A DNA stretch of 64,000 nt from Eubacteriales bacterium (GCA_041653135.1 JBAZGB010000003.1:421-64420), one strand, 5' to 3'; positions 1-64,000 are shown, counted from the first letter of the stretch. Made by a program: numbers and translations. The notes: a model not told the origin generated them from the sequence alone.

Positions 1-191
1 ATCTTAAACTCAGCTCCCGACAAATCCGTAACATCGTTAACCTGAACAGGAACGTCAAACTCCTGGTTAAGGTTTACGTTTGCCGGTGCTGTTATTCCTA
101 TTGTGGCTGCGCTCGCCCAGGCGGGAATAGCCAGGCAAAGTATAATCAGCAATCCTAAAATGGAAAAAAGTAATGCTTTTCTCCTCAACAC
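1..191 (-). CDS. Secreted cohesin-domain protein, N-terminal part (runs off window)
   Basis: Not in the ORF track. AGGAGG (198-203) lies 6 nt before GTG at 191. Translation MLRRKALLFSILGLLIILCLAIPAWASA-ATIGITAPANVNLNQEFDVPVQVNDVTDLSGAEFK is a signal peptide plus a cohesin-like start (V..G..F.VPV.V..V.DL.GA.F). Lies directly downstream of two dockerin genes. Confidence 0.7.
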   Translation of the reverse strand, partial: MLRRKALLFSILGLLIILCLAIPAWASAATIGITAPANVNLNQEFDVPVQVNDVTDLSGAEFK

Positions 192-368
192 TAATGACCT
201 CCTTTTTCATAAAAGTCTTGCTTCATAAAGTTATTGCTTTATAGATCTTGCTTTTCAACAAGCCCTTTCCTTTATCTTTACGCACGCCCTCCTTTCAAGT
301 TAAGAGGTGTATCGTATACAACTGTTTTTCAACCGCTCATTTTTATCTCATGCGCTCCAAATCTCTTC

Positions 369-1586
369 TTACAGGCCCATGTTTTGGGCTACCCGTAGCA
401 GGTCAAAAATATCGACCTCCTCATCATTATTTACATCTGCTTTATTCGCTTCTGGATTGGTATTCGGATCCAGACCCATCCTGGCTGCCGCCCACAATAT
501 ATCAAAAATGTCTATTACGCCGTCGTCATCCATATCACCAAGGCGCAGAATCACGTCCGGGAGTTCGACAACTTCACCGTCGCCTATTGTTACCGGCCGG
601 ATTTCTTCCTTCCAGCTTCCGTCAGGCCGATCGAAAGATACATTGTAGCTGTCTGCAGACGGAGGACATACACTGTAACTGCCGTTAGAAAGTGAAACCG
701 CGCTGGCCATAATATTGTTGCCTTTCTTTACATTAACTACGGTTCCAGCGTGATCAGGTTCGGGGTCGTCAGCATAAACTTTCTCCAAAAAAACGTTTCC
801 TTTGATTATTGGGCCGCTGATTCCCATTTCTATCAAGATATCATTAAGTATTTCCTGTTCTTCATCCGTCAGTTGAATAAAGGCATTATGAAACAACTGA
901 CAGTCAAAACCAATATCTATCAAATCCTGTTCGGTAATATTGCTTACGTTTATAATATACTGTTCAACCAGGGCGTCAAATTGCGGGCACGAAATATTTC
1001 CGGCCTGGTCAATTTTAATTGTATTCAGCAGTTGCAAAAAGAACTCAATTCGCTCACATTCCCCCCAGTTCCAGGTTGAGTTCATCTCCAACCGAAAGCT
1101 TAAGGGAAGGGAATTCCGTAATGTTTCATATAACTCGGCCAGATAGGTAATATCGCGGTTTGATGGGGAAACGGCTTTGACAAACCCTTCATACCCGCCG
1201 ACGCCATCGCTCTGGTGAGTATTTACATAAATTTCAAATACCTGTGACTGAAGCAGCCCGGAATAGCTAAGACCAAACTTCGCTTCCAGCACAGTCTGCT
1301 GCTGCACGGTTAAAACAGGCTGGTTGCCGTTTATCCCTAAAAAAAGCGCCTGGTTTAAATCCTTCGATATATTTACAAGTGATTCAACTTCCTGGGCATT
1401 TAAAACAGCCAGTTTATCCCATAGAGGTGTTAAAGCCTGCACGCAGTCAATACTGTTCATCTCACTTTCTTCAGCCCGGACCGGCGGCGCACAAATAAAC
1501 AAAACGGAAATAATAAAGGCAAAAGCAAGCAGAGCCAATTTAAACCTCTGGAGAATGTCCTTCACTCTAGTACTCACTCCTTTCAT
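369..1586 (-). CDS. Secreted protein: unknown helical N-domain, carboxypeptidase-regulatory-like beta domain, C-terminal dockerin
   Basis: Signal peptide. Duplicated Ca-loop motif GDMDDDGVIDIFDIL...ADVNNDEEVDIFDLL at the C-terminus. Confidence 0.8.
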   Translation of the reverse strand: MKGVSTRVKDILQRFKLALLAFAFIISVLFICAPPVRAEESEMNSIDCVQALTPLWDKLAVLNAQEVESLVNISKDLNQALFLGINGNQPVLTVQQQTVLEAKFGLSYSGLLQSQVFEIYVNTHQSDGVGGYEGFVKAVSPSNRDITYLAELYETLRNSLPLSFRLEMNSTWNWGECERIEFFLQLLNTIKIDQAGNISCPQFDALVEQYIINVSNITEQDLIDIGFDCQLFHNAFIQLTDEEQEILNDILIEMGISGPIIKGNVFLEKVYADDPEPDHAGTVVNVKKGNNIMASAVSLSNGSYSVCPPSADSYNVSFDRPDGSWKEEIRPVTIGDGEVVELPDVILRLGDMDDDGVIDIFDILWAAARMGLDPNTNPEANKADVNNDEEVDIFDLLRVAQNMGL

Positions 1587-1653
1587 TAACCACTAAGCCT
1601 TAAGATTTCTTGTTTGAAGAAATTATTCACTTCTTAGTCTGTTCGAAACTCAT

Positions 1654-2523
1654 TTACAAGCCCATGTTTTGAGCTACCCGGAGCAGGTCAAAAATATCTA
1701 CATCCTCGTCCTTAATTATGTTCGCATACATCGCTTCCGGATCGGTATCCGGATCCAGCCCCATTCTGGCCGCTATCCACAGGAGATCAAAAATATCAAT
1801 TTCGCCGTCGTTATTCACATCGCCAAGGCGCAGAGTCACGTCCGGCAGTATGACATCACCACTTACTACGGTTACCGGCCTTTTTTCCTCCTTCCAGCTC
1901 GCGTCATCCCGGTCAAAGCATACATCGTAGCTGCCTGCGGACGGAGGAGATACACTGTAACTGCCGTCAGCAAGAGTAACCGTGCTGGCCACAATATTTT
2001 CACTTCCGCCTGTTTTTACATTAACTGCGACCCCGGCGAGACTAGGGTCGGGATCTGAAGACTGAGCCTTCTCCAACAAGACCTTCCCTTTGATTGCAGT
2101 CGGCGGCGGGATTTTAAGATCAACTTGTTCTACATCACCACTGTACCATTTAATAGTCACCGGAGTGCCGTAGTAATAAGTCTGTGCTGAGTAGAGGCAG
2201 CCGTTAACCTCAACCTTAAAAGTAACCGTTTTTCCCGCATCCGCGCTGTAACCGGTCACAGCAAGTTTTTTATGATCGTGGTCACCATAATAACCCCCGG
2301 TGAAATCAAATTCGGGGCTGCGCAGAGCGCCGTCAATATACGCCGTGACTATTCCCTCTTCTACCGTCTGCCCTTCAGTAGTCCATACACTGCCATAATA
2401 CTGGGCGGGCATTAGGGGAAGCGGATCATCGGCCGCGGCCGGGCCGGCCAAAGCTAAAAGGCAAAGAGCGGCGCTGATCAAGACCAGAATCCACTTTTGG
2501 AAAACTTTTGTTTGTCGGTTCAT
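1654..2523 (-). CDS. Secreted dockerin-domain protein
   Basis: AAGGAGGG RBS; signal peptide. GDVNNDGEIDIFDLL...ANIIKDEDVDIFDLL dockerin. C-terminal ~148 aa paralogous to 369..1586. Confidence 0.82.
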   Translation of the reverse strand: MNRQTKVFQKWILVLISAALCLLALAGPAAADDPLPLMPAQYYGSVWTTEGQTVEEGIVTAYIDGALRSPEFDFTGGYYGDHDHKKLAVTGYSADAGKTVTFKVEVNGCLYSAQTYYYGTPVTIKWYSGDVEQVDLKIPPPTAIKGKVLLEKAQSSDPDPSLAGVAVNVKTGGSENIVASTVTLADGSYSVSPPSAGSYDVCFDRDDASWKEEKRPVTVVSGDVILPDVTLRLGDVNNDGEIDIFDLLWIAARMGLDPDTDPEAMYANIIKDEDVDIFDLLRVAQNMGL

Positions 2524-2609
2524 TTCGAAGCCCTCCTTAAAATATTTTAAAGACCAGCCCTTTGCAACAACCCCCTGGATTTAAAAAACTATCCTTAGTT
2601 AAATAAAGA

Positions 2610-3917
2610 TCAAGGAACCGAAATTGCTTCCAGCAAACGTGCGATCATGGCCGCTATCTCTGCGCGGGTTACTTCTTTTTGCGGCCCGTAGGCGCCATCC
2701 GGGTAACCCTTTACAATACCTTTTTCGGCTACGATATTTACCGCCTCGCTTGCCCAAGCCGGGATTTGTTTCTGGTCGGCAAAACTTGCCTGGGGAGGTT
2801 TCTGGTCGCCAAGTTTTTGAACCAGCACCCGGCTTATAATCGCCGCCAGTTCAGCTCTGGTAAGCTGCTTTGCCGGTTGAAAAGTACTTTCCCCACCTGT
2901 TCCGATATACCCTTTCAGCAAACCTTCGTAAACAACCGCCGCGACAGAACCTTTAGCCCACTCCGGAACATCCGCCGCATCACTGAATATGGCCAGCTTC
3001 GCGTTGTTTCTGGCATCTATGCACGGGCTGCATCCTTCCATGCCGGGATCAACGGTTTCCAGTTCCAGCGCCCGGGCAATGATGGCGGAAAATTCTGCCC
3101 GGTTGATCATCTTATTCGGGCGGAAGGTTTTATCCTCATAGCCGCTGATTATCCCCTGCCCTACCAGTTTTTCAATAACCCCTGCAGCCCAGTGGCCCTG
3201 CAAATCGGTAAACTCAACAGCCTGTGCGATGGGGGCGGAAGAATCCTGGTATTTAAAAACAGCTTCCTCACTGTACAGGTTGTTTTGACATGCAACAGCT
3301 TTTACGGTGGTAGTTGTTTTAATCGTGAATTTTTCCTTGTATTCCTGTCGTGTGCCGCTCTGTTTCGGATCTGACCCGTCGGTGGTGTAATAAATAATTG
3401 CCCCCCCGGTAGGAGAAGACAAACTTATCTCCAGACTTCCGGTAAAACTCCCGGGCTCCGGCGCAGCCTCGGGCTTTTTGGGCGCCTGCTGTATGCCGCC
3501 GGTTCCACCGCCCGTCCCGCCGCCGCTAGTCGCTTGCGCCGGCACGTCGGCAGAAAGATTTACACTAAGATAGACACCCTGTTCATATTTGACTTCCGCA
3601 GGGTCAGACTGCGCAGGATATTCCGTTCCTCCAGCGGCTACTTTAAAAATAACCGTCTGGCCGAACACGCTCTGTTCACCTTCGAAACATGCGCTGAAGA
3701 CGCCTTTTTCTATGGTATCCTGAGCATACAACTTTCCTCCGATATAAACATTTACCACGCCTGTTTGGACCAATTCGCCGGTATTGTTCTTTACCGTTCC
3801 TTCGTAACAGCTCGGCACTACCGGCAAATCGGCGGCCAGAACCAACCCGCCCAGGCTCAAAGCGAAAACAAAGGTCAATAAAACTGCATATAAACGCTTC
3901 ATTTTAAATTGTCTCAC
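2610..3917 (-). CDS. SLH-domain surface protein with Fn3-like/CHB_HEX_C-type domain
   Basis: Signal peptide; G/T linker; IYYTTDGSDP motif; three SLH repeats (FTDLQGHWA, GYEDKTFRPNKMINRAEF, GYPDGAYGPQKEVTRAE). Confidence 0.88.
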   Translation of the reverse strand: MRQFKMKRLYAVLLTFVFALSLGGLVLAADLPVVPSCYEGTVKNNTGELVQTGVVNVYIGGKLYAQDTIEKGVFSACFEGEQSVFGQTVIFKVAAGGTEYPAQSDPAEVKYEQGVYLSVNLSADVPAQATSGGGTGGGTGGIQQAPKKPEAAPEPGSFTGSLEISLSSPTGGAIIYYTTDGSDPKQSGTRQEYKEKFTIKTTTTVKAVACQNNLYSEEAVFKYQDSSAPIAQAVEFTDLQGHWAAGVIEKLVGQGIISGYEDKTFRPNKMINRAEFSAIIARALELETVDPGMEGCSPCIDARNNAKLAIFSDAADVPEWAKGSVAAVVYEGLLKGYIGTGGESTFQPAKQLTRAELAAIISRVLVQKLGDQKPPQASFADQKQIPAWASEAVNIVAEKGIVKGYPDGAYGPQKEVTRAEIAAMIARLLEAISVP

Positions 3918-3973
3918 CCAGTCTGCCCTCCTTGAAATATTTAGGTAGAGTTTAAAAATGCTAAAATTATACT

Positions 3974-4996
3974 TTAAGACTCCGTCAGCGCTTTCCAGAA
4001 CCTTTCCAGTGTCACTGCCGCCTCAGCCCGCGTAACTTCTTTGAGCGGCTGGAAGGTACCGTCCGGGTAGCCTTTCAGGATACCCTTCTGGACAATTAAA
4101 TTTACCGCCTCCCCAGCCCAATCCGGGATCTGCTTCTGATCGCTGAAGCTTGCCGGAGCAACCGCCGGTGGTTGCTGGGCGCCGACCACCTGATTAAGCG
4201 CCCGGACTAAAATTGCCGCCAGCTCCGCTCTATTCAATGGCTTGTGCGGCCGGAAATAAACTTTTCCGTTCTCTTCCGGATAGCCCTTTAATATACCCGC
4301 GTATACAGACGCGGCGACAGAGCTTTGCGCCCAGGCGGGTATGTCTGCTGCGTCACTGATATTTTCCAGCACTTCCGGTTCTCCGGCGCCTAAAACCAGA
4401 ATACGCGCCATCATGGCAGAAAACTCTACGCGGGTAAGGAGGTTTTCCGGCCGGAAAGAATGATTCTCGTAACCCTTGAATAATCCCTGATCAATCGCCT
4501 GCTGGGCAGTGTCTTTTGCCCAATGCCCCTTTAAATCATCAAAGGCTGCCGGCAATGTGTCCTCAGTTACAACCGTCAGGTCTACCTGCTGCTTTGACTT
4601 GCTCTCCCAAATTACTTTAGCAAGACTCGTACGCGCAAGATACTCCCGCCCGTTAACCAAAACCTCGAATTTTACTTCTTTGCCGCTCAGGTCATCTTTA
4701 CTGTAAACAAGCAGCCGGCTTGTATAGGGGTCCCATGCCGGCACTCCATAGCACCCGTTGAAAAAAGGCAGTTTGCCGCAAAGTTTCCCATCAACAAAGG
4801 CTTTCACCTCGCCGGAAGCAACAGCTTGTCCCGCTTCGGTTTTAACCGTTCCGTAGTACAGGGCGGGAAAAGCCACCGGGGGCTGCGTGGAGGAATCCTG
4901 CTGGGCATATGCATTACCCTGTAAAAATAACAATGTTCCTAAAAAGAAAATGAACATCCAAAACTTTTGACCCAGGTTCTTATATTTTTTCTGCAT
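3974..4996 (-). CDS. SLH-domain surface protein
   Basis: Likely start ATG at 4996 (MQKKYK); signal peptide; three SLH repeats (FDDLKGHWA, GYENHSFRPENLLTRVEF, GYPDGTFQPLKEVTRAE). Confidence 0.88.
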   Translation of the reverse strand: MQKKYKNLGQKFWMFIFFLGTLLFLQGNAYAQQDSSTQPPVAFPALYYGTVKTEAGQAVASGEVKAFVDGKLCGKLPFFNGCYGVPAWDPYTSRLLVYSKDDLSGKEVKFEVLVNGREYLARTSLAKVIWESKSKQQVDLTVVTEDTLPAAFDDLKGHWAKDTAQQAIDQGLFKGYENHSFRPENLLTRVEFSAMMARILVLGAGEPEVLENISDAADIPAWAQSSVAASVYAGILKGYPEENGKVYFRPHKPLNRAELAAILVRALNQVVGAQQPPAVAPASFSDQKQIPDWAGEAVNLIVQKGILKGYPDGTFQPLKEVTRAEAAVTLERFWKALTES

Positions 4997-5066
4997 CAAT
5001 CTTTCGCCTTTAAATATTGCTTTCAAAAAATATATTTCCCTTCAGCTTCTTTATTCAAGAAAATAA

Positions 5067-5105
5067 AGCTTATCTGGTGCGGCGGGTCCGCCGCACCAGA
5101 CAGCT
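5067..5105 (-). terminator. Intrinsic terminator after the 955-aa gene
   Basis: Perfect inverted repeat tctggtgcggcgg/ccgccgcaccaga followed by TTTATTTT on the minus strand. Confidence 0.8.
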
Positions 5106-5177
5106 GTCTATCAATTATCATCCTGCATTATCTGCAAGATAACAAATCAGACGTGCAAATAATACTACTGTGGTGTT

Positions 5178-8045
5178 TTATGGGTTTTGAGTCTCTTCTT
5201 CGTACAGCAAGTCATCAAACATTGACTGGCCAACTTCGGCAGCCAGCGTCTGAGTCTTGGTCATGTATACCCAGTAGCCGTCGCCGTTGAACACCAGGTA
5301 CAGCGGGTCGAGCGCCCAGGCTTCAAGCGTACCCTGGGAAACATCGGCCGCCGTAAACCCGGCCAGGTTGGCCATCCTGTTGGGATCGCCGTCGATATTT
5401 ACGTCCTTTATTCCTGTGTTCGGATCGAGATCAACGACGATATCCAGTCCGTGGCCGCCCGGGTTATAGGTCTTCTTGCAGGCTTCGCAGGTGGTTCCGA
5501 GCATCTTGCCCAAGAACTCAGGCTGGTAAAGCTTGTCGCAAGGATAGCCTTCACAATTCGGACTGTCGCAATCCGGTACTTTGCAATTGCCGATAATATC
5601 AATCTCTATCGCCGGCGGCAAGGTCATCTCGCTCGGCATGGCTACTCCGACCAGGTTCCAGCCCTGCACCACAGTTCTGGTGGGCGGGATATCTTCACCG
5701 GGGTTGGCAACCCGGTTGAAGACGTATTTTGCCACATAGCAGTTCGGAGCTCCTTGTGTTGCTCTTTGCTTCGTCTTTACGTAGTAGGCGTAAAGCGGAT
5801 CAAGTTCCTCATCGGGGGCAAGGCTATCCCACTGATAGTCTTTATAGGTTAGAATATCGGCAAAGCTGCTCGCCGGCATCAGGGAATCCATGCCGCCGCT
5901 GCCCACCAGTTCCTGCGGAGTGGAAAGGACCTGCCAGGTCTCCGCATTCAGCACACGCTTTAAATCTACAGGATCGGCAAAGGGGCCAACTGCAACTGTG
6001 TTGGTTAGAATGACTTTTCCGGTTGTCTTGCCGACCAGCTTCGCCTGCACATAGACTACACTGCAAACACAGCTTGCGGAAGGATAGACATAGAAGTGTG
6101 ACTTCACGGTGCAGTATGGGTGAGTGTACTTATCCCAGCCATGGCACACTTTGCAAAGCAGCTCGCTGTGGTCTTCATTATAAATGTCGCCGCGGCCATC
6201 ATAGGCGCCTTTAAAGTTGAAGGTAGTATCAAGCGCCGTATCCCAGGTTGCGCAGCTGGGCGGGCAGAATTCCTTGGGGCTGGTCCCGGCCCAATTTGTA
6301 TCGTCTCCATCATCCGATCCACGCAGAGAAACAATAACGTCATAATTCTCAGTGGCATGGATATCGTTTCCTGCATCATCCTTTAGCCAGATTGCCGCAG
6401 ACAGCGGCCAACCGGCAACGGGGGCATTCTCGACAGAACCGAGTTCAATATCCTTGACCACTTTTACGGTAATATCCAACTGGGCCTGCGTTGCCTCATT
6501 GACAAATGCCTTGCATCTGGCAACAGACCTGTTAAGGTTGATTATGGAACGGCCTTCGATTGTCATTTCACCCAGTTTTTTCGGGTAGAATGTTACGCAA
6601 ATCCCCGTTTGGCCTTGCGGAATCCAAATGTGGGTGATTTCGTTGCCAGCAGCGTCTTTAAAGATACCGGTAACATTTTTGTTCGTATCGTAAGCGATAA
6701 GGTCAACCTTTAAACCGCCTGCATCCCTTACCGTTGTCAGGTTGCCGAACTTATCATAGACATCGATGCAGAAGTTGTAAGGTTTGTCAAGGGGAATCGG
6801 GCTCTCTTTCGGACAAGACCTCGGTCCGATGCAACTGGGCACACCAGGAGAAAGCGTGATGGTCCGGGGAATCGCTTCCAGCCAGGCGTGGGGCATTGTT
6901 TCAATGCACCCTGGAACGACAAAAGGACTATATAAAATGTGTGTCCCGCCAGAACTGGTTGCCCCGGCAAAGTCCTCTAAGGCCTCGGCAGCCATAAGCT
7001 GGCAATCCACAGTAAAGGGCGCAATATACTCAATCTCAGGATCTGCATTGCAGTCCTGTACTTCGATTGTACGCGCCCGGATGGTATAATCCAGGCCGTA
7101 ATCCTCACAGGCCGGCAGCTTTAGCTGGGCTGTGAAGATGGTTCTGTCTCCCAACTGCCTCGTATGCGCGACCACGGGGCAGATCGGCACGCCTGTGCAC
7201 GGTTTATAGTTCGCGGAACAATTTTCAATTATAGTTTCCCCATCTTCTATTACGAATGATCCTGGTCCACCGGCGTAAGGATCCTGCGCCGTCAGGCCTT
7301 TTTTATCCACGAGGTCAATAAGTACCGGCCAGGTGTCAAACGGCCAGGGTTTGTTGCAGGTACCCCAAACCTCTCCGCTGACCTCGATTGTAGAGCCTTT
7401 AGTGTAAGGAGCAGCGGGTAAATCAAGCGTTATTCTCTCTACAGTGCGCACTACTCTCAGCGCCATGCAGGATGAGACGCCACCGGTAAAGCACGGATGG
7501 CGCAGCGTGATGCAATAGCTTCCATCCAGGCAGGTGTTCTTCACCCTTAAGCCCTCGATTTGGAAATAATTGACTGTACCTATTTGCGGCAGGTTTTGTT
7601 TTTGAATAACAAAGGTAGCCGTGTGACTTACATTATCAATCACCGGAATTGTCTGAAGAATAGTACCAGTCATAGGATCTGAGCCACTGGTCCAGACCCG
7701 TATAGCAACAGTTCTCCCAATAGCCGGAGAAAGATCAAACTGTGTAGCATTCGGGTCGGAGATTTCCGGGAAATCAACCACTATCGGCTGATCTGCAAAT
7801 ACTCCCAGGTCAATATCGCCAAATAAGCCGGAATAGATCCCGTAATCATATGTGTGACTGCCCTTGACGACGTTCATATTCATGCCTGTATACGGGTTTA
7901 GTTGAGGATTCCCGTCAGGACCCAAAGCAATAATCCCTGTGTAATCAACCGGCGCCGCCAGTGATACTCCGGCAAACATAAAGCAACACAGAGCAACTAC
8001 AGCTAAAACAATGCTAAGTTTGCCCCATTTAGATATATGTGACAT
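5178..8045 (-). CDS. Large secreted Cys-rich surface (S-layer-like) protein with one CxxCH motif
   Basis: AAGGAGGG RBS; signal peptide; ~31 Cys in the mature chain by manual count; CKVCH at 6141-6155; two C-terminal W/GWNL...YYV/YWV repeats; own terminator and long leader. Function is an inference. Confidence 0.65.
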   Translation of the reverse strand: MSHISKWGKLSIVLAVVALCCFMFAGVSLAAPVDYTGIIALGPDGNPQLNPYTGMNMNVVKGSHTYDYGIYSGLFGDIDLGVFADQPIVVDFPEISDPNATQFDLSPAIGRTVAIRVWTSGSDPMTGTILQTIPVIDNVSHTATFVIQKQNLPQIGTVNYFQIEGLRVKNTCLDGSYCITLRHPCFTGGVSSCMALRVVRTVERITLDLPAAPYTKGSTIEVSGEVWGTCNKPWPFDTWPVLIDLVDKKGLTAQDPYAGGPGSFVIEDGETIIENCSANYKPCTGVPICPVVAHTRQLGDRTIFTAQLKLPACEDYGLDYTIRARTIEVQDCNADPEIEYIAPFTVDCQLMAAEALEDFAGATSSGGTHILYSPFVVPGCIETMPHAWLEAIPRTITLSPGVPSCIGPRSCPKESPIPLDKPYNFCIDVYDKFGNLTTVRDAGGLKVDLIAYDTNKNVTGIFKDAAGNEITHIWIPQGQTGICVTFYPKKLGEMTIEGRSIINLNRSVARCKAFVNEATQAQLDITVKVVKDIELGSVENAPVAGWPLSAAIWLKDDAGNDIHATENYDVIVSLRGSDDGDDTNWAGTSPKEFCPPSCATWDTALDTTFNFKGAYDGRGDIYNEDHSELLCKVCHGWDKYTHPYCTVKSHFYVYPSASCVCSVVYVQAKLVGKTTGKVILTNTVAVGPFADPVDLKRVLNAETWQVLSTPQELVGSGGMDSLMPASSFADILTYKDYQWDSLAPDEELDPLYAYYVKTKQRATQGAPNCYVAKYVFNRVANPGEDIPPTRTVVQGWNLVGVAMPSEMTLPPAIEIDIIGNCKVPDCDSPNCEGYPCDKLYQPEFLGKMLGTTCEACKKTYNPGGHGLDIVVDLDPNTGIKDVNIDGDPNRMANLAGFTAADVSQGTLEAWALDPLYLVFNGDGYWVYMTKTQTLAAEVGQSMFDDLLYEEETQNP

Positions 8046-8144
8046 CTAGGTGTTCCCTCCTTCGTAAATTGATTAGCCATTTAATAAGAACATATAAACC
8101 AACTATAAACTACCTCGCTTAGGTTGAATCGCCCAAGTCTTGAA

Positions 8145-8155
8145 ATCACCTCCTT
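8145..8155 (-). promoter_or_regulatory. Orphan perfect Shine-Dalgarno sequence (AAGGAGGTGAT) in the leader; possible STAB-SD
   Basis: 11-nt anti-SD complement 100 nt upstream of the ATG at 8045, followed only by a 5-codon TTG ORF. Confidence 0.45.
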
Positions 8156-8449
8156 TTCCTAAAAGGGATCCTTCCCGGCATTCCCCCTTTCTAAAAGATG
8201 ACAAGCTCTTCTCTCTTACTGAAACCTGCATTGCCAAACAATTCCTCGCGTTAAAAGCTTCCTCGAGGAAAATTATATCTGCCCGCTTAAGATCAGCCAC
8301 CCGTCTTCACTGGCTATTATATTGCATTAATAACGATAAATTACTGCCTGAAAATATATATAAGCAGACTATAACCCCAGAGCTAAGATTTTTCCTGCCC
8401 TGGAAGATTAATGGCCGGTCTTCCTTTTTTTTCTTCTAATAACTGCATA

Positions 8450-8477
8450 GTTCTACAAGATGACTTTGAAATCCTTC
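8450..8477 (-). promoter_or_regulatory. SigH-like promoter
   Basis: GAAGGATTT-N11-TGTAGAAC matches the sigmaH consensus RNAGGAWWW...GAAT with one mismatch. Confidence 0.45.
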
Positions 8478-8506
8478 TGTCCTGAAATAATTTTTACAGT
8501 GCTATT

Positions 8507-8538
8507 ATCAACAGATCCTCTACACGGAGGAAATTAAT
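8507..8538 (-). promoter_or_regulatory. Candidate bacterial SECIS element
   Basis: After the UGA at 8543-8545: lower stem AUUAAU/GUUGAU, upper stem UCCUC/GAGGA starting after an 11-nt spacer, apical loop CGUGUA. No U-tract follows. Confidence 0.5.
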
Positions 8539-8542
8539 GACT

Positions 8543-9256
8543 TCACCCGCCGCAATGAGTAGTTTTTCCGGCGCTGTCTTCCATCGGCGCCTTAATGGCC
8601 CTGTCCGCCAGCTTTGTACCGCGCCAGCCGACATCAAACCCACCTGTCATGTTTTTGACAGGCAGTCCCTGCGCTCCCAAAACACCGGCGACCAGGCCGG
8701 AGGAACTGCCGTCAGCGCAATAAACAACAATTTCATTCAGGCCTCCCCGGGCCGCGTGTTCGGCCAACAAACGCTTCAGCTCGGCAATGTTTTGTTTTTC
8801 AGCCATGTTTTCCGCCGGGGCAATCCAGACGGCGCCCGGAACATGGGCGGGATCGTAAACAGCTTTATTCCTTACGTCAACAACCAGGGGGTCGTTACCA
8901 ATCTGATCGCCGGTATTATGGCCGGTCCTGTAATCGGCCAGGGAATTGTCGTTGTCGTCATCAAGAATCTTTTTGAGTCCGGCAGGACTGATCAGGTTGT
9001 CCGCCTTGCCCAGATAAAGCTCGCCCCGCTGGTCATCAATAGTTACCGTCCCGTTTTTTTCGTCCCAGGCCACATGTGCGCCAAGCTGCTCGCTGACAAA
9101 ACGGATCGGAACATATATTCGGCCGCTTTTTAGGATGACTGAAACCCCTTCTCCGGCCTCAACTCCGCTAATTAACAGCCTGATTGCCTGCCCTGCCTGT
9201 GCCCATCCACAACCAAGCAAAAATATACAAATCAGCAGAACCGCTATCTTTTTCAA
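8543..9256 (-). CDS. Secreted copper-amine-oxidase-N-terminal (stalk) domain plus rhodanese protein; candidate C-terminal CxxU selenoprotein (would extend to 8534)
   Basis: YVPIRFVSEQLGAHVAWD stalk motif; LVVDVR...HVPGA and VVYCADGSSS rhodanese motifs; ends H-C-G-G-TGA-S-H-TAA. Confidence 0.8.
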   Translation of the reverse strand: MKKIAVLLICIFLLGCGWAQAGQAIRLLISGVEAGEGVSVILKSGRIYVPIRFVSEQLGAHVAWDEKNGTVTIDDQRGELYLGKADNLISPAGLKKILDDDNDNSLADYRTGHNTGDQIGNDPLVVDVRNKAVYDPAHVPGAVWIAPAENMAEKQNIAELKRLLAEHAARGGLNEIVVYCADGSSSGLVAGVLGAQGLPVKNMTGGFDVGWRGTKLADRAIKAPMEDSAGKTTHCGG

Positions 9257-9460
9257 TAAGATGTTATCACCCTTTTTGCTTTATTTCTGCCAATGAAAAT
9301 TCATCTGCGAAGCACTTTGAGAAACTTTCCACCTTTACCATCGATCTGCCAACTTATATTTGTTAGACACCGGCAGCAGGGAAAATGTTCCGGTTTTTCA
9401 AAAATAATTTTAGTTTTTGCTTTTAACAGTTCTGCTTCTAGTTTATTCAGCTCATTTTTT

Positions 9461-9922
9461 TTATATGGTGTCGCCGCTCACATTTTGATTTTTTTTGATG
9501 GATGGTCTTTGCGCTATTGAATCTATACACAAAAAAACCAGGGTAAGGAAGAAAAAGCCGGAAGAAGTCAGGCAAAAGACACAGAAACTTTTTAATATCT
9601 GCGACTGATAAATAATCAGGGCGGAGCAAATGAATACGCTCCAGAGGGCTAAAAGAAAGGCCAGGACCCGGCACCACTTGCTTTGCCGGGCAAAGAAGCA
9701 GAAAACAACCAGCAAGGCGGCGGCGCCCGCGCCGGCAACGGCAAAAGAAACCCTTCTTGCGATAAACAAAACCGGTTCACTGCAGCTTCTTGTGTAACAG
9801 AACAACTGTGACAAAGGCGTGAGAAAACCGTTGAAATACAGATATATTAAAAGAACGGCGTTTATAAAAGAAAGCAGCGCAGCCCACCTGGTCAAGGAAA
9901 GCAAAAACCTTTTTTCTGTAAT
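9461..9922 (-). CDS. Vitamin K epoxide reductase (VKOR) family membrane protein
   Basis: Four hydrophobic segments; loop pair C-YTRS-C (9782-9799); YQ..I...F-CVFC in the last TM (9572-9583). Start is either TTG 9904 or in-frame ATT 9922, 7 nt after AAGGAGGG. Confidence 0.72.
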   Translation of the reverse strand: MTEKRFLLSLTRWAALLSFINAVLLIYLYFNGFLTPLSQLFCYTRSCSEPVLFIARRVSFAVAGAGAAALLVVFCFFARQSKWCRVLAFLLALWSVFICSALIIYQSQILKSFCVFCLTSSGFFFLTLVFLCIDSIAQRPSIKKNQNVSGDTI

Positions 9923-9961
9923 CCCGAGTCCCTCCTTAAAATAATTTAAGCGTAGGCGTTT

Positions 9962-10453
9962 TTACTTTTTCAGAGAAACGCAGACCGGACAATAACCATT
10001 ATCGACTATGACTGTCGACCTTGGCTTATCCCAAACCACTTTGCCGCCCAAAGACTCCGCAGTCGCTTTCAGGGGCACGTAAAGCCTCCCCCTGACGATT
10101 TTTGCGCGAACAGCCAAATTAATCCGCTTACCGTTTTTAAATGCTGTTGCGCTGCCGGGGGTGAATTGAACGCTGTCTTGCTTTCTTGTTACAGTTGCGG
10201 TTCTGGCAGCGGTGTTCCATTTTACTGCAGCCCCCAGATTTTCTGCGATCGCTCTGCAGGAAACCAAAGTATGTCCATTCTCGACCAACATATCGGCGCT
10301 GTTAATACTTTCCCCATTAACCAGCACACGAATCTGGCCGGCTATCCCGGGAGTCAGAAAGAAAATGCCTTGGAAAGAAACCAGGACTACCGTCAATACC
10401 AGGAATACCTTTAATTGATCTAAAAACTTTTGCCTGTTGAAAGCGTCACTCAT
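9962..10453 (-). CDS. Secreted copper-amine-oxidase-N-terminal (stalk) domain protein with C-terminal CPVC
   Basis: Signal/anchor helix; two stalk repeats (AIAENLGAAVKWN, YVPLKATAESLGGKVVWD); YCPVC at 9980-9991. Confidence 0.8.
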   Translation of the reverse strand: MSDAFNRQKFLDQLKVFLVLTVVLVSFQGIFFLTPGIAGQIRVLVNGESINSADMLVENGHTLVSCRAIAENLGAAVKWNTAARTATVTRKQDSVQFTPGSATAFKNGKRINLAVRAKIVRGRLYVPLKATAESLGGKVVWDKPRSTVIVDNGYCPVCVSLKK

Positions 10454-10469
10454 TAAATAAAACCCCTTT

Positions 10470-10753
10470 TTGCTTTATAAAGAAAACGAGTTGTGGCCGC
10501 TGGTTGCGCACAGTTTGGTTTACACGGCTTCTGTCGCATTGTTGGCCCTGCCTGGCGGAGGGCTTTCTTACCCGGCGCAATTGTCCTGATTTTTTTAACT
10601 CACCTGCTGCTTGATAAACATTCGTTTGTAAATTTCTGGGCCTGCCGGGTTACGAAATCAAGCAGCAGTCCATGGCTCAAGATAATGATAGATCAATCAT
10701 GGCATATCATCATCTTAGCGCTTGCCACACTAATCCCATCCTCTTTGTTTTAA
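10470..10753 (+). pseudogene. DUF3307-like membrane protein remnant (5'-truncated, frameshifted near 10572)
   Basis: One frame gives LWPLVAHSLVYTASVALLALPGGGLSY; the shifted frame continues GAIVLIFLTHLLLD...WLKIMIDQSWH. The H/HxxxD/DQxxH pattern is typical of DUF3307. Confidence 0.6.
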
Positions 10754-12582
10754 GCCTCGTGTTCTTCCTCTCCGGCCTGTTTCATCAGGGCGGAGAACTC
10801 TTCAGCTTCCAACGTTTCTTTTTCTATCAAGGTATTGGCTATCAAATGCAGGGCACTGATATGCTTTTTCATAATTTCTTTGGCCCGGTCATAATTAAGT
10901 TCCACAACCCTGTGTACTTCCTTGTCGATTGCGGAAGCCACTTCTTCTCCGTAGTTGCGGTCCCGCGCCAGGTCACGTCCCAGGAAAATCGTTTCCTGCT
11001 TGTGGCCCAGGGTCAAAGGGCCAAGGTTCTCACTCATTCCGTATTCCATGATCATACGCCGGACTATCTCGGTTGAACGCTCCAAATCGTTCTGGGCGCC
11101 TGTACTGATCTCCCCCAGGACAAAATCTTCGGCGACCCTGCCGGCCAGAAGCATAGTCACCTGATCTAGAAGCATGGACTTTGTCATATAATAACGGTCT
11201 TCCTTAGGCAGAAGCAGTGTGTAACCCCCCGCGCGGCCCCTCGGGATAATCGACACCTTGTGAACCGGATCAGTATTCGGCAGCAGATATCCGACCACGG
11301 CATGCCCGGCCTCGTGATAAGAGACAAGCTTTTTTTCCTTCTCGCTGATGACCTTGGACTTTTTCTCGGGGCCTGCAATCACGCGCTCAATGGAGCTTTC
11401 CAACTCACGCATGCCAATTTCTTTTTTGCCGACGCGGGCGGCTAATAAAGCGGCCTCATTAACCAGGTTGGCCAGGTCCGCTCCTGTAAACCCGGGTGTG
11501 CGCCTGGCCAAAATGTCCAGGTCTACATCATCACCTAAGGGTTTACCCTTGGCATGGACCTTTAAAATTTCTTTGCGGCCGGTTATATCCGGTATATCCA
11601 CGGTTACTTCCCGGTCAAACCTGCCGGGACGCAGCAGGGCGGGATCCAAAATGTCAGGCCTGTTGGTAGCCGCAATAACAATAATCCCCTCATTGGGGCT
11701 GAAACCATCCATTTCCACGAGAAGCTGGTTCAAGGTCTGCTCCCTCTCGTCATGCCCTCCGCCCAAACCTGCCCCTCTCTGACGGCCCACCGCGTCAATT
11801 TCATCAATGAAGACAATACAGGGAGCATTTTTTTTGGCCTGATCGAACAGGTCCCGGACCCGTGAAGCTCCCACACCGACGAACATCTCTACAAAATCGG
11901 AACCGCTGATGCTGAAAAAAGGCACTCCCGCTTCCCCGGCAACAGCTTTGGCGAGAAGGGTTTTGCCTGTTCCCGGGGCGCCGAAGAGCAGCACCCCTCT
12001 GGGGATACGCGCTCCGAGTTCGGTAAACTTCTTGGGGGTTTTTAAGAATTCGACCAGTTCGACAAGTTCTTCTTTTGCCTCATCAGCTCCGGCAACGTCT
12101 GCAAAAGTAACTTTTTTTCTTTCGTCAGTGTGCAGCTTGGCCTTGCTTTTTCCAAACGACATTACCCTGTTTCCGCCGCCCTGTGTCTGCTGCATCATAA
12201 AAAAGAAAAGCAGGACAAAGATAAGGATCGGTAAAACGCCGGTCAGGATATTGGTCCATAAACCCGGCGGAGGCGGTTCTTCCGCTGTAATCTTGACCTT
12301 CTTCTCCACCAGCAGTGCGGTAAGATCGGCATCGTTCTTTAAGCCGGTCACTTTAAACTTGACGCCGTCCTTTTTCGTGCCGGTGATCAAATTAGTCGTG
12401 TCCTTGGCCTGGATGGTTACCTCCTGTACCTGCCCCTGATTCACATAATCAAGAAATTGATCATAACGCCATTGCTTTATGTCAACGTTTTGAGGTTGCG
12501 CATATTTAAGCAGGGCTATGATTACCAACAGGATTAGCAAATAAATACTGAGGTTCTTGAGAATCCTGTTCAATAAAGCCAC
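10750..12582 (-). CDS. ftsH: ATP-dependent zinc metalloprotease FtsH
   Basis: Two TMs, GAPGTGKT Walker A, VFIDEID Walker B, HEAGH zinc motif. Confidence 0.98.
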
Positions 12583-12628
12583 TCCTTCTTAATTTATACT
12601 GTTTTGAAAAGGTTTTCGTTTAATAAAA

Positions 12629-12657
12629 ATTGTAACATATCCCGCACTTAGTTTCAA
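12629..12657 (-). promoter_or_regulatory. SigA promoter of ftsH
   Basis: TTGAAA-N17-TACAAT with an extended -10 TG. Confidence 0.65.
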
Positions 12658-14079
12658 TTATGCCGTTGCAGCAGAACTCCCCAGGATCTGAAGATAAAGA
12701 CAGTTAACAGTCCCGCCGGTTACTTTCCAGTCCTGGGATAAACGCAGGCCGCCAACCCAGACAATATCGGCGCCGCTGACCACCAGTGGAATCCTGTCCC
12801 GTTTATAACGGGCGACTTTGCTGTCAATTAAAAACTTTTTTAGTTTAATCGTCCCGCCCAGCCCAAAAGGAGAAAAAACATCTCCTTCCAAACGTCTGCG
12901 CACAAAGAGGGGGTGTTTGATAAGATCATAATCAAGCAGGGCTTCATTCGGGGACATTTCGGAAAACGGCGGGGCATCCCTTATGTCGATAACTTCCGCT
13001 TGAATGCGAAGATCTATTTCGGGAACATAAGTCACCCCGGGTACAATTAAGGGGTGCTGGTAGGGAAGTACGGGAATTGGTTCCGCTTCCCGGAAAAACT
13101 GCAGGACATTGTTGGTCTTCAGCGCACGGATTCCCCTTGGAAGAATCATAACCCGTCCGCCGGCTTTTTTATGCAGCAACTCCGTCAGCTTTTCAACATG
13201 GTGGTAAGAAAGTTCCTTCATCTCCCCGGTTACCTCATTCCAGGCCAGGCGCAACACACGCCGGCAAAGCGGGGCGGATAAGGTACGCAGCTGATTATTA
13301 TCTAAAACAACCATACCGTTTTTTTCATTTACTTTTATTTTGTCCAGATTGATCAAGGCCAGTTCCTCAAGGTAAGAATCCTCTTCGCTGCATAGATTGC
13401 CAAGCTGCGCCAGTGTATGGACAATTTGAGGGTTGTATTCACGTTCCAGCAAAGGCAACAAATTCAAGCGGATACGATTCCTGGTATAAACGGGTTTGAG
13501 GTTTGAGCTGTCCTGCCTGACAGGCAAATTATGCTGCAGACAATATCCTTCTATTTCCTTGCGGCGTATTTCCAGGAGCGGGCGAATGAACAGGCCGCGT
13601 ATATAAGAGATACCTTTTAAACCGCTTATGCCGGCGCCGCGCAGAAGGTTGAGAAGGATCGTTTCCGCCTGATCGTCCGCATGATGTCCCAGGGCTACCC
13701 TGCGAGCGCCCAACTTGCCGGCAAGTTGTTCAAAGAAAGAAAAACGAATTTCCCTGCATGCTTCCTGTAAGGACAAACCCGAGTTTTTATGATAGCTTTT
13801 CACATCAGCTTTTTCTATATAACAGGGCAACTCCAGTTTTTCTGAAAATTCCCTAACCGAACGGGCATCCTCTTTTGCTTCCTCGCCCCGGAGTTGATGA
13901 TTCAAGTGGGCAACGACCGGAATTATCCGCAAGTCGCCCTTTAAGGTCCACAAAATATGCAGCAGGGCGATAGAATCGGATCCCCCGGAGACGCCGATTA
14001 AAACCTTGTCTCCAGGTTCTAACATTTCCAATTTTTCGATCTGTGATTTAACCTGCTTAACTAAATCAATGCCAGCCAA
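12658..14079 (-). CDS. tilS: tRNA(Ile)-lysidine synthetase
   Basis: SGGSDS PP-loop, GHHADDQAET, RNRIR motifs; synteny with ftsH. Confidence 0.96.
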   Translation of the reverse strand: MAGIDLVKQVKSQIEKLEMLEPGDKVLIGVSGGSDSIALLHILWTLKGDLRIIPVVAHLNHQLRGEEAKEDARSVREFSEKLELPCYIEKADVKSYHKNSGLSLQEACREIRFSFFEQLAGKLGARRVALGHHADDQAETILLNLLRGAGISGLKGISYIRGLFIRPLLEIRRKEIEGYCLQHNLPVRQDSSNLKPVYTRNRIRLNLLPLLEREYNPQIVHTLAQLGNLCSEEDSYLEELALINLDKIKVNEKNGMVVLDNNQLRTLSAPLCRRVLRLAWNEVTGEMKELSYHHVEKLTELLHKKAGGRVMILPRGIRALKTNNVLQFFREAEPIPVLPYQHPLIVPGVTYVPEIDLRIQAEVIDIRDAPPFSEMSPNEALLDYDLIKHPLFVRRRLEGDVFSPFGLGGTIKLKKFLIDSKVARYKRDRIPLVVSGADIVWVGGLRLSQDWKVTGGTVNCLYLQILGSSAATA

Positions 14080-14108
14080 AAATCGACACCTTAATACATA
14101 ATCTCATA

Positions 14109-16637
14109 CTATATATTTCCACACTGATATACTTTTCCCTCCATTTTTTTATCAAAGCTTCTTTTTTTAAAAAATACCGTCAGTATGGATATATCGTCGG
14201 GAATCCTGTCCACCCCTCCAGCGCTGGCGACGGCCAAATTCAGGAGAAGATCCGCAAGATCCTGGGGTTCAATCTCGCCTGCACTCTGAATTACATCCCT
14301 CAGCCAGTTTTCCTTTCCTTGCGGCCCGCTGTAAATATCCAGCATCCCATCGCTGACCATAACCACAAGATCACCCGGCGCAAGTCTTCTTGAAACAGTT
14401 GCAACATCGATATCTTTTATAATTCCCACCGGAAGAGAATTAGCCCTGACCGAATTAACTCTTTTACCCTGCTTCAAAAAACTCGGCGGGGCGCCAATTT
14501 TTATAAACTCGGCCTGACCGGTGTATAAATCGAGGGTAATCAAATCGACCGTGGCGAAACTATCCCCGGGGAACCTTAACATCATCAGGGAATTCACAGT
14601 TTTGACAGCCAGTTCCCGCCTTAATCCCGATTCCAAAAGCTTCTTCAGCAGACCCAGGGCAGTACCGCTCTCGCGCGCGGCGCTCTCTCCTGCGCCCATC
14701 CCGTCGCTCAACATGAAGGCAAACTCTCCTCCTTTTAGATGGACAAAAGCGTGACTGTCTCCGCAAACAACGTTTCCTCCCTTGCCTATTTTGGCGATGC
14801 CTACTTTGACCTGGTACTTGAGCCCGGGGTATAACCTTAAAAAACAAAGGTTTTCCCCCAGGGGACCTGTGCAGTTAACCGACGGCGCCGATAAAGATTC
14901 TTTACACAAACGGGAAAGGGCCGGAATTAACCTTGCAGAGCAATCAAGGCAATCTGAGCAGGGCAGTCTGCTTATACCCACCTCAATACCATAATCATCA
15001 TTACGGGACATTTTAACGTCGGTAACCGGAATGCCTGAATGCTTCAGCTTGTCCTTCAGATAAACTTCCCTGCCGGCAAATTCCTGAACCTCCAACTGCA
15101 ATTCGGAAGACAAATCCTCAACTATCTCCGATATGCCTTTGAGTTGCTCGGAAACGATTTCCTTGCTTTCCAGAATACGTTTGGTCCAATAGAGGTTTAG
15201 TTTATAAGTATCGTACAGACACGCTATTGTTATAGCCAATTCCCTGGCCCTCGTACAGCGTCTTTTTAAAAACTCCGGCAAATCCGAAACCGTTACCTGG
15301 CCGTACAGCTCAACTTGAGCGAAAGTATCCAACAGGCTCTGATAGGTAAGGTAAAATTCCCGTTCCCAGCAGATTTGATACACACCACAGCCGTTGCATA
15401 CCTTTTGTCCTATTTCCCTGAAGAGATCCTGAAGCGCAGGTTCGCGGCGTTCTTCCGGAGCGGCCACGCAGGTTTGCGCATACCCCATGGAAAGATCTTT
15501 CAAAACACACGCCCACTTACTCAGCCGGTTTCTAACCAGTCCCTGCAATCTGCCGCCGGTTGTGCTAAAAGCGGTATTTCCGGAAATGATCAGGGAAAAA
15601 GACTCCGCAAACTGTTCAATTTGCCGGGCTGGAAACAAAAAAAACAAAATAATTGCCAGACAGCTTTCGATAATTATGGAGACCAGATTCCCGAAATTTT
15701 TAATATAAATAAGTAAAATGAGATTGCCGGCTAAAAAACCCGCCGCAACTCCCTTTTTTCCCATACCCCTGCAGAAACCCGCCACAAATCCCGCAAAAGA
15801 GTATACTCCCGTCAAAACAGGGACAGCTACATAAGCCAGGCCCGGGATAATTCCCATCAGGGCTCCGGCAACAGCGCCCTGACCCATACCCCCTCCACAG
15901 GCAAGGACAAGGATAATAAAGCGGCTCAACAGACCCTGGAGAGAGACATCCCTGAACTCAAGCCCGCTTGTGCCTGCCAAAACACCTGACAAAAGAACCA
16001 AAACAGATAACAGCTCTTCTACTTCCAGGCCCTGTGAACTGCTTATCCGGGAGAGGGAAGGAAGGGCTTTTAAAAAGATGAAAGTAAATATACCGGCGAA
16101 AACCGCTTCAAAAGTAACACTGATGTAATCATAAGGAGAAAAATCAACAAAGGCGAGGCAGCCGATTTTTAGAATCAGGCTGAGCGCAAACACTACCGCT
16201 GGTATTACAATTAAAGGTTTTTTAACATTTCCCTGATAGGTAAGAAATATCCAGACCAGCATTACTGACGCGCATTCTATCATCAGGGAAGAACCCTTGG
16301 CTGCTGTTGCCAGCCCCAGAATGAGTCCGATGACCGACAACAATGATGAGGCAGGCATAATAAAAGTAACAGCTCCGGCAAAGGCAGCGGCAAAAGGGAC
16401 AAGCTCCCCGAACAAAAATGATCTGCCCAAAAAAAATCCTGCCGCCAGGAAAAAAAACTGCTTTCCAGAAACAGAAGTCCCTAGTTTGGCGAGCAGGTTG
16501 TTTTTGTTTGCAGGGTCTTTTTCAGATAATTCCTTTATCCGGGCAATACCGGCAGTATGCTTGACAGACTTTTTCTTTCTAATCCCCTGTTTTTTTCTCA
16601 ACCGGCGAAAGGGATAAACTTCAGATTTATTTAACAC
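14109..16637 (-). CDS. spoIIE: Stage II sporulation protein E (PP2C phosphatase)
   Basis: Multi-TM N-terminus, central domain, PP2C motifs CGD, LSDGMG, SDG, DDISI. Confidence 0.95.
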   Translation of the reverse strand: MLNKSEVYPFRRLRKKQGIRKKKSVKHTAGIARIKELSEKDPANKNNLLAKLGTSVSGKQFFFLAAGFFLGRSFLFGELVPFAAAFAGAVTFIMPASSLLSVIGLILGLATAAKGSSLMIECASVMLVWIFLTYQGNVKKPLIVIPAVVFALSLILKIGCLAFVDFSPYDYISVTFEAVFAGIFTFIFLKALPSLSRISSSQGLEVEELLSVLVLLSGVLAGTSGLEFRDVSLQGLLSRFIILVLACGGGMGQGAVAGALMGIIPGLAYVAVPVLTGVYSFAGFVAGFCRGMGKKGVAAGFLAGNLILLIYIKNFGNLVSIIIESCLAIILFFLFPARQIEQFAESFSLIISGNTAFSTTGGRLQGLVRNRLSKWACVLKDLSMGYAQTCVAAPEERREPALQDLFREIGQKVCNGCGVYQICWEREFYLTYQSLLDTFAQVELYGQVTVSDLPEFLKRRCTRARELAITIACLYDTYKLNLYWTKRILESKEIVSEQLKGISEIVEDLSSELQLEVQEFAGREVYLKDKLKHSGIPVTDVKMSRNDDYGIEVGISRLPCSDCLDCSARLIPALSRLCKESLSAPSVNCTGPLGENLCFLRLYPGLKYQVKVGIAKIGKGGNVVCGDSHAFVHLKGGEFAFMLSDGMGAGESAARESGTALGLLKKLLESGLRRELAVKTVNSLMMLRFPGDSFATVDLITLDLYTGQAEFIKIGAPPSFLKQGKRVNSVRANSLPVGIIKDIDVATVSRRLAPGDLVVMVSDGMLDIYSGPQGKENWLRDVIQSAGEIEPQDLADLLLNLAVASAGGVDRIPDDISILTVFFKKRSFDKKMEGKVYQCGNI

Positions 16638-16690
16638 CTTAGGCCCACCTCTTATACATTTAATTAAGGGCTGGCATCCCTTAACTTTAG

Positions 16691-16755
16691 ATTATAGTAT
16701 AAAAGGCAGGCATTTATTGTCATTACTGGTAACATACGTTATTTTTTTATCGACA
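16691..16755 (-). promoter_or_regulatory. Spo0A-dependent spoIIE promoter
   Basis: ATGACA-N21-TATAAT (abnormal 21-nt spacing, as in B. subtilis spoIIE) plus a 0A-box-like TGTCGAT at 16749-16755. Confidence 0.7.
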
Positions 16756-16757
16756 AA

Positions 16758-17648
16758 TTACAACTCACTGTTTGCCTCCCGAATTGCAAGGCCATACATG
16801 AGATCCGCTTCACTGACTTTCAGCCGGGGCAGATCCAAATAACCAAGGATCTGTCTGACGATCCGAACCCCTGCGATTATTATATCCGCCCGTTCCGGCT
16901 GAAGGCCGGGCAGACAGCGGCGTTTTTCAAGCGGAAGAGAGGATAACAAGGAAAGTGTTTTTTCGACCTGTCCCGCTGACAGGTCGAAACCATGCGCCAG
17001 CGAAGGATTATAAACTCGAAGGGAAAGAGATATGGCCGCAATAGTGGTTACCGTCCCGCCAACCCCGATAAGATTTACAGGAGAGATTTTCCTGATTTCT
17101 TCAAGAGTGGAAACCAGCGGGATAAGAATTTCCTCGTCAGTGAAGTTACCTTCTGTGGCGCGTACCGCACCTATCTCCTCACTCCGGCAGTATAGCCGGC
17201 CTGATGCTTTCCAGGTAAACTCGGTACTTCCGCCGCCAAGGTCCATAACAACCGCATCTTGAGTATCAATACCTGCAGGTAAGCCGCTCAGCGCTCCCTG
17301 GTAACTCAAGAGCGCTTCCTCGGCGCCGGGGAGCACTCTTACTTTAAAGCCGGTCCTTTCGAAAACAGCGCTGAGAAAATCTTCACGGTTAGCCGCGTTT
17401 CGGACTGCGCTTGTTGCTGCAATAACAACCTTTTTAACCTGCCAGTCATGAAACCTCTTTAAATAATCCTCTATTACGGACACAGTGCTTCTGATTGCCG
17501 CAGGCATAAGTCTGGCGGTTTCAATTCCCGCGCCCAACCTGGTAGTAACGAGATCGGTGTGCAGAGGTTTTATTTCTTTCCGGCTGTTTATTTCCGCGAT
17601 AAGCAGGCGGGTTGAGTTTGTACCGGCATCAATTACGGCGACTCTCAT
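16758..17648 (-). CDS. ppx: Ppx/GppA family phosphatase (short form)
   Basis: IDAGTNSTRL, ATSAVR, DLGGGSTE, GVGGT, ERADII motifs. Confidence 0.92.
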   Translation of the reverse strand: MRVAVIDAGTNSTRLLIAEINSRKEIKPLHTDLVTTRLGAGIETARLMPAAIRSTVSVIEDYLKRFHDWQVKKVVIAATSAVRNAANREDFLSAVFERTGFKVRVLPGAEEALLSYQGALSGLPAGIDTQDAVVMDLGGGSTEFTWKASGRLYCRSEEIGAVRATEGNFTDEEILIPLVSTLEEIRKISPVNLIGVGGTVTTIAAISLSLRVYNPSLAHGFDLSAGQVEKTLSLLSSLPLEKRRCLPGLQPERADIIIAGVRIVRQILGYLDLPRLKVSEADLMYGLAIREANSEL

Positions 17649-17683
17649 AAATCTTCCTTAATATATACATGCATAATATTTAA

Positions 17684-17703
17684 GGGGCATTTGCGAATGC
17701 CCC
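17684..17703 (-). terminator. Hairpin after the S1-domain gene
   Basis: ggggcatt-tgcg-aatgcccc; weak U-tract. Confidence 0.5.
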
Positions 17704-17713
17704 CCGTTTTGCT

Positions 17714-18106
17714 CTATTCTTCACGCCTTGCCGAACCACGGCCGCCACGTTTAGCTTCCGTGCTGCGCCGCAGGTGAGTCTGTTTTTCATCACTTTCTTT
17801 TAAAAATTTATTTAATTTCTCTTCAAAAGAAGCAACCAGTCTGTTTTTTTGGTAACTATTCTCCCCGCGTATAACTTCAACCTGCTTGATGGACAGGCCG
17901 ATCTTACCCCGGGGGTCGATCGAGATTACTTTAACTGCCACACGATCATTTTCTTTTAAAAAATCATTAATATCCCTTACATAGATTCTGGCAACTTCCG
18001 ATATATGAACCAAGCCTGTTTCGCCATCCGGGAGTTGAATAAAAACACCAAAATTAGTGATCCCCTTGACGATCCCTTCTAAAACACTCCCTACTGTAGC
18101 CGGCAT
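17714..18106 (-). CDS. yabR: S1 RNA-binding domain protein (YabR/YugI-like)
   Basis: GITNFGVFIQL..GETGLVHISEV; FEEKLNKFLKES; KRGGRG tail. Confidence 0.92.
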   Translation of the reverse strand: MPATVGSVLEGIVKGITNFGVFIQLPDGETGLVHISEVARIYVRDINDFLKENDRVAVKVISIDPRGKIGLSIKQVEVIRGENSYQKNRLVASFEEKLNKFLKESDEKQTHLRRSTEAKRGGRGSARREE

Positions 18107-18152
18107 AACCTTTTTTGGATATCCTCCTTGAAGCCAGAAAAGCCCTCTGTAA

Positions 18153-18182
18153 ATTATATGCAGGAAAATAAAAGGGTGTCAA
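18153..18182 (-). promoter_or_regulatory. SigA promoter
   Basis: TTGACA-N18-TATAAT upstream of yabR. Confidence 0.7.
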
Positions 18183-18191
18183 GGATCATCT

Positions 18192-18551
18192 TTATTGTTT
18201 TTTATCTGGTTGCGTGGTTATGATCCGGGATTCGCCGGACTTAACCAAACCCAATTTCTCCCTTGCCATCTGTTCAATATATTGATCTGACTGGACATGT
18301 TTTAACTGCTCGTGCATTTCAAGGTTCTTTTCCTTAAGCTCGTCCACCTTTTTTTGGACTTCCCTCATCTCGTCCTGCATTGTATAGAGCTTTTTAAACT
18401 GCAGCGTAAAGGAGGCAACCAGGTAGATCAACAGGACAATAAGTATTAAAGACGACAGTTTGCTGATCGAAAAACGAAAGGTCTTTTTCTGTTCGGAAAG
18501 GATTTTACGTGAGCTGTTTTCTCTTTTCTGCCGGCGGACGGGTGAGATCAA
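18192..18551 (-). CDS. divIC: Septum formation initiator (DivIC/FtsB family)
   Basis: Single TM, coiled coil, YIEQMAREKLGLVK.GE motif. Confidence 0.9.
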   Translation of the reverse strand: MISPVRRQKRENSSRKILSEQKKTFRFSISKLSSLILIVLLIYLVASFTLQFKKLYTMQDEMREVQKKVDELKEKNLEMHEQLKHVQSDQYIEQMAREKLGLVKSGESRIITTQPDKKQ

Positions 18552-18778
18552 GATTCCCTTTCCTCCTCATCTACACCAAAAATCCCCAGGTTTCCGTGGA
18601 TTACTATAACTACCTCATAACCCTTATTGCGGGCACGGTTAAACAATGTTGCCACTGTACTGCCGCTTAAGCGAAGTTTTTGAGCAACCTGCTCATTTGA
18701 ATGCCCCATTTCCTTCAGCACAACTACTTGCCGTTCGCGAAAACTCAGTTTCTCAACGCCCCGAATTTCTATTTGCAA
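18548..18778 (-). CDS. Small sigma-70 region-4-type HTH protein
   Basis: LSFRERQVVVLKEMGHSNEQVAQKL HTH; stop overlaps the divIC start (TTGA). Confidence 0.8.
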   Translation of the reverse strand: MQIEIRGVEKLSFRERQVVVLKEMGHSNEQVAQKLRLSGSTVATLFNRARNKGYEVVIVIHGNLGIFGVDEEERES

Positions 18779-18869
18779 AGGATATTACCCCGGCTGTCCA
18801 CAAGAATTGTACAAGTTGTTGACATTTTAATTTTATAATTCTTTATTTGATAATAAAATCCTTCTCCAA

Positions 18870-19235
18870 TTAGAAAAAATATTTACGAACCTTTTTGAAC
18901 ATTTTTACAAAATACCGGATGCCAGAAACAGGCAGTGAAAAAATTCTGCAAAACAACGCATAAAAAAAACGGCTTAAAAGCTTTGAATATAACAAAACAC
19001 CAAGGGCTAATCCCATAAGAACATAAAAGCGCACTTCACCCTGGTTCGCCAGAAGAAGAAGAGTCAGAGCCGCTGCGGTAAACAACAACCAAAAAATGAG
19101 GTCGCCTAAGAAAACAGTTCTTCTTTTAATATATAAAACCCGGCCGCAAGCCCTGTAAAAATCGTAAAGCGCTCCAGCCAGGAGGCCGATTCCAATAATA
19201 CAGGCAAAGGTGAATAAACTTTCATCCAAGGCCAT
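18870..19235 (-). CDS. yabQ: Spore cortex protein YabQ
   Basis: GLLAGALYDFYR, DLIFW, NQGEVRFY motifs; follows yabP. Confidence 0.88.
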   Translation of the reverse strand: MALDESLFTFACIIGIGLLAGALYDFYRACGRVLYIKRRTVFLGDLIFWLLFTAAALTLLLLANQGEVRFYVLMGLALGVLLYSKLLSRFFYALFCRIFSLPVSGIRYFVKMFKKVRKYFF

Positions 19236-19247
19236 TTTTTGCCACCA

Positions 19248-19532
19248 TCACTTGCTTAAGCGGCCGAATATCTTGTTCTTCCCCTGGGACCTCTGCATGG
19301 CTTTGGATTTTTCCCTGAACTGGATTACCGCAAAAAAACCCTGCGCGGTAAGTGTGCCCTTTTCAAGGTCAAGCTGGGTTATGCTTAAGCCTTCCCCTTT
19401 GAGAGACAAAATGCCCATATTGGTATCCAGCATAATCTCATCATCGTTGAACTTTTCTACATGCTGAACACCTGTAAGCGCCAGATTTTTCCGGTCTGTA
19501 AGCATCACTTTATTTCCGGCCTGTTCTTCCAT
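19248..19532 (-). CDS. yabP: Sporulation protein YabP
   Basis: LTDRKNLALTGV..VE.F.D.EI.L.T.MG.L..KG..L motif. Confidence 0.92.
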   Translation of the reverse strand: MEEQAGNKVMLTDRKNLALTGVQHVEKFNDDEIMLDTNMGILSLKGEGLSITQLDLEKGTLTAQGFFAVIQFREKSKAMQRSQGKNKIFGRLSK

Positions 19533-19594
19533 TTTAACCTTCCCCTTACCGAAATTTATATATTCTTATGCCTTAAAGAAGGGGAAATATGCGC

Positions 19595-19623
19595 AAAAAA
19601 AAAGTGGCCGTTCGGCCACTTTG
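19595..19623 (-). terminator. Intrinsic terminator
   Basis: aaagtggccg-tt-cggccacttt with a long U run on the minus strand. Confidence 0.8.
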
Positions 19624-20583
19624 TTATTCCCAGAGTTTGCGAATTTGTATATCCCTATAGTAAAAACTTACAATGTCTTCAGGTGATGAACCTTTCTCAG
19701 CCAGCTTTTTAGCCCCCCACTGACACATCCCTACCCCATGCCCGAACCCTCTTCCACTAAGGACCAACGAGCCTTCTTTAACCGCAACGCCGGTAAGTAA
19801 AGTGGAACGCATCAGATCACTGCCTACGGCAAGCCGCAGAGCAGGCGCGCTAACCGTAACGTTTCCGAGCTGCAACTGCTCAACTCTTCCGGAAGGACCC
19901 CGTTTTACGACTCTTACAGATTCAATAGCCCCGGCATCTTTCCCGGTTACTTTTTTCACCGCCCGGCGAACCTGTTCGATCGGTATCCGCTTTTCCCACA
20001 GGCGATTCTCAGGCTTTGTGATAGACAGGCAGTTATCTTTCACTCCAGCTTTTACGTAGGGAGTTGGCGTTTTAGTATAACCGAGCCCCTCGGCCGCGGA
20101 GGCTGTAACCCCTCCATCACAGGCATTAAACCAGGCTTTAATGTACTGACCATTATAAGTGACCACTTTACCGCGGGTAAGTTTCACAGCCTGGCGCACG
20201 CGATCGTTTATCCTTGAAGTATTATAGGCCTGAGATTCCTGAATATCAGTAGATACATCGGTACCGTGCAGTTGACGCACCCGACCGCTTTGGATGTTTT
20301 CCATCGTAAAGGTCCTTGCCAGGATTGCCTGAGCTGCAAGGGCATTTACCGGCCAGGCGGGTTCCATTTCCGCCGCCACTACGCCGGCTACATAATCCTC
20401 AAGCTTAATTTGTTTTTTTTGCCCTGTCTCGCTTATGTAAATCGAAATAGTTGGCTCTTTTCGCGGGGCGCCAGGAACCGGTTTACGTGAAACCTGGCGG
20501 GCACACGCCGTCACCGAAAGACAAAGTATAAAACCGACAACCAGCATCCCAGTGAACCGCTGCTTCAATTTTTTCCCCTCCAT
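19624..20583 (-). CDS. SpoIID/LytB-domain lipoprotein
   Basis: Lipobox-like VTAC; LEDYVAGVVAAEM, ALAAQAILART, GFGHGVGMCQWGA. Confidence 0.92.
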   Translation of the reverse strand: MEGKKLKQRFTGMLVVGFILCLSVTACARQVSRKPVPGAPRKEPTISIYISETGQKKQIKLEDYVAGVVAAEMEPAWPVNALAAQAILARTFTMENIQSGRVRQLHGTDVSTDIQESQAYNTSRINDRVRQAVKLTRGKVVTYNGQYIKAWFNACDGGVTASAAEGLGYTKTPTPYVKAGVKDNCLSITKPENRLWEKRIPIEQVRRAVKKVTGKDAGAIESVRVVKRGPSGRVEQLQLGNVTVSAPALRLAVGSDLMRSTLLTGVAVKEGSLVLSGRGFGHGVGMCQWGAKKLAEKGSSPEDIVSFYYRDIQIRKLWE

Positions 20584-20973
20584 ATACTAATTGAGTGTTT
20601 TTATTCTTAACCTGGCGGGAAAATAATATGTGCTCACTGGAAGGTATCTTAACACCTCCTGCCAGCTTTTTCCGCTTAAAAAGATAACCTTTCCTATTAA
20701 AATTGTCCTTCTTAAAATAGTCCTTCAAGTAAAGGACATTTTTTGGGCAAGGCGCCCTCACTTAAGGTATCTTTTTAGGGGCAATTTTAAAGACTAAACA
20801 AGCACACCATCCCTCATAACACACCACCTCCTATAATGGTATATATTGTTAATTATAGCATTAACAGGCAAGTATTGTAGTAAGCTCAGAAAGTCAATGA
20901 GTGACCTTGGACGAACAAAAAAAAAAGAAGATAACCAGATATCTTCCAATAGCTCTTAATTACTATTGAGAAC

Positions 20974-21000
20974 AATAAAAGGGGACCTTTAAAGGCCCCT
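20974..21000 (-). terminator. Intrinsic terminator
   Basis: agggg(a)ccttt/aaaggcccct plus TTTTATT. Confidence 0.7.
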
Positions 21001-21277
21001 ACAGGTAATCTTCTTGTTCGCTTCCTATTTTCCTGTCCTCAAGGACTTTGTACATTTGAAAAACCAGCTTGGCAGGCATACTTTCCGCCAACACGCAGAC
21101 TTCCACCTTAAGCCGGCGCCGTCCCAAGCTAATCTCAATGATATCACCGGGTTTAACATCGGCGCCTGCTTTTGCCGCACGCCCATTTATGCTGACCAGT
21201 CCCCGGTCACATACTTCCTTGGCTATTGTTCTTCTTTTGATCAACCGGGAAACTTTCAAGTATTTATCTACCCGCAC
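20999..21277 (-). CDS. yabO: S4-domain RNA-binding protein (YabO/RqcP)
   Basis: MRVDKYLKVSRLIKRRTIAKEVCDRG signature. Confidence 0.95.
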   Translation of the reverse strand: MRVDKYLKVSRLIKRRTIAKEVCDRGLVSINGRAAKAGADVKPGDIIEISLGRRRLKVEVCVLAESMPAKLVFQMYKVLEDRKIGSEQEDYL

Positions 21278-21322
21278 AATATCACCAAAAAAATGAAAAT
21301 GATTCTAAAAAATGTTTTTAAA

Positions 21323-21595
21323 TCAGGAAATTACTTCTCTTAACGATTTTCCAGCCTTAAACACAGGCACACGGGTAGCGGCGATGTCAATTTCCTGCCC
21401 TGTCTGAGGATTGCGGCCCTTACGGGCGGCACGCTCTCTGATCTCAAACGTCCCGAACCCTACCAGCTGAACCCTATCACCCTTTACCAGGGCTTCTTCG
21501 ACAGTTTCAATCAGGGCTGAAACTGCCTTCTCTGCATCTTTTTTAGTAAGATCCGATTTTTCAGCTACCTGTGCAATTAGTTCTGCCTTGTTCAT
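21323..21595 (-). CDS. hup: DNA-binding protein HU
   Basis: [11 protein letters not shown]...[22 protein letters not shown]; start placed at the ATG at 21595. Confidence 0.97.
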
Positions 21596-21645
21596 AAATA
21601 CCCCCCTCATTGGATTTTGGTATGTTTTATTATTCGCTATATTTA

Positions 21646-23199
21646 TTACAAGTTCCTTCCGCCAAGAAAATAATTCCTACTTTTTTTATTTTTTTCAACC
21701 TTTTTTGCTTCTTCCCACCAAACGTCCAACTCATCCAGGGAGAATTCGGAGACCTTTTTGTTGTTGATCCGGGCTTTTTCCTCAATATAATGGAAGCGGT
21801 TGATGAATCTGTTTACCGTTCCGGAAAGAGCTGTTTCCGCATCAACTCCAAGTAGGCGGGAGACATTTGTCAGGGCAAAAAACAAGTCTCCAACTTCCGC
21901 CTCCACCTCTTCAGGAACGTTTTCTGCGATTGCCAGGGTCAGTTCTTTTAATTCCTCTTTAACCTTTTTCATCGCCCCGCTGTAATCGGTCCAGTCAAAC
22001 CCGACTTTAGACGCCCTGGCTTGTACATCATCCGCCCGCAAAATAGCCGGGAGGTATTTGGGAACATCGTCTAAAATTGAATCCCGGGGGATTATTTTTT
22101 TCTCCCTGTTTTTGATCGCTTCCCAGTTCGATTCCACTTCAGAACTGTCCGCCACTATAACATTGCCAAATACATGGGGATGTCTTTCAATCATTTTTTT
22201 AATAATCCCGGCGATTACATCATTAAGATCGAAAGCGCCTTCTTCCCTGCCAAGTTGGGAATGAAAAACAATTTGCAGTAATAAGTCTCCCAGTTCCTCA
22301 CATATTTTATACACATCTTCCTGTTCTATAGCGTCAACAACCTCGTATGACTCCTCCAGGACATATTTCCGCAGACTCCTGTGTGTCTGCTCCCTGTCCC
22401 AGGGACAACCTTTCTCAGAACGCAGGATCTCCATTATTTCAACAAGCCGGTCCATCGGGTAACGGGCTTTTACCGTTCCCGAACCGGGCGGCAGATAAAT
22501 ACTGGTCAGGTGATCTATCCAGTCAAGGCGGTCTATCCTGTACAAAGGGTGTTCTTCAATCCTTTGAAGACCAGGGACTCCTGCGGCCCTGACAATAACG
22601 GCCTTGTAATCAGGCGGATAGCTTTCCATTAAAACCAGCTTGATATCTGAGGCGACAAGACGGTTGTATACCTGAAGTATTATATTTCCTATATTTGGCT
22701 GGGGGAGTTTTCCTTTGAAAGAGGAACCGTCCAGGATAAGAAGCCCTTCTGAAGGGTCAATGCCCAGGGCGGCTATTATGGCGTCAAGAAAGCTCATCGC
22801 CGGCAGAACGTCAACGTCCAGGTTTAACGAAGCCGCTTCTTTAATAATCAGCGCAACTGTTTCTTCCGCAACAAACGGGTTGCCCGGCACGGCGTAAATA
22901 ACAGCCCCCCGGCCGGCCTGCTCAAGCACACTGGAAGCTATTTGTTTATAAACATCCTGAAAGTTAGTTCCAGCTTCGTACAAGTTATCGAAAGTAGTGA
23001 AATCAATCCCCTGTTTTTTTAACCACGGCACAACAGGATGATCCCCTGTACGAAGGAGTACCCGCTCGCCCTGCTTCAAAGCCTCCCATACCATCAGGGG
23101 AATTTGCCCGGGGCTTCCGGGGCCCAATCCCACAATTGTTATTGGGACCTTTTGTTTAAATGGTGTTTGGTCCTCCCTTTGGCAAGACGCCGAAGACAT
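21646..23199 (-). CDS. mazG: Tetrapyrrole-methylase/MazG fusion protein (YabN)
   Basis: IVGLGPG methylase-like N-domain; [26 protein letters not shown]. Start is uncertain (23199 or further downstream). Confidence 0.93.
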
Positions 23200-23310
23200 T
23201 ATTCTTATTTTCTCTCCTCTGACCTCAAAAGAAGGTTTTTGGCAACATTCCTTCTCTAACATACGACTTACTTGACGGTAAGTAGTTATTTGGTCGTTTA
23301 AAATGATATT

Positions 23311-23336
23311 AAAAAGTGGCCTCCGGCCACCTTTTT
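23311..23336 (-). terminator. Intrinsic terminator after spoVT
   Basis: aaaagtggcc-tcc-ggccac(c)tttt, with A/T runs on both sides. Confidence 0.75.
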
Positions 23337-23895
23337 ATTGTTCCATTTGTTTGGCTAAAAACCCGGCTGCCGTTTCCGCCAGTTTCAGCTCCAGTTCACC
23401 CATTCTTTTCTCCGGTTCTTTTGAGGCCAGAATTACAGCCCCAATCGGATCTCCACCACAAATAATCGGCGCGATTACTTCCGAAGAATATTTGCATTCA
23501 CCATTATCTATAATCATACATTCTTTACAAAACGGATCATCTCCGGGGTTGTTAATCACCACTGTCCTGCGCCCTTCCATAGCCTTTTCAAGAGCAGGGC
23601 CAATCGGCTTGTTAAGATACTCTTTTTTAGGAGCGCCTGCAGCAGCAATTATCGTATCCCGGTCAGCGATACAGGTAATATGCCCTAAAGCTTCATAAAG
23701 TGAATCGGCATATTCTTTGGCAAAGTCCCCTAACTCTCCAATGGGTGAATATTTTTTTAGGATCACTTCACCTTCCCTGTCAACAAAAATCTCCAAAGGA
23801 TCGCCCTCACGGATACGTAAGGTTCTGCGGATTTCTTTGGGGATTACCACTCGACCCAAATCATCAATACGACGGACAATACCAGTTGCTTTCAC
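23335..23895 (-). CDS. spoVT: Stage V sporulation protein T
   Basis: MKATGIVRRIDDLGRVVIPKEIRRT AbrB domain plus GAF domain. Confidence 0.97.
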   Translation of the reverse strand: MKATGIVRRIDDLGRVVIPKEIRRTLRIREGDPLEIFVDREGEVILKKYSPIGELGDFAKEYADSLYEALGHITCIADRDTIIAAAGAPKKEYLNKPIGPALEKAMEGRRTVVINNPGDDPFCKECMIIDNGECKYSSEVIAPIICGGDPIGAVILASKEPEKRMGELELKLAETAAGFLAKQMEQ

Positions 23896-23946
23896 GGATC
23901 ACCCTCCCTCCTTGTTTTTTAAAACTGAGCAAAGATCCTTTATTGA

Positions 23947-23976
23947 TAGTATATAACAAGGGAAAGAAGGTTATTC
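23947..23976 (-). promoter_or_regulatory. SigG/SigF-type promoter of spoVT
   Basis: GAATA-N18-TATACTA; spoVT is forespore-sigma controlled in B. subtilis. Confidence 0.6.
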
Positions 23977-24110
23977 ATTTTTTACCAGTACCTACGAAAT
24001 AATTTTCAGATTTCAAAAAATCCAATATTACTTGCTTTTTCAGCTGCTGCTCATATTCTAAATTATCCCTTAAGGTCAGGCAAGCTTTTATTTGACAAGC
24101 TTTTATTCGT

Positions 24111-27100
24111 TTACAAAAGACGTCGCAGAAAGTTTTCAATAAAGGCCAGGTAACTGACAGGCTCCAAAGGAGAAATCCTCGTTTTTAACCTGATTTCAAA
24201 ATCCTCGGAGTTATTGAACTTGACCTGGTTTTGATAATGACGGACAATAGCGACCAGTTTTTCACCGCTTAAAGAGTGCTGACTGTGAAACTGCATCCGG
24301 TAACCGCCTGCATGTCCGGTAAGGGCTTTTACCCCGGCCTGACTGGCCAATACTTTAGACTTTGTGATCATTAAAAGGTTGCGCACCGGCTCCGGTTGAT
24401 CCCCGTACCGGTCAACCAACTCTTCCTCCATGTCCAGTATTTCTTCCTCCCTGCGGAAGGACGCCAGACGCCGGTAGAGATCAATTTTTTGATCGGGGTC
24501 AGGGACATAGCTGCTTGGAATATAAGCCTCTACAGGCATTTCTACGGAAGTATCAACCGCATGCTGGACAGTTTCACCTTTGGCCTCAAGGACAGCCTCT
24601 TCCAACAAACGACAGTAAAGATCAAATCCGACCGCGGCAATATGGCCGTGCTGTTCAGACCCCAGTAAATTTCCGGCGCCGCGGATTTCCAAATCCTTCA
24701 TGGCTATTTTATATCCTGAACCGAACTCGGTAAATTCACGGATCGCCGCCAGCCTTTTTTCCGCAACTTCAGAAATAATCCGGTTCCTGGGAAAAGTAAA
24801 GTAAGCATAGGCCAGTTTGTTTGACCTGCCCACTCTGCCGCGAAGCTGGTATAACTGCGCAAGGCCAAGGTTCTGCGCATCCTTGACGATCAGTGTATTT
24901 ACATTCGGTATATCCATCCCGTTTTCAATAATCGTTGTACAAACCAAAACTTCATATTCGCAATTAACGAAATCAAACATTACCTGCTCCAATTCGTCCT
25001 CACGCATCTGGCCGTGGGCAACGGTAATCCTTGCCCCGGGAACCAGGCCCTGCAGCCAATGAGCGATGCTGTCAAGGTCAACAATCCTGTTATGCACAAA
25101 ATAAACCTGGCCTTTACGCCCAATCTCCCTGCGGATCGCCTCCCTGATCAGTACGGCGTCTTCTTCAAGAACATAGGTCTGAACAGGAAAACGGTTCTCC
25201 GGCGGGGTCTGGATTAAACTTGTGTCACGCACACCAACCATTGACATATGAAGAGTACGGGGAATTGGAGTGGCTGTCAGGGTAAGCACATCAACATTTT
25301 CCTTTATTTTTTTGAGCTTTTCTTTATGAGCGACCCCAAAACGCTGTTCCTCGTCGACTACAACAAGCCCCAAATCTTTAAAAACAATGTCTTCCTGAAC
25401 CAAACGGTGGGTCCCGATTACTATATCCACCTTACCGGAGGCTAAGGCGGAAATTACCTGCCTTTGCTCCTGGGCGGAACGAAACCTGCTGAGCATTTCG
25501 ACTGAAACCGGAAAACCGTTGAAGCGCTCCGTGAATGTATTGTAGTGCTGTTGGGCAAGAATAGTCGTGGGAACCAGTACGGCAACCTGCTTTCCCTCCG
25601 TCACCGCCTTGAAAGCAGCCCTTAAAGCAACCTCTGTTTTACCGTAGCCTACGTCGCCGCACAACAATCTGTCCATCGGCCTTACCTTTTCCATATCAGC
25701 TTTAACCTCCTCAACAGTTCTCAGCTGATCGGGGGTTTCTTCGTAAGGGAAAGAAGCCTCAAATTCCCGCTGCCAGATAGTGTCCGGATTGAAAGAGTGC
25801 CCGGGCAACTTTTGGCGTGCGGCATATAAAGCCAGCAGTTCACCTGCCATTTCACGAACGGCTTCTTTTACCCTTCCCTTGACACGGGACCACTCGCTCC
25901 CTCCCAAACGCGACAGCCTGGGGGTCTCCGCCTCTGCGCCAAGATATTTTTGGACGAGGCCTACCTGATCTGTGGGCACATACAGCCTGTCTTCCCCGGC
26001 GTACTGAACAAGCAGGTACTCCTTCTGAATACCTTCTATTTCCAGGGAAACCATCCCCTGATAACGGCCGATTCCATGATTTTGATGGACTACAAAGTCG
26101 CCAACCTTCAGATCGGCAAACGGTTCCGTATGTTTTGACCGCCTGCGCCGCTCCCTTTGATTTTTCACCGGGCGGCTGAAAATTTCATTTTCAGTAATTA
26201 CAGCCAGATTGGCGGAAACAAATTCAAACCCCTCGTTTAAAGCGCCTAATGATATTACAACCTGTCCCGGTTTTAATTCCTGGTTCAGGTTTTCTGTTGT
26301 AAAGGAGTTAATTCCAGCGTCAATTAAAGATTCCTGCAGACGAAGGGCGCTCTTTTTGCCTCCAACTACCAGGACGATTAAGTAACCCGTTTTAACGAAG
26401 TATTTTATTTCCTCAAAAAGAGTTTCCAAATGCCCGTGAAAAGCTCTTCTGCTCTTTGCAGTAAAAGACACTGTATTTTGGGAGATTTCCTCCTGTGATT
26501 GTCTTTGCAGCAAAGACAGGTAAATAACCCGGAAACGGCTTAAGGCTACTTCAACATACGGCCAGTCAACATAACCGTCCTGCTTCAGGGGAAGAACTTT
26601 CCCGTTAATCATCAGCTCCGTATAGATTTGTTCCCGTTCCCTGCCGATACTTTCAACAATTTCTTTTATTCTTACGGGGTCATCCATAAAAACGGGACAA
26701 TCTTCGTGCAGATAGTCAAACAGGGTTACAGGCCCGGGATAAAAATAAGGCAGCAGCTGCTCCCATTCCAAAGAATAAAAACCTTCCTGCAGTTGTTGGA
26801 TGACTGTTTCGGCAAACTCGACAAGGTTATCGCCCATTTCGCCGGTACCGGTCCGCTTATTTTTTTTCAACTGGTTATGGTAATCAGCTTCTATTCTTTT
26901 TAACGCCGCGGCTCTGATTCCTTCATTGGATACCAATTCCCTGGCGGCAAAGAAAGTTATTTCCTGAACGTTCTCTTCCGACCTCTGCGATTCCTGATCG
27001 AAAAGCCTGATCGAATCCACTTCTTCATCAAAGAATTCTATCCGGAAAGGGCGCTCGAAGTTCAATGGAAATATATCAATGATGCCGCCCCGGCTGCTGA

Positions 27101-27620
27101 ACTGACCCCTTCCCTCAACTAAATCGACATATTCATAGCCAAAGTTTAAAAGCCCGAGTTTGAGTTCCCTCAGGTCAACCTTTTCCCCTACCCTTATGCT
27201 GGTTCTAGTTTTCAGAAAGACATCCGGCGGGGATAGCCTTCTAAGCAGGGCTTCGACAGGGGAAACAACTACCATACTTTCCCCCTTGCCTAACGATTCC
27301 AAAACCTCCAGCCTCCGGGAAGGCGCTTCCTGGTCGTGGGCCAGCACTTGAAAGGGCAGCAGTTGCCAGGTAGGGAAATAACAAATCCGGGTATCCGGCA
27401 AAAAAGCGCCCAGTTCATCAACCAGAGCAATCGCTTCGGCATCCCCGGGTGTCACGACCAGTACCTGGCCCTTCTGCCGGCAGGCAACTCCCCCAATCAG
27501 AAAACTGCGCTGGGAGCCTGACAGGCCGGTAACTGTCTGACGTTTAAGCCGCTTGTCCAGACCCAGGCTTAAACTTTTAAATTGGTTCGTTTGAATTAAA
27601 GGATGGAACAATCCCTGCAT
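24111..27620 (-). CDS. mfd: Transcription-repair coupling factor
   Basis: UvrB-like N-terminus, CarD-like domain, GDVGYGKT, DEEQRFG, QLRGRVGRS, TRCF C-terminus. Confidence 0.98.
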   Translation of the reverse strand: MQGLFHPLIQTNQFKSLSLGLDKRLKRQTVTGLSGSQRSFLIGGVACRQKGQVLVVTPGDAEAIALVDELGAFLPDTRICYFPTWQLLPFQVLAHDQEAPSRRLEVLESLGKGESMVVVSPVEALLRRLSPPDVFLKTRTSIRVGEKVDLRELKLGLLNFGYEYVDLVEGRGQFSSRGGIIDIFPLNFERPFRIEFFDEEVDSIRLFDQESQRSEENVQEITFFAARELVSNEGIRAAALKRIEADYHNQLKKNKRTGTGEMGDNLVEFAETVIQQLQEGFYSLEWEQLLPYFYPGPVTLFDYLHEDCPVFMDDPVRIKEIVESIGREREQIYTELMINGKVLPLKQDGYVDWPYVEVALSRFRVIYLSLLQRQSQEEISQNTVSFTAKSRRAFHGHLETLFEEIKYFVKTGYLIVLVVGGKKSALRLQESLIDAGINSFTTENLNQELKPGQVVISLGALNEGFEFVSANLAVITENEIFSRPVKNQRERRRRSKHTEPFADLKVGDFVVHQNHGIGRYQGMVSLEIEGIQKEYLLVQYAGEDRLYVPTDQVGLVQKYLGAEAETPRLSRLGGSEWSRVKGRVKEAVREMAGELLALYAARQKLPGHSFNPDTIWQREFEASFPYEETPDQLRTVEEVKADMEKVRPMDRLLCGDVGYGKTEVALRAAFKAVTEGKQVAVLVPTTILAQQHYNTFTERFNGFPVSVEMLSRFRSAQEQRQVISALASGKVDIVIGTHRLVQEDIVFKDLGLVVVDEEQRFGVAHKEKLKKIKENVDVLTLTATPIPRTLHMSMVGVRDTSLIQTPPENRFPVQTYVLEEDAVLIREAIRREIGRKGQVYFVHNRIVDLDSIAHWLQGLVPGARITVAHGQMREDELEQVMFDFVNCEYEVLVCTTIIENGMDIPNVNTLIVKDAQNLGLAQLYQLRGRVGRSNKLAYAYFTFPRNRIISEVAEKRLAAIREFTEFGSGYKIAMKDLEIRGAGNLLGSEQHGHIAAVGFDLYCRLLEEAVLEAKGETVQHAVDTSVEMPVEAYIPSSYVPDPDQKIDLYRRLASFRREEEILDMEEELVDRYGDQPEPVRNLLMITKSKVLASQAGVKALTGHAGGYRMQFHSQHSLSGEKLVAIVRHYQNQVKFNNSEDFEIRLKTRISPLEPVSYLAFIENFLRRLL

Positions 27621-27918
27621 TTGATTACCTTTCAGCCTAAAAAGGCATTACAAAAAGAGTTTTAACAGGCTTATCTACTAAGGCACGCGCCAAAACAAGG
27701 ACAAAGAAGTACTTATCCCTTATCTATATTATAAATTATATTACCGGCAAAATGAAAGTGAACAGAATCTTAACCAATTTTATCTTGAGCTTTACCTGCA
27801 GTCAAGACAAACGTCCTGAAACTGGCTGTTTATGGTATCCGGTTATAAACCAGGCTGTTTTAATATATTATCGGTAAAATCTCCCTGTTTTATACCGTAT
27901 TGCGTTTTACAGGCTTGT

Positions 27919-27947
27919 TTGACTTAAATAAGCGCTTCTGATACCAT
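27919..27947 (+). promoter_or_regulatory. SigA promoter of purC
   Basis: TTGACT-N17-TACCAT with an extended -10 TG. Confidence 0.6.
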
Positions 27948-27980
27948 CAGGTAATAGACTTTTTAAATGAGGTGTGAATT

Positions 27981-29003
27981 TTGGGCAGCGTAAAAGACCT
28001 TACAGTTTGCACGCCGACTGTTAGAGATCGCAGCGGCGCCGGCATTTTTTCGTTTTCAGACCGGTACTCTGTTTTTGACTGGGGGGAAATGCCGGATCAA
28101 ATTGAAAACAAAGGCGCCTCCCTTTGCCTTGCAAGCGCATATTTTTTTGAACGGCTTCAGGAAAAAGGAATTAAAACACACTATCTTGGAATTATTGAAA
28201 ATGGAGAGGCAAAAAGGTTGTCTGAACTGTCAGGTCCATCCAATTCCATGAAAGTGAGCCTGTTCAGGGTTATCGAACCCGCTGTAAAAAACAATGAATA
28301 TGATTATTCGGCCTACCGTCTGGAGGGAGCCAATTTTCTTATTCCCCTTGAAATAATCTACCGGCGTTCGCTGCCGGAAGGTTCCAGTGTATTTAAAAGA
28401 ATAAAGGAAGGCGGCTTAAAACCTGAAGACCTCGGGTTAAAGGATTCGCCCGTTCCTGGTATGGTTTTCGAAAAACCTTTTCTTGACGTTTCAACCAAGC
28501 TGGAGGTAAGCGACCGCTATATCGACTGGAACACGGCAATGAAAATTGCCGGTCTGGATGATCGGGAAATCGAAGATATAAAGAGAATAACTATTTTCGT
28601 CAGTGAACTGATCACACAAGAAGCAGGCAGGCTGGGACTGAATAACGAAGACGGAAAAATCGAAATGGGATTTGACGAGAACAGAAAATTAACTGTTGTC
28701 GACGTATTGGGCACACTGGACGAATGCCGCTTTACCTTTCAGGGAGTCCCAGTCAGCAAAGAAATAGCAAGGATTTATTACAGAAATACAGATTGGTACC
28801 GCGGCATCGAGGAAGCCAAAAAAATAAATAACATAACCTGGAAAAATGATTTTCAAGTTATGCCCCCAAAACTTCCGTCAAGGCTGAAAGATCTCATCGG
28901 ACTTTTATACTGCGCCTTCGCCAACGAAATAACGGGCAGGGAATGGTTCCCAAACGTTCCCCCCTTAAAAGAAATCGTCCGCGAAGCAAGCGAGTTTATT
29001 TAA
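27981..29003 (+). CDS. purC: SAICAR synthetase, long form
   Basis: GSVKD, FSDRYSVFDWG..PD.I..KG, IPLEIIYR, STKLE, DGKIEMG, VDVLGTLDE motifs. Confidence 0.9.
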   Translation: MGSVKDLTVCTPTVRDRSGAGIFSFSDRYSVFDWGEMPDQIENKGASLCLASAYFFERLQEKGIKTHYLGIIENGEAKRLSELSGPSNSMKVSLFRVIEPAVKNNEYDYSAYRLEGANFLIPLEIIYRRSLPEGSSVFKRIKEGGLKPEDLGLKDSPVPGMVFEKPFLDVSTKLEVSDRYIDWNTAMKIAGLDDREIEDIKRITIFVSELITQEAGRLGLNNEDGKIEMGFDENRKLTVVDVLGTLDECRFTFQGVPVSKEIARIYYRNTDWYRGIEEAKKINNITWKNDFQVMPPKLPSRLKDLIGLLYCAFANEITGREWFPNVPPLKEIVREASEFI

Positions 29004-29074
29004 AAAAAATTCAGTTCCGGACAGGCACGCTTTTAAAGCCATCTCCATATTATTAAATACATTTTAATAATATT

Positions 29075-29797
29075 ATGGGAGGTGGCATAGTGCTACCGGG
29101 CTTATGGACCTTGGCAGTTTTGTCGTTAGTAAATGGTCTTTTGCTGCTGGTATCGTACATTGCCAATAACACTTTTCCTCAGCCTCTTTCCGAGGAAGAG
29201 GAAAAAAAATGCCTGGTTCAACTTACCAAAGGAAGCGATGAAGCAAGGAATAAGCTCACTGAACATAACTTGAGGCTTGTAGCCCATATCGTAAAAAAAT
29301 ACGACAATACCGGTGAGGATTTAGACGATCTTATCTCGATTGGGACAATAGGATTGATTAAGGCGATCAACACGTTCAACCCTTTAAAGGGAACCCGTCT
29401 GGCAACCTATGCGGCGCGCTGCATCGACAATGAAATATTGATGCACTTAAGATTCATCAAAAAAACGCGCTCGGAAGTTTCGCTTTATGACCCTATAGGG
29501 CTGGATAAGGAAGGCAACGAGATTACTTTAATTGATGTACTTGGAACACACTCGGAAATCGTTGCTGAAACAGTGGAAAACCTTTTCGAGAAAAAAAGGC
29601 TGCTGGAAAAAATATGCAAGCTGAACAAAAGGGAAAAAAAAGTGCTTGAACTTCGCTTCGGCCTTGGAAGCGGCAGGCATGACACACAGCGTGAGATAGC
29701 CAAGAAACTTGGAATATCAAGATCGTATGTTTCCCGAATTGAAAAACGTGCGCTGAATAAATTGACAAAGGAGTTTAACGCCGAGGGCTGCCAGTAA
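29075..29797 (+). CDS. sigK: Sporulation sigma factor SigK (with pro-sequence, uninterrupted)
   Basis: Hydrophobic pro-peptide; [44 protein letters not shown]. The true start may be the GTG at MLPGLW. Confidence 0.95.
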
Positions 29798-29926
29798 GGC
29801 AGTCCTTTTAAATTTCATATTTCGCCGGTTTGAAGGATATATTCTCATTAAGCGGCGGAATGAAATCCGGGGCGCCGATTTAAAAAAGTAGTCCCTTGAT
29901 CTAATCGCGGCAGCGGGAAGCCTTTT

Positions 29927-31294
29927 TTACGGCACCTGAAAGCTGGTCTTTTTTTTTCTTTTTTCGTTTAAGCCGTTTGATGTCTCTCCGCCAATGGCGA
30001 CAGGAATAGTCTGCAGAATAATCTTTAAATCCAGTATTGGAGAATAGTGCCGTATGTAGTATAGGTCAAACCTTAATTTATCTTCCGCTGAAGTGGTATA
30101 CTTTCCAAAAATCTGGGCCATTCCTGTAAGACCGGGTTTTACAAGATAACGGTAATGGTAATCCGGCAACTCGTTGACAAATTGTTCAACAAAGAAAGAC
30201 CTTTCCGGTCTTGGCCCTACGATGCTCATATTTCCTTTAATAACATTAAACAGTTGGGGCAGTTCGTCCAGGCGGGTGGCTCTTAAAATTTTACCCGCGC
30301 GAGTTGTCCGGGGATCGTTTTCAGCGGACAAAACCGGGCCGGTATGTTTCTCGGCATCGTAAACCATAGTACGGAATTTGTACAGCAAAAACGGTCTCCC
30401 TTTTAAGCCTATTCGCTCCTGAATATAAAACACCGGCCCAGGAGAACTTAATGCAACAACAAAAGCGCAGGCGGCCAGAACCGGCATAAGGACAATCAGG
30501 CACGATAAAGCGAGAAATAAATCAGTCGTTCTTTTTGTTATTCCCTGTAAAAATGACAAATGTATATCCCGAACTTCTACAACAGGCAGGTCATTAAGCT
30601 GGAGCATGCTGCCATGGCTCAGCATGATATCATAGAGGTCAGGTACAACGTAAGCTTCGCGGCGTGATTCGAGACAGGTCTTTATTATGCTTGCCTTGTT
30701 CTCTCGGGGAAGCAGAGGCGAAACTAGAACTGCATCTACACTTTTCAACAGGGCAGGAAGGCTGTCGAGGTTCTCCAAAGAGAGTACCTTCCGCACTCTG
30801 AACCAACACCCCGGCGAGCCAATTAACTTTTCGAGGACTCCCGGCACTTCCAGATCATGTCCAATGACAAGCAGTTCTTGTCTTCCGTACAACCGTCTTT
30901 CAATATACCAGAATAAATACCTCCAGACGCAGATTATCAGTACCTGGATAATCATAGCCAGGATTAATACACTGCGCGGAAAGGCAAAACCGCGAAACCA
31001 AAAAGTAAGCGCCATGGTTACTATCATGACACCCACTATACCCGTAACAACACCCCTAAACACGGAGGAAGGCCCGTTTCGCCGGCCCTGATATAACCCT
31101 AGCCCTCCAAAAAGAGCCAGGGTTGCTATCCCAACCCAGGGAATAACCTGTATAAACGGCTGCCAGTTATACACCGGTACTTCAACCGGGAAACGAAAAG
31201 TAAAAGCAAGAAAATACCCCAGGAAAACAAGCAGCAAATCTCCGGCGGCCAGCAGATAAGGCAGTAAAGGTTTTAGTATTCGTAATTTAAACAT
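29927..31294 (-). CDS. Polyprenyl-phosphate sugar transferase (WcaJ/WsaP-like)
   Basis: Four N-terminal TMs; KFRTM, RLDELPQLFNV.KG.MS.VGPRPE, KPGLTGMAQ, DLYYI. Start placed at the ATG at 31294. Confidence 0.93.
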   Translation of the reverse strand: MFKLRILKPLLPYLLAAGDLLLVFLGYFLAFTFRFPVEVPVYNWQPFIQVIPWVGIATLALFGGLGLYQGRRNGPSSVFRGVVTGIVGVMIVTMALTFWFRGFAFPRSVLILAMIIQVLIICVWRYLFWYIERRLYGRQELLVIGHDLEVPGVLEKLIGSPGCWFRVRKVLSLENLDSLPALLKSVDAVLVSPLLPRENKASIIKTCLESRREAYVVPDLYDIMLSHGSMLQLNDLPVVEVRDIHLSFLQGITKRTTDLFLALSCLIVLMPVLAACAFVVALSSPGPVFYIQERIGLKGRPFLLYKFRTMVYDAEKHTGPVLSAENDPRTTRAGKILRATRLDELPQLFNVIKGNMSIVGPRPERSFFVEQFVNELPDYHYRYLVKPGLTGMAQIFGKYTTSAEDKLRFDLYYIRHYSPILDLKIILQTIPVAIGGETSNGLNEKRKKKTSFQVP

Positions 31295-31365
31295 ATTACA
31301 CCCAGAGTTAATCATAAACTCTTTTTCAGGCGGGATAAATATTCTTATAGTTCCCTACTCTTGCT

Positions 31366-31806
31366 TTATTTCTCAGCAAGGTCCTTTTTTCTAATGATCG
31401 GCCATGTCTTCTGCCCGCAGATTACTTTTTCGGGCTCATCAGCTTCCTCAAAGTAATTCGTCAGGGACCACCATGCTGATCTGGAAACACGTGTATCATC
31501 AGGCCACTTCAGGGTGATATAAGGCACATCTCCAATCAGATCTATCGGCCCGTCCGGAAGCTCAATATCCCTTCCATCGGTTAATAGAATTCTTATCGTA
31601 TCGTCCTCCGGCGCAATCTCAGCCACGACAAAAGGCGTTTCTTCAACCTCTACCGGCATGGATTCATTGCCCAGGCAGACCAGAAAACCGCCATTTTCAT
31701 CTTTTTGCAGATTATCCGCGAAAAGCATTGATATTTTGCGGTGTATTATAGGATTATAGTCAGCATACCAGGTTCCTTCCTTATCAATGCGCAGTATGGA
31801 TACCAT
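31366..31806 (-). CDS. DUF1285-like protein
   Basis: RIDKEGTWY...LFA..L......F.V......VEVEETPFV pattern. Start placed at the ATG at 31806. Confidence 0.55.
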   Translation of the reverse strand: MVSILRIDKEGTWYADYNPIIHRKISMLFADNLQKDENGGFLVCLGNESMPVEVEETPFVVAEIAPEDDTIRILLTDGRDIELPDGPIDLIGDVPYITLKWPDDTRVSRSAWWSLTNYFEEADEPEKVICGQKTWPIIRKKDLAEK

Positions 31807-31828
31807 TTTATCACCCGGTCCTTCTATA

Positions 31829-32956
31829 TTAAGAATTGTAAAGCAGTTTGTAATCCCGCACCATACGGGCAAGTGAGAAATCTCTTTTTGCCTTATGGTA
31901 CCCTGAAATGCCCAGTTGTTTGCGCAGTTCAGAGTCTCCCAACAATTTGATCATTTTTTCTAAAACCCGGCTTTTATCTCCGGGATCAACTAAAAATCCT
32001 GTTTCTCCGTCCACAACCAACTCCGGAACACCACCGGCAATACTAGCCAAAACCGGCAGTTTATTCAACATAGCCTCGATTATAGTCAGCGGCAGCCCTT
32101 CCCAGAGTGAAAACAGGCAGAACACATCAAAATCTCCCATTAAAGCGGCGGCGTCTTCCCTGCTTCCCAAAAGGAAAATACGTTTCTGCAAACGGTTTAT
32201 GTTTATATAGTCCTCACACTGCTTCCTCAATGACCCGTCTCCGATCAGGACAAAATATATGTTTGTGCTGCTGTCAACAGATAACAGCTCCGACGCCAAT
32301 TCCAGAAAATAAAGGGGGTTTTTTTGTGCGCTCAACCTGCAAACAGTCCCCACTAGAATATCATCGGCGCTCAAACCCAGTTCAGCTCTTAATGAACCCG
32401 GCTTCAAAAAGTCAACTCGGGGAACTCCATTATATATAACTGTCAGTTTGGAAGGAGCTATGCGTTTCTTAACACCCCAATCAAAATCCGCCTTTGATAC
32501 ACAGACCAGGTTTGTGCTTATAATTGCGGCCGCCTTTTCCGCCGCCGTATAAGAAAATTGTTTGAGCCTTCCTTGTTCCGGGGTAATTCCCCAACCGTGA
32601 ACAGTAAAAATTATTTTCTTTGTGCCGGCCAGAAAGGCCGCCGCCCTGCCAAGTATTCCCGCCTTCGAACTGTGGCAGTGGACTATGTCAAAACTGCCCT
32701 TTGCCATCAACCGGCTGAGCCTCCACAATGCGCTCAGATCATGCATTAAAGAAACGCTGCGTCGCAGTTGGGGAAGCTCGACAATTTTTACTGTGTCAAG
32801 CTCTTTTAACCATTTAACCAGTTCTCCGCCCGGACTGCAAGCCACTGTAATTTCAAAATTATCCTGAGAAAGACCGCTGATCAGATAAAAAAGCATCTTT
32901 TGCGCGCCGCCAAGTTCTGAAAGGGTGATAACATAAAGTATTTTGATCTTTTCCAA
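31829..32956 (-). CDS. Glycosyltransferase family 4
   Basis: GGAQ, HSSKAG, EGLPLTIIEAM, GVPELV motifs. Confidence 0.93.
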   Translation of the reverse strand: MEKIKILYVITLSELGGAQKMLFYLISGLSQDNFEITVACSPGGELVKWLKELDTVKIVELPQLRRSVSLMHDLSALWRLSRLMAKGSFDIVHCHSSKAGILGRAAAFLAGTKKIIFTVHGWGITPEQGRLKQFSYTAAEKAAAIISTNLVCVSKADFDWGVKKRIAPSKLTVIYNGVPRVDFLKPGSLRAELGLSADDILVGTVCRLSAQKNPLYFLELASELLSVDSSTNIYFVLIGDGSLRKQCEDYININRLQKRIFLLGSREDAAALMGDFDVFCLFSLWEGLPLTIIEAMLNKLPVLASIAGGVPELVVDGETGFLVDPGDKSRVLEKMIKLLGDSELRKQLGISGYHKAKRDFSLARMVRDYKLLYNS

Positions 32957-33139
32957 AAGTCCCGGCCTCCAAGACTCTCACGCCTTCCTTTAAAAACGGC
33001 ATGATTTTCACGATTACCTGTCAGGAGCCCTTAAGAAAAGCAAAATCGCACTTAAGGCATTGACCTACCTTTGTTGATTAAATTTCATCCTTATAGCCGG
33101 CGAGCTTTAAGCGGCATGGATGCCCTATTTTGCCGGTTT

Positions 33140-35668
33140 CTACGACTTTTCTATATTTACCTTGGGTCCTTCAGTCAGCGTTTTTAACTGTTGAAATGCT
33201 TGTTTGGAAGATTGATTTATCTTACTTGCTTTCTCCAGGAACTCGTTGGATTCCTGATCCTTCCCCTGTTTATCCTTAAGCAGGGCCAGCCAGATAAAAG
33301 CCGCACCCTGGGTTTGGCTGTCTGAAGCGGCCTTAAGCAAATATTTTTCAGCTTCCGGCAGGTTGCCGAGAAGCAGGTATGATTGACCCTCATACAGCTG
33401 TATACCCGGAGTAACAGACAACATGGGACCGTCTCTCCACAGCTTTTTTTCATCCGCGCTTAGGCCGGACAGCCGGCTTTTTATAAGCGAAGGCACTTTG
33501 AGGGTTTCTTGCATGTACGACCGGGCCGATTCTTTCTTGCCCTGGGAAAGTTCAGTTCTTGCATTAAGAGAACAAATCTTTACCAGATTTTCATACGCTG
33601 AAATGTCATACGGAGCAAGTTCTACCGCCTGTTTGGCATAGTTTACCGATTGTTTGAGTTCTCCTGCATACATGTACGCAGTAGACAGATCCTGTTTGCA
33701 GGAATAGCTGTAACGGCTTAATGAAGAGGCGCGGCGCGCCTCAACAAGGGCATTTTTATAATCACCCTCATTGAAATAAAAACTTGCCAGTCTTGAGCGG
33801 TATTCGGCGCTCAATGGATTCCTGACTGCGGCAAATTTCAAATACTGCAATGCTTTTTGTGTATTTTCGGTCTCTTTTATCGATTTGGAAAGATACATAT
33901 TGGCCGATGCAAGACTCATTCCCAACAAAAGAAATATTAAGCAAATAAGCGAAGAGATACTCAATATAACCGGGTTAGCGGGCTTCAAATTTCCTGATGA
34001 TGCAGCAGGCTGTTTCCCGGAATCTTTAGCTTTCCGGCGCTTCTTCTTTTTTCCTGCAGTAACTTTGGCTTCTTTATGCTCTCCATCCACCCGGCCGGAT
34101 GGCGTTGGCTGATGTTGAGCGGGTATCCTATCCGCCCCCGGTATCGATTCTAAAACCCGCAGACAGGCAAATAACGCCCATAAAACCATAGTTAAGGCGG
34201 ACAAGGAAAGATTAAAATCGATTAAGGCATGCCCCCCAACCACTACAGCGCCGGCAAGTATGGTAATAATCAGTGTCCGCCGGTTGCCTTCCGGTAATGA
34301 GTTCCGGTAAGTACGGCGCCCAAGCCAGAAAAACGCCGCCCAGATTCCCAGGACAACCAGCAACCCGATGATCCCCGTCTCGACAGCTACCTGAAAGTAG
34401 TAACTGTGCACTTCTGTGGAATTATAAAAGTAATGCTGGAAGGAATGGTAAGCCTCTTTCCAGCCGCCGCCTCCCCAACCGAGCAGGGGACGGACTTTGA
34501 TCATGTCGAGCGCATCCCGGACAAAGTGGAACCTTTCAAAAGCATTCCGCAAGTAGGTAAAAGAAACTATTTGCTTAATCAATCCCGGATGCAGAGCTGC
34601 GCTGACTGCCGCAGCCGCTATAATTATAATTCCTGTGCCTGCAGCAAGGACCCTGTTCGTCTTCAGACGGGATTTCAGCCATTCAAGCATGCCTTTGGCC
34701 AGCAAGAAGTTATATAAATACTGTAAAACAGCAAGGACAACCAACCCTGCGAAGAACCACAGCCATGCAAAACCCATCTTCTTTGCCTGGGCAAGGGCGA
34801 TAAATTTATAGATGACCGGGTAGGCTATAACACCGGAAACAATAACATTGATCAATACGGGCAGGCGTTTGGACCAGTTAAGCATCACAAGATAAAGTAT
34901 AAATATAACCGCTGCCGCCAGGAGCCCGCCGCGCGACTTGGCCCCAAAAAGAACAACCAGAAGAGTAAAATTAATTATGATGTACAGGTATCCAAAGGGC
35001 TTCATTTTTTGCAGCCATCCAGGCAATATTTGTTTAAGAAAACGATCATTGATTGTATCCGCTAATGCCATAGCGCCGTATCTTTGCCAGAAATACAAAC
35101 CCAGAAATAAGGCTACAGACAGATAACTGGAAAGGGCGTTCGGATATTGAAAAGACGAATAGATCCTGCCGTTTAAAAAACCATCCTTGATAGAAACCAG
35201 GCCGGTGGCGGTTGCCAGCCCCACCAGGGCTACGCCGAAAGCCGCCAGATAAACGGCGTTCAGTATCTGATGCAGGGATCTTTCATCTTTAATCAACTGT
35301 ACAATCAGCCAGTAAACTGAAAAGTAAAGAACATTTTTGATAAATTCGTCAAGCGCAAATCCATAGTTGGCCGCGTTGACCGCAGAAAGCAGGTAAACTA
35401 CTGGGAGGGCTGCAACTAAATAATCAAGCGGATTTGACAAAAAGGAATATTCCCTTTCCGCATATTTCCAAAGCCAGGCGAGCCAGACTAATACAGAAGC
35501 CATAATAAGGAATAACTGCTGATCTGTATTAAAAAACAGGCCTCTGAAAAAGGGCGTCAGAATAAGAATACCCGCCAATCCCCAAAAGGCAGTCTGGTGA
35601 GTCCATGGTTTGGGGATTACGGATACTGAATGAGTTTCACGTCCTGCCTTGAGCATAGCTTTTACCAT
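33140..35668 (-). CDS. O-antigen-ligase-family membrane protein with C-terminal TPRs (possible protein O-oligosaccharyltransferase)
   Basis: About 12 TMs; FQYPNA, SRGG, GWGGGGW...HSYYFQ..VETG..G Wzy_C motifs; TPR-like helical tail. Confidence 0.85.
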   Translation of the reverse strand: MVKAMLKAGRETHSVSVIPKPWTHQTAFWGLAGILILTPFFRGLFFNTDQQLFLIMASVLVWLAWLWKYAEREYSFLSNPLDYLVAALPVVYLLSAVNAANYGFALDEFIKNVLYFSVYWLIVQLIKDERSLHQILNAVYLAAFGVALVGLATATGLVSIKDGFLNGRIYSSFQYPNALSSYLSVALFLGLYFWQRYGAMALADTINDRFLKQILPGWLQKMKPFGYLYIIINFTLLVVLFGAKSRGGLLAAAVIFILYLVMLNWSKRLPVLINVIVSGVIAYPVIYKFIALAQAKKMGFAWLWFFAGLVVLAVLQYLYNFLLAKGMLEWLKSRLKTNRVLAAGTGIIIIAAAAVSAALHPGLIKQIVSFTYLRNAFERFHFVRDALDMIKVRPLLGWGGGGWKEAYHSFQHYFYNSTEVHSYYFQVAVETGIIGLLVVLGIWAAFFWLGRRTYRNSLPEGNRRTLIITILAGAVVVGGHALIDFNLSLSALTMVLWALFACLRVLESIPGADRIPAQHQPTPSGRVDGEHKEAKVTAGKKKKRRKAKDSGKQPAASSGNLKPANPVILSISSLICLIFLLLGMSLASANMYLSKSIKETENTQKALQYLKFAAVRNPLSAEYRSRLASFYFNEGDYKNALVEARRASSLSRYSYSCKQDLSTAYMYAGELKQSVNYAKQAVELAPYDISAYENLVKICSLNARTELSQGKKESARSYMQETLKVPSLIKSRLSGLSADEKKLWRDGPMLSVTPGIQLYEGQSYLLLGNLPEAEKYLLKAASDSQTQGAAFIWLALLKDKQGKDQESNEFLEKASKINQSSKQAFQQLKTLTEGPKVNIEKS

Positions 35669-35711
35669 CTACTACGATACTCCTTCGATAAATTTATTGA
35701 TTTATAAGGTT

Positions 35712-35740
35712 ATTTCTCCGGCGCCCGACGGGATTCCTGC
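35712..35740 (-). promoter_or_regulatory. SigH-like promoter
   Basis: GCAGGAAT ... GAGAAAT with plausible spacing, upstream of the ligase gene. Confidence 0.4.
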
Positions 35741-35791
35741 TGATAAAACATTTTTTTGATTTGCTATCCTGAAAATTAACTATCCGGGCAT

Positions 35792-35827
35792 AAAAAGGGG
35801 CCCTATATCTTATAAAGATAGGCCCTT
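35792..35827 (-). terminator. Intrinsic terminator
   Basis: Imperfect agggcc..atct/agat..ggccct stem followed by TTTTT. Confidence 0.65.
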
Positions 35828-35912
35828 GCATAAATTCCTTCGAAAACATGCGGAAATTGTAAGTACAAATTAAAAACGCAACCTGTTAGTTTAACAAAAA
35901 ACTCGATTTCAA

Positions 35913-37322
35913 TTACATTAAAACGTATTTTACAAACCAGTTTTTAGCCGCATATAGTTTCAAAACCATTTTAATTAAAGGAGATTTTAGTTCCTTTTGT
36001 AATCTCCTGTATTCCTCGCGTGAATTGATTAAATCCTGCTGAAGAAAACGGAGGGAATGCCCCAAATCCTCTTCGTTCCTTAGAGCTTCCTGCAAACTGT
36101 CGTTTAAGGCATCTATTTCCTCCTGCAACACAGCTTCTTTCTTGCCGGCGCCTTCCTTTGTACGTTCAAGTTTCTGGCGCAATTCAATTATTTCTGTCTG
36201 CAGCTCGGCTACTTTTGTTGTATGACGTTCTTTTAATTCAGCCAGCCGGGTTTTATACTCCCTTTCCTTCTCCTGGTACTGCTGCAGGCGTGCCTGTAAT
36301 GCCTCAATGTTTTCCTGAGCCTGAGCCAGCGCATCTTTATACTGATATTTCTCAGCTTCTTTTTCACGCGCTTTTTTTACCCAGAGCCGGCATTGGTACA
36401 AGATGCTGCTTGCTTTTGCTTCAAGGTTGTTTATATGCCCCCTGTATCTGAAAATTTCTTTCTTGCGCAGGTTAAGCAGCAGGTCTTTTTCCGCCATTTG
36501 AGTGACCATGTGTTCATGCCGGCCGATTTCTTCAGCCCTTAAAGCCAGCGCTGCAGCCGCTTCCTGATGCGCCAGGGCGATTTCATCCAATCTTTCTTTT
36601 AAAACAGATTCCCTCTTCTGCATTTGATCCCTGTATCGGGACCAGGATGCTTTTTGCCTGATTAAGACATTGATAAATTTTTTCATCAAGCTCTCATAAA
36701 CCATGCGTAAAGTTGGATTATAAGACCAGACGCCATCTGCAATTTTTTGAAAATAGGGGAATTTGTGGAGCACGTCTTCCACGTCTTTTAATCTTGTTTG
36801 ACGCCAGACAGATACAACTTCGAATATCTGCCGGGCTGACAGGCCGGCGGGATAAAGCTTCAATGACTTGATGACCATGTCTTTTAAAGAGTATAAAGCA
36901 GATTCGACTTCCCATTCCGTCAACCCCCAGTGACCGTTCTTCAGTTGAATGAAGCGGCCGTCGGAAATAAGACTGGTCTCCTCGGCAATGATTCTTTTGA
37001 AATTCTTATTCTCGTTTTTGCCGTTGCCTCCCCGCATAATTTCTTTTAAGTTCAGCGGCTGCTGCCTCTTTAAAAGAAGTGCGTAAAAGGCGTCATTTTC
37101 CCGCCTGCCTTCAAGATTCAAACGCCAGGAATTGTTTTGATCCCGAAAGAAACAAGAATGTTGGCGCAAGCACAGGATTATTTTATCTTCAGCTTTTGCC
37201 GGCTCATAATCCTGTATCATTTTTTGCTGAACATAAGGGGTTAACTCAGCCACGTTCAGGGTTTCGAAAAAAAACAGTGTTTTTTTAAGAACATCATTAA
37301 GAGAGTAAAGTTCCCCCGCCAT
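35913..37322 (-). CDS. Hypothetical protein: tandem winged-HTH-like repeats plus long coiled coil
   Basis: Three repeats ending F...(G)W.L (NNSWRL, GHWGL, GVWSY); C-terminal ~240 aa rich in E/K/Q/L heptads. Confidence 0.7.
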   Translation of the reverse strand: MAGELYSLNDVLKKTLFFFETLNVAELTPYVQQKMIQDYEPAKAEDKIILCLRQHSCFFRDQNNSWRLNLEGRRENDAFYALLLKRQQPLNLKEIMRGGNGKNENKNFKRIIAEETSLISDGRFIQLKNGHWGLTEWEVESALYSLKDMVIKSLKLYPAGLSARQIFEVVSVWRQTRLKDVEDVLHKFPYFQKIADGVWSYNPTLRMVYESLMKKFINVLIRQKASWSRYRDQMQKRESVLKERLDEIALAHQEAAAALALRAEEIGRHEHMVTQMAEKDLLLNLRKKEIFRYRGHINNLEAKASSILYQCRLWVKKAREKEAEKYQYKDALAQAQENIEALQARLQQYQEKEREYKTRLAELKERHTTKVAELQTEIIELRQKLERTKEGAGKKEAVLQEEIDALNDSLQEALRNEEDLGHSLRFLQQDLINSREEYRRLQKELKSPLIKMVLKLYAAKNWFVKYVLM

Positions 37323-37592
37323 ATATAAACCACCTTTCCAAAATCCTCTTCCAAATGAAATAATTTGATATAAAATAATTCAATTGGTAATTGCTACTTT
37401 CCTTTAAAACAACAGATAAATATTCCACTATTTACCTGCACAATCTGCAGAATAACGATCGCAATCTTTCTTATGTCCAAATATACGTCAATATAGTCGC
37501 TGCAAATAAAAAATCCAGCAGGATATTCTTTTCCGAAATATCCACACTGGATTTCCAGTATCAATGATTGAAAACTGTTATTTATATGTTCC

Positions 37593-39139
<1,547 letters not shown>

Positions 39140-39159
39140 GTTAACTAATCTTTTAATAA

Positions 39160-39522
39160 TTAAAAAGCCAGAGCTTCTTCCACATTAATTATTATTACAT
39201 GGTTGACGGCTCCCCGTTCAGCATATTCTTTTTTAAATTTATCATAAAGGGCGCCGGAAGTAACAATTTCAGCCTTGCCCCAGATGCGCCACCCTTTTCT
39301 TGTTGCAGGATCAAAAGCCGTGGCGGATATAAAAGGGTTCTCCTGCAAGTTTTTTACCGTGCGCGGTGACCTTAAGTTGACAAAAACCACGCGTTCGTCA
39401 TCAAGAAGACGCAGTGAGCCTTTCAGTGAAACATTCGGTATGCCGTTTTTATCGGCGGTCGCCACCAGAGCCGGTTTATAGTTTCCAATAGCTTTAATAA
39501 CTTCCTCTGACATTCTAGCCAT
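39160..39522 (-). CDS. Pyridoxamine 5'-phosphate oxidase-like FMN-binding protein
   Basis: VATADKNGIPNVSLKG, RTVKNLQENP, WRIWGKAEI. Confidence 0.85.
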   Translation of the reverse strand: MARMSEEVIKAIGNYKPALVATADKNGIPNVSLKGSLRLLDDERVVFVNLRSPRTVKNLQENPFISATAFDPATRKGWRIWGKAEIVTSGALYDKFKKEYAERGAVNHVIIINVEEALAF

Positions 39523-39756
39523 CCAAACTACACCTCCTTATCTAAGGATTTCGTAATACTATGAAAAAAGGATCTCCCCCCTTTAATAAATTAGCGGCCG
39601 GGCATCACCAAAGCCTGTCCGCTTAATATAAACTGGTCATTCTGATTTTTACAGGTTGTCTTTAAACGAATTCTTTTTTCCCCGGCGTCTTTTCGATAAC
39701 TTCTATAAGTATAAAGTCAGGCATTAAATAGTGTCAATGTGTAAATCCTTGAACGG

Positions 39757-40977
39757 TTAGTTCATGTATACCCTGCTCCGCCGGCGTTTCCTGCGTTTGG
39801 CGACACAATAGGCCTCCCGGGCAACGACGGTAAACAACAGGCCGGTTATTAGAAAAATCCCGCCTTTTCCCGGAAAACTTTGTACCGGCTGCATGACCAG
39901 GAGCTTAACCCTCCCAACTTCCTGCCCCTCTGATGTTAATACCAACTGCCCTACTTCCTGCCCGGCGGCCAAAGGCGCTTTAATTCCGCTGTACAATTCA
40001 ATGCTGCGCTTTATTTGTGTTTTCCGCCCGTTTAGTGAACAATAATAAAACGGGCTGCCGGTATAAACATCAACCCTTCCGATTCCGCGGCTTACGCCGA
40101 CGGTTGTAACTTTTTCCATCTTTCTGACCACTAAATCTGATACAAAGTTGTCGAAGCCATAATCCAAAATCAAACCAGCGTCTTCGTAGAGAACGCTTCC
40201 CTGATCATTCAGCAGAACAGTGATAAGTTCCCGTCCGTCCTTTTCGGCGGCAGCTACAAGACACTGCCCGGCTTCAGCCGTATAGCCTGTTTTTACACCT
40301 ATAGCCCCCTGGTACCGGCTCAGAAAGCGGTTATGGTTCCACAAATCCTCCTGCGGCGGCCCGATAGATCTATCTGCATCCGGCCTGCTGATCTTTTTTA
40401 CGCGGGTTCCCACTATTTCTCTAAAAACCGGGTTTTGCATCGCATAACGGGTGATCAGGGCAAGGTCATAGGCGGTTGTGTAATGTCCGGGATCTGTCAG
40501 GCCGTGAGGATTGATAAAATTACTATCCAGAGCGCCTACCGATCTCGCTTTTTTATTCATCAGATCTGCAAAACTCGCTATTGAACCGGACAAATGAACT
40601 GCGATACTATCAGCGGCGTCGTTTGCTGAAGCCATTATCAGCGCATAGAGGAGATCTTCAAGCGTCAATTCCTCACCTTCCTGAAGCCCTATCCTGGAAC
40701 CGTCAAGCAGGCAAGCCTCCCTCACAACAGTCACCTTGTCCGACAGGTTGCCCCTTTCCAGGGCTATAGCTGCAGTAAGGATTTTTGTAGTACTCGCGGG
40801 AAACATGTGCCTGCTCATATTTTTTTGGTAAAGAACCTGTCCGTTCCCGGCATCCATCAGGACAACCGCTTCGGCTTTTGTATCCGGCTCTTTTATGGCT
40901 GCGGCAGTCAACGGAAAAAAAACGATTCCTAAAATGGAAAGGCAAATTAAAAGAAGAAGCCGTGTCTTTCCTAACAT
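39757..40977 (-). CDS. D-alanyl-D-alanine carboxypeptidase (peptidase S11)
   Basis: PASTTK (SxxK), SAND (SxN), KTG motifs; C-terminal TM. Confidence 0.94.
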   Translation of the reverse strand: MLGKTRLLLLICLSILGIVFFPLTAAAIKEPDTKAEAVVLMDAGNGQVLYQKNMSRHMFPASTTKILTAAIALERGNLSDKVTVVREACLLDGSRIGLQEGEELTLEDLLYALIMASANDAADSIAVHLSGSIASFADLMNKKARSVGALDSNFINPHGLTDPGHYTTAYDLALITRYAMQNPVFREIVGTRVKKISRPDADRSIGPPQEDLWNHNRFLSRYQGAIGVKTGYTAEAGQCLVAAAEKDGRELITVLLNDQGSVLYEDAGLILDYGFDNFVSDLVVRKMEKVTTVGVSRGIGRVDVYTGSPFYYCSLNGRKTQIKRSIELYSGIKAPLAAGQEVGQLVLTSEGQEVGRVKLLVMQPVQSFPGKGGIFLITGLLFTVVAREAYCVAKRRKRRRSRVYMN

Positions 40978-41135
40978 ACTCTTCCCCGTTTTGAATTAAT
41001 TCCATAAAATTATATAGTTAAACGGAACAATAATCAACAAGTCGGATATAAACTCCTTAACGCGAGGAAGCTTCCAAATTTACATACCCTATTGTATAAT
41101 TTATAGGTTACTCTAATAAGACAGGTCGTTTAACT

Positions 41136-42326
41136 TTGAAATCTTTACTGTTGCTGCTGTTTTTAACGGAATTTGCCCGGGGGGCTTTCTTTTATACATT
41201 TCTCCCCATCTGGGTCGTCAATGACCTTGCCGTGTCTATTACAATTGTCGGGCTTACCGTATCGGCCCACTATTTCTCCGAAACCATCTTTAAAACGATC
41301 GCAGGCTGGGAATTTGACCGCCTGGGACGCCGGATTCTTTTAGGAGGCCTGTTGCTGTCTTTACTTTCCTTATTAGCGATCAAGTTTTGGTCTGTCCCGG
41401 CAGTATTGATCGGCGGAGCGGCACTGTTTGGCCTCGGTTTCTCCCCGGTATGGCTGGTAGTAATAAGCAGGGTTGCTCCTGTTGGAATTCCCAACAGGGC
41501 TTCACGCATCGGCTTTGTTTTTTCATCCTGGATGGCCGGCGCCGGTGGAGGAATGATCAGTATAAATTTCTTTATGTCAAAAAGCCATGAATTGATCTTC
41601 TGGCTGATTATTATCTTATGGACGCTTTCCCTGCCAATTGCCTGGTTTGCTACTTCAGGCAGAAGAAAACTGCCGAAATCCGGCGCTGAAGGTCACCGGG
41701 GAATGTCAAATACTCTTAAGCAAATGGCCTCCAATAACCTGACCAGGCTGCTGATCCCGGGAATGTTCCTGCAAACTTTGGCAGCCGGTCTCCTCCTGCC
41801 TGTTTTACCTATTTTTGCACAAAGAAATTTACTTCTTGATTATAACCAGTACGGTATCCTTTTGCTTGCGGGAGGCGCTGCTGCAGTCATTTCACTCTTG
41901 CCGATGGGTTACCTGGCAGACCGCCTGCCTTTAAAAGCGCTGCTGGCCACAGGCTTCGGGGCAAGCAGCCTGATGCTCATCCTGCTGATTCATTGTCATG
42001 GTTTCAAGGAAATTATTTGTACGGCGGTACTCCTTGGCTTTTCGTATGCCATGGTTCTTCCGGCCTGGAACTCGCTTTTAGCTAAAATTATCCCTCCGGA
42101 AAGCCAGGCGACGGGATGGGGTGTACTTGCCACAATTGAAGGTATGGGAATAACTTTCGGCCCGGCCCTGGGCGCTTTTGTAGCCGGCAGGATTGGACTT
42201 AACGCTACTTTATTTGTGGCAGCCTGTGTTTTGCTGATTGCCGCATTTTTCTATTTACTCTGCCCTTTTGAAAAGATGCTTGTTAGCAATCAACAGGGGG
42301 TATCCTTCAATGGACCTGGTTTCTGA
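41136..42326 (+). CDS. MFS transporter (LtaA-like)
   Basis: Twelve TMs; GWEFDRLGRR and GYLADR loops; LTEFARG N-terminus. Confidence 0.85.
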   Translation: MKSLLLLLFLTEFARGAFFYTFLPIWVVNDLAVSITIVGLTVSAHYFSETIFKTIAGWEFDRLGRRILLGGLLLSLLSLLAIKFWSVPAVLIGGAALFGLGFSPVWLVVISRVAPVGIPNRASRIGFVFSSWMAGAGGGMISINFFMSKSHELIFWLIIILWTLSLPIAWFATSGRRKLPKSGAEGHRGMSNTLKQMASNNLTRLLIPGMFLQTLAAGLLLPVLPIFAQRNLLLDYNQYGILLLAGGAAAVISLLPMGYLADRLPLKALLATGFGASSLMLILLIHCHGFKEIICTAVLLGFSYAMVLPAWNSLLAKIIPPESQATGWGVLATIEGMGITFGPALGAFVAGRIGLNATLFVAACVLLIAAFFYLLCPFEKMLVSNQQGVSFNGPGF

Positions 42327-43569
42327 GATATTCATTTATTTTTTGTTTGTTTATGCCTTTATGCCTACCATCCTGGCCAGGATATTCCATATCGGCACAT
42401 TTTTTCAGGGTTCTCAGAACAAAAATAAAGTATTCATAACTTTTGATGACGGTCCTGATTCCGTCTATACACCCCGTATTCTAGACATACTGAAAGAAAC
42501 TCAAACGAAAGCCTGCTTTTTTGTTCTGGGGGAAAAGGCCAGAGCACACCCGGAAATTCTTCAACGCATCCAGGCGGAGGGGCATGAAATAGAAAACCAC
42601 GGATACAATCATCAATTTCCCTGGCTTCTCGGCCCGTTGGGCACAAAAAGGGATATAATGGAGACTTCATCCATTATCGCCGAAATAACCGGCAAACCCC
42701 CTCGTTTCTACAGACCGCCCTGGGGGGTTCTTAATTTATTTTCCTGGTTTTTTCTTAAAGGCCAGCAGATCGTACTATGGTCGTTTATGAGTTGGGACTG
42801 GACCAGACGGACAACAATCAGTTCAATTGCTGAACAGGTCCTTCCAAGAATAAAAAACGGTTCGGTGCTGATTTTTCACGACAGCGACAAAACACCGGGC
42901 AGCGCTCCAAAGTCCCCGGAAGTTGTCATTAGAATCCTTCCTGCCATTATTCGAGAAATAGAAAACCGGGGTTTGCAGGCTGCCGCCCTGTCAGAACTGG
43001 TTCCTGTTCAAAGGCAGAAATTATTCTACATTTTTTTCGAAAAATGGGATCGAATATTGATTCGCCTGATGGGCGCTAAAGACTTGTACGATAAGGGCCG
43101 GCCGACAGTTCTCCGGATAGCGATGTGTAAATATAAAGGCAAACAACTGCCTTTGCCTGACGGAACACTCCTTAAAAAGGGAGACCTGGTGGTGGATTTA
43201 CACCTGAATAACAGTTTTTTTAAGCGATTTGGTGAAAAGAATGAACTTTTAATGCTCGGCCTTTTGGCAAAGAATAAAATCCTGCAGGACTTGCCGGCAG
43301 TCGCCGAATGGATAGCCGCGAACCCCCGCTGCGATGAAATAAAGGCAATAACCGGCTTGACCATTCTCAACCGCGGCAGTCAGCAGATAGGTTTCCACAA
43401 TTTTGATCTCCCGCCTTTAAGAAGCTTCCTGATCAAACTGTACGAAGGCATGCTGCTGGTTATGTTTCATCCTGCGGGATACCGCCGCATTGCACGGCAC
43501 AAAAAAAAGCTAATTCCGAAACTGCTTGTGATGAGCAAAAAAGAACTGTTCAGGAAGTACCTCACTTAA
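42310..43569 (+). CDS. Polysaccharide deacetylase fused to a YkoP-like domain
   Basis: TFDDGP, HGYNH, RPPWG, LIFHD; C-terminal LPDGT.LKKGD.V..LH.NN. Start placed at the ATG at 42310. Confidence 0.85.
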   Translation: MDLVSEIFIYFLFVYAFMPTILARIFHIGTFFQGSQNKNKVFITFDDGPDSVYTPRILDILKETQTKACFFVLGEKARAHPEILQRIQAEGHEIENHGYNHQFPWLLGPLGTKRDIMETSSIIAEITGKPPRFYRPPWGVLNLFSWFFLKGQQIVLWSFMSWDWTRRTTISSIAEQVLPRIKNGSVLIFHDSDKTPGSAPKSPEVVIRILPAIIREIENRGLQAAALSELVPVQRQKLFYIFFEKWDRILIRLMGAKDLYDKGRPTVLRIAMCKYKGKQLPLPDGTLLKKGDLVVDLHLNNSFFKRFGEKNELLMLGLLAKNKILQDLPAVAEWIAANPRCDEIKAITGLTILNRGSQQIGFHNFDLPPLRSFLIKLYEGMLLVMFHPAGYRRIARHKKKLIPKLLVMSKKELFRKYLT

Positions 43570-44179
43570 TGAAAGAAGTTATTTCTTCAAGCGGGCGGAT
43601 ATTCCTTGGCGGAGATATATAGTCGGACCATCCCAGGGCAACCAGGGCGGCCAGACTTCGGGGAGGCTTAACCTCTAAAAGCTCTTCGAGATCCGGCCGG
43701 GCAACCATCGGGCCTGTCAGCCAGCATCCGCCGTATCCTCTGGAATGCGCAGCCAGAAGAAGAGTCTGTATGGCGGCGCCGATTGTCTGCAGATCAGGAC
43801 GGCAGCGCAGCGAATCAACTTCGTATTCCGAATAGCCGGCTTTAAACAGCATCTTGTCAAGAACAGTGCGATATTTAAACGTGCTTACTGCAATAACCAC
43901 CGGAGCCCTGGAAAACCACATGACAATTTTTTTAGGGTCTGATTCAAATTCTTCGTTGACCTGCCGGGCAAGCGAGTCAATTTTTTGAGATACAAGCCGG
44001 CTCATTTTATCCCTAATTTCCTGATTTTTTATAATAATAAAATGCCACATCTGTTGATCGCCGGAACTGGGAGAGTATGAAGCAAGCTCGATCAGGCTTA
44101 ATATTTCGGAATCCGGTATGTCATCTTTTTTGTATCTTCTTATGCTGCGGCGTTCCCGCACGACTTGGTCAAATTCCAT
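43562..44179 (-). CDS. Nitroreductase family protein
   Basis: RRSIRRYK, SPSSGDQQMWHF, LLAAHSRGYGGCW. Confidence 0.92.
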   Translation of the reverse strand: MEFDQVVRERRSIRRYKKDDIPDSEILSLIELASYSPSSGDQQMWHFIIIKNQEIRDKMSRLVSQKIDSLARQVNEEFESDPKKIVMWFSRAPVVIAVSTFKYRTVLDKMLFKAGYSEYEVDSLRCRPDLQTIGAAIQTLLLAAHSRGYGGCWLTGPMVARPDLEELLEVKPPRSLAALVALGWSDYISPPRNIRPLEEITSFIK

Positions 44180-44371
44180 CCAGCCTATCTTCCCTTCGTT
44201 ATCGGTTTTTAAAGTATCTTATCCTTTATTTGACGGCTTTGTCAACGCTCACTCCAGCTCTAAAGCAAGTCGTCCGCTGTTGAAAAACATTGTGCCCTCC
44301 GGATCGATTCTACTGAAATATTTACTTTGTGATTGTTTTTTAATAGAATTATGAGTAAAATTAAGATGCTT

Positions 44372-44399
44372 GCAGGAATTTGTTAAATCATGAAGAAGT
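44372..44399 (+). promoter_or_regulatory. SigH-like promoter
   Basis: GCAGGAATT-N11-GAAGAAGT upstream of the ligase RBS. Confidence 0.45.
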
Positions 44400-44439
44400 A
44401 ATTAGGGCAAACACCGAGGCATGTCAAGGAGGTTTAAAA

Positions 44440-45969
44440 ATGAGTCTGGTATCACGGCTTACTGAAGTTGGGCGTCTTTATCCTGATAAGGAAGCCATTG
44501 TCTATAATGAAAAACGGATCACCTACGGCAGCTTAATAGAACATATAAACAGGTTTGCCAACGGGTTAAAAAATTTCGGTATTCAAAAAGGCGATCGCAT
44601 TTTAATCGCTTTAGGAAACTGTCCGCAATTCATCATTTCTTATTTCGCTATAATGCAGGCTAAAGCCGTGGTTATACCTATCAATCCTCAATATGCCTTT
44701 AACGAAATTGAAAAAATAGCCGCCGACGCTCTCCCCGTTGCTGTAATTACGGATTCTTCGATAGCTTCGAACTTTATCAAGCTGAAAGAAAGAACCGGAT
44801 TGCCGGCCAATGTAATTGTAATTCGCTCCGAAAAAGAAAATTTTAAAACAGCCATTTCATTTAAAGAGATAATGGATAATGGAGAAGAATTTTTCCCATC
44901 CGAATACGATTATCATGATAATGACGTAGTCGAACTCCTTTACACTCATGGCCCTACCGGCATGCTGAGGGGAGCTATGCTGACGAACCAGAACCTGTAC
45001 AGCAACGCAATTGCGTTCTTGGAACTCTGCCGTTTAACTTCGCAGGATCGTGCTTTACTTGTTTCCCGCGCTTACCATGCTCCCGCCCAGACATGCGCCA
45101 TGAATGCCCCGCTTATGGCCGGGGCAACCGTAGTTATGCATGATATCTGGACCAAACCGGAAACCATCTTGCGAACAATTGAAGAAGAGGGAATCACTTT
45201 CTTCTTCGGCACACCTCCGATGTATAGAATACTGCTTGATTTTCCGGAGCACAGGCGGTTTAAAACAGATACTTTGCGGGTGACCTGCACGGCTGCAGAC
45301 CCGCTTCCTCCCGAAACTTTTCAGGCGTTTGAAGAAAAATTCGGGCTGCAAATAACCGAAGCATACGGCTGTACCGAAACATCCCCGTTAATCTGCTCAA
45401 ACCCGGTTGAAGGAACCAAAAAACCGGGTTCTGTGGGACGGCCATTGCCCGGCATAAATTTAAAAATCGTCGATTATGAAGACCGGGAAGTTCCGGCAGG
45501 ACAGGTTGGTGAAATTGTCGTCAGCGGGCCAAATGTCATGAAGGGTTACTACCACCGTGAGGAAGAAACCAACTGGGTTAAGCGCAACGGATGGTTCCAT
45601 ACCGAAGACCTTGCTTATCTGGACAGTGAAGGATATGTTTTTATTGTTGACCGCAAAAAAGACCTGCTTGTCCGGGGCGGCCTTAATGTGCACCCCCGTG
45701 AAGTAGAGGATGTGCTTTATACCCACCCTGCAGTATTCGAAGTAGCTGTGATAGGAATGCCCGATCCTGTCTGGGGAGAGGAAGTAATAGCATTTGTCCA
45801 CCTGCGGGAAAATACCCAAACTGACGCAAAGGAATTACAGGAATTCTGCAAGGACAAACTGGCCGGCTATAAAATTCCGCGTGCTATACATATCGTAGAC
45901 GAGTTGCCCAAAACATCATCCGGAAAACTTTTGAAACATGAGTTAAAAAATATTATCAAAAATAGCTAA
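44440..45969 (+). CDS. Long-chain acyl-CoA synthetase-like (ANL superfamily) protein with a divergent P-loop
   Basis: AGGAGG RBS and ATG at 44440; YGCTET, DRKKD, PKTSSGK motifs; P-loop reads YTHGPTGMLRG. Confidence 0.88.
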   Translation: MSLVSRLTEVGRLYPDKEAIVYNEKRITYGSLIEHINRFANGLKNFGIQKGDRILIALGNCPQFIISYFAIMQAKAVVIPINPQYAFNEIEKIAADALPVAVITDSSIASNFIKLKERTGLPANVIVIRSEKENFKTAISFKEIMDNGEEFFPSEYDYHDNDVVELLYTHGPTGMLRGAMLTNQNLYSNAIAFLELCRLTSQDRALLVSRAYHAPAQTCAMNAPLMAGATVVMHDIWTKPETILRTIEEEGITFFFGTPPMYRILLDFPEHRRFKTDTLRVTCTAADPLPPETFQAFEEKFGLQITEAYGCTETSPLICSNPVEGTKKPGSVGRPLPGINLKIVDYEDREVPAGQVGEIVVSGPNVMKGYYHREEETNWVKRNGWFHTEDLAYLDSEGYVFIVDRKKDLLVRGGLNVHPREVEDVLYTHPAVFEVAVIGMPDPVWGEEVIAFVHLRENTQTDAKELQEFCKDKLAGYKIPRAIHIVDELPKTSSGKLLKHELKNIIKNS

Positions 45970-45982
45970 AACCAACTGAACA

Positions 45983-47140
45983 TTACAAATTGCCCGGTTT
46001 CTCAGTGACCACAATTTGTATGGTGCGAAGTTTGCTTTCCCTGTACACGGTTACCGGCACACGCTGTCCGATTTTTGATTTGCTGATCAGTTCGACCAGG
46101 GCGTCCGGCGATACAACTTCCTTTCCGTCCCATTTGGTAATAATATCTCCCTGTTTTAAACCGGCGGCAGCGGCGGGACTGCCTGAAAGAATACCCGCCA
46201 CAAGAGCGCCCTTCGTTCCCTTATAGTTAAGGTAAGCGGACGTTTCTTCATTTAAAGACTGCACCTGAACGCCCAGCCAGGGCCGGACAACCTTACCCTT
46301 ATTAATCAATTCCTGGATTACTTTGTTAGCGGTATTAGCCGGTATGGCAAAGCCTATCCCCTGTGCCTGGGCGACGGCAGTGTTTATTCCGACAACTTGA
46401 CCGGAAAGATTTAAGAGAGGCCCTCCGCTGTTCCCCGGGTTAATTGACGCATCAGTCTGTAATAAATTCTTATAACTGCGGTTTTCAATATTGACCGGGC
46501 GTCCCTTGGCGCTGATCACACCAACGGTTACAGTATGATCCAGACCGTACGGATTGCCTATGGCGATAACCCAGTTACCAACCCTGATCTTGTCGGAGTC
46601 ACCCAGTTTCAGCGGGGAAAGGCGGCTTCCCGCTTTTACTTTTAATACGGCCAGGTCCAGATCATAGTCTGACCCTACCACACTCGCCTGCAGGGGCTCT
46701 TTGAATCCTTGAATGGTAGCCGTTATCCTATTAGCGCCTTCAATAACATGTTCGTTAGTCAAAATATACCCATCGCTTGAGATAATAAAACCGGAACCCA
46801 AACCGTGCTCCTCCCGCGGTTGCGCATTGCCAAAGGGGCTGCCAAAGAACTGCCTGAAGAAAGGATCGTTAAAGAAAGGATCATGCTGACGGCCGCGAAC
46901 CGTTACAGTATCGATTTTTACTACTGCCGGGCCTGCACTGCTCACTATTTCAGCCACAGCTTCCGCGCCCACTCCGGGAGGCGTTCCGGAAGCGCCGGCA
47001 AAATTACTTACCGCAACTCCGGATTTATTTCCTGCAAGCGGGTTGAGATCACTTACCGCTACACAGCCGCCCATAAACATTACCCCTGCTATAAAAGCAG
47101 CCAGCGCAATAAAAAGCAAGTTCCGTTTTAAATTCACCAA
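45983..47140 (-). CDS. htrA: HtrA/DegP-type serine protease with one PDZ domain
   Basis: GSGFII, TNEHV, DLAVLK, TDASINPGNSGGPL; PDZ. Confidence 0.94.
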   Translation of the reverse strand: MVNLKRNLLFIALAAFIAGVMFMGGCVAVSDLNPLAGNKSGVAVSNFAGASGTPPGVGAEAVAEIVSSAGPAVVKIDTVTVRGRQHDPFFNDPFFRQFFGSPFGNAQPREEHGLGSGFIISSDGYILTNEHVIEGANRITATIQGFKEPLQASVVGSDYDLDLAVLKVKAGSRLSPLKLGDSDKIRVGNWVIAIGNPYGLDHTVTVGVISAKGRPVNIENRSYKNLLQTDASINPGNSGGPLLNLSGQVVGINTAVAQAQGIGFAIPANTANKVIQELINKGKVVRPWLGVQVQSLNEETSAYLNYKGTKGALVAGILSGSPAAAAGLKQGDIITKWDGKEVVSPDALVELISKSKIGQRVPVTVYRESKLRTIQIVVTEKPGNL

Positions 47141-47170
47141 ATTACTCCACCTACCTTTACTTGTTCTGGT

Positions 47171-49099
47171 TTATAAACCGTTGGCTGTTGTTTTTGGCTT
47201 GATCAAAAAACGCTTATCACCCACTCTTTTGGTCACCTTGATCCTGTCAAAGTATTCCAGCAAGGGCAGCGCGTATTTCCTGGAAATATTAAAAAGAGTT
47301 TTAATTTCTCCGATCGAAATTTCATTATTTTTTTCCAAATACCCGGTCAAGAGTTTTTTTGCATCTTCAATGGCAGCAGCGTGAAAATAAAGTCCTTCCG
47401 CCACTTTGACCAGCGTCCCCTGCCGCAAAAAAAGCTGCAGGACTTCCTGAGACTGTAATTCGCCAATACCTTCCCCAGCGGAAACGCTTTCCCAATCCGG
47501 CGGTTGAAAGCCGTTTTTATAAAAGATATCTTCTACTTTCTTGATAATCTCCTGCTGGCCGTCTTCAAGTTTAGGCTGAAAACCTTTTAATGCTATTGTG
47601 TTCGAACCCGGACTTAAAATATTTTCTGCTCCCATTATCTTAAGCAGCGACTGAAGCTGTCTTGTGTTAAATTGGGGAAAAAGCCTGGAACGCAGTTCCT
47701 CACGGGGGAAACCTTCCCTTAAAGGATACTGGTGATGGTATTTCTTCAGAAGTTCGGTTAATTTTTCAACCCATTGCTTGTAAATCTCCCGGGAAATAAA
47801 AAAATGGTCATGATCCGCTGTCAGGACATACACTTTATTTTCCCCGCTCAGTTCTTCAAGCGCCCGGTCAGTTTCTTCCTCTTTAATCCCGGTTGACCGG
47901 GATATATCCGATTTGCTCCTGATTGTTTTCTGGCTTTTTAAATAGCTTTCCACCTGTTCAGCAGGGAGGCCAAGTTCACGAGTAACCAATGCTTCAATTA
48001 TTTCTTCCCGCATTCGTTTATGTTTCCTGGATGCCGAATCGACTACGACACCTCCTCCCAGAGTATGAACAGGAGAATATGACCGGAACACGAAACGGTC
48101 CCCTTTTATAGCCGCAACCGGTTCCTCAAGCAGAAATTGCGCATAAGCGGTTTCTCCGGGTAAAAGTTTATCCCTGTCCAACAGGATAACCCTGCCGAGA
48201 ATTTCAGCCGTACCAAGATAAAAACGAAGACGGGTCCGGTTTTCCAACTCCTTTTGCACATTTGCAAGCAAAGAAATCCGGGCATCCAGACGGTTGGCAG
48301 ACCTTAAAAACCCCGGCTTTGCCAAAACGCTTCCCCTTTGAGCCTGTTCCACACCTACACCGGCAATATTTACAGCCACCCTCTGCCCGGCCATGGCTTC
48401 TTTTACTTTTTCTCCGTGAACCTGCAGGGAACGCACCCTGGCAACCAATCCCTGAGGCATAATCTCCAGGTTGTCTCCGGTATGAATAACTCCGCTCCAG
48501 AGCGTGCCCGTCACCACTGTGCCAAATCCCGTTACGGAAAACGCCCTGTCTATAGGCAGCCGGGCCTGCCCTGCATTATCTTTTCCTTCCACCGGAACTT
48601 CGTCGATTTTTTTCAGCAGCTCTTCCAGTCCCTGACCTGTAACCGCAGACACCTCCACAACAGGGGATTCTTTTAAAGGGGTGTCTTTCAGGAAATCATT
48701 AACATCTTCCCGGACCAATTTTAAAAATTCTTCGTCAACCAGGTCAACTTTCGTCAAAGCAACTATTCCCCGGTTGATCTGCAATAAACGGACAATATCC
48801 ATGTGCTCCCGTGTTTGGGGCATAACTCCCTCATCTGCGGCTATAACCAGTAAAACAAGATCAATTCCGGCTACCCCGGCCAACATGTTTTTAATAAACC
48901 GCTCGTGACCGGGAACATCGACAATGCCTGCCCGGCGTCCGCTGGGAAGCCGGCAAAAAGCGAATCCCAGCTCGATGGAGATCCCTCTTTCCTTCTCCAT
49001 CTTTAACCTGTCAGTGTCAATCCCCGTCAGAGCTTTAATCAGAGCTGTTTTCCCGTGATCTACATGGCCTGCCGTACCAATGATAATATTGGTCATCAC
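47171..49099 (-). CDS. selB: Selenocysteine-specific elongation factor
   Basis: GTAGHVDHGKT, DVPGHERF, TKVD; winged-helix tail ending SRKYALPLLEYFD..KVTKRVGDKR. Confidence 0.97.
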   Translation of the reverse strand: MMTNIIIGTAGHVDHGKTALIKALTGIDTDRLKMEKERGISIELGFAFCRLPSGRRAGIVDVPGHERFIKNMLAGVAGIDLVLLVIAADEGVMPQTREHMDIVRLLQINRGIVALTKVDLVDEEFLKLVREDVNDFLKDTPLKESPVVEVSAVTGQGLEELLKKIDEVPVEGKDNAGQARLPIDRAFSVTGFGTVVTGTLWSGVIHTGDNLEIMPQGLVARVRSLQVHGEKVKEAMAGQRVAVNIAGVGVEQAQRGSVLAKPGFLRSANRLDARISLLANVQKELENRTRLRFYLGTAEILGRVILLDRDKLLPGETAYAQFLLEEPVAAIKGDRFVFRSYSPVHTLGGGVVVDSASRKHKRMREEIIEALVTRELGLPAEQVESYLKSQKTIRSKSDISRSTGIKEEETDRALEELSGENKVYVLTADHDHFFISREIYKQWVEKLTELLKKYHHQYPLREGFPREELRSRLFPQFNTRQLQSLLKIMGAENILSPGSNTIALKGFQPKLEDGQQEIIKKVEDIFYKNGFQPPDWESVSAGEGIGELQSQEVLQLFLRQGTLVKVAEGLYFHAAAIEDAKKLLTGYLEKNNEISIGEIKTLFNISRKYALPLLEYFDRIKVTKRVGDKRFLIKPKTTANGL

Positions 49100-49100
49100 T

Positions 49101-50570
49101 TCACCCCTGGAATAATTCCTTTTTCTCCTCTTTTAACAAAACACCTGACAATGCATCCAGGATCATTTTTTCTTCTCCGTTTTGGATGGTTCTTAAATCT
49201 AAAAGAAAGAGGTCTTCCCGTACCCTGCCCAAAACAGCGGGTTCATGATATCTTAAAAGCTGGCTGAACCGTTCCATGCTCAGTTTAAATGGTTTAACAG
49301 CCACCGCAAAGGAAGGCAGTTCCGCCGTCGGCATAGCCCCGCCTCCTACCCGGGAAACAGAGCTTCTGACAGTTATTTCCGCTTCTCTCTGTACAGCTTC
49401 TCTCAAGCTGCAAGCCATATCTTCCGCCCTCAACCGGATATCTTCCAAATCCCCAGTAATCATCCGCAACGTTGGAATATCTTCTAGGGCCTGCTCCGGA
49501 TTCAGGTATGACCTTAAGGTGGCTTCCAGCGCCGCCAGAGTTAGTTTGTCTATCCTCAACGCACGGGCCAGGGGGTTTTTATGCATTTCCTCAATAATTT
49601 CCTTTTTGCCGGCAACAATCCCCGCCTGTGGACCGCCAAGCATTTTATCCCCGGAAAAGGTCACCACACTGATACCGGCGCCCAGCACCTGTTGGACGGT
49701 AGGCTCAGCCGGAAGATTGAAAAACCCGAGATCCGCCAGAACACCGCTGCCCAGATCGCTCATTACCGGCAGGTTAAACTCCCGTCCCAGCTTGACAAGT
49801 TCAGAAACACTTGCCTGTCTGGTAAAACCTATAATATGGTAATTGCTTGTATGGACATGCAAAATCAACGCCGTTCTCTCGGTAATCGCCGCCCGGTAAT
49901 CTTCAACATAGGTCTTGTTGGTTGTGCCCACCTCAACAAGGGTACAGCCGCTCTGTTTCATAATCTCGGGAATGCGGAAAGAACCGCCTATTTCTACGAG
50001 TTGGCCTCTTGATACAATTACTTCCTTTCCCCGGGCCAATGTGCTCAAAGCCAAAAGGACAGCCGCCGCGTTGTTATTTACGGCCAGAAAGGACTCAGCC
50101 CCGGTTAACCTGAAAAGAATGTCTTGAACGGCGGCGTGCCGTGAACCTCTCCTGCCCGTATCAAGATCAAATTCAAGATTGATGTAACTTGACGCAGCTA
50201 AAAAGACAGCCTGACAGGCGGCCGTGCTTAATAAAGAACGGCCAAGGTTTGTATGCAGGATAACTCCGGTTCCATTGATTACTTTTTTTACATTTGATCC
50301 TGCAATCCTTTTAACCGTTTCCGCAGTTTCCAGCACGACAAGACCTTTTAGCTGTTCCCTGGAAAAACTTCTTCCTGATCCCTCGTTATTTTTTAATTCG
50401 TCGCGAATGCGGTCCAATGCGCTGCGTATTATTTCAAGAACAATTTCACGAGGATAAAAACTTAATAGTTCACTGATTTGGGAAGACTGCAGAATTTCAT
50501 TTACAGCAGGCAACTTGTGCAAGATCTTTTCTCCGCCGTTTACATCCAAATTTGTTTTGCCCCCAATCAT
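49101..50570 (-). CDS. selA: L-seryl-tRNA(Sec) selenium transferase
   Basis: INGTGVILHTNLGR, NNNAAAV, SRGQLVEIGGSFR, FSGDKMLGGPQAG. Confidence 0.97.
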   Translation of the reverse strand: MIGGKTNLDVNGGEKILHKLPAVNEILQSSQISELLSFYPREIVLEIIRSALDRIRDELKNNEGSGRSFSREQLKGLVVLETAETVKRIAGSNVKKVINGTGVILHTNLGRSLLSTAACQAVFLAASSYINLEFDLDTGRRGSRHAAVQDILFRLTGAESFLAVNNNAAAVLLALSTLARGKEVIVSRGQLVEIGGSFRIPEIMKQSGCTLVEVGTTNKTYVEDYRAAITERTALILHVHTSNYHIIGFTRQASVSELVKLGREFNLPVMSDLGSGVLADLGFFNLPAEPTVQQVLGAGISVVTFSGDKMLGGPQAGIVAGKKEIIEEMHKNPLARALRIDKLTLAALEATLRSYLNPEQALEDIPTLRMITGDLEDIRLRAEDMACSLREAVQREAEITVRSSVSRVGGGAMPTAELPSFAVAVKPFKLSMERFSQLLRYHEPAVLGRVREDLFLLDLRTIQNGEEKMILDALSGVLLKEEKKELFQG

Positions 50571-51292
50571 ACTGTCCCGACATGCACCGAAACTATACCG
50601 CCTGTTAGTTCGTGGTAGTGGGCATTTTTCAGGCCGGCATCCTCAAAAAGCTGCCGGATTTTCTCCTGATGAGGAAAATCTTTCAGTGAATTCGGCAGGT
50701 AGCTGTACGGGCCGCCGACTCCCGACCAGAAACGCCCTATTGCCGGTACCAGGTTATTGAAATAAAAATAATATAACTGTTTGAACAACGGGACGCTGGG
50801 CTTGGAGAGTTCCAAAGAAACTACCCTGCCCCCTTTTTTTACTACCCGCTTCATTTCCCGGATTGTCTTTTCTATACTCGGCACATTGCGCAGGGCAAAT
50901 CCTATAGATGCGCAATCGAAGCTTTCCTCCGGAAAAGGAAGATCAACTGCGTTCCCCTGAACCAGGGTAATCACATCTGAAAACGCTGCTGCAGCTATGT
51001 TGGATTCAGCCCTGGCCAGCATATTTTCGCAAAAATCCAGCGCCGTTACTTTTCCTTCCGGCCCCACTGCCCTTGCCTGCTCAATAGCCAGCATACCGGT
51101 ACCGCAGCAAACATCAAGGCCAAATCCACCCGGCTTCAGGTTTAACTCACCTGTTGCAAAACGGCGCCAGCCTTTGTCCAAGTTAAGACTCAGTATTGAA
51201 TTAAGCAGATCGTACCTGTGAGCTATTGCGGTAAAAATTTCGTGTACGTACTGCTCTTTGCTTTTATTATAAATCCCTTTATTTACCATCAT
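50567..51292 (-). CDS. menG: Demethylmenaquinone methyltransferase
   Basis: F..IA.RYDLLN, LDVCCGTG, GFALRNV, YSYL..S motifs. Confidence 0.93.
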   Translation of the reverse strand: MMVNKGIYNKSKEQYVHEIFTAIAHRYDLLNSILSLNLDKGWRRFATGELNLKPGGFGLDVCCGTGMLAIEQARAVGPEGKVTALDFCENMLARAESNIAAAAFSDVITLVQGNAVDLPFPEESFDCASIGFALRNVPSIEKTIREMKRVVKKGGRVVSLELSKPSVPLFKQLYYFYFNNLVPAIGRFWSGVGGPYSYLPNSLKDFPHQEKIRQLFEDAGLKNAHYHELTGGIVSVHVGTV

Positions 51293-52083
51293 AGTTTTAA
51301 GCTTTGTCCATTGTTAATTGTACGGCATATATTTTCTTTCTGCAATAAACTGATAAACCGCTTCAGTAAATCCCGGGATTCCCCCTGCGGCAAGAACTCG
51401 AGACAGTTTAACGCATTTTTAAAAAAGATTTCGGCCGCTTCAGGGTCGCCGGGCATATCCTCCGCAAGACCTAAGGCCATCCCCAGGTTGAATCCCAGAT
51501 TTTCCAGATAGTTTAAACCTTCTGCGGGCGCGCCGGCCAGTTCGCCGCTGATCCGGCAGCAAGTGGCAAATACCTGTCCCGACTCTTTTTCGACAGCAGT
51601 CATATAACTATCTTTTGATTGCGGGCTTTCCTGATTTGTTTTTAACTTAAGAATACATCCTTCATTAAGCTGTCCAATCAGTTCTGCCAGAGTACCCAAA
51701 TAATTAGATAAACCGGCATCACACAGGCTCACAAAAACCTGGCTGTATAAATAATCGCCTACTAAAACGGGCAGCTGGCAGCAGTCCCGGAAGTCATCAG
51801 TCTGTTCCATCCCGCTGTCGTTTTCAAGAACAATTTTATGTATCTGTGAAGCTGTATGAATAAACTGTAAGATTGCCGCCAGAAATATAGTCTGTCTGTT
51901 TGCAGTACCATAAAGATTAGCTGCAAGCAGGATCAGTCCCGGCCTGGTCAGGTTTTCAACAGGGAAAAATTCCAGGCGCATGAGGTCTAAAAGGTTCCCC
52001 TCCCTAATTTTGAAAGCTTTGGATAAAATGCTTTGCACCTGCTCTAACTCAGTTTTAAACGGAAGCAATACCTCTTCCATCAA
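51289..52083 (-). CDS. Polyprenyl-synthetase-fold protein lacking DDxxD motifs
   Basis: RPGLILLA, VLVGDYLY and KESGQVFATCC align with trans-prenyltransferases; the Asp-rich motifs are replaced. Confidence 0.75.
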   Translation of the reverse strand: MMEEVLLPFKTELEQVQSILSKAFKIREGNLLDLMRLEFFPVENLTRPGLILLAANLYGTANRQTIFLAAILQFIHTASQIHKIVLENDSGMEQTDDFRDCCQLPVLVGDYLYSQVFVSLCDAGLSNYLGTLAELIGQLNEGCILKLKTNQESPQSKDSYMTAVEKESGQVFATCCRISGELAGAPAEGLNYLENLGFNLGMALGLAEDMPGDPEAAEIFFKNALNCLEFLPQGESRDLLKRFISLLQKENICRTINNGQSLKL

Positions 52084-52116
52084 AATACCAACCCCTTAAT
52101 AGGCAACTAAATTAAA

Positions 52117-52144
52117 ATTCTTTTAATGAACGTCAATATCCTGC
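52117..52144 (-). promoter_or_regulatory. SigH-like promoter of the prenyl-synthase-menG-selA-selB run
   Basis: GCAGGATAT-N11-AAAAGAAT. Confidence 0.55.
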
Positions 52145-52238
52145 CCAGTTTATAAAAAGCAATGAGCCTTGCAATCCTTCAAGGCAGCAAGGCTCCGCTA
52201 ATCTTCTTTTAAGCGGGTACTAATAAAAATCCCCCCTA

Positions 52239-52616
52239 TTAATCCTGACCACTGGCTAGCCCGTTTAGCGGCAAGATACCACGTTTTACTTCTTTCGCCG
52301 CCATTTCTTTGGCACAAAATTGATTTGTGAGATAATTACAGGCGCACCAAGGGTCAACCCGATCACCACAGGTGAATACATCAACCGCTGCATAACCCAG
52401 TTCCGGCCATGTATGAATAGCCAGATGGGACTCTGAAATTACCACCACGCCGCTGATCCCCTGAGGGCTGAATCTATGGAATACGCTCTCTCTAACTTCT
52501 GCTCCTACTTCCTTAGCTGCATTGACCATTATTTCCTCAACCTTTTCCCTGTTGTTCAGAATGTCAAACTTGCAGCCGTAGATCTCAGCCAAAACGTGGC
52601 GGCCTAACTGTTTCAT
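52239..52616 (-). CDS. speD: S-adenosylmethionine decarboxylase proenzyme (short type)
   Basis: [24 protein letters not shown] cleavage motif, DVFTCG. Confidence 0.96.
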
Positions 52617-52729
52617 CCTACTTATCTACCCCCTTTTTTCTTTTTTAAAAAAAAGAGTGCTGGAAAATGTCATTTACCTGACAAATCTTAATAAAACGCC
52701 AGGTTTTCTGGCCATTCCAACCAAATAAA

Positions 52730-52757
52730 ATTGTAACACAAGATCGATAGATGTCAA
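52730..52757 (-). promoter_or_regulatory. SigA promoter of speD
   Basis: TTGACA-N16-TACAAT with an extended -10 TG. Confidence 0.65.
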
Positions 52758-52770
52758 ATATAAATTTGGA

Positions 52771-55032
52771 TTACTTTTGTTCCTGCAGAACAAGATAGAC
52801 TATTGGCGGAGCTCCAAAGATCATGGTTGTTGCAGCAGCCACTATTCCCGCATCGTTGAAAATTAGAGCCACAATGCTTGCCGTAACAACACCGACAAAT
52901 CCCTTGTATAAATCGGGATGCCTTTTCCGTATCGTGGCCATAACACCCAGCGGTCTGTAGAACAAGAGAGCAAGGCTTCCCAGGCTGGCAATAAAAATCC
53001 GGGTCCAAATTGTATATCTGATCAATTTCAGGTTCATTTCAGTTTTACGTACGATTATGTTTTTTATCTCCTGCCAGCCTCCGGATAAAATCAAGGAAGC
53101 ATTCCGTCCGAAGTGCGACTGAAGCTCGGCGGGCCTGAACAGATCAATTGCCGGTATTACAGCCACTAACCCGATTATGATGATGACAAGATAAATGACA
53201 GTGCGCAGCTTGAACTTTACGTTACAGAGCAGCAAAAAGGTAGTCGCCAGTGCGGCAACCGAGACGATAGCCCCTCCCATTTTAGAGCCCAGGGCTGGTG
53301 AGGCCAATATATAGACAGTGATCAGAAAAATAATTCCCGTCAAAGCCAGCAGGGTTCTCCGGTAACGCTCAAACTTGCTCATTAAGGTTGTGCAGCCGAT
53401 AATTAAAGAACCCATTAACACTCCCATGTATTCGTTTCCTATTCCGTAGAAGCGTGCGCCGGCTATCGGATCATAGCTCATTATCGAAGTCTTCTGAAGG
53501 GGCGCCCCGATGGCTGTGTCCAGAATCAACAATCCTGCAGTGGCCAGGCTTAGAAAAATAAACGAACCAAGGTTGTGGCGGCGCTCAAACCACCAGGCCA
53601 GACAGGTAATCCAGGCCGTAAGCAGGAACAGTTCCAAAGTTAAAACAAAAAATGAGGGCTGGGGTAAAAGAGACAGCAGCAAATAAACCAGCGGGACAGC
53701 CATAACGGATAATAAAAATGGTTGAAGCAGCCGGGCAGCCTTTTTATGAATGAGGATAAAATACAGGCTGACCAGCAACAGGCCCAGTTGGCAAATACAG
53801 TATCCCTTTTGAAAGATGTTCCGTGCATTATACGTCAGAGTCAGTTGTTTATTCATATCGACCAGCTTGCTGAGCTGGTTTTCTGATTCAACCCAGAGCA
53901 TATTCTGGCCGCTCATCCATTCGGGCTTTCTCAAATTGAGAAAACCCAGGATTGTCGGGGCCAGATCGGTATTCATTATAATTCCCTGTCTTTTGGTTGT
54001 CGGTGAGAACAGAAAGCCTTCCCGCACCCCTGCTCCAACCGCTAAAATATTAGAAAGGTATTCATTCTGATTTCCGGTGGTGGTTTTTCCCGGCGTAGGG
54101 GAAATAATCAGCAGGAGGTCCCTGTCCGGATTCAGCCGGCCCATTACTCTTCCGATAAACTGATCAATCCTTTGCATTGTCCGCTTACGTTCAGCGGCCC
54201 AGACCGGATCGGACACATAATTACGAAACTCTTCCAGCCTGGACAGATCGCCTGTTTCTATTACTGTAAGAGCCGTATCGCCGGGTAAACGCTCCATCTC
54301 CTGAAGAACCCTGGCGTAATTTGTACGAAACCCGCCGGGAAAACGGTCGTCCATCTTTTCAAGCAGAGAAGCGCTGACATCACCATTGTCCACCAGCCCG
54401 TATCTGTCCATTGCAATGGACAGAATCTCCCGGCGGCGGCCGATAATTGTATCTGCATTACCAAAAACAGCTGTTTTCAAGCCCGCTTCGTGCAGACGGT
54501 CGCCTAAAGCGCCCGGTACGGCAGGATAAGGAAGTTCGCTGTTAAGCTGCCCAAACCTGGTAATATCGAGCTGGACAACCGCCGAAGAGGGAACTTTCCT
54601 GCCCAAACGCCGGTAGTATTCAAACCCTGCGGGCCCGGAATCCTGCTCTTCATCTGCATTCAAACCCATTGTATACGTCCCTGTTGCTATGATATGTGAA
54701 CCTGCCCCAATTGTGGCATAAGTATTTTCCGAAAGAAGGTTATTACCGGCGGTATTACAGTTCATCAGGCTGATCGCGCCATTTTGTATGATTTTGTGAA
54801 AATTAGCAAGCAACGGATCGCTAAAGTCTTCTAAAACCATCCGGTCGACAATTACAATGACAACCTTGTTTTCTTCCGAAGGGCTGGATGCAAAGGGGTT
54901 GGCTGCAGCATTTTTTACGCCTGGACTTACGTTTTGCATCGCCGTACCCGGCCAACCCAAGGCAGGAAAACCCGTCAGCAGGATAATAAAAATCAATAGG
55001 ATAACAACACTGTTCAGTTTACTCTTCTTCAT
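52771..55032 (-). CDS. Membrane protein with alkaline-phosphatase-superfamily-like extracellular domain and ~10 C-terminal TMs
   Basis: VVIVIVDRM, YATIGAG, GARFYGIGNEY, FNDAGI motifs; adjacent to a GT4 gene. Confidence 0.65.
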   Translation of the reverse strand: MKKSKLNSVVILLIFIILLTGFPALGWPGTAMQNVSPGVKNAAANPFASSPSEENKVVIVIVDRMVLEDFSDPLLANFHKIIQNGAISLMNCNTAGNNLLSENTYATIGAGSHIIATGTYTMGLNADEEQDSGPAGFEYYRRLGRKVPSSAVVQLDITRFGQLNSELPYPAVPGALGDRLHEAGLKTAVFGNADTIIGRRREILSIAMDRYGLVDNGDVSASLLEKMDDRFPGGFRTNYARVLQEMERLPGDTALTVIETGDLSRLEEFRNYVSDPVWAAERKRTMQRIDQFIGRVMGRLNPDRDLLLIISPTPGKTTTGNQNEYLSNILAVGAGVREGFLFSPTTKRQGIIMNTDLAPTILGFLNLRKPEWMSGQNMLWVESENQLSKLVDMNKQLTLTYNARNIFQKGYCICQLGLLLVSLYFILIHKKAARLLQPFLLSVMAVPLVYLLLSLLPQPSFFVLTLELFLLTAWITCLAWWFERRHNLGSFIFLSLATAGLLILDTAIGAPLQKTSIMSYDPIAGARFYGIGNEYMGVLMGSLIIGCTTLMSKFERYRRTLLALTGIIFLITVYILASPALGSKMGGAIVSVAALATTFLLLCNVKFKLRTVIYLVIIIIGLVAVIPAIDLFRPAELQSHFGRNASLILSGGWQEIKNIIVRKTEMNLKLIRYTIWTRIFIASLGSLALLFYRPLGVMATIRKRHPDLYKGFVGVVTASIVALIFNDAGIVAAATTMIFGAPPIVYLVLQEQK

Positions 55033-55065
55033 AAATTAAAGGTACCTTAGATCCAATTTTTCAAT

Positions 55066-56205
55066 TTAAATGAAACCCCTGTTTGAAAGCAGGTTTCTAT
55101 ACTCATCTTCAATCCTGCGAACCATAACGGCTGCCGTGAATTTTTCTTTGACCAGCGCCTTGCCCGCCTGTCCCATGGCGGCGGCTTTTTGGGGATCTGA
55201 TAATAACGAAGCCACTGCAATGGCAAGACCGGCCGGGTCGGCCGGGTCAACGAGCAGACCGTTAACATTGTCCAGAATAATTTCAGGAATGCCGCCTACC
55301 CGGGTGGCAACCACCGGACAACCGGCGGCAAGAGCCTCGAGTATAGTTAAAGGAAGCCCTTCGGTCAGCGAAGAAAGCACGAAAACGTCAAAAGCAGGCA
55401 AAAGGTATGGAATATCATGCCTTTCGCCGGTAAAAACAACCCTGTCTTTGATACCCAGCGACAATGCTTCTTCTTCCAACTGCCGGCGAAGCGGCCCATC
55501 CCCGATGACAACAAAATTTACCTTATAATCCATGGCCAGCATAGCGGCAGCCTTTAAAAAATAAGTTACCCCTTTCTGGGAAGCGAGACGGGCAACCATG
55601 CCAACAACCTGTTCTGAAGGGGGGAGATCCAGTTTTCGCAAGGTAAAACAACGCTCTACTTGTGTTTCAAACAATTCTGTTTCGATTCCGTTCCGGATTG
55701 TTACAACCTTGTCTTGATCCAACCTTTCTCTTTTGATCAGTTCACCGCGCAAGGCTTCAGAAACGGTAATTAACCGGTCAGTATATCTGTTCAGAAACCG
55801 TTCGGCAAAGGCAAATAAAGATTTTTTCCAGAAAGGCCACTCTTCATAAAAAATAGAATTATGCGCGGTCAAAAGAACAAGCGGAGTACCCGCAAGCCTC
55901 GCTGCCACACGTCCGACAAGTCCGGCTTTTGAACTGTGCGCATGCAGAATGGTAATTTTCTCATCTTTTAAAATACTGACCAGTTGCTTTACAACACGTA
56001 AATCACTTAACGGAGAAAGTTCACCCCGGATAGGCAGATCAATGGCTTTAAAATTTAAAGAAGTTAGATCTCTGGCCATGTATCCCGGACAAGCTACTAT
56101 AGGGTCAAACATTTCCCTGTCACAGTGTCTTAAAAGGGACAGCAGATGATTTTTCATTCCCCCGGCGGCTGGGCGAATTAAGTGTAAAATACGGAATTTA
56201 TTCAT
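55066..56205 (-). CDS. Glycosyltransferase family 4
   Basis: GGMK, HSSKAG, EGLPLTILEALAAG. Start placed at the ATG at 56205 after GGAGGG. Confidence 0.93.
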   Translation of the reverse strand: MNKFRILHLIRPAAGGMKNHLLSLLRHCDREMFDPIVACPGYMARDLTSLNFKAIDLPIRGELSPLSDLRVVKQLVSILKDEKITILHAHSSKAGLVGRVAARLAGTPLVLLTAHNSIFYEEWPFWKKSLFAFAERFLNRYTDRLITVSEALRGELIKRERLDQDKVVTIRNGIETELFETQVERCFTLRKLDLPPSEQVVGMVARLASQKGVTYFLKAAAMLAMDYKVNFVVIGDGPLRRQLEEEALSLGIKDRVVFTGERHDIPYLLPAFDVFVLSSLTEGLPLTILEALAAGCPVVATRVGGIPEIILDNVNGLLVDPADPAGLAIAVASLLSDPQKAAAMGQAGKALVKEKFTAAVMVRRIEDEYRNLLSNRGFI

Positions 56206-56324
56206 CCGTTCCCTCCCTGGTTTAATTGCTGCCAAATTAAAAACCAGCGGATTTATTCTTGTATTTCGCTAAAACCCGGTTTTTTACCTGCCAAAGGAAA
56301 AAATAATCGGTCATAAACTCACAG

Positions 56325-56513
56325 TTACTTTTCCAGGATAGCCTCTGTAGGGCAGTTATGCAGAGCTTCAAGAGCATCACTTTCCAATTCCGAAGGAACT
56401 TCATCAACTATAGCAAACGCTTTTTCTTCGTTATTCCAATCGAAAACCAGCGGACAAATGTCTACACAACTGCCGCAGCTAATGCATAAATCTTGAACTA
56501 CATAGACCCGCAT
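56325..56513 (-). CDS. Single-cluster ferredoxin
   Basis: CISCGSC...CP and CPTEAI. Start placed at the ATG at 56513. Confidence 0.93.
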   Translation of the reverse strand: MRVYVVQDLCISCGSCVDICPLVFDWNNEEKAFAIVDEVPSELESDALEALHNCPTEAILEK

Positions 56514-56593
56514 AATTTTTTTCTCCCTCATTTTGAAATAACGAGTTTATTATTTCATTAATACAGCATCTTATGCCGCAAATATGCAAATAT

Positions 56594-58060
56594 TTACCTT
56601 TTCTTAAGCCAGCAAACTGCCTTTTCCAGCCTTTCAACGCATTTCTCTTTACCCAGGGTAACCATTATATCAAACAGCCCCGGTCCCATTGTTTTGCCGG
56701 AAAGGGCAAGGCGCGTCGGATGAATCAGGGACCCGCCAGGGATACCGAGATTATCTATTGAGTTCCGGTAGGCCAGTTCGACACTCGGCAGATCAAAACA
56801 GGGGATCGTTTTAATTGCTTCCTTTCCTTGATCCAGCAATTCGGCCGTCCCTTCCCTGTTAAAAAACTTTTTAACTCCCTTTTCATCATAGTCATAATCA
56901 TCTATGTAAAAATAAGCGGATGCGTCAGCCAGCTCAACCAGGGTATGCACCCTGGAACGCACCACTTCGGAAACTCTTTTAATGTAGGCAAAAGTTTTTT
57001 CGTCCGGATCGTCTTTGATAAAACCCCGTGCCTGTAAATACGGAACCACTTCCCGGGCGACCCTTTCCGGTTCGAATGAGCATAGATACTGCGCATTTAA
57101 CCAGGTCAGCTTTTTGGTGTCATATATGGCCGCCGATTTAGAGATTGCTTCGAGAGAAAATAAACTGATGATTTCATTCACAGTCATCTTCTCCCTGTCA
57201 TCACCCGGCGACCACCCAAGCAGGGCCAGATAATTTACCAGAGCCTCAGGGAAATAACCGTCCAGGCGGAATTCATCAACACTTGTTGCGCCGTGCCGTT
57301 TGGAGAGCTTGGAGCGGTCAGGCGCAAGAATCATCGGCACATGCGCATAAGCAGGTTCATTAAACCCGAGCGCCCTGTAAAGCAGTATTTGCTTGGGGGT
57401 GTTGGAAAGATGCTCTTCGGCGCGGATAACGTGAGTTATGCGCATAAGGCTGTCGTCTACAACACAGGCAAAGTTATAGGTTGGAAGACCGTTTGATTTG
57501 ACTATGATAAAATCATCCATAGTCTTATTCTCAAATTCAACAGCGCCCCTGATTAAATCGTGCACTACCGTCGTGCCTTCCTGGGGCATTTTTATGCGCA
57601 GCACGTGGCTGATACCCCTGGCTTCCCGTTCCAGCTGCTCCTGCCGGCTCAGCTGGCGGCATCTTCCATCGTAGCGAGGAGCAAGGCCTTTTTTCTGCGC
57701 CTGTTCCCTCTGCCGGGCCAATTCCGACGGCGTGCAATAGCATTTATAAACTGCGCCGCTTTTCAACAGGCGGTCTGCATAGTCCCTGTATAAGTCAAAT
57801 CTCTCCGACTGTCTGTAAGGACCTGATAAACCTATTGTACCCGGCCCTTCATCCCATTTAAGGCCAAGCCATTCAAGACAGCTGAAAATACCCGCTTCAG
57901 CTTCTTCAAGGTTTCTTTCCAGGTCTGTATCCTCCAAGCGAAGAACAAAAACACCGCCGTTTTTTCTGGCAAAAAGCCAGTTGAACAGCGCTGTTCTTGC
58001 TCCCCCTATATGAAGGTTCCCAGTAGGGCTTGGCGCAAAGCGAACACGAATTTGTTCCAT
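56594..58060 (-). CDS. gltX: Glutamate-tRNA ligase
   Basis: RFAPSPTGNLHIGG, LSKR, HPTRLALSG. Confidence 0.97.
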   Translation of the reverse strand: MEQIRVRFAPSPTGNLHIGGARTALFNWLFARKNGGVFVLRLEDTDLERNLEEAEAGIFSCLEWLGLKWDEGPGTIGLSGPYRQSERFDLYRDYADRLLKSGAVYKCYCTPSELARQREQAQKKGLAPRYDGRCRQLSRQEQLEREARGISHVLRIKMPQEGTTVVHDLIRGAVEFENKTMDDFIIVKSNGLPTYNFACVVDDSLMRITHVIRAEEHLSNTPKQILLYRALGFNEPAYAHVPMILAPDRSKLSKRHGATSVDEFRLDGYFPEALVNYLALLGWSPGDDREKMTVNEIISLFSLEAISKSAAIYDTKKLTWLNAQYLCSFEPERVAREVVPYLQARGFIKDDPDEKTFAYIKRVSEVVRSRVHTLVELADASAYFYIDDYDYDEKGVKKFFNREGTAELLDQGKEAIKTIPCFDLPSVELAYRNSIDNLGIPGGSLIHPTRLALSGKTMGPGLFDIMVTLGKEKCVERLEKAVCWLKKR

Positions 58061-58121
58061 AATACAGCTCCCTTAAACATATTTGCCAGGCACAATTATA
58101 CTACCCTATTACTTAACCGTA

Positions 58122-58174
58122 AAGAAACCGCCTTAGAATACAAGGGAATACAAGGGGACGGTTCTTGTGTATTT
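58122..58174. repeat. Imperfect inverted repeat with internal direct repeat (REP-like)
   Basis: aagaaaccgcctt ... aaggggacggttctt, plus tandem gaatacaaggg x2. Confidence 0.4.
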
Positions 58175-58181
58175 ATACTCT

Positions 58182-61100
58182 TTACAGCCTGTATGATCCA
58201 GCTCCAAAAAAGTATAAATATTTTTCTTTGACAGGCAGATTCAGAACAGATTGGGCAGCCCTGGCATACATTTCAATTTGAATGCGGTAGCGAGCCGCCA
58301 GCGCTTTCATCCTTTCCCAGTTACCGGGGCTTATATAATCTGTTTTAAAATCAATAACTACAAGACCTCCCTCTTCCTCCAAAAGACAGTCAATGATTCC
58401 CTGAACCACAACCGTCTGCTCAATAAAGGCTGATGAGGTTTCCAGACTTTTTCCGGACAGGGAATTACTTTCAACGGAGCAGGAATATATTTCGTTGGCA
58501 GGCACAGCTATAAGAAAAGGGGTTTCCCGGTAAGTTTTATTTGCCGAAAGCACTCTTTCGCCAAGCGGGGATTCAAAAAAGGCAAGAAGATGATCCGGAT
58601 TTATAACACCGGCCTGGCCTTCAGTGAGAATTTCCCGTTTTTGCAGATCGGCGATTTGATCACAGATGCTTTTATTTGTTAACTTACCGCTCAGGTTCAG
58701 ATGCCGCATAATCAGGTGTACGGCGCTTCCCTTCTCCGCGCCGGTTAAAAACCTTGTTTTCTGCAAAAAATTCGGCCGCCTGGCGCTCTGACCGTGATCT
58801 GCTTTCTCCTCCGGAAAGATAAGCTGCGAATTATCCCTGTCATTGTTCAATGAATGTTCCCTTAAGCCTGTTACAGTCATTTTTGCCGGTTTGACGGAGA
58901 AACAGTTAAAAGGATAACTCCAGCCAAGCTGATGTTTAACCTTGCCTTCGTTTCCGTTCTCCCCTTCCAGTGTTTCGAGTTTTTGCACTTTTTCCAGTAT
59001 CCCGGCGGTCTGAGCAGGCAGTGCCTCTTCCACTGCCTGCATTTTATAATCATTATGGCGAATTTTCATTTCCCAGCGGGAAATATCTTCAAAGGTATTT
59101 AAATCCAGGTCAAGACCCGCAGATCGATAAAGATTTTCCGCATCACGGCGCCTGATCAGGGCAACACCCAGCAGGTCGAGAAAAGACCCGGCGGAAATCA
59201 AATGCGGTTCAAAGGGCTGCTTTTCCTTAAAATAAACAGCGTTGGACCATTTTAAGACCTCTTTTTGAAAATCGGCAACGCGGCCAACTAAGATAAGCTT
59301 TTCACGGGCCCGTGTCATAGCAACATACAGAATCCGCAGTTCCTCCGCGATGGTTTCCATTTTGAGGGCTGCTTTCAAAGCCAGTTTTGGCAGTGTAGGG
59401 TAACTGTACCTGCCGGCCGCATTGACGAGTTGCGGGCCGATGCCGAGCTTCTTATGAAGAAGAATATTCCTGTTCAAATCCTGAAAATTAAACGGTCTGT
59501 TCAGTCCCGCTATAAACACAACGGGGAACTCCAGGCCCTTGCTTTTGTGTATGCTCATTATTCTGACCACGTCTTCGTTTTCCCCGAGCACTCTTGCGGA
59601 ACCGAGGTCGCGGTTGTTCTGTTGAAGGCGCTCAATATATATAAGAAAACGGTACAACCCCCGAAAAACAGTTCCTTCATACTGGCAGGCCCTGTCATAA
59701 AGCGCCCGTAGGTTAGCCTGACGCTGGTCTCCTCCGGGCAGTCCGCCGGCATAATCGTAATACCCCGTTTTACGGTATATATCATGGATGAGATCGGGCA
59801 AACGGCACTGGCGCGACATAGTGCGCCAGTGTTCAAGCATGGATAAAAAAACAACCAGTCTACCGGTCAATTCATCGGAAGGCATTCCGGCGGCAGTCAG
59901 CACGGCATCGTAAAAATCGCCTTCTTTCTTGCACAGGCGTATTTTGGCCATTCCTTCAACCCCGATTCCGACAAGAGGGGACCTTAAAACACCGGCCAAA
60001 GGTATATCCTGCCTTGGGTTGTCTATTAAAGAAAGCAGGGAAATGATTATCTTTACTTCGGATGCCTGGAAATAACCTGTGGCAGACTCAGCATAGGCCG
60101 GAACACCCGCCGCGCTGAATTCTTCAAGAAATACTCCTGCTGCCTGGATTGTACTCCGCATTAAAACAGCAATATCCCTGTATGACAGATTATTGCCTTC
60201 CCGTCTTGCTTCAGTGATTATTTCCTTGATCCTGCCGGCAATGTATCTTGCTTCAACCTGTCTTTCTTCCATTCCCTCAAAAGATTCGCCGTCATGGCTT
60301 TCTTTAGATTCTCCAACGGGGCTTTCCCCGCTTGTTTCTGATGCATCTTCCCCATCAGGCAATTCATCGTAACCCCGATCGAAATTAAGGAGATGAAATT
60401 CTATGGCATCGTTTGAAAAAAGCGTTTTTGTCTTTGCAGGCGGGCGTGCTGCGCCAAACTTGAGCGGGTTTTTACTGTAATCAATTTCCCCGACGCCCGG
60501 CGTCATCATCAGTGTAAAAATAAAGTTCACACCGTTAATTATGTTCCTTGTACTCCGCATATTGTTTGTTAAGCAAAGGGCTATCCCCGGATCATAATTT
60601 TCTATCCGGTCAGTTTTACTCTCTAATAAAGTAAATGAATTTTGCCTGGCCTGAAAAAGCCCGGGTTCAGCCAGCCTGAACCTGTAAATGCTCTGTTTTA
60701 CATCACCGACCATAAACAGATTTGACACTTTGGCGCCCTGACGGGAGACCAGATTTAAAATTGCATCCTGAACTTCATTGATATCCTGGTACTCGTCTAC
60801 CAGCACATGATCAAAACGCTCCTGCAGCTTAAGGGCGGCTTCCGAGGGAATCAAAGCTCCCGGCTGATCCCCCCGGATGCATAATATTTGAAGCGCATAC
60901 TGCTCCAAATCGCTGAAATCAACAACGCCCTGGGCCTTTTTTACCTGCTGGTACATTTTATCGAAATCCAAAACCAGTTCAACCAGCTCGTGAACCAAAG
61001 GAGCAACAGTTTCTAGTTCGGAAAGGTATTCGTCAGGCTCCCGCGAAAAAAACTCCTCAGCCAGATTTCTTAGATTTCTTTTAATCCTTTCCCGCAAAAC

Positions 61101-62009
61101 TTGGACCTGCCTCTTCAGTTCCTCGCTGACATCCTTAGCGGCGCGGCTGAAAGGCAAAAAATGAATCTTTTGAAAAGCCTTGTGCAGTTCCCCCCAGGAA
61201 AGACTGCAGCAGCGGATAAGCTCATTAATATTTACCAAATCATCTTGCAAGGCGCTGAAATACCCGCGAGGGCCGTCAGGCTTCAAACTTAATTCAGCAG
61301 CATTTTCCGCAAGCTGGAGGATTGTTTTAAGCTGGCAGGTCAAATATTTTTTTAAAACACTTACCCAGGGAAGGTCTTCAAGAACGAAATCCTCAGAGGG
61401 ATAAAAGCTTTTTGCGGCTGATTTCAGCCACCGCTCCGGCTCGGGTGTGCTTCGGGCAAAATCATACAGGCGCAAAACCAATTCCTGAAGTTCACTGTCA
61501 TCCCGGGCGCCACCATAGCAATCAACCAGATCGGTAAAGGCTGAATTTTCCTGACAATCATAGCGCGATTCAAACAGCCCTTCGCAGGCTGCCGCCCTGA
61601 GCAGGGCGGCTTCATCCTCCCCAAGCACGCGTATTGCAGGATCAAGACCTATTTTAAAGAAGTTTTGCCTGATCAGGTCAAGACAAAACGAATGAATGGT
61701 GCCGATTGAAGATCTGTTGATCAGCTGCAGTTGGCGCTGCAGCCGCCGGGAAAAAGGCTTTCTGTCAAGCTCATCAGCCAATGCCTGGCTTATCCTGCCG
61801 CGCATCTCGGCAGCAGCGGCATTCGTAAATGTGACGACAAGCAGACGGTCCAGATCAACCGGATCCTTTTGATTGGCAATCAGGTTGATAATCCGTCCGA
61901 CCAAAACCGAAGTTTTGCCTGTTCCCGCTGAGGCTGAAACCAGTACATTGCAGCCAATCGTATTTATGGCGAGTTTTTGTTCCTCAGTCCAGTTAATGCC
62001 GGCAGTCAA
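58182..62009 (-). CDS. addA: ATP-dependent helicase/nuclease subunit A
   Basis: SASAGTGKT, LVDEYQD, VGDVKQSIYRFR, SIHKSKGLEF, YVAMTRA; nuclease QGIID...DFKTD. Confidence 0.96.
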   Translation of the reverse strand: MTAGINWTEEQKLAINTIGCNVLVSASAGTGKTSVLVGRIINLIANQKDPVDLDRLLVVTFTNAAAAEMRGRISQALADELDRKPFSRRLQRQLQLINRSSIGTIHSFCLDLIRQNFFKIGLDPAIRVLGEDEAALLRAAACEGLFESRYDCQENSAFTDLVDCYGGARDDSELQELVLRLYDFARSTPEPERWLKSAAKSFYPSEDFVLEDLPWVSVLKKYLTCQLKTILQLAENAAELSLKPDGPRGYFSALQDDLVNINELIRCCSLSWGELHKAFQKIHFLPFSRAAKDVSEELKRQVQVLRERIKRNLRNLAEEFFSREPDEYLSELETVAPLVHELVELVLDFDKMYQQVKKAQGVVDFSDLEQYALQILCIRGDQPGALIPSEAALKLQERFDHVLVDEYQDINEVQDAILNLVSRQGAKVSNLFMVGDVKQSIYRFRLAEPGLFQARQNSFTLLESKTDRIENYDPGIALCLTNNMRSTRNIINGVNFIFTLMMTPGVGEIDYSKNPLKFGAARPPAKTKTLFSNDAIEFHLLNFDRGYDELPDGEDASETSGESPVGESKESHDGESFEGMEERQVEARYIAGRIKEIITEARREGNNLSYRDIAVLMRSTIQAAGVFLEEFSAAGVPAYAESATGYFQASEVKIIISLLSLIDNPRQDIPLAGVLRSPLVGIGVEGMAKIRLCKKEGDFYDAVLTAAGMPSDELTGRLVVFLSMLEHWRTMSRQCRLPDLIHDIYRKTGYYDYAGGLPGGDQRQANLRALYDRACQYEGTVFRGLYRFLIYIERLQQNNRDLGSARVLGENEDVVRIMSIHKSKGLEFPVVFIAGLNRPFNFQDLNRNILLHKKLGIGPQLVNAAGRYSYPTLPKLALKAALKMETIAEELRILYVAMTRAREKLILVGRVADFQKEVLKWSNAVYFKEKQPFEPHLISAGSFLDLLGVALIRRRDAENLYRSAGLDLDLNTFEDISRWEMKIRHNDYKMQAVEEALPAQTAGILEKVQKLETLEGENGNEGKVKHQLGWSYPFNCFSVKPAKMTVTGLREHSLNNDRDNSQLIFPEEKADHGQSARRPNFLQKTRFLTGAEKGSAVHLIMRHLNLSGKLTNKSICDQIADLQKREILTEGQAGVINPDHLLAFFESPLGERVLSANKTYRETPFLIAVPANEIYSCSVESNSLSGKSLETSSAFIEQTVVVQGIIDCLLEEEGGLVVIDFKTDYISPGNWERMKALAARYRIQIEMYARAAQSVLNLPVKEKYLYFFGAGSYRL

Positions 62010-62030
62010 ACGGCATATCCCCTTTTACAA

Positions 62031-63029
62031 CTATTTGATGATACCTGTTAAAAAAGGCGCCAGTTCCGTACCACCGGCCAGTTCTTTAAGGAGCTTATCC
62101 TCATCATCGCTAAAGGTCACTCCGCTAGATTTATCCTTGCTCAATTCCTCTTTACTCTTCAGATCGCGAATGCGCTCCAACTTTTTATATTTGTTGTAGT
62201 AATCTATGGTATCCCGTAAAAAATCCAGCGCTGCCTTTCCGCTCTGGCCTTTGCCGTTAAGCTCGGCAATTAACTTGGCGGCCTTTTGGTCGATTTCCAG
62301 TAAGGGCTGGCCGTGATATTGCCGTTCAACTTCCAGCACAGCGTAGCTGGCGTCTTCAAAGTTATTTTGATCGGGATTCAATACGGTCAGGTTGCTGTTC
62401 AGCGACAATCCTTCACCGACCGATTTGTTAAAGCAGACAAAATAGCCGGGCTGCAGGAGTTTATGGCCCTTTTCCGGTTCCACAACTTCCAGCGTCAAAC
62501 GCTCGTCAATTATTTGATCATGGTTGTTTATGTTTTCAATCAGTTTTAAAAGAGCGGAGGACCCAAAAGAAACGGAAGCCGCATATGGCGCAAGGTGAGG
62601 AAAGGTTACGGCGACACTTTTAGACACATTGCTAACCGCTTCAATTAAACCAGGATCAACGCCGTCCATATCATAGACCTGTATTCTGATGGTTAGCATA
62701 TTTTTTTCCACATTAAAATCCCGGATCGTCAAAACAACATCGTTGAAGAAGTCTCCCTGCCAGCCCTTTTCAACATCTTTCTGTAAAAAGTGAAGGCGTT
62801 GAACAGGCGGCTCATTCCCAAACTGCGATGTAGTCACTATGGCGACGTCGTTTTTATCCCAGGGCAGCCAATCATATTTTTCCAGGATCATCACACCGCG
62901 TACCCGTACAGTCATCGGCTGGGCGTTCCCGAAAACAGAAGAACCATCAAAAAGCCGGTCAAGACGGTCTGATAAAGCCACTGATTCACCAATCCGGGAA
63001 GGAGCGCACATCCATTTAACATCTGACAT
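62031..63029 (-). CDS. Hypothetical protein
   Basis: 332-aa ORF with an AAAGGATG RBS, tightly packed between neighbouring genes; no motif recognised. Confidence 0.75.
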   Translation of the reverse strand: MSDVKWMCAPSRIGESVALSDRLDRLFDGSSVFGNAQPMTVRVRGVMILEKYDWLPWDKNDVAIVTTSQFGNEPPVQRLHFLQKDVEKGWQGDFFNDVVLTIRDFNVEKNMLTIRIQVYDMDGVDPGLIEAVSNVSKSVAVTFPHLAPYAASVSFGSSALLKLIENINNHDQIIDERLTLEVVEPEKGHKLLQPGYFVCFNKSVGEGLSLNSNLTVLNPDQNNFEDASYAVLEVERQYHGQPLLEIDQKAAKLIAELNGKGQSGKAALDFLRDTIDYYNKYKKLERIRDLKSKEELSKDKSSGVTFSDDEDKLLKELAGGTELAPFLTGIIK

Positions 63030-63051
63030 TAAAAATCATCCTTTCCTAATT

Positions 63052-64000
63052 TTATTTTAGGCTAGCGCAGCTTTGGCTGTTAGACAGTAAAAACCAGAGT
63101 CCGGCGGCCAACTTTTCAACGTAGCCCCTGCCCTTTTGTCCCTCTTCCAGATGATCCAGCCATCGTCCGGGGATTCCCTTCCTGCCGTGATACGCGCCGC
63201 TGATCGCCCCCGTCATGGCCCCGATTGTATCGGTATCACCTCCCAGGTTAACTGCTTTGACAACTGCTTTTTCAAAACTTCCGGGATTAGCTAAAAATGA
63301 ATATATGCAAGTACAAACTGATTGAATAGCTTTTACGCCATTGCCCAGTTCCCGGACAATTCTCTCAACAGCCGGTTCAATTTCAAGCAATTTTTCCACA
63401 CAATCAAGTTTTTCCCTGTATTCCCCGGCTTCGGGAGAAAGCGAACTTTTCAGGCTGCGCAAAAAACCTTTTTTATCCAGGGGATACCGGCTGTCGGCGG
63501 TCAGGGCAAGAGCGACGGCGGATGCCTGAAGCGCCGCCCCTTCTATAGCCTGGGGATGGGCATGAGTCAGGCGGGCTGATCCGGCGGCAAACTTTCTCAA
63601 TTCATCCGGACGGCCAACATAGAGACAGGCTACCGGGGCAATCCGCATTGCGGCGCCGTTGCCGTAAGACCCGCCCGGAAACACTTCTTTTACAGCCTGT
63701 TCCCAGGGTGTTCCGCTCTTGATTAACTGCAGTACCCGTGTTGTCCCGGAGCCGTATCCGCGGCGCTGATTATAATTCCTGCAGAAAGCAAGAGCCATAT
63801 GCTGATCGTTAAATGTTCCGCATTCTATTAAAGACTCGGCAATACCGATCATCATTTCCGTATCGTCCGTATAGCTGCCGGCTTTAAGGCGTCCGGGCAA
63901 AATCTCTTTAATCTCTCCATATCTTTCCGAGATTTCCCGGAAAGACCAGCCTTCAACCGGCATACCAAGCGCATCGCCTGTGAAGGCGCCCAAAATAGCG
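63052..64000 (-). CDS. ADP-ribosylglycohydrolase family protein (5' end off window)
   Basis: GDALG, YTDDTEM, GNGAAMR, GGDTDTIGAMTGAISGAYHG. The frame stays open to the window edge. Confidence 0.92.
   Translation of the reverse strand, partial: AILGAFTGDALGMPVEGWSFREISERYGEIKEILPGRLKAGSYTDDTEMMIGIAESLIECGTFNDQHMALAFCRNYNQRRGYGSGTTRVLQLIKSGTPWEQAVKEVFPGGSYGNGAAMRIAPVACLYVGRPDELRKFAAGSARLTHAHPQAIEGAALQASAVALALTADSRYPLDKKGFLRSLKSSLSPEAGEYREKLDCVEKLLEIEPAVERIVRELGNGVKAIQSVCTCIYSFLANPGSFEKAVVKAVNLGGDTDTIGAMTGAISGAYHGRKGIPGRWLDHLEEGQKGRGYVEKLAAGLWFLLSNSQSCASLK

What the first reader, a model, noticed from the sequence alone, without database searches (positions are those of the whole stretch)
8534..10453. 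Extracytoplasmic thiol-redox cassette (CxxC protein, VKOR, rhodanese/CxxU) abutting the Cys-rich surface cluster
Seen: three co-oriented genes: a stalk-domain protein ending YCPVC, a four-TM protein with both VKOR cysteine pairs, and a stalk-domain rhodanese with active-site Cys and terminal CGG(U). They lie directly upstream of a surface cluster in which the fully visible products all contain Cys. Known: bacterial VKOR replaces DsbB, reoxidising a DsbA-like partner through quinone; menG is present in the window. No thioredoxin-fold partner is visible here. Inference: a possibly undescribed disulfide-formation or sulfur/selenium-transfer pathway, with wall-tethered short CxxC/CxxU tails as relays, dedicated to maturing the surface proteins of an anaerobe.
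Basis: partly seen in the sequence, partly recalled or inferred. Interest (0 to 1): 0.8.

Follow-up and report, generated by a model that had tools for sequence, protein, structure and literature searches.

The report
Unrecognised secreted selenoprotein rhodanese beside VKOR-like pair
The three genes are real, but the main result is that the rhodanese gene does not end at its TGA: that codon almost certainly encodes selenocysteine, which defines a secreted selenoprotein family missing from current catalogues, lying next to a separate, very rare VKOR-like membrane protein paired with a CxxC-tailed partner.

Summary
All three genes exist on the minus strand.

- **Gene C (8534..9256):** lipobox or signal peptide, partial stalk domain, rhodanese, and a tail reading ...HCGG-UGA-SH-TAA.
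  - All 20 distinct CxxU-type relatives end in TGA, against 17% TGA among the window's own stops.
  - Two or three sense codons follow, usually starting with Gly in all four synonymous codons, and then a true stop.
  - A hairpin comes next and meets the bacterial SECIS rules. Five of its six pairs covary.
  - selA and selB lie in the same window.
  - No NCBIfam selenoprotein model matches it, and the 119-family catalogue of 2026 does not list it. No Cys-for-Sec homologue was found.
- **Gene B (9461..9904):** a very rare four-helix protein with two invariant Cys pairs.
  - It resembles VKOR only remotely. Pfam scores are below threshold in 8 of 8 members.
  - The only PDB sequence hits, and the top five fold hits, are VKOR.
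- **Gene A (9962..10453):** a stalk protein with a C-terminal CxxC tail. It precedes B in every divergent B locus except one variant.

A+B is therefore a conserved pair. C is an independent, widespread gene. The three-gene cassette occurs only in the window and one close relative. The link to Cys-rich surface proteins is partial: 6 of 16 C loci carry the 955-aa family and 10 of 17 carry some Cys-rich exported neighbour. No function was tested.

The parts
8534..9256 (-). Gene C, true extent: exported (lipobox LLGC) partial-stalk-domain + rhodanese selenoprotein, 240 aa, ending ...T-H-C235-G-G-U238-S-H-stop (TAA 8534-8536).
   Evidence: ORF and sequence. Pfam Rhodanese E 7.2e-13 and Cu_amine_oxidN1 E 4.8e-11. 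72 homologues with the same architecture.
8543..8545 (-). In-frame UGA read as selenocysteine (U238). With Cys235 (8552-8554) it forms the C-x-x-U motif.
   Evidence: TGA in 20 of 20 distinct CxxU-type relatives. It is followed by 2-3 sense codons and a true stop. Tail-less relatives end in TAA or TAG. TGA makes up 7 of 41 stops in the window.
8516..8531 (-). SECIS-type hairpin in the 3' UTR: UCCUC-CGUGUA-GAGGA, beginning 2 nt after the TAA. The loop starts 16 nt after the UGA.
   Evidence: Family alignment A4: 91.7% of cells paired, 5 of 6 pairs with changes on both sides, 0 of 500 shuffles reach the score. Covariance model R1 hits the window only at 8504-8554, E 2.8e-9. Geometry checked against published bSECIS rules. 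Not flagged as a terminator.
8717..8719 (-). Codon of the rhodanese active-site cysteine, Cys180 (VVYC-ADGSSSG; family consensus VVYC-YTGNTSG).
   Evidence: Nearly invariant column in the 31-sequence alignment A1. It lies inside the Pfam Rhodanese match.
9461..9904 (-). Gene B: 147-aa four-helix membrane protein, remote VKOR-like. Cys36/Cys41 codons at 9797-9799 and 9782-9784. C108-V-F-C111 at 9572-9583. The real start may be ATT 9922, which follows a Shine-Dalgarno sequence at 9930-9937.
   Evidence: rare family, four invariant Cys. (8 of 8 members hit Pfam VKOR below threshold). (only PDB sequence hits are 3kp9 and 4nv6, with both Cys pairs in register). (AF2 pLDDT 78; top five fold hits are VKOR, E 0.06-0.55).
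9962..10453 (-). Gene A: membrane-anchored or secreted stalk-domain protein with a C-terminal Y-C155-P-V-C158 tail (9980-9991). It is the presumed redox partner of B.
   Evidence: Pfam Cu_amine_oxidN1 E 3.6e-28. A stalk protein ending CSVC, CPVC, CPWC or CPIC lies directly upstream of B in L041, L042, L079/L080 and L081, where B is 40-83% identical.
5178..8045 (-). 955-aa exported protein with 33 Cys and no Pfam domain. It is the first gene of an SLH, dockerin and cohesin-type surface cluster and a frequent, but not obligatory, downstream neighbour of gene C.
   Evidence: Homologues follow gene C in L001, L002, L003, L006 and L042. The family occurs without C in L086 and L091. No Cys in the mature region is invariant.
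47171..50570 (-). selB (47171..49099) and selA (49101..50570): the selenocysteine-insertion machinery of the same organism.
   Evidence: Pfam SelB-wing_2 and SelB-wing_3, Beta-barrel_SelB, GTP_EFTU; SelA E 7e-157.
50567..52083 (-). UbiE/MenG-type methyltransferase (50567..51292) and polyprenyl synthetase (51289..52083). These are menaquinone-pathway genes and give a possible quinone for gene B.
   Evidence: Pfam Ubie_methyltran E 4e-71 and polyprenyl_synt E 3e-12.

Best explanation
Two separable extracytoplasmic thiol/selenol modules lie side by side.

**Module 1, gene C.** C is an exported single-domain rhodanese of the GlpE/PspE type. Its mRNA is read through UGA 8543-8545 as selenocysteine. 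A small hairpin just past the true stop directs this, using the SelA and SelB encoded in the same window. The product ends C235-G-G-U238-S-H.

Proposed chemistry (inferred):
1. Cys180 takes a sulfane sulfur from thiosulfate or polysulfide and becomes a persulfide.
2. The selenolate on the roughly 25-residue C-terminal arm attacks that persulfide.
3. Cys235 resolves the adduct. Sulfide is released and the arm is left as a Cys-Sec selenenylsulfide.
4. The arm then passes its oxidising equivalent to a dithiol or is re-reduced.

The arm thus acts as a built-in acceptor, playing the part thioredoxin plays for cytoplasmic rhodaneses, and it resembles the C-terminal Cys-Sec arm of thioredoxin reductase.

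**Module 2, genes A+B.** B is a minimal VKOR-like membrane protein. Both of its Cys pairs face outward, and it would pass electrons from the CxxC tail of stalk protein A to menaquinone. A then serves as a wall-side oxidant that lacks a thioredoxin fold.

**Shown:** gene structures, conservation of the UGA, its in-frame extension and the hairpin, selA and selB, the A-B pairing, and remote VKOR similarity.
**Inferred:** every chemical step, the direction of electron flow, the substrates, and any cross-talk between the modules.
For: **Sec reading**
- TGA ends all 20 distinct CxxU-type sequences. TGA is 17% of stops in the window.
- An in-frame true stop follows after exactly 2-3 codons in all 20.
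- The first of those codons is Gly in 14 of 20, using GGG, GGT, GGA and GGC. It is Ser in the window (AGT) and in L042 (AGC).
- Hairpin: 5 of 6 pairs show compensatory change, 91.7% of cells pair against 52-67% in slid registers, and 0 of 500 shuffles reach the score.
- Loops are GGC, GUU, GUC or GGU, with 16-21 nt spacing and stems of 5-7 bp or more. These fit the published bSECIS rules.
- selA and selB lie in the window.
- Relatives without the tail end in TAA or TAG.

**Rhodanese and export**
- Pfam domains and the conserved Cys180 loop. Signal peptide or lipobox.
- A relative in L015 carries a tetrahaem domain (4 CxxCH) at the position of the tail. This suggests the C-terminal appendage is a redox module.

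**A+B**
- Four invariant Cys in B.
- VKOR is the only Pfam hit shared by all 8 members and the only PDB sequence hit, and it fills the top five fold hits.
- A CxxC-tailed stalk protein precedes B in 5 loci, down to 40% B identity.
- Menaquinone genes are present.

**Precedents**
- Periplasmic rhodanese PspE can replace DsbA (Chng 2012, as cited in PMC5403849).
- Clostridial VKORs complement dsbB (PMC12453122).
- A periplasmic Sec enzyme cleaves polysulfide (PMC13510729).
Against: - No selenium incorporation was measured.
- The window's own hairpin is the weakest of the family. It has 5 bp, a C.A mismatch at the top of the stem and -6.1 kcal/mol, against the -7.5 rule. Folding an 81-nt stretch around it gave z = -0.09.
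- No Cys-for-Sec homologue exists among 72 relatives. This is unusual for a selenoprotein.
- selC and selD were not seen in the window.
- B fails the Pfam VKOR threshold. Its loop pair is CX4C, or CX2C in one member, rather than the longer spacing of typical VKORs. Fold E-values are 0.06 or worse.
- No structure of C was predicted, so whether the arm can reach Cys180 is untested.
- Nothing identifies the reductant or oxidant that recycles the arm. Most C loci have no B.
Confidence: 0.68

Rival explanations
1. A, B and C form one dedicated pathway. Quinone or sulfane sulfur provides the oxidant, and the wall-tethered CxxC and CxxU tails relay it to form disulfides in the Cys-rich 955-aa protein and its surface cluster.
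For: - Adjacency of A-B-C-955aa in the window and in L042.
- A degenerate B-like remnant lies next to C in L004.
- The 955-aa family follows C in 6 loci whose upstream genes differ.
- Other C loci carry unrelated exported Cys-rich proteins: L004 with 13 Cys, L046 with 15, L048 with about 11, L020 with 17.
- Obligate anaerobes normally avoid Cys in exported proteins (PMC12453122).
- PspE gives a precedent (PMC5403849).
Against: - A+B and C are inherited independently.
- B is far too rare to serve most C genes.
- The 955-aa family occurs without C in L086 and L091.
- 10 of 16 C loci lack the 955-aa family.
- No Cys in the mature region is invariant across that family.
- The L015 fusion to a tetrahaem domain points to inorganic sulfur redox chemistry rather than protein folding.
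Confidence: 0.2
2. The TGA is an ordinary stop. The protein ends ...CGG, and the downstream hairpin is a terminator, an RNA-stability element or an accident of sequence.
For: - Every public annotation ends these proteins at the TGA.
- The window hairpin is short and weak.
- Rfam finds nothing there.
- No Cys homologue marks the position.
Against: - TGA is used in 20 of 20 distinct sequences against a 17% background.
- An in-frame second stop follows at codon +3 or +4 in all 20. The intervening Gly codon varies synonymously.
- The hairpin lacks a U tract in most members and is not called a terminator.
- It keeps a fixed 16-21 nt distance from the UGA, with a loop that begins with G.
- Stem covariation is strong.
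- selA and selB are present.
Confidence: 0.05
3. B is not a VKOR-type quinone-linked oxidoreductase. It is an unrelated small Cys-containing membrane protein, for example an anchor or chaperone for stalk protein A, or a metal- or haem-handling protein.
For: - All VKOR scores are below threshold. Pfam reaches 15 bits in the window copy and E 1.5e-4 at best. PDB sequence E is 0.31 and Foldseek E is 0.06 or worse.
- A profile search of 1.8 billion representatives found no canonical VKOR.
- The outer loop is much shorter than in known VKORs.
Against: - Three independent methods all point to VKOR and to nothing else.
- Both Cys pairs align in register with C50/C56 and C130/C133 of the Synechococcus enzyme.
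- The four Cys, and a Ser or Thr after the CxxC, are invariant.
- DsbB and other four-helix proteins do not appear among the leading fold hits.
- A conserved CxxC-bearing neighbour is what a thiol oxidase would need.
Confidence: 0.22

Closest known systems
Rhodanese-like selenoproteins, forms 1-5, in the 2026 catalogue of prokaryotic selenoproteins (PMC13188914, Table 1). Forms 1, 2 and 4 have UxxS or UxxG, form 3 is NF041203 (CxU), form 5 is TsoB (NF045694, UxxxxU).
   Same: A rhodanese domain combined with selenocysteine, and predicted redox or sulfur-transfer chemistry.
   Different: - Here the catalytic loop keeps Cys. Sec sits three residues from the C-terminus in a C-x-x-U tail.
- The protein is exported and carries a stalk (Cu_amine_oxidN1) segment.
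- NF041203 gives no hit. TsoB gives 13-17 bits against a cut-off of 805.
'UXX-star' and 'KCU-star' selenoproteins (NF041114, NF041211, NF033934, as listed in PMC13188914)
   Same: Sec lies two or three residues before the true stop, so the SECIS must sit at or beyond the end of the reading frame.
   Different: The protein families are unrelated, and none of these models matches.
E. coli PspE and GlpE, single-domain thiosulfate sulfurtransferases (PMC2593051). PspE is periplasmic and can substitute for DsbA (Chng 2012, cited in PMC5403849).
   Same: Single rhodanese domain, weak NCBIfam similarity to GlpE and PspE, and extracytoplasmic location as for PspE.
   Different: PspE and GlpE have one Cys, no Sec and no stalk segment, and they depend on external acceptors such as thioredoxin or DsbC. 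Here an acceptor arm appears to be built in.
Thioredoxin reductase C-terminal Gly-Cys-Sec-Gly arm (general knowledge, not tested here)
   Same: A flexible C-terminal Cys/Sec redox pair that shuttles between a buried active site and the substrate. Gly usually follows Sec.
   Different: The Cys and Sec are adjacent there rather than in a CxxU spacing. That enzyme has a flavoprotein core and is cytoplasmic and eukaryotic.
Bacterial VKOR (PF07884): Synechococcus VKOR-Trx (3kp9, 4nv5), M. tuberculosis VKOR, C. difficile VKOR (PMC12453122)
   Same: Four-helix bundle, a loop Cys pair plus a CxxC at the start of helix 4, and a positive-inside topology that puts both pairs outside. Menaquinone genes are present.
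   Different: - Only 147 aa, with a short loop and CX4C spacing.
- Below the Pfam threshold, and an extremely rare family.
- The neighbouring partner is a stalk-domain protein with a bare C-terminal CxxC, not a thioredoxin or DsbA fold.
MccSep, the periplasmic multihaem selenoprotein polysulfide reductase of Geobacter (PMC13510729)
   Same: An extracytoplasmic Sec residue proposed to attack S-S bonds of inorganic sulfur. A relative of gene C is fused to a tetrahaem domain (L015).
   Different: No sequence relationship. The catalytic centre there is a haem, not a rhodanese.

Membership tests
Bacterial selenoprotein gene (Sec-UGA plus bSECIS) | In-frame UGA conserved among homologues, with the coding signal continuing beyond it | tested here: met
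   TGA in 20 of 20 distinct CxxU-type sequences. Two or three sense codons follow and then a true stop. The first of these codons is Gly in 14 of 20, using four synonymous codons.
Bacterial selenoprotein gene (Sec-UGA plus bSECIS) | [quoted passage not shown] 2) | tested here: met
   Most members of the family meet all four rules, and covariation is strong. The window copy meets three of the four. Its loop is CGUGUA, its spacing 16 nt and its stem 5 bp, but its MFE is -6.1.
Bacterial selenoprotein gene (Sec-UGA plus bSECIS) | Sec machinery in the genome (selA, selB, selC, selD) | tested here: met
   selA and selB are at 47171..50570. selC and selD are not in the window, and the rest of the genome was not available.
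Bacterial selenoprotein gene (Sec-UGA plus bSECIS) | Cys-containing homologues aligning with the UGA (usual, not obligatory) | tested here: not met
   None of 72 homologues has CxxC at the tail. The alternatives are tail-less '...VPY' forms or a tetrahaem fusion.
Bacterial selenoprotein gene (Sec-UGA plus bSECIS) | Selenium present in the protein | not testable with these tools
   Needs 75Se labelling or mass spectrometry.
Rhodanese (PF00581) | Domain match above the curated threshold, with the catalytic Cys in the active-site loop | tested here: met
   49.3 bits against a cut-off of 22.2. Cys180 is nearly invariant in A1. The nearest solved relative is 2eg3, E 7.7e-6.
Known rhodanese selenoprotein forms 1-5 | Sec in the catalytic loop (UxxS or UxxG), or a match to NF041203 or NF045694 | tested here: not met
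   The catalytic residue is Cys. There is no NF041203 hit even at E up to 10. NF045694 scores 13-17 bits against a cut-off of 805.
VKOR (PF07884) | Pfam score at or above the gathering threshold | tested here: not met
   15.2 bits against 27.5 for the window protein. All 8 family members hit VKOR but below threshold, with a best E of 1.5e-4.
VKOR (PF07884) | Four transmembrane helices with a loop Cys pair and a CxxC at the outer end of helix 4 | tested here: met
   The AF2 model (pLDDT 78) has helices 4-24, 54-71, 76-100 and 105-143. C36, C41, C108 and C111 are invariant and align with C50/C56 and C130/C133 of 3kp9. The spacing is CX4C, shorter than in typical VKORs.
VKOR (PF07884) | Fold match to solved VKOR structures | tested here: inconclusive
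   The top five PDB hits are VKOR or VKOR-like (6wvi, 6wv8, 6wvb, 6wv5, 6wv4), with TM-scores (query-normalised) of 0.45-0.62. E-values are 0.06-0.55, and none reaches 0.001.
VKOR (PF07884) | Thioredoxin-fold partner (DsbA-like or fused Trx) and quinone reduction | tested here: not met
   The conserved neighbour is a stalk-domain protein with a C-terminal CxxC. No Trx-fold gene appeared among the window ORFs scanned. Quinone reduction cannot be tested here.
DsbB | CxxC in the first outer loop, a second Cys pair in the second outer loop, and a DsbB Pfam match | tested here: not met
   The Cys pairs are in the opposite order, with the CxxC at helix 4. No DsbB appears among the Pfam hits or the 50 best fold hits.

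The most novel reading that the evidence does not exclude
Strict anaerobes of the Peptococcaceae group make disulfides, or otherwise oxidise thiols, outside the cell without oxygen and without any thioredoxin-fold catalyst. They would use two kinds of stalk-domain proteins that carry bare C-terminal redox tails. One has a CxxC tail recharged through a minimal VKOR and menaquinone. The other has a CxxU tail recharged by sulfane sulfur on its own rhodanese domain. Together these would allow the unusual Cys-rich surface proteins encoded next door.
Probability: 0.15. Interest if true: 0.85.

Novelty: new variant of a known kind. Interest (0 to 1): 0.72.

Why it matters
1. **A missing selenoprotein family.** It would add an exported selenoprotein family spread across many anaerobic Bacillota (Peptococcaceae, Dehalobacterium, Desulfocucumis, Syntrophomonadaceae, Ammonifex) to a catalogue that now holds 119 families. 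Public records truncate every member seen, including the RefSeq-type entries for Dehalobacterium.
2. **A blind spot in detection methods.** The family has no Cys homologue, and its SECIS lies entirely beyond the stop codon. The two standard detection strategies, Cys/Sec pairing and in-frame bSECIS search, tend to miss exactly this case.
3. **A new enzyme design.** A rhodanese with a built-in Cys/Sec acceptor arm has not been described. It is directly testable with a small soluble protein.
4. **A puzzle in oxidative folding.** A minimal VKOR-like protein whose conserved partner lacks a thioredoxin fold bears on how anaerobic Gram-positive bacteria, which normally avoid exported cysteines, handle the exceptions.

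Tried and rejected
- Folding 81 nt around the UGA on its own showed nothing special (z = -0.09). The signal appeared only on comparison across relatives.
- Rfam at gathering thresholds and ARAGORN found nothing in the window.
- The first AF2 run of B, with 4 sequences, was unusable (pLDDT 54). A rerun with 8 sequences gave 78.
- tblastn of B against 40 genome loci of C found no B. A B-like remnant in L004 was found only by eye.
- Two of my regular-expression scans failed on a wrong motif length and were redone. One script failed on a file name.
- A screen of the window for other genes joined by an in-frame TGA found none that was convincing.
- The second-best hit of the SECIS model, at 48792-48842, has its UGA out of frame inside selB. 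I rejected it.
- Stalk-domain proteins downstream of the 955-aa gene in L001 and L002 were checked for CxxC tails. They have none.
- The word-limited search for the 955-aa family returned only 6 proteins. Its alignment shows no conserved Cys in the mature region.
- Haft and Tolstoy 2025 (PMC12013261) is not held. Novelty therefore rests on the 2026 review table and on the NCBIfam release 20 models.
- I considered and rejected a C-terminal CaaX-like lipidation signal for 'C-x-x-stop'. There is no bacterial precedent, and it does not explain the TGA or the hairpin.
Full report
**1. What is at the site**

The region 8534-10453 holds three co-oriented genes on the minus strand.

- **Gene A (9962..10453, 163 aa).** It has an N-terminal hydrophobic anchor and a full Cu_amine_oxidN1 'stalk' domain (E 3.6e-28). 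It ends ...DNGYCPVCVSLKK.
- **Gene B (9461..9904, 147 aa).** It is a small hydrophobic protein. Its only recurring Pfam match is VKOR, below threshold at 15.2 bits against a cut-off of 27.5.
- **Gene C (to 9256).** It has a lipobox (LLGC), the first half of a stalk domain and a rhodanese domain (E 7.2e-13). Its 3' end reads TGC GGC GGG TGA AGT CAT TAA.

**2. Gene C is very probably a selenoprotein**

A search of 5.8 billion proteins gave 72 relatives with the same stalk-plus-rhodanese architecture. All come from anaerobic Bacillota or from MAGs. Most of the annotated proteins stop at ...C-G-G, C-K-T, C-x-G and similar endings.

I recovered the DNA of 40 genome loci and 34 metagenome loci. In the window and in all 19 other distinct sequences of this type:

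- The stop is TGA.
- Two or three sense codons follow.
- A true TAA, TAG or TGA stop comes next.
- A short hairpin follows 0-7 nt later.

TGA accounts for only 7 of 41 stops in the window's own long ORFs.

The first codon after the TGA is Gly in 14 of 20 sequences, written with all four Gly codons. It is Ser as AGT in the window and AGC in L042. That is the pattern of a translated codon.

Relatives that lack the tail end '...VPY..' with TAA or TAG.

The hairpin is (U)CCUCC-GKY-GGAGG(A), changing to CCCC/GGGG, ACCUCC/GGAGGU, GUCCCU/AGGGAC and others.

| Measure on the 20-sequence alignment | Value |
|---|---|
| Cells that form a standard pair | 91.7% |
| Same measure with the 3' arm slid by 1-3 columns | 52-67% |
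| Pairs with changes on both sides | 5 of 6 |
| Shuffles reaching the covariation score | 0 of 500 |

Its geometry fits the published bacterial SECIS rules (PMC13188914, read). The loop has 3 nt and begins G[G/U]. The stem has 5-7 bp or more. The loop starts 16-21 nt after the UGA. Most copies have an MFE of -7.5 kcal/mol or lower.

A covariance model built from the family hits the window once, at 8504-8554, with E 2.8e-9. The hairpin has no U tract and is not called a terminator.

The same window encodes SelB (47171..49099) and SelA (49101..50570).

The mature product is therefore read as 240 aa ending T-H-C235-G-G-U238-S-H.

Caveats:
- The window's own hairpin is the weakest in the family, with a C.A mismatch at the top and -6.1 kcal/mol.
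- No Cys-for-Sec homologue exists.
- selC and selD were not in the window.
- Nothing was measured.

**3. Is this selenoprotein known?**

The 2026 review lists 119 prokaryotic selenoprotein families, five of them rhodanese forms (UxxS, UxxG, CxU/NF041203, UxxG, and TsoB with UxxxxU). None is a stalk-domain protein or has a C-terminal CxxU.

NCBIfam release 20 contains the curated selenoprotein models. It gives only generic rhodanese similarity for four family members. There is no NF041203 hit, and TsoB scores 13-17 bits against a cut-off of 805.

No paper in the library pairs selenocysteine with this stalk domain.

The 'Sec, two or three residues, stop' layout does have precedents in unrelated families, the UXX-star and KCU-star selenoproteins.

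Because the family has no Cys homologue and its SECIS lies beyond the stop, Cys/Sec-pair searches would not find it. All public annotations seen truncate it.

**4. Gene B**

B belongs to a very rare family. It has four clusters among 5.8 billion sequences and six among 1.8 billion representatives searched with a profile.

In the 8-sequence alignment C36, C41, C108 and C111 are invariant, as are R73, S106 and S114.

Three lines of evidence point to VKOR and to nothing else:
- Every member hits Pfam VKOR weakly, with a best E of 1.5e-4, and no other family recurs.
- The only PDB sequences reached at E below 10 are the Synechococcus VKOR entries. Both Cys pairs align in register.
- With the deeper alignment the AF2 model reaches pLDDT 78. 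Its five best PDB matches are all VKOR or VKOR-like, with TM 0.45-0.62 and E 0.06-0.55. DsbB is absent from the list.

None of these is significant alone. I call B 'VKOR-like' and do not file it as a member.

By the positive-inside rule both Cys pairs face outward. A UbiE/MenG methyltransferase and a polyprenyl synthetase lie in the window.

**5. Which genes travel together**

| Locus | Arrangement |
|---|---|
| L042 (C 85% identical) | A-B-C-955aa, as in the window |
| L041 (B 83% identical) | FtsH-A(CSVC)-B-SLH protein, no C |
| L079/L080 and L081 (B 40% identical) | stalk protein ending ..NYCPWCI.. or ..THCPICI, then B |
| L082-L085 (most divergent B, loop CPVC) | B follows a multi-pass membrane protein and a secreted Cys-rich protein |
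| L001, L002, L003, L006 | two or three LuxR-type regulator-like genes, then C, then a homologue of the 955-aa protein; no A or B |
| L004 | a B-like remnant, broken by TAA and lacking the CxxC, just upstream of C |

A+B is therefore a conserved two-gene module, and C is an independent gene. The triple arrangement is specific to the window's close lineage.

**6. The link to the Cys-rich surface cluster**

The 955-aa protein has 33 Cys. It heads a cluster of an SLH protein, a CHB_HEX_C/Fn3_assoc-SLH protein, a 289-aa protein and a dockerin protein. The same order, with cohesin and Big_5/SLH genes added, appears in L086 and L089.

- Homologues follow C in 6 of 16 C loci that have enough downstream sequence.
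- The family occurs without C in L086, where a Crp-like gene lies upstream, and in L091, where a caspase-like gene lies upstream.
- Family members carry 18-33 Cys each, but no Cys in the mature region is invariant.
- Four other C loci have unrelated exported Cys-rich neighbours: L004, L046, L048 and L020.

In all, 10 of 17 loci carry some Cys-rich exported protein within about 2 kb. This is suggestive, because obligate anaerobes tend to exclude Cys from exported proteins (PMC12453122). It is not proof.

**7. How it most likely works**

*Shown.* C is exported. It keeps the rhodanese catalytic Cys. It ends in a conserved arm, ..AP-M-E-D-x-x-G-x-x-x-x-C-x-x-U.

*Inferred.*
1. Cys180 forms a persulfide from thiosulfate or polysulfide.
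2. The selenolate of U238 attacks that persulfide.
3. Cys235 resolves the adduct. Sulfide is released and a Cys-Sec selenenylsulfide is left on the arm.
4. The arm is then re-reduced, or it oxidises a dithiol.

This gives an extracytoplasmic rhodanese the acceptor that thioredoxin provides in the cytoplasm.

A natural fusion supports reading the C-terminal appendage as a redox module. In L015 a relative that lacks the Sec tail carries a tetrahaem (4 x CxxCH) domain at that position.

Precedents:
- PspE can replace DsbA.
- A periplasmic Sec enzyme cleaves polysulfide.

For A+B, the VKOR analogy predicts electron flow from A's CxxC through B's two Cys pairs to menaquinone. A would then be an oxidant without a thioredoxin fold.

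Whether the two modules talk to each other is unknown.

**8. Verdict**

The strongest and newest element is the selenoprotein reading of gene C, which I put at about 0.9. VKOR-like redox function of B with A as its partner is plausible, at about 0.6. A dedicated role in maturing the surface proteins is possible, at about 0.2.

I rate the finding a new variant of known kinds. It combines a new Sec position and architecture among rhodanese selenoproteins with a minimal VKOR-like protein whose partner lacks a thioredoxin fold.

Noticed in passing
window 47171..52083 (-): selB and selA sit directly downstream of a polyprenyl synthetase gene and a ubiE/menG-type methyltransferase gene on the same strand. 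Neighbouring reading frames overlap or nearly abut. No tRNA-Sec or selD is in the window.
   Followed up: partly
window 369..8045 (-); L086 1753-11551; L089 30-7646: The 955-aa Cys-rich protein heads a conserved surface cluster: an SLH protein, a CHB_HEX_C/Fn3_assoc+SLH protein, dockerin proteins, a cohesin protein and a Big_5+SLH protein. This is a cohesin-dockerin surface assembly in a non-cellulolytic-looking anaerobe.
   Followed up: partly
L015 7911-9170: A relative of the stalk-rhodanese that lacks the Sec tail is fused at its C-terminus to a domain with four CxxCH haem-binding motifs.
   Followed up: partly
L053 ~2215 and L022 ~1627: A second tail variant reads ...PS[TP]-UGA-xxxxSCG[TS]QE-stop. 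In L053 an 8-bp hairpin (UUCCUGUG-GGA-CACAGGAA) starts 12 nt after the UGA, inside the extended frame. This may be an independent Sec position in the same family.
   Followed up: no
L048 6860-6910: A degenerate second copy of the '...GGT TGA GGT AAA' tail plus hairpin lies about 110 nt after the real one (model E 0.0015). It looks like a remnant of a duplication.
   Followed up: partly
L004 7396-7700: A gene B-like reading frame lies directly upstream of the Sec-rhodanese. It is interrupted by TAA and lacks the CxxC, so it is apparently a decaying copy.
   Followed up: partly
window 9904..9937 (-): Gene B probably starts at ATT 9922, 7 nt after the Shine-Dalgarno sequence AAGGAGGG (9930-9937), rather than at TTG 9904. 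The extra K/R-rich N-terminus matches the N-termini of distant homologues P0077 and P0078. An automatic gene call of 102 aa (P0075) removes helix 1 and the first Cys pair.
   Followed up: partly
window ~8890..8960 (-), residues ~98-122 of gene C: A strongly conserved acidic motif, LDDDxDxxLADYRxGHxGGDxxxNDP, lies between the stalk segment and the rhodanese domain, with several invariant Asp. It resembles a calcium-binding loop. Not tested.
   Followed up: no
L001, L006, L009 (3' ends of gene C homologues): In several members the GGGAG that directly follows the UGA can pair with the CCUCC arm of the SECIS hairpin. This gives an alternative fold of similar energy. Its significance is unknown.
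   Followed up: no
L001 5618-7872, L002 5879-7903, L003 6415-7893, L006 2353-3683: Two or three tandem LuxR-type regulator-like genes lie directly upstream of the Sec-rhodanese in four loci. L004 and L048 instead have a LytTR-type response regulator and, in L048, a multi-pass membrane protein that looks AgrB-like. All of these calls are by eye from the sequences, with no domain scan.
   Followed up: no
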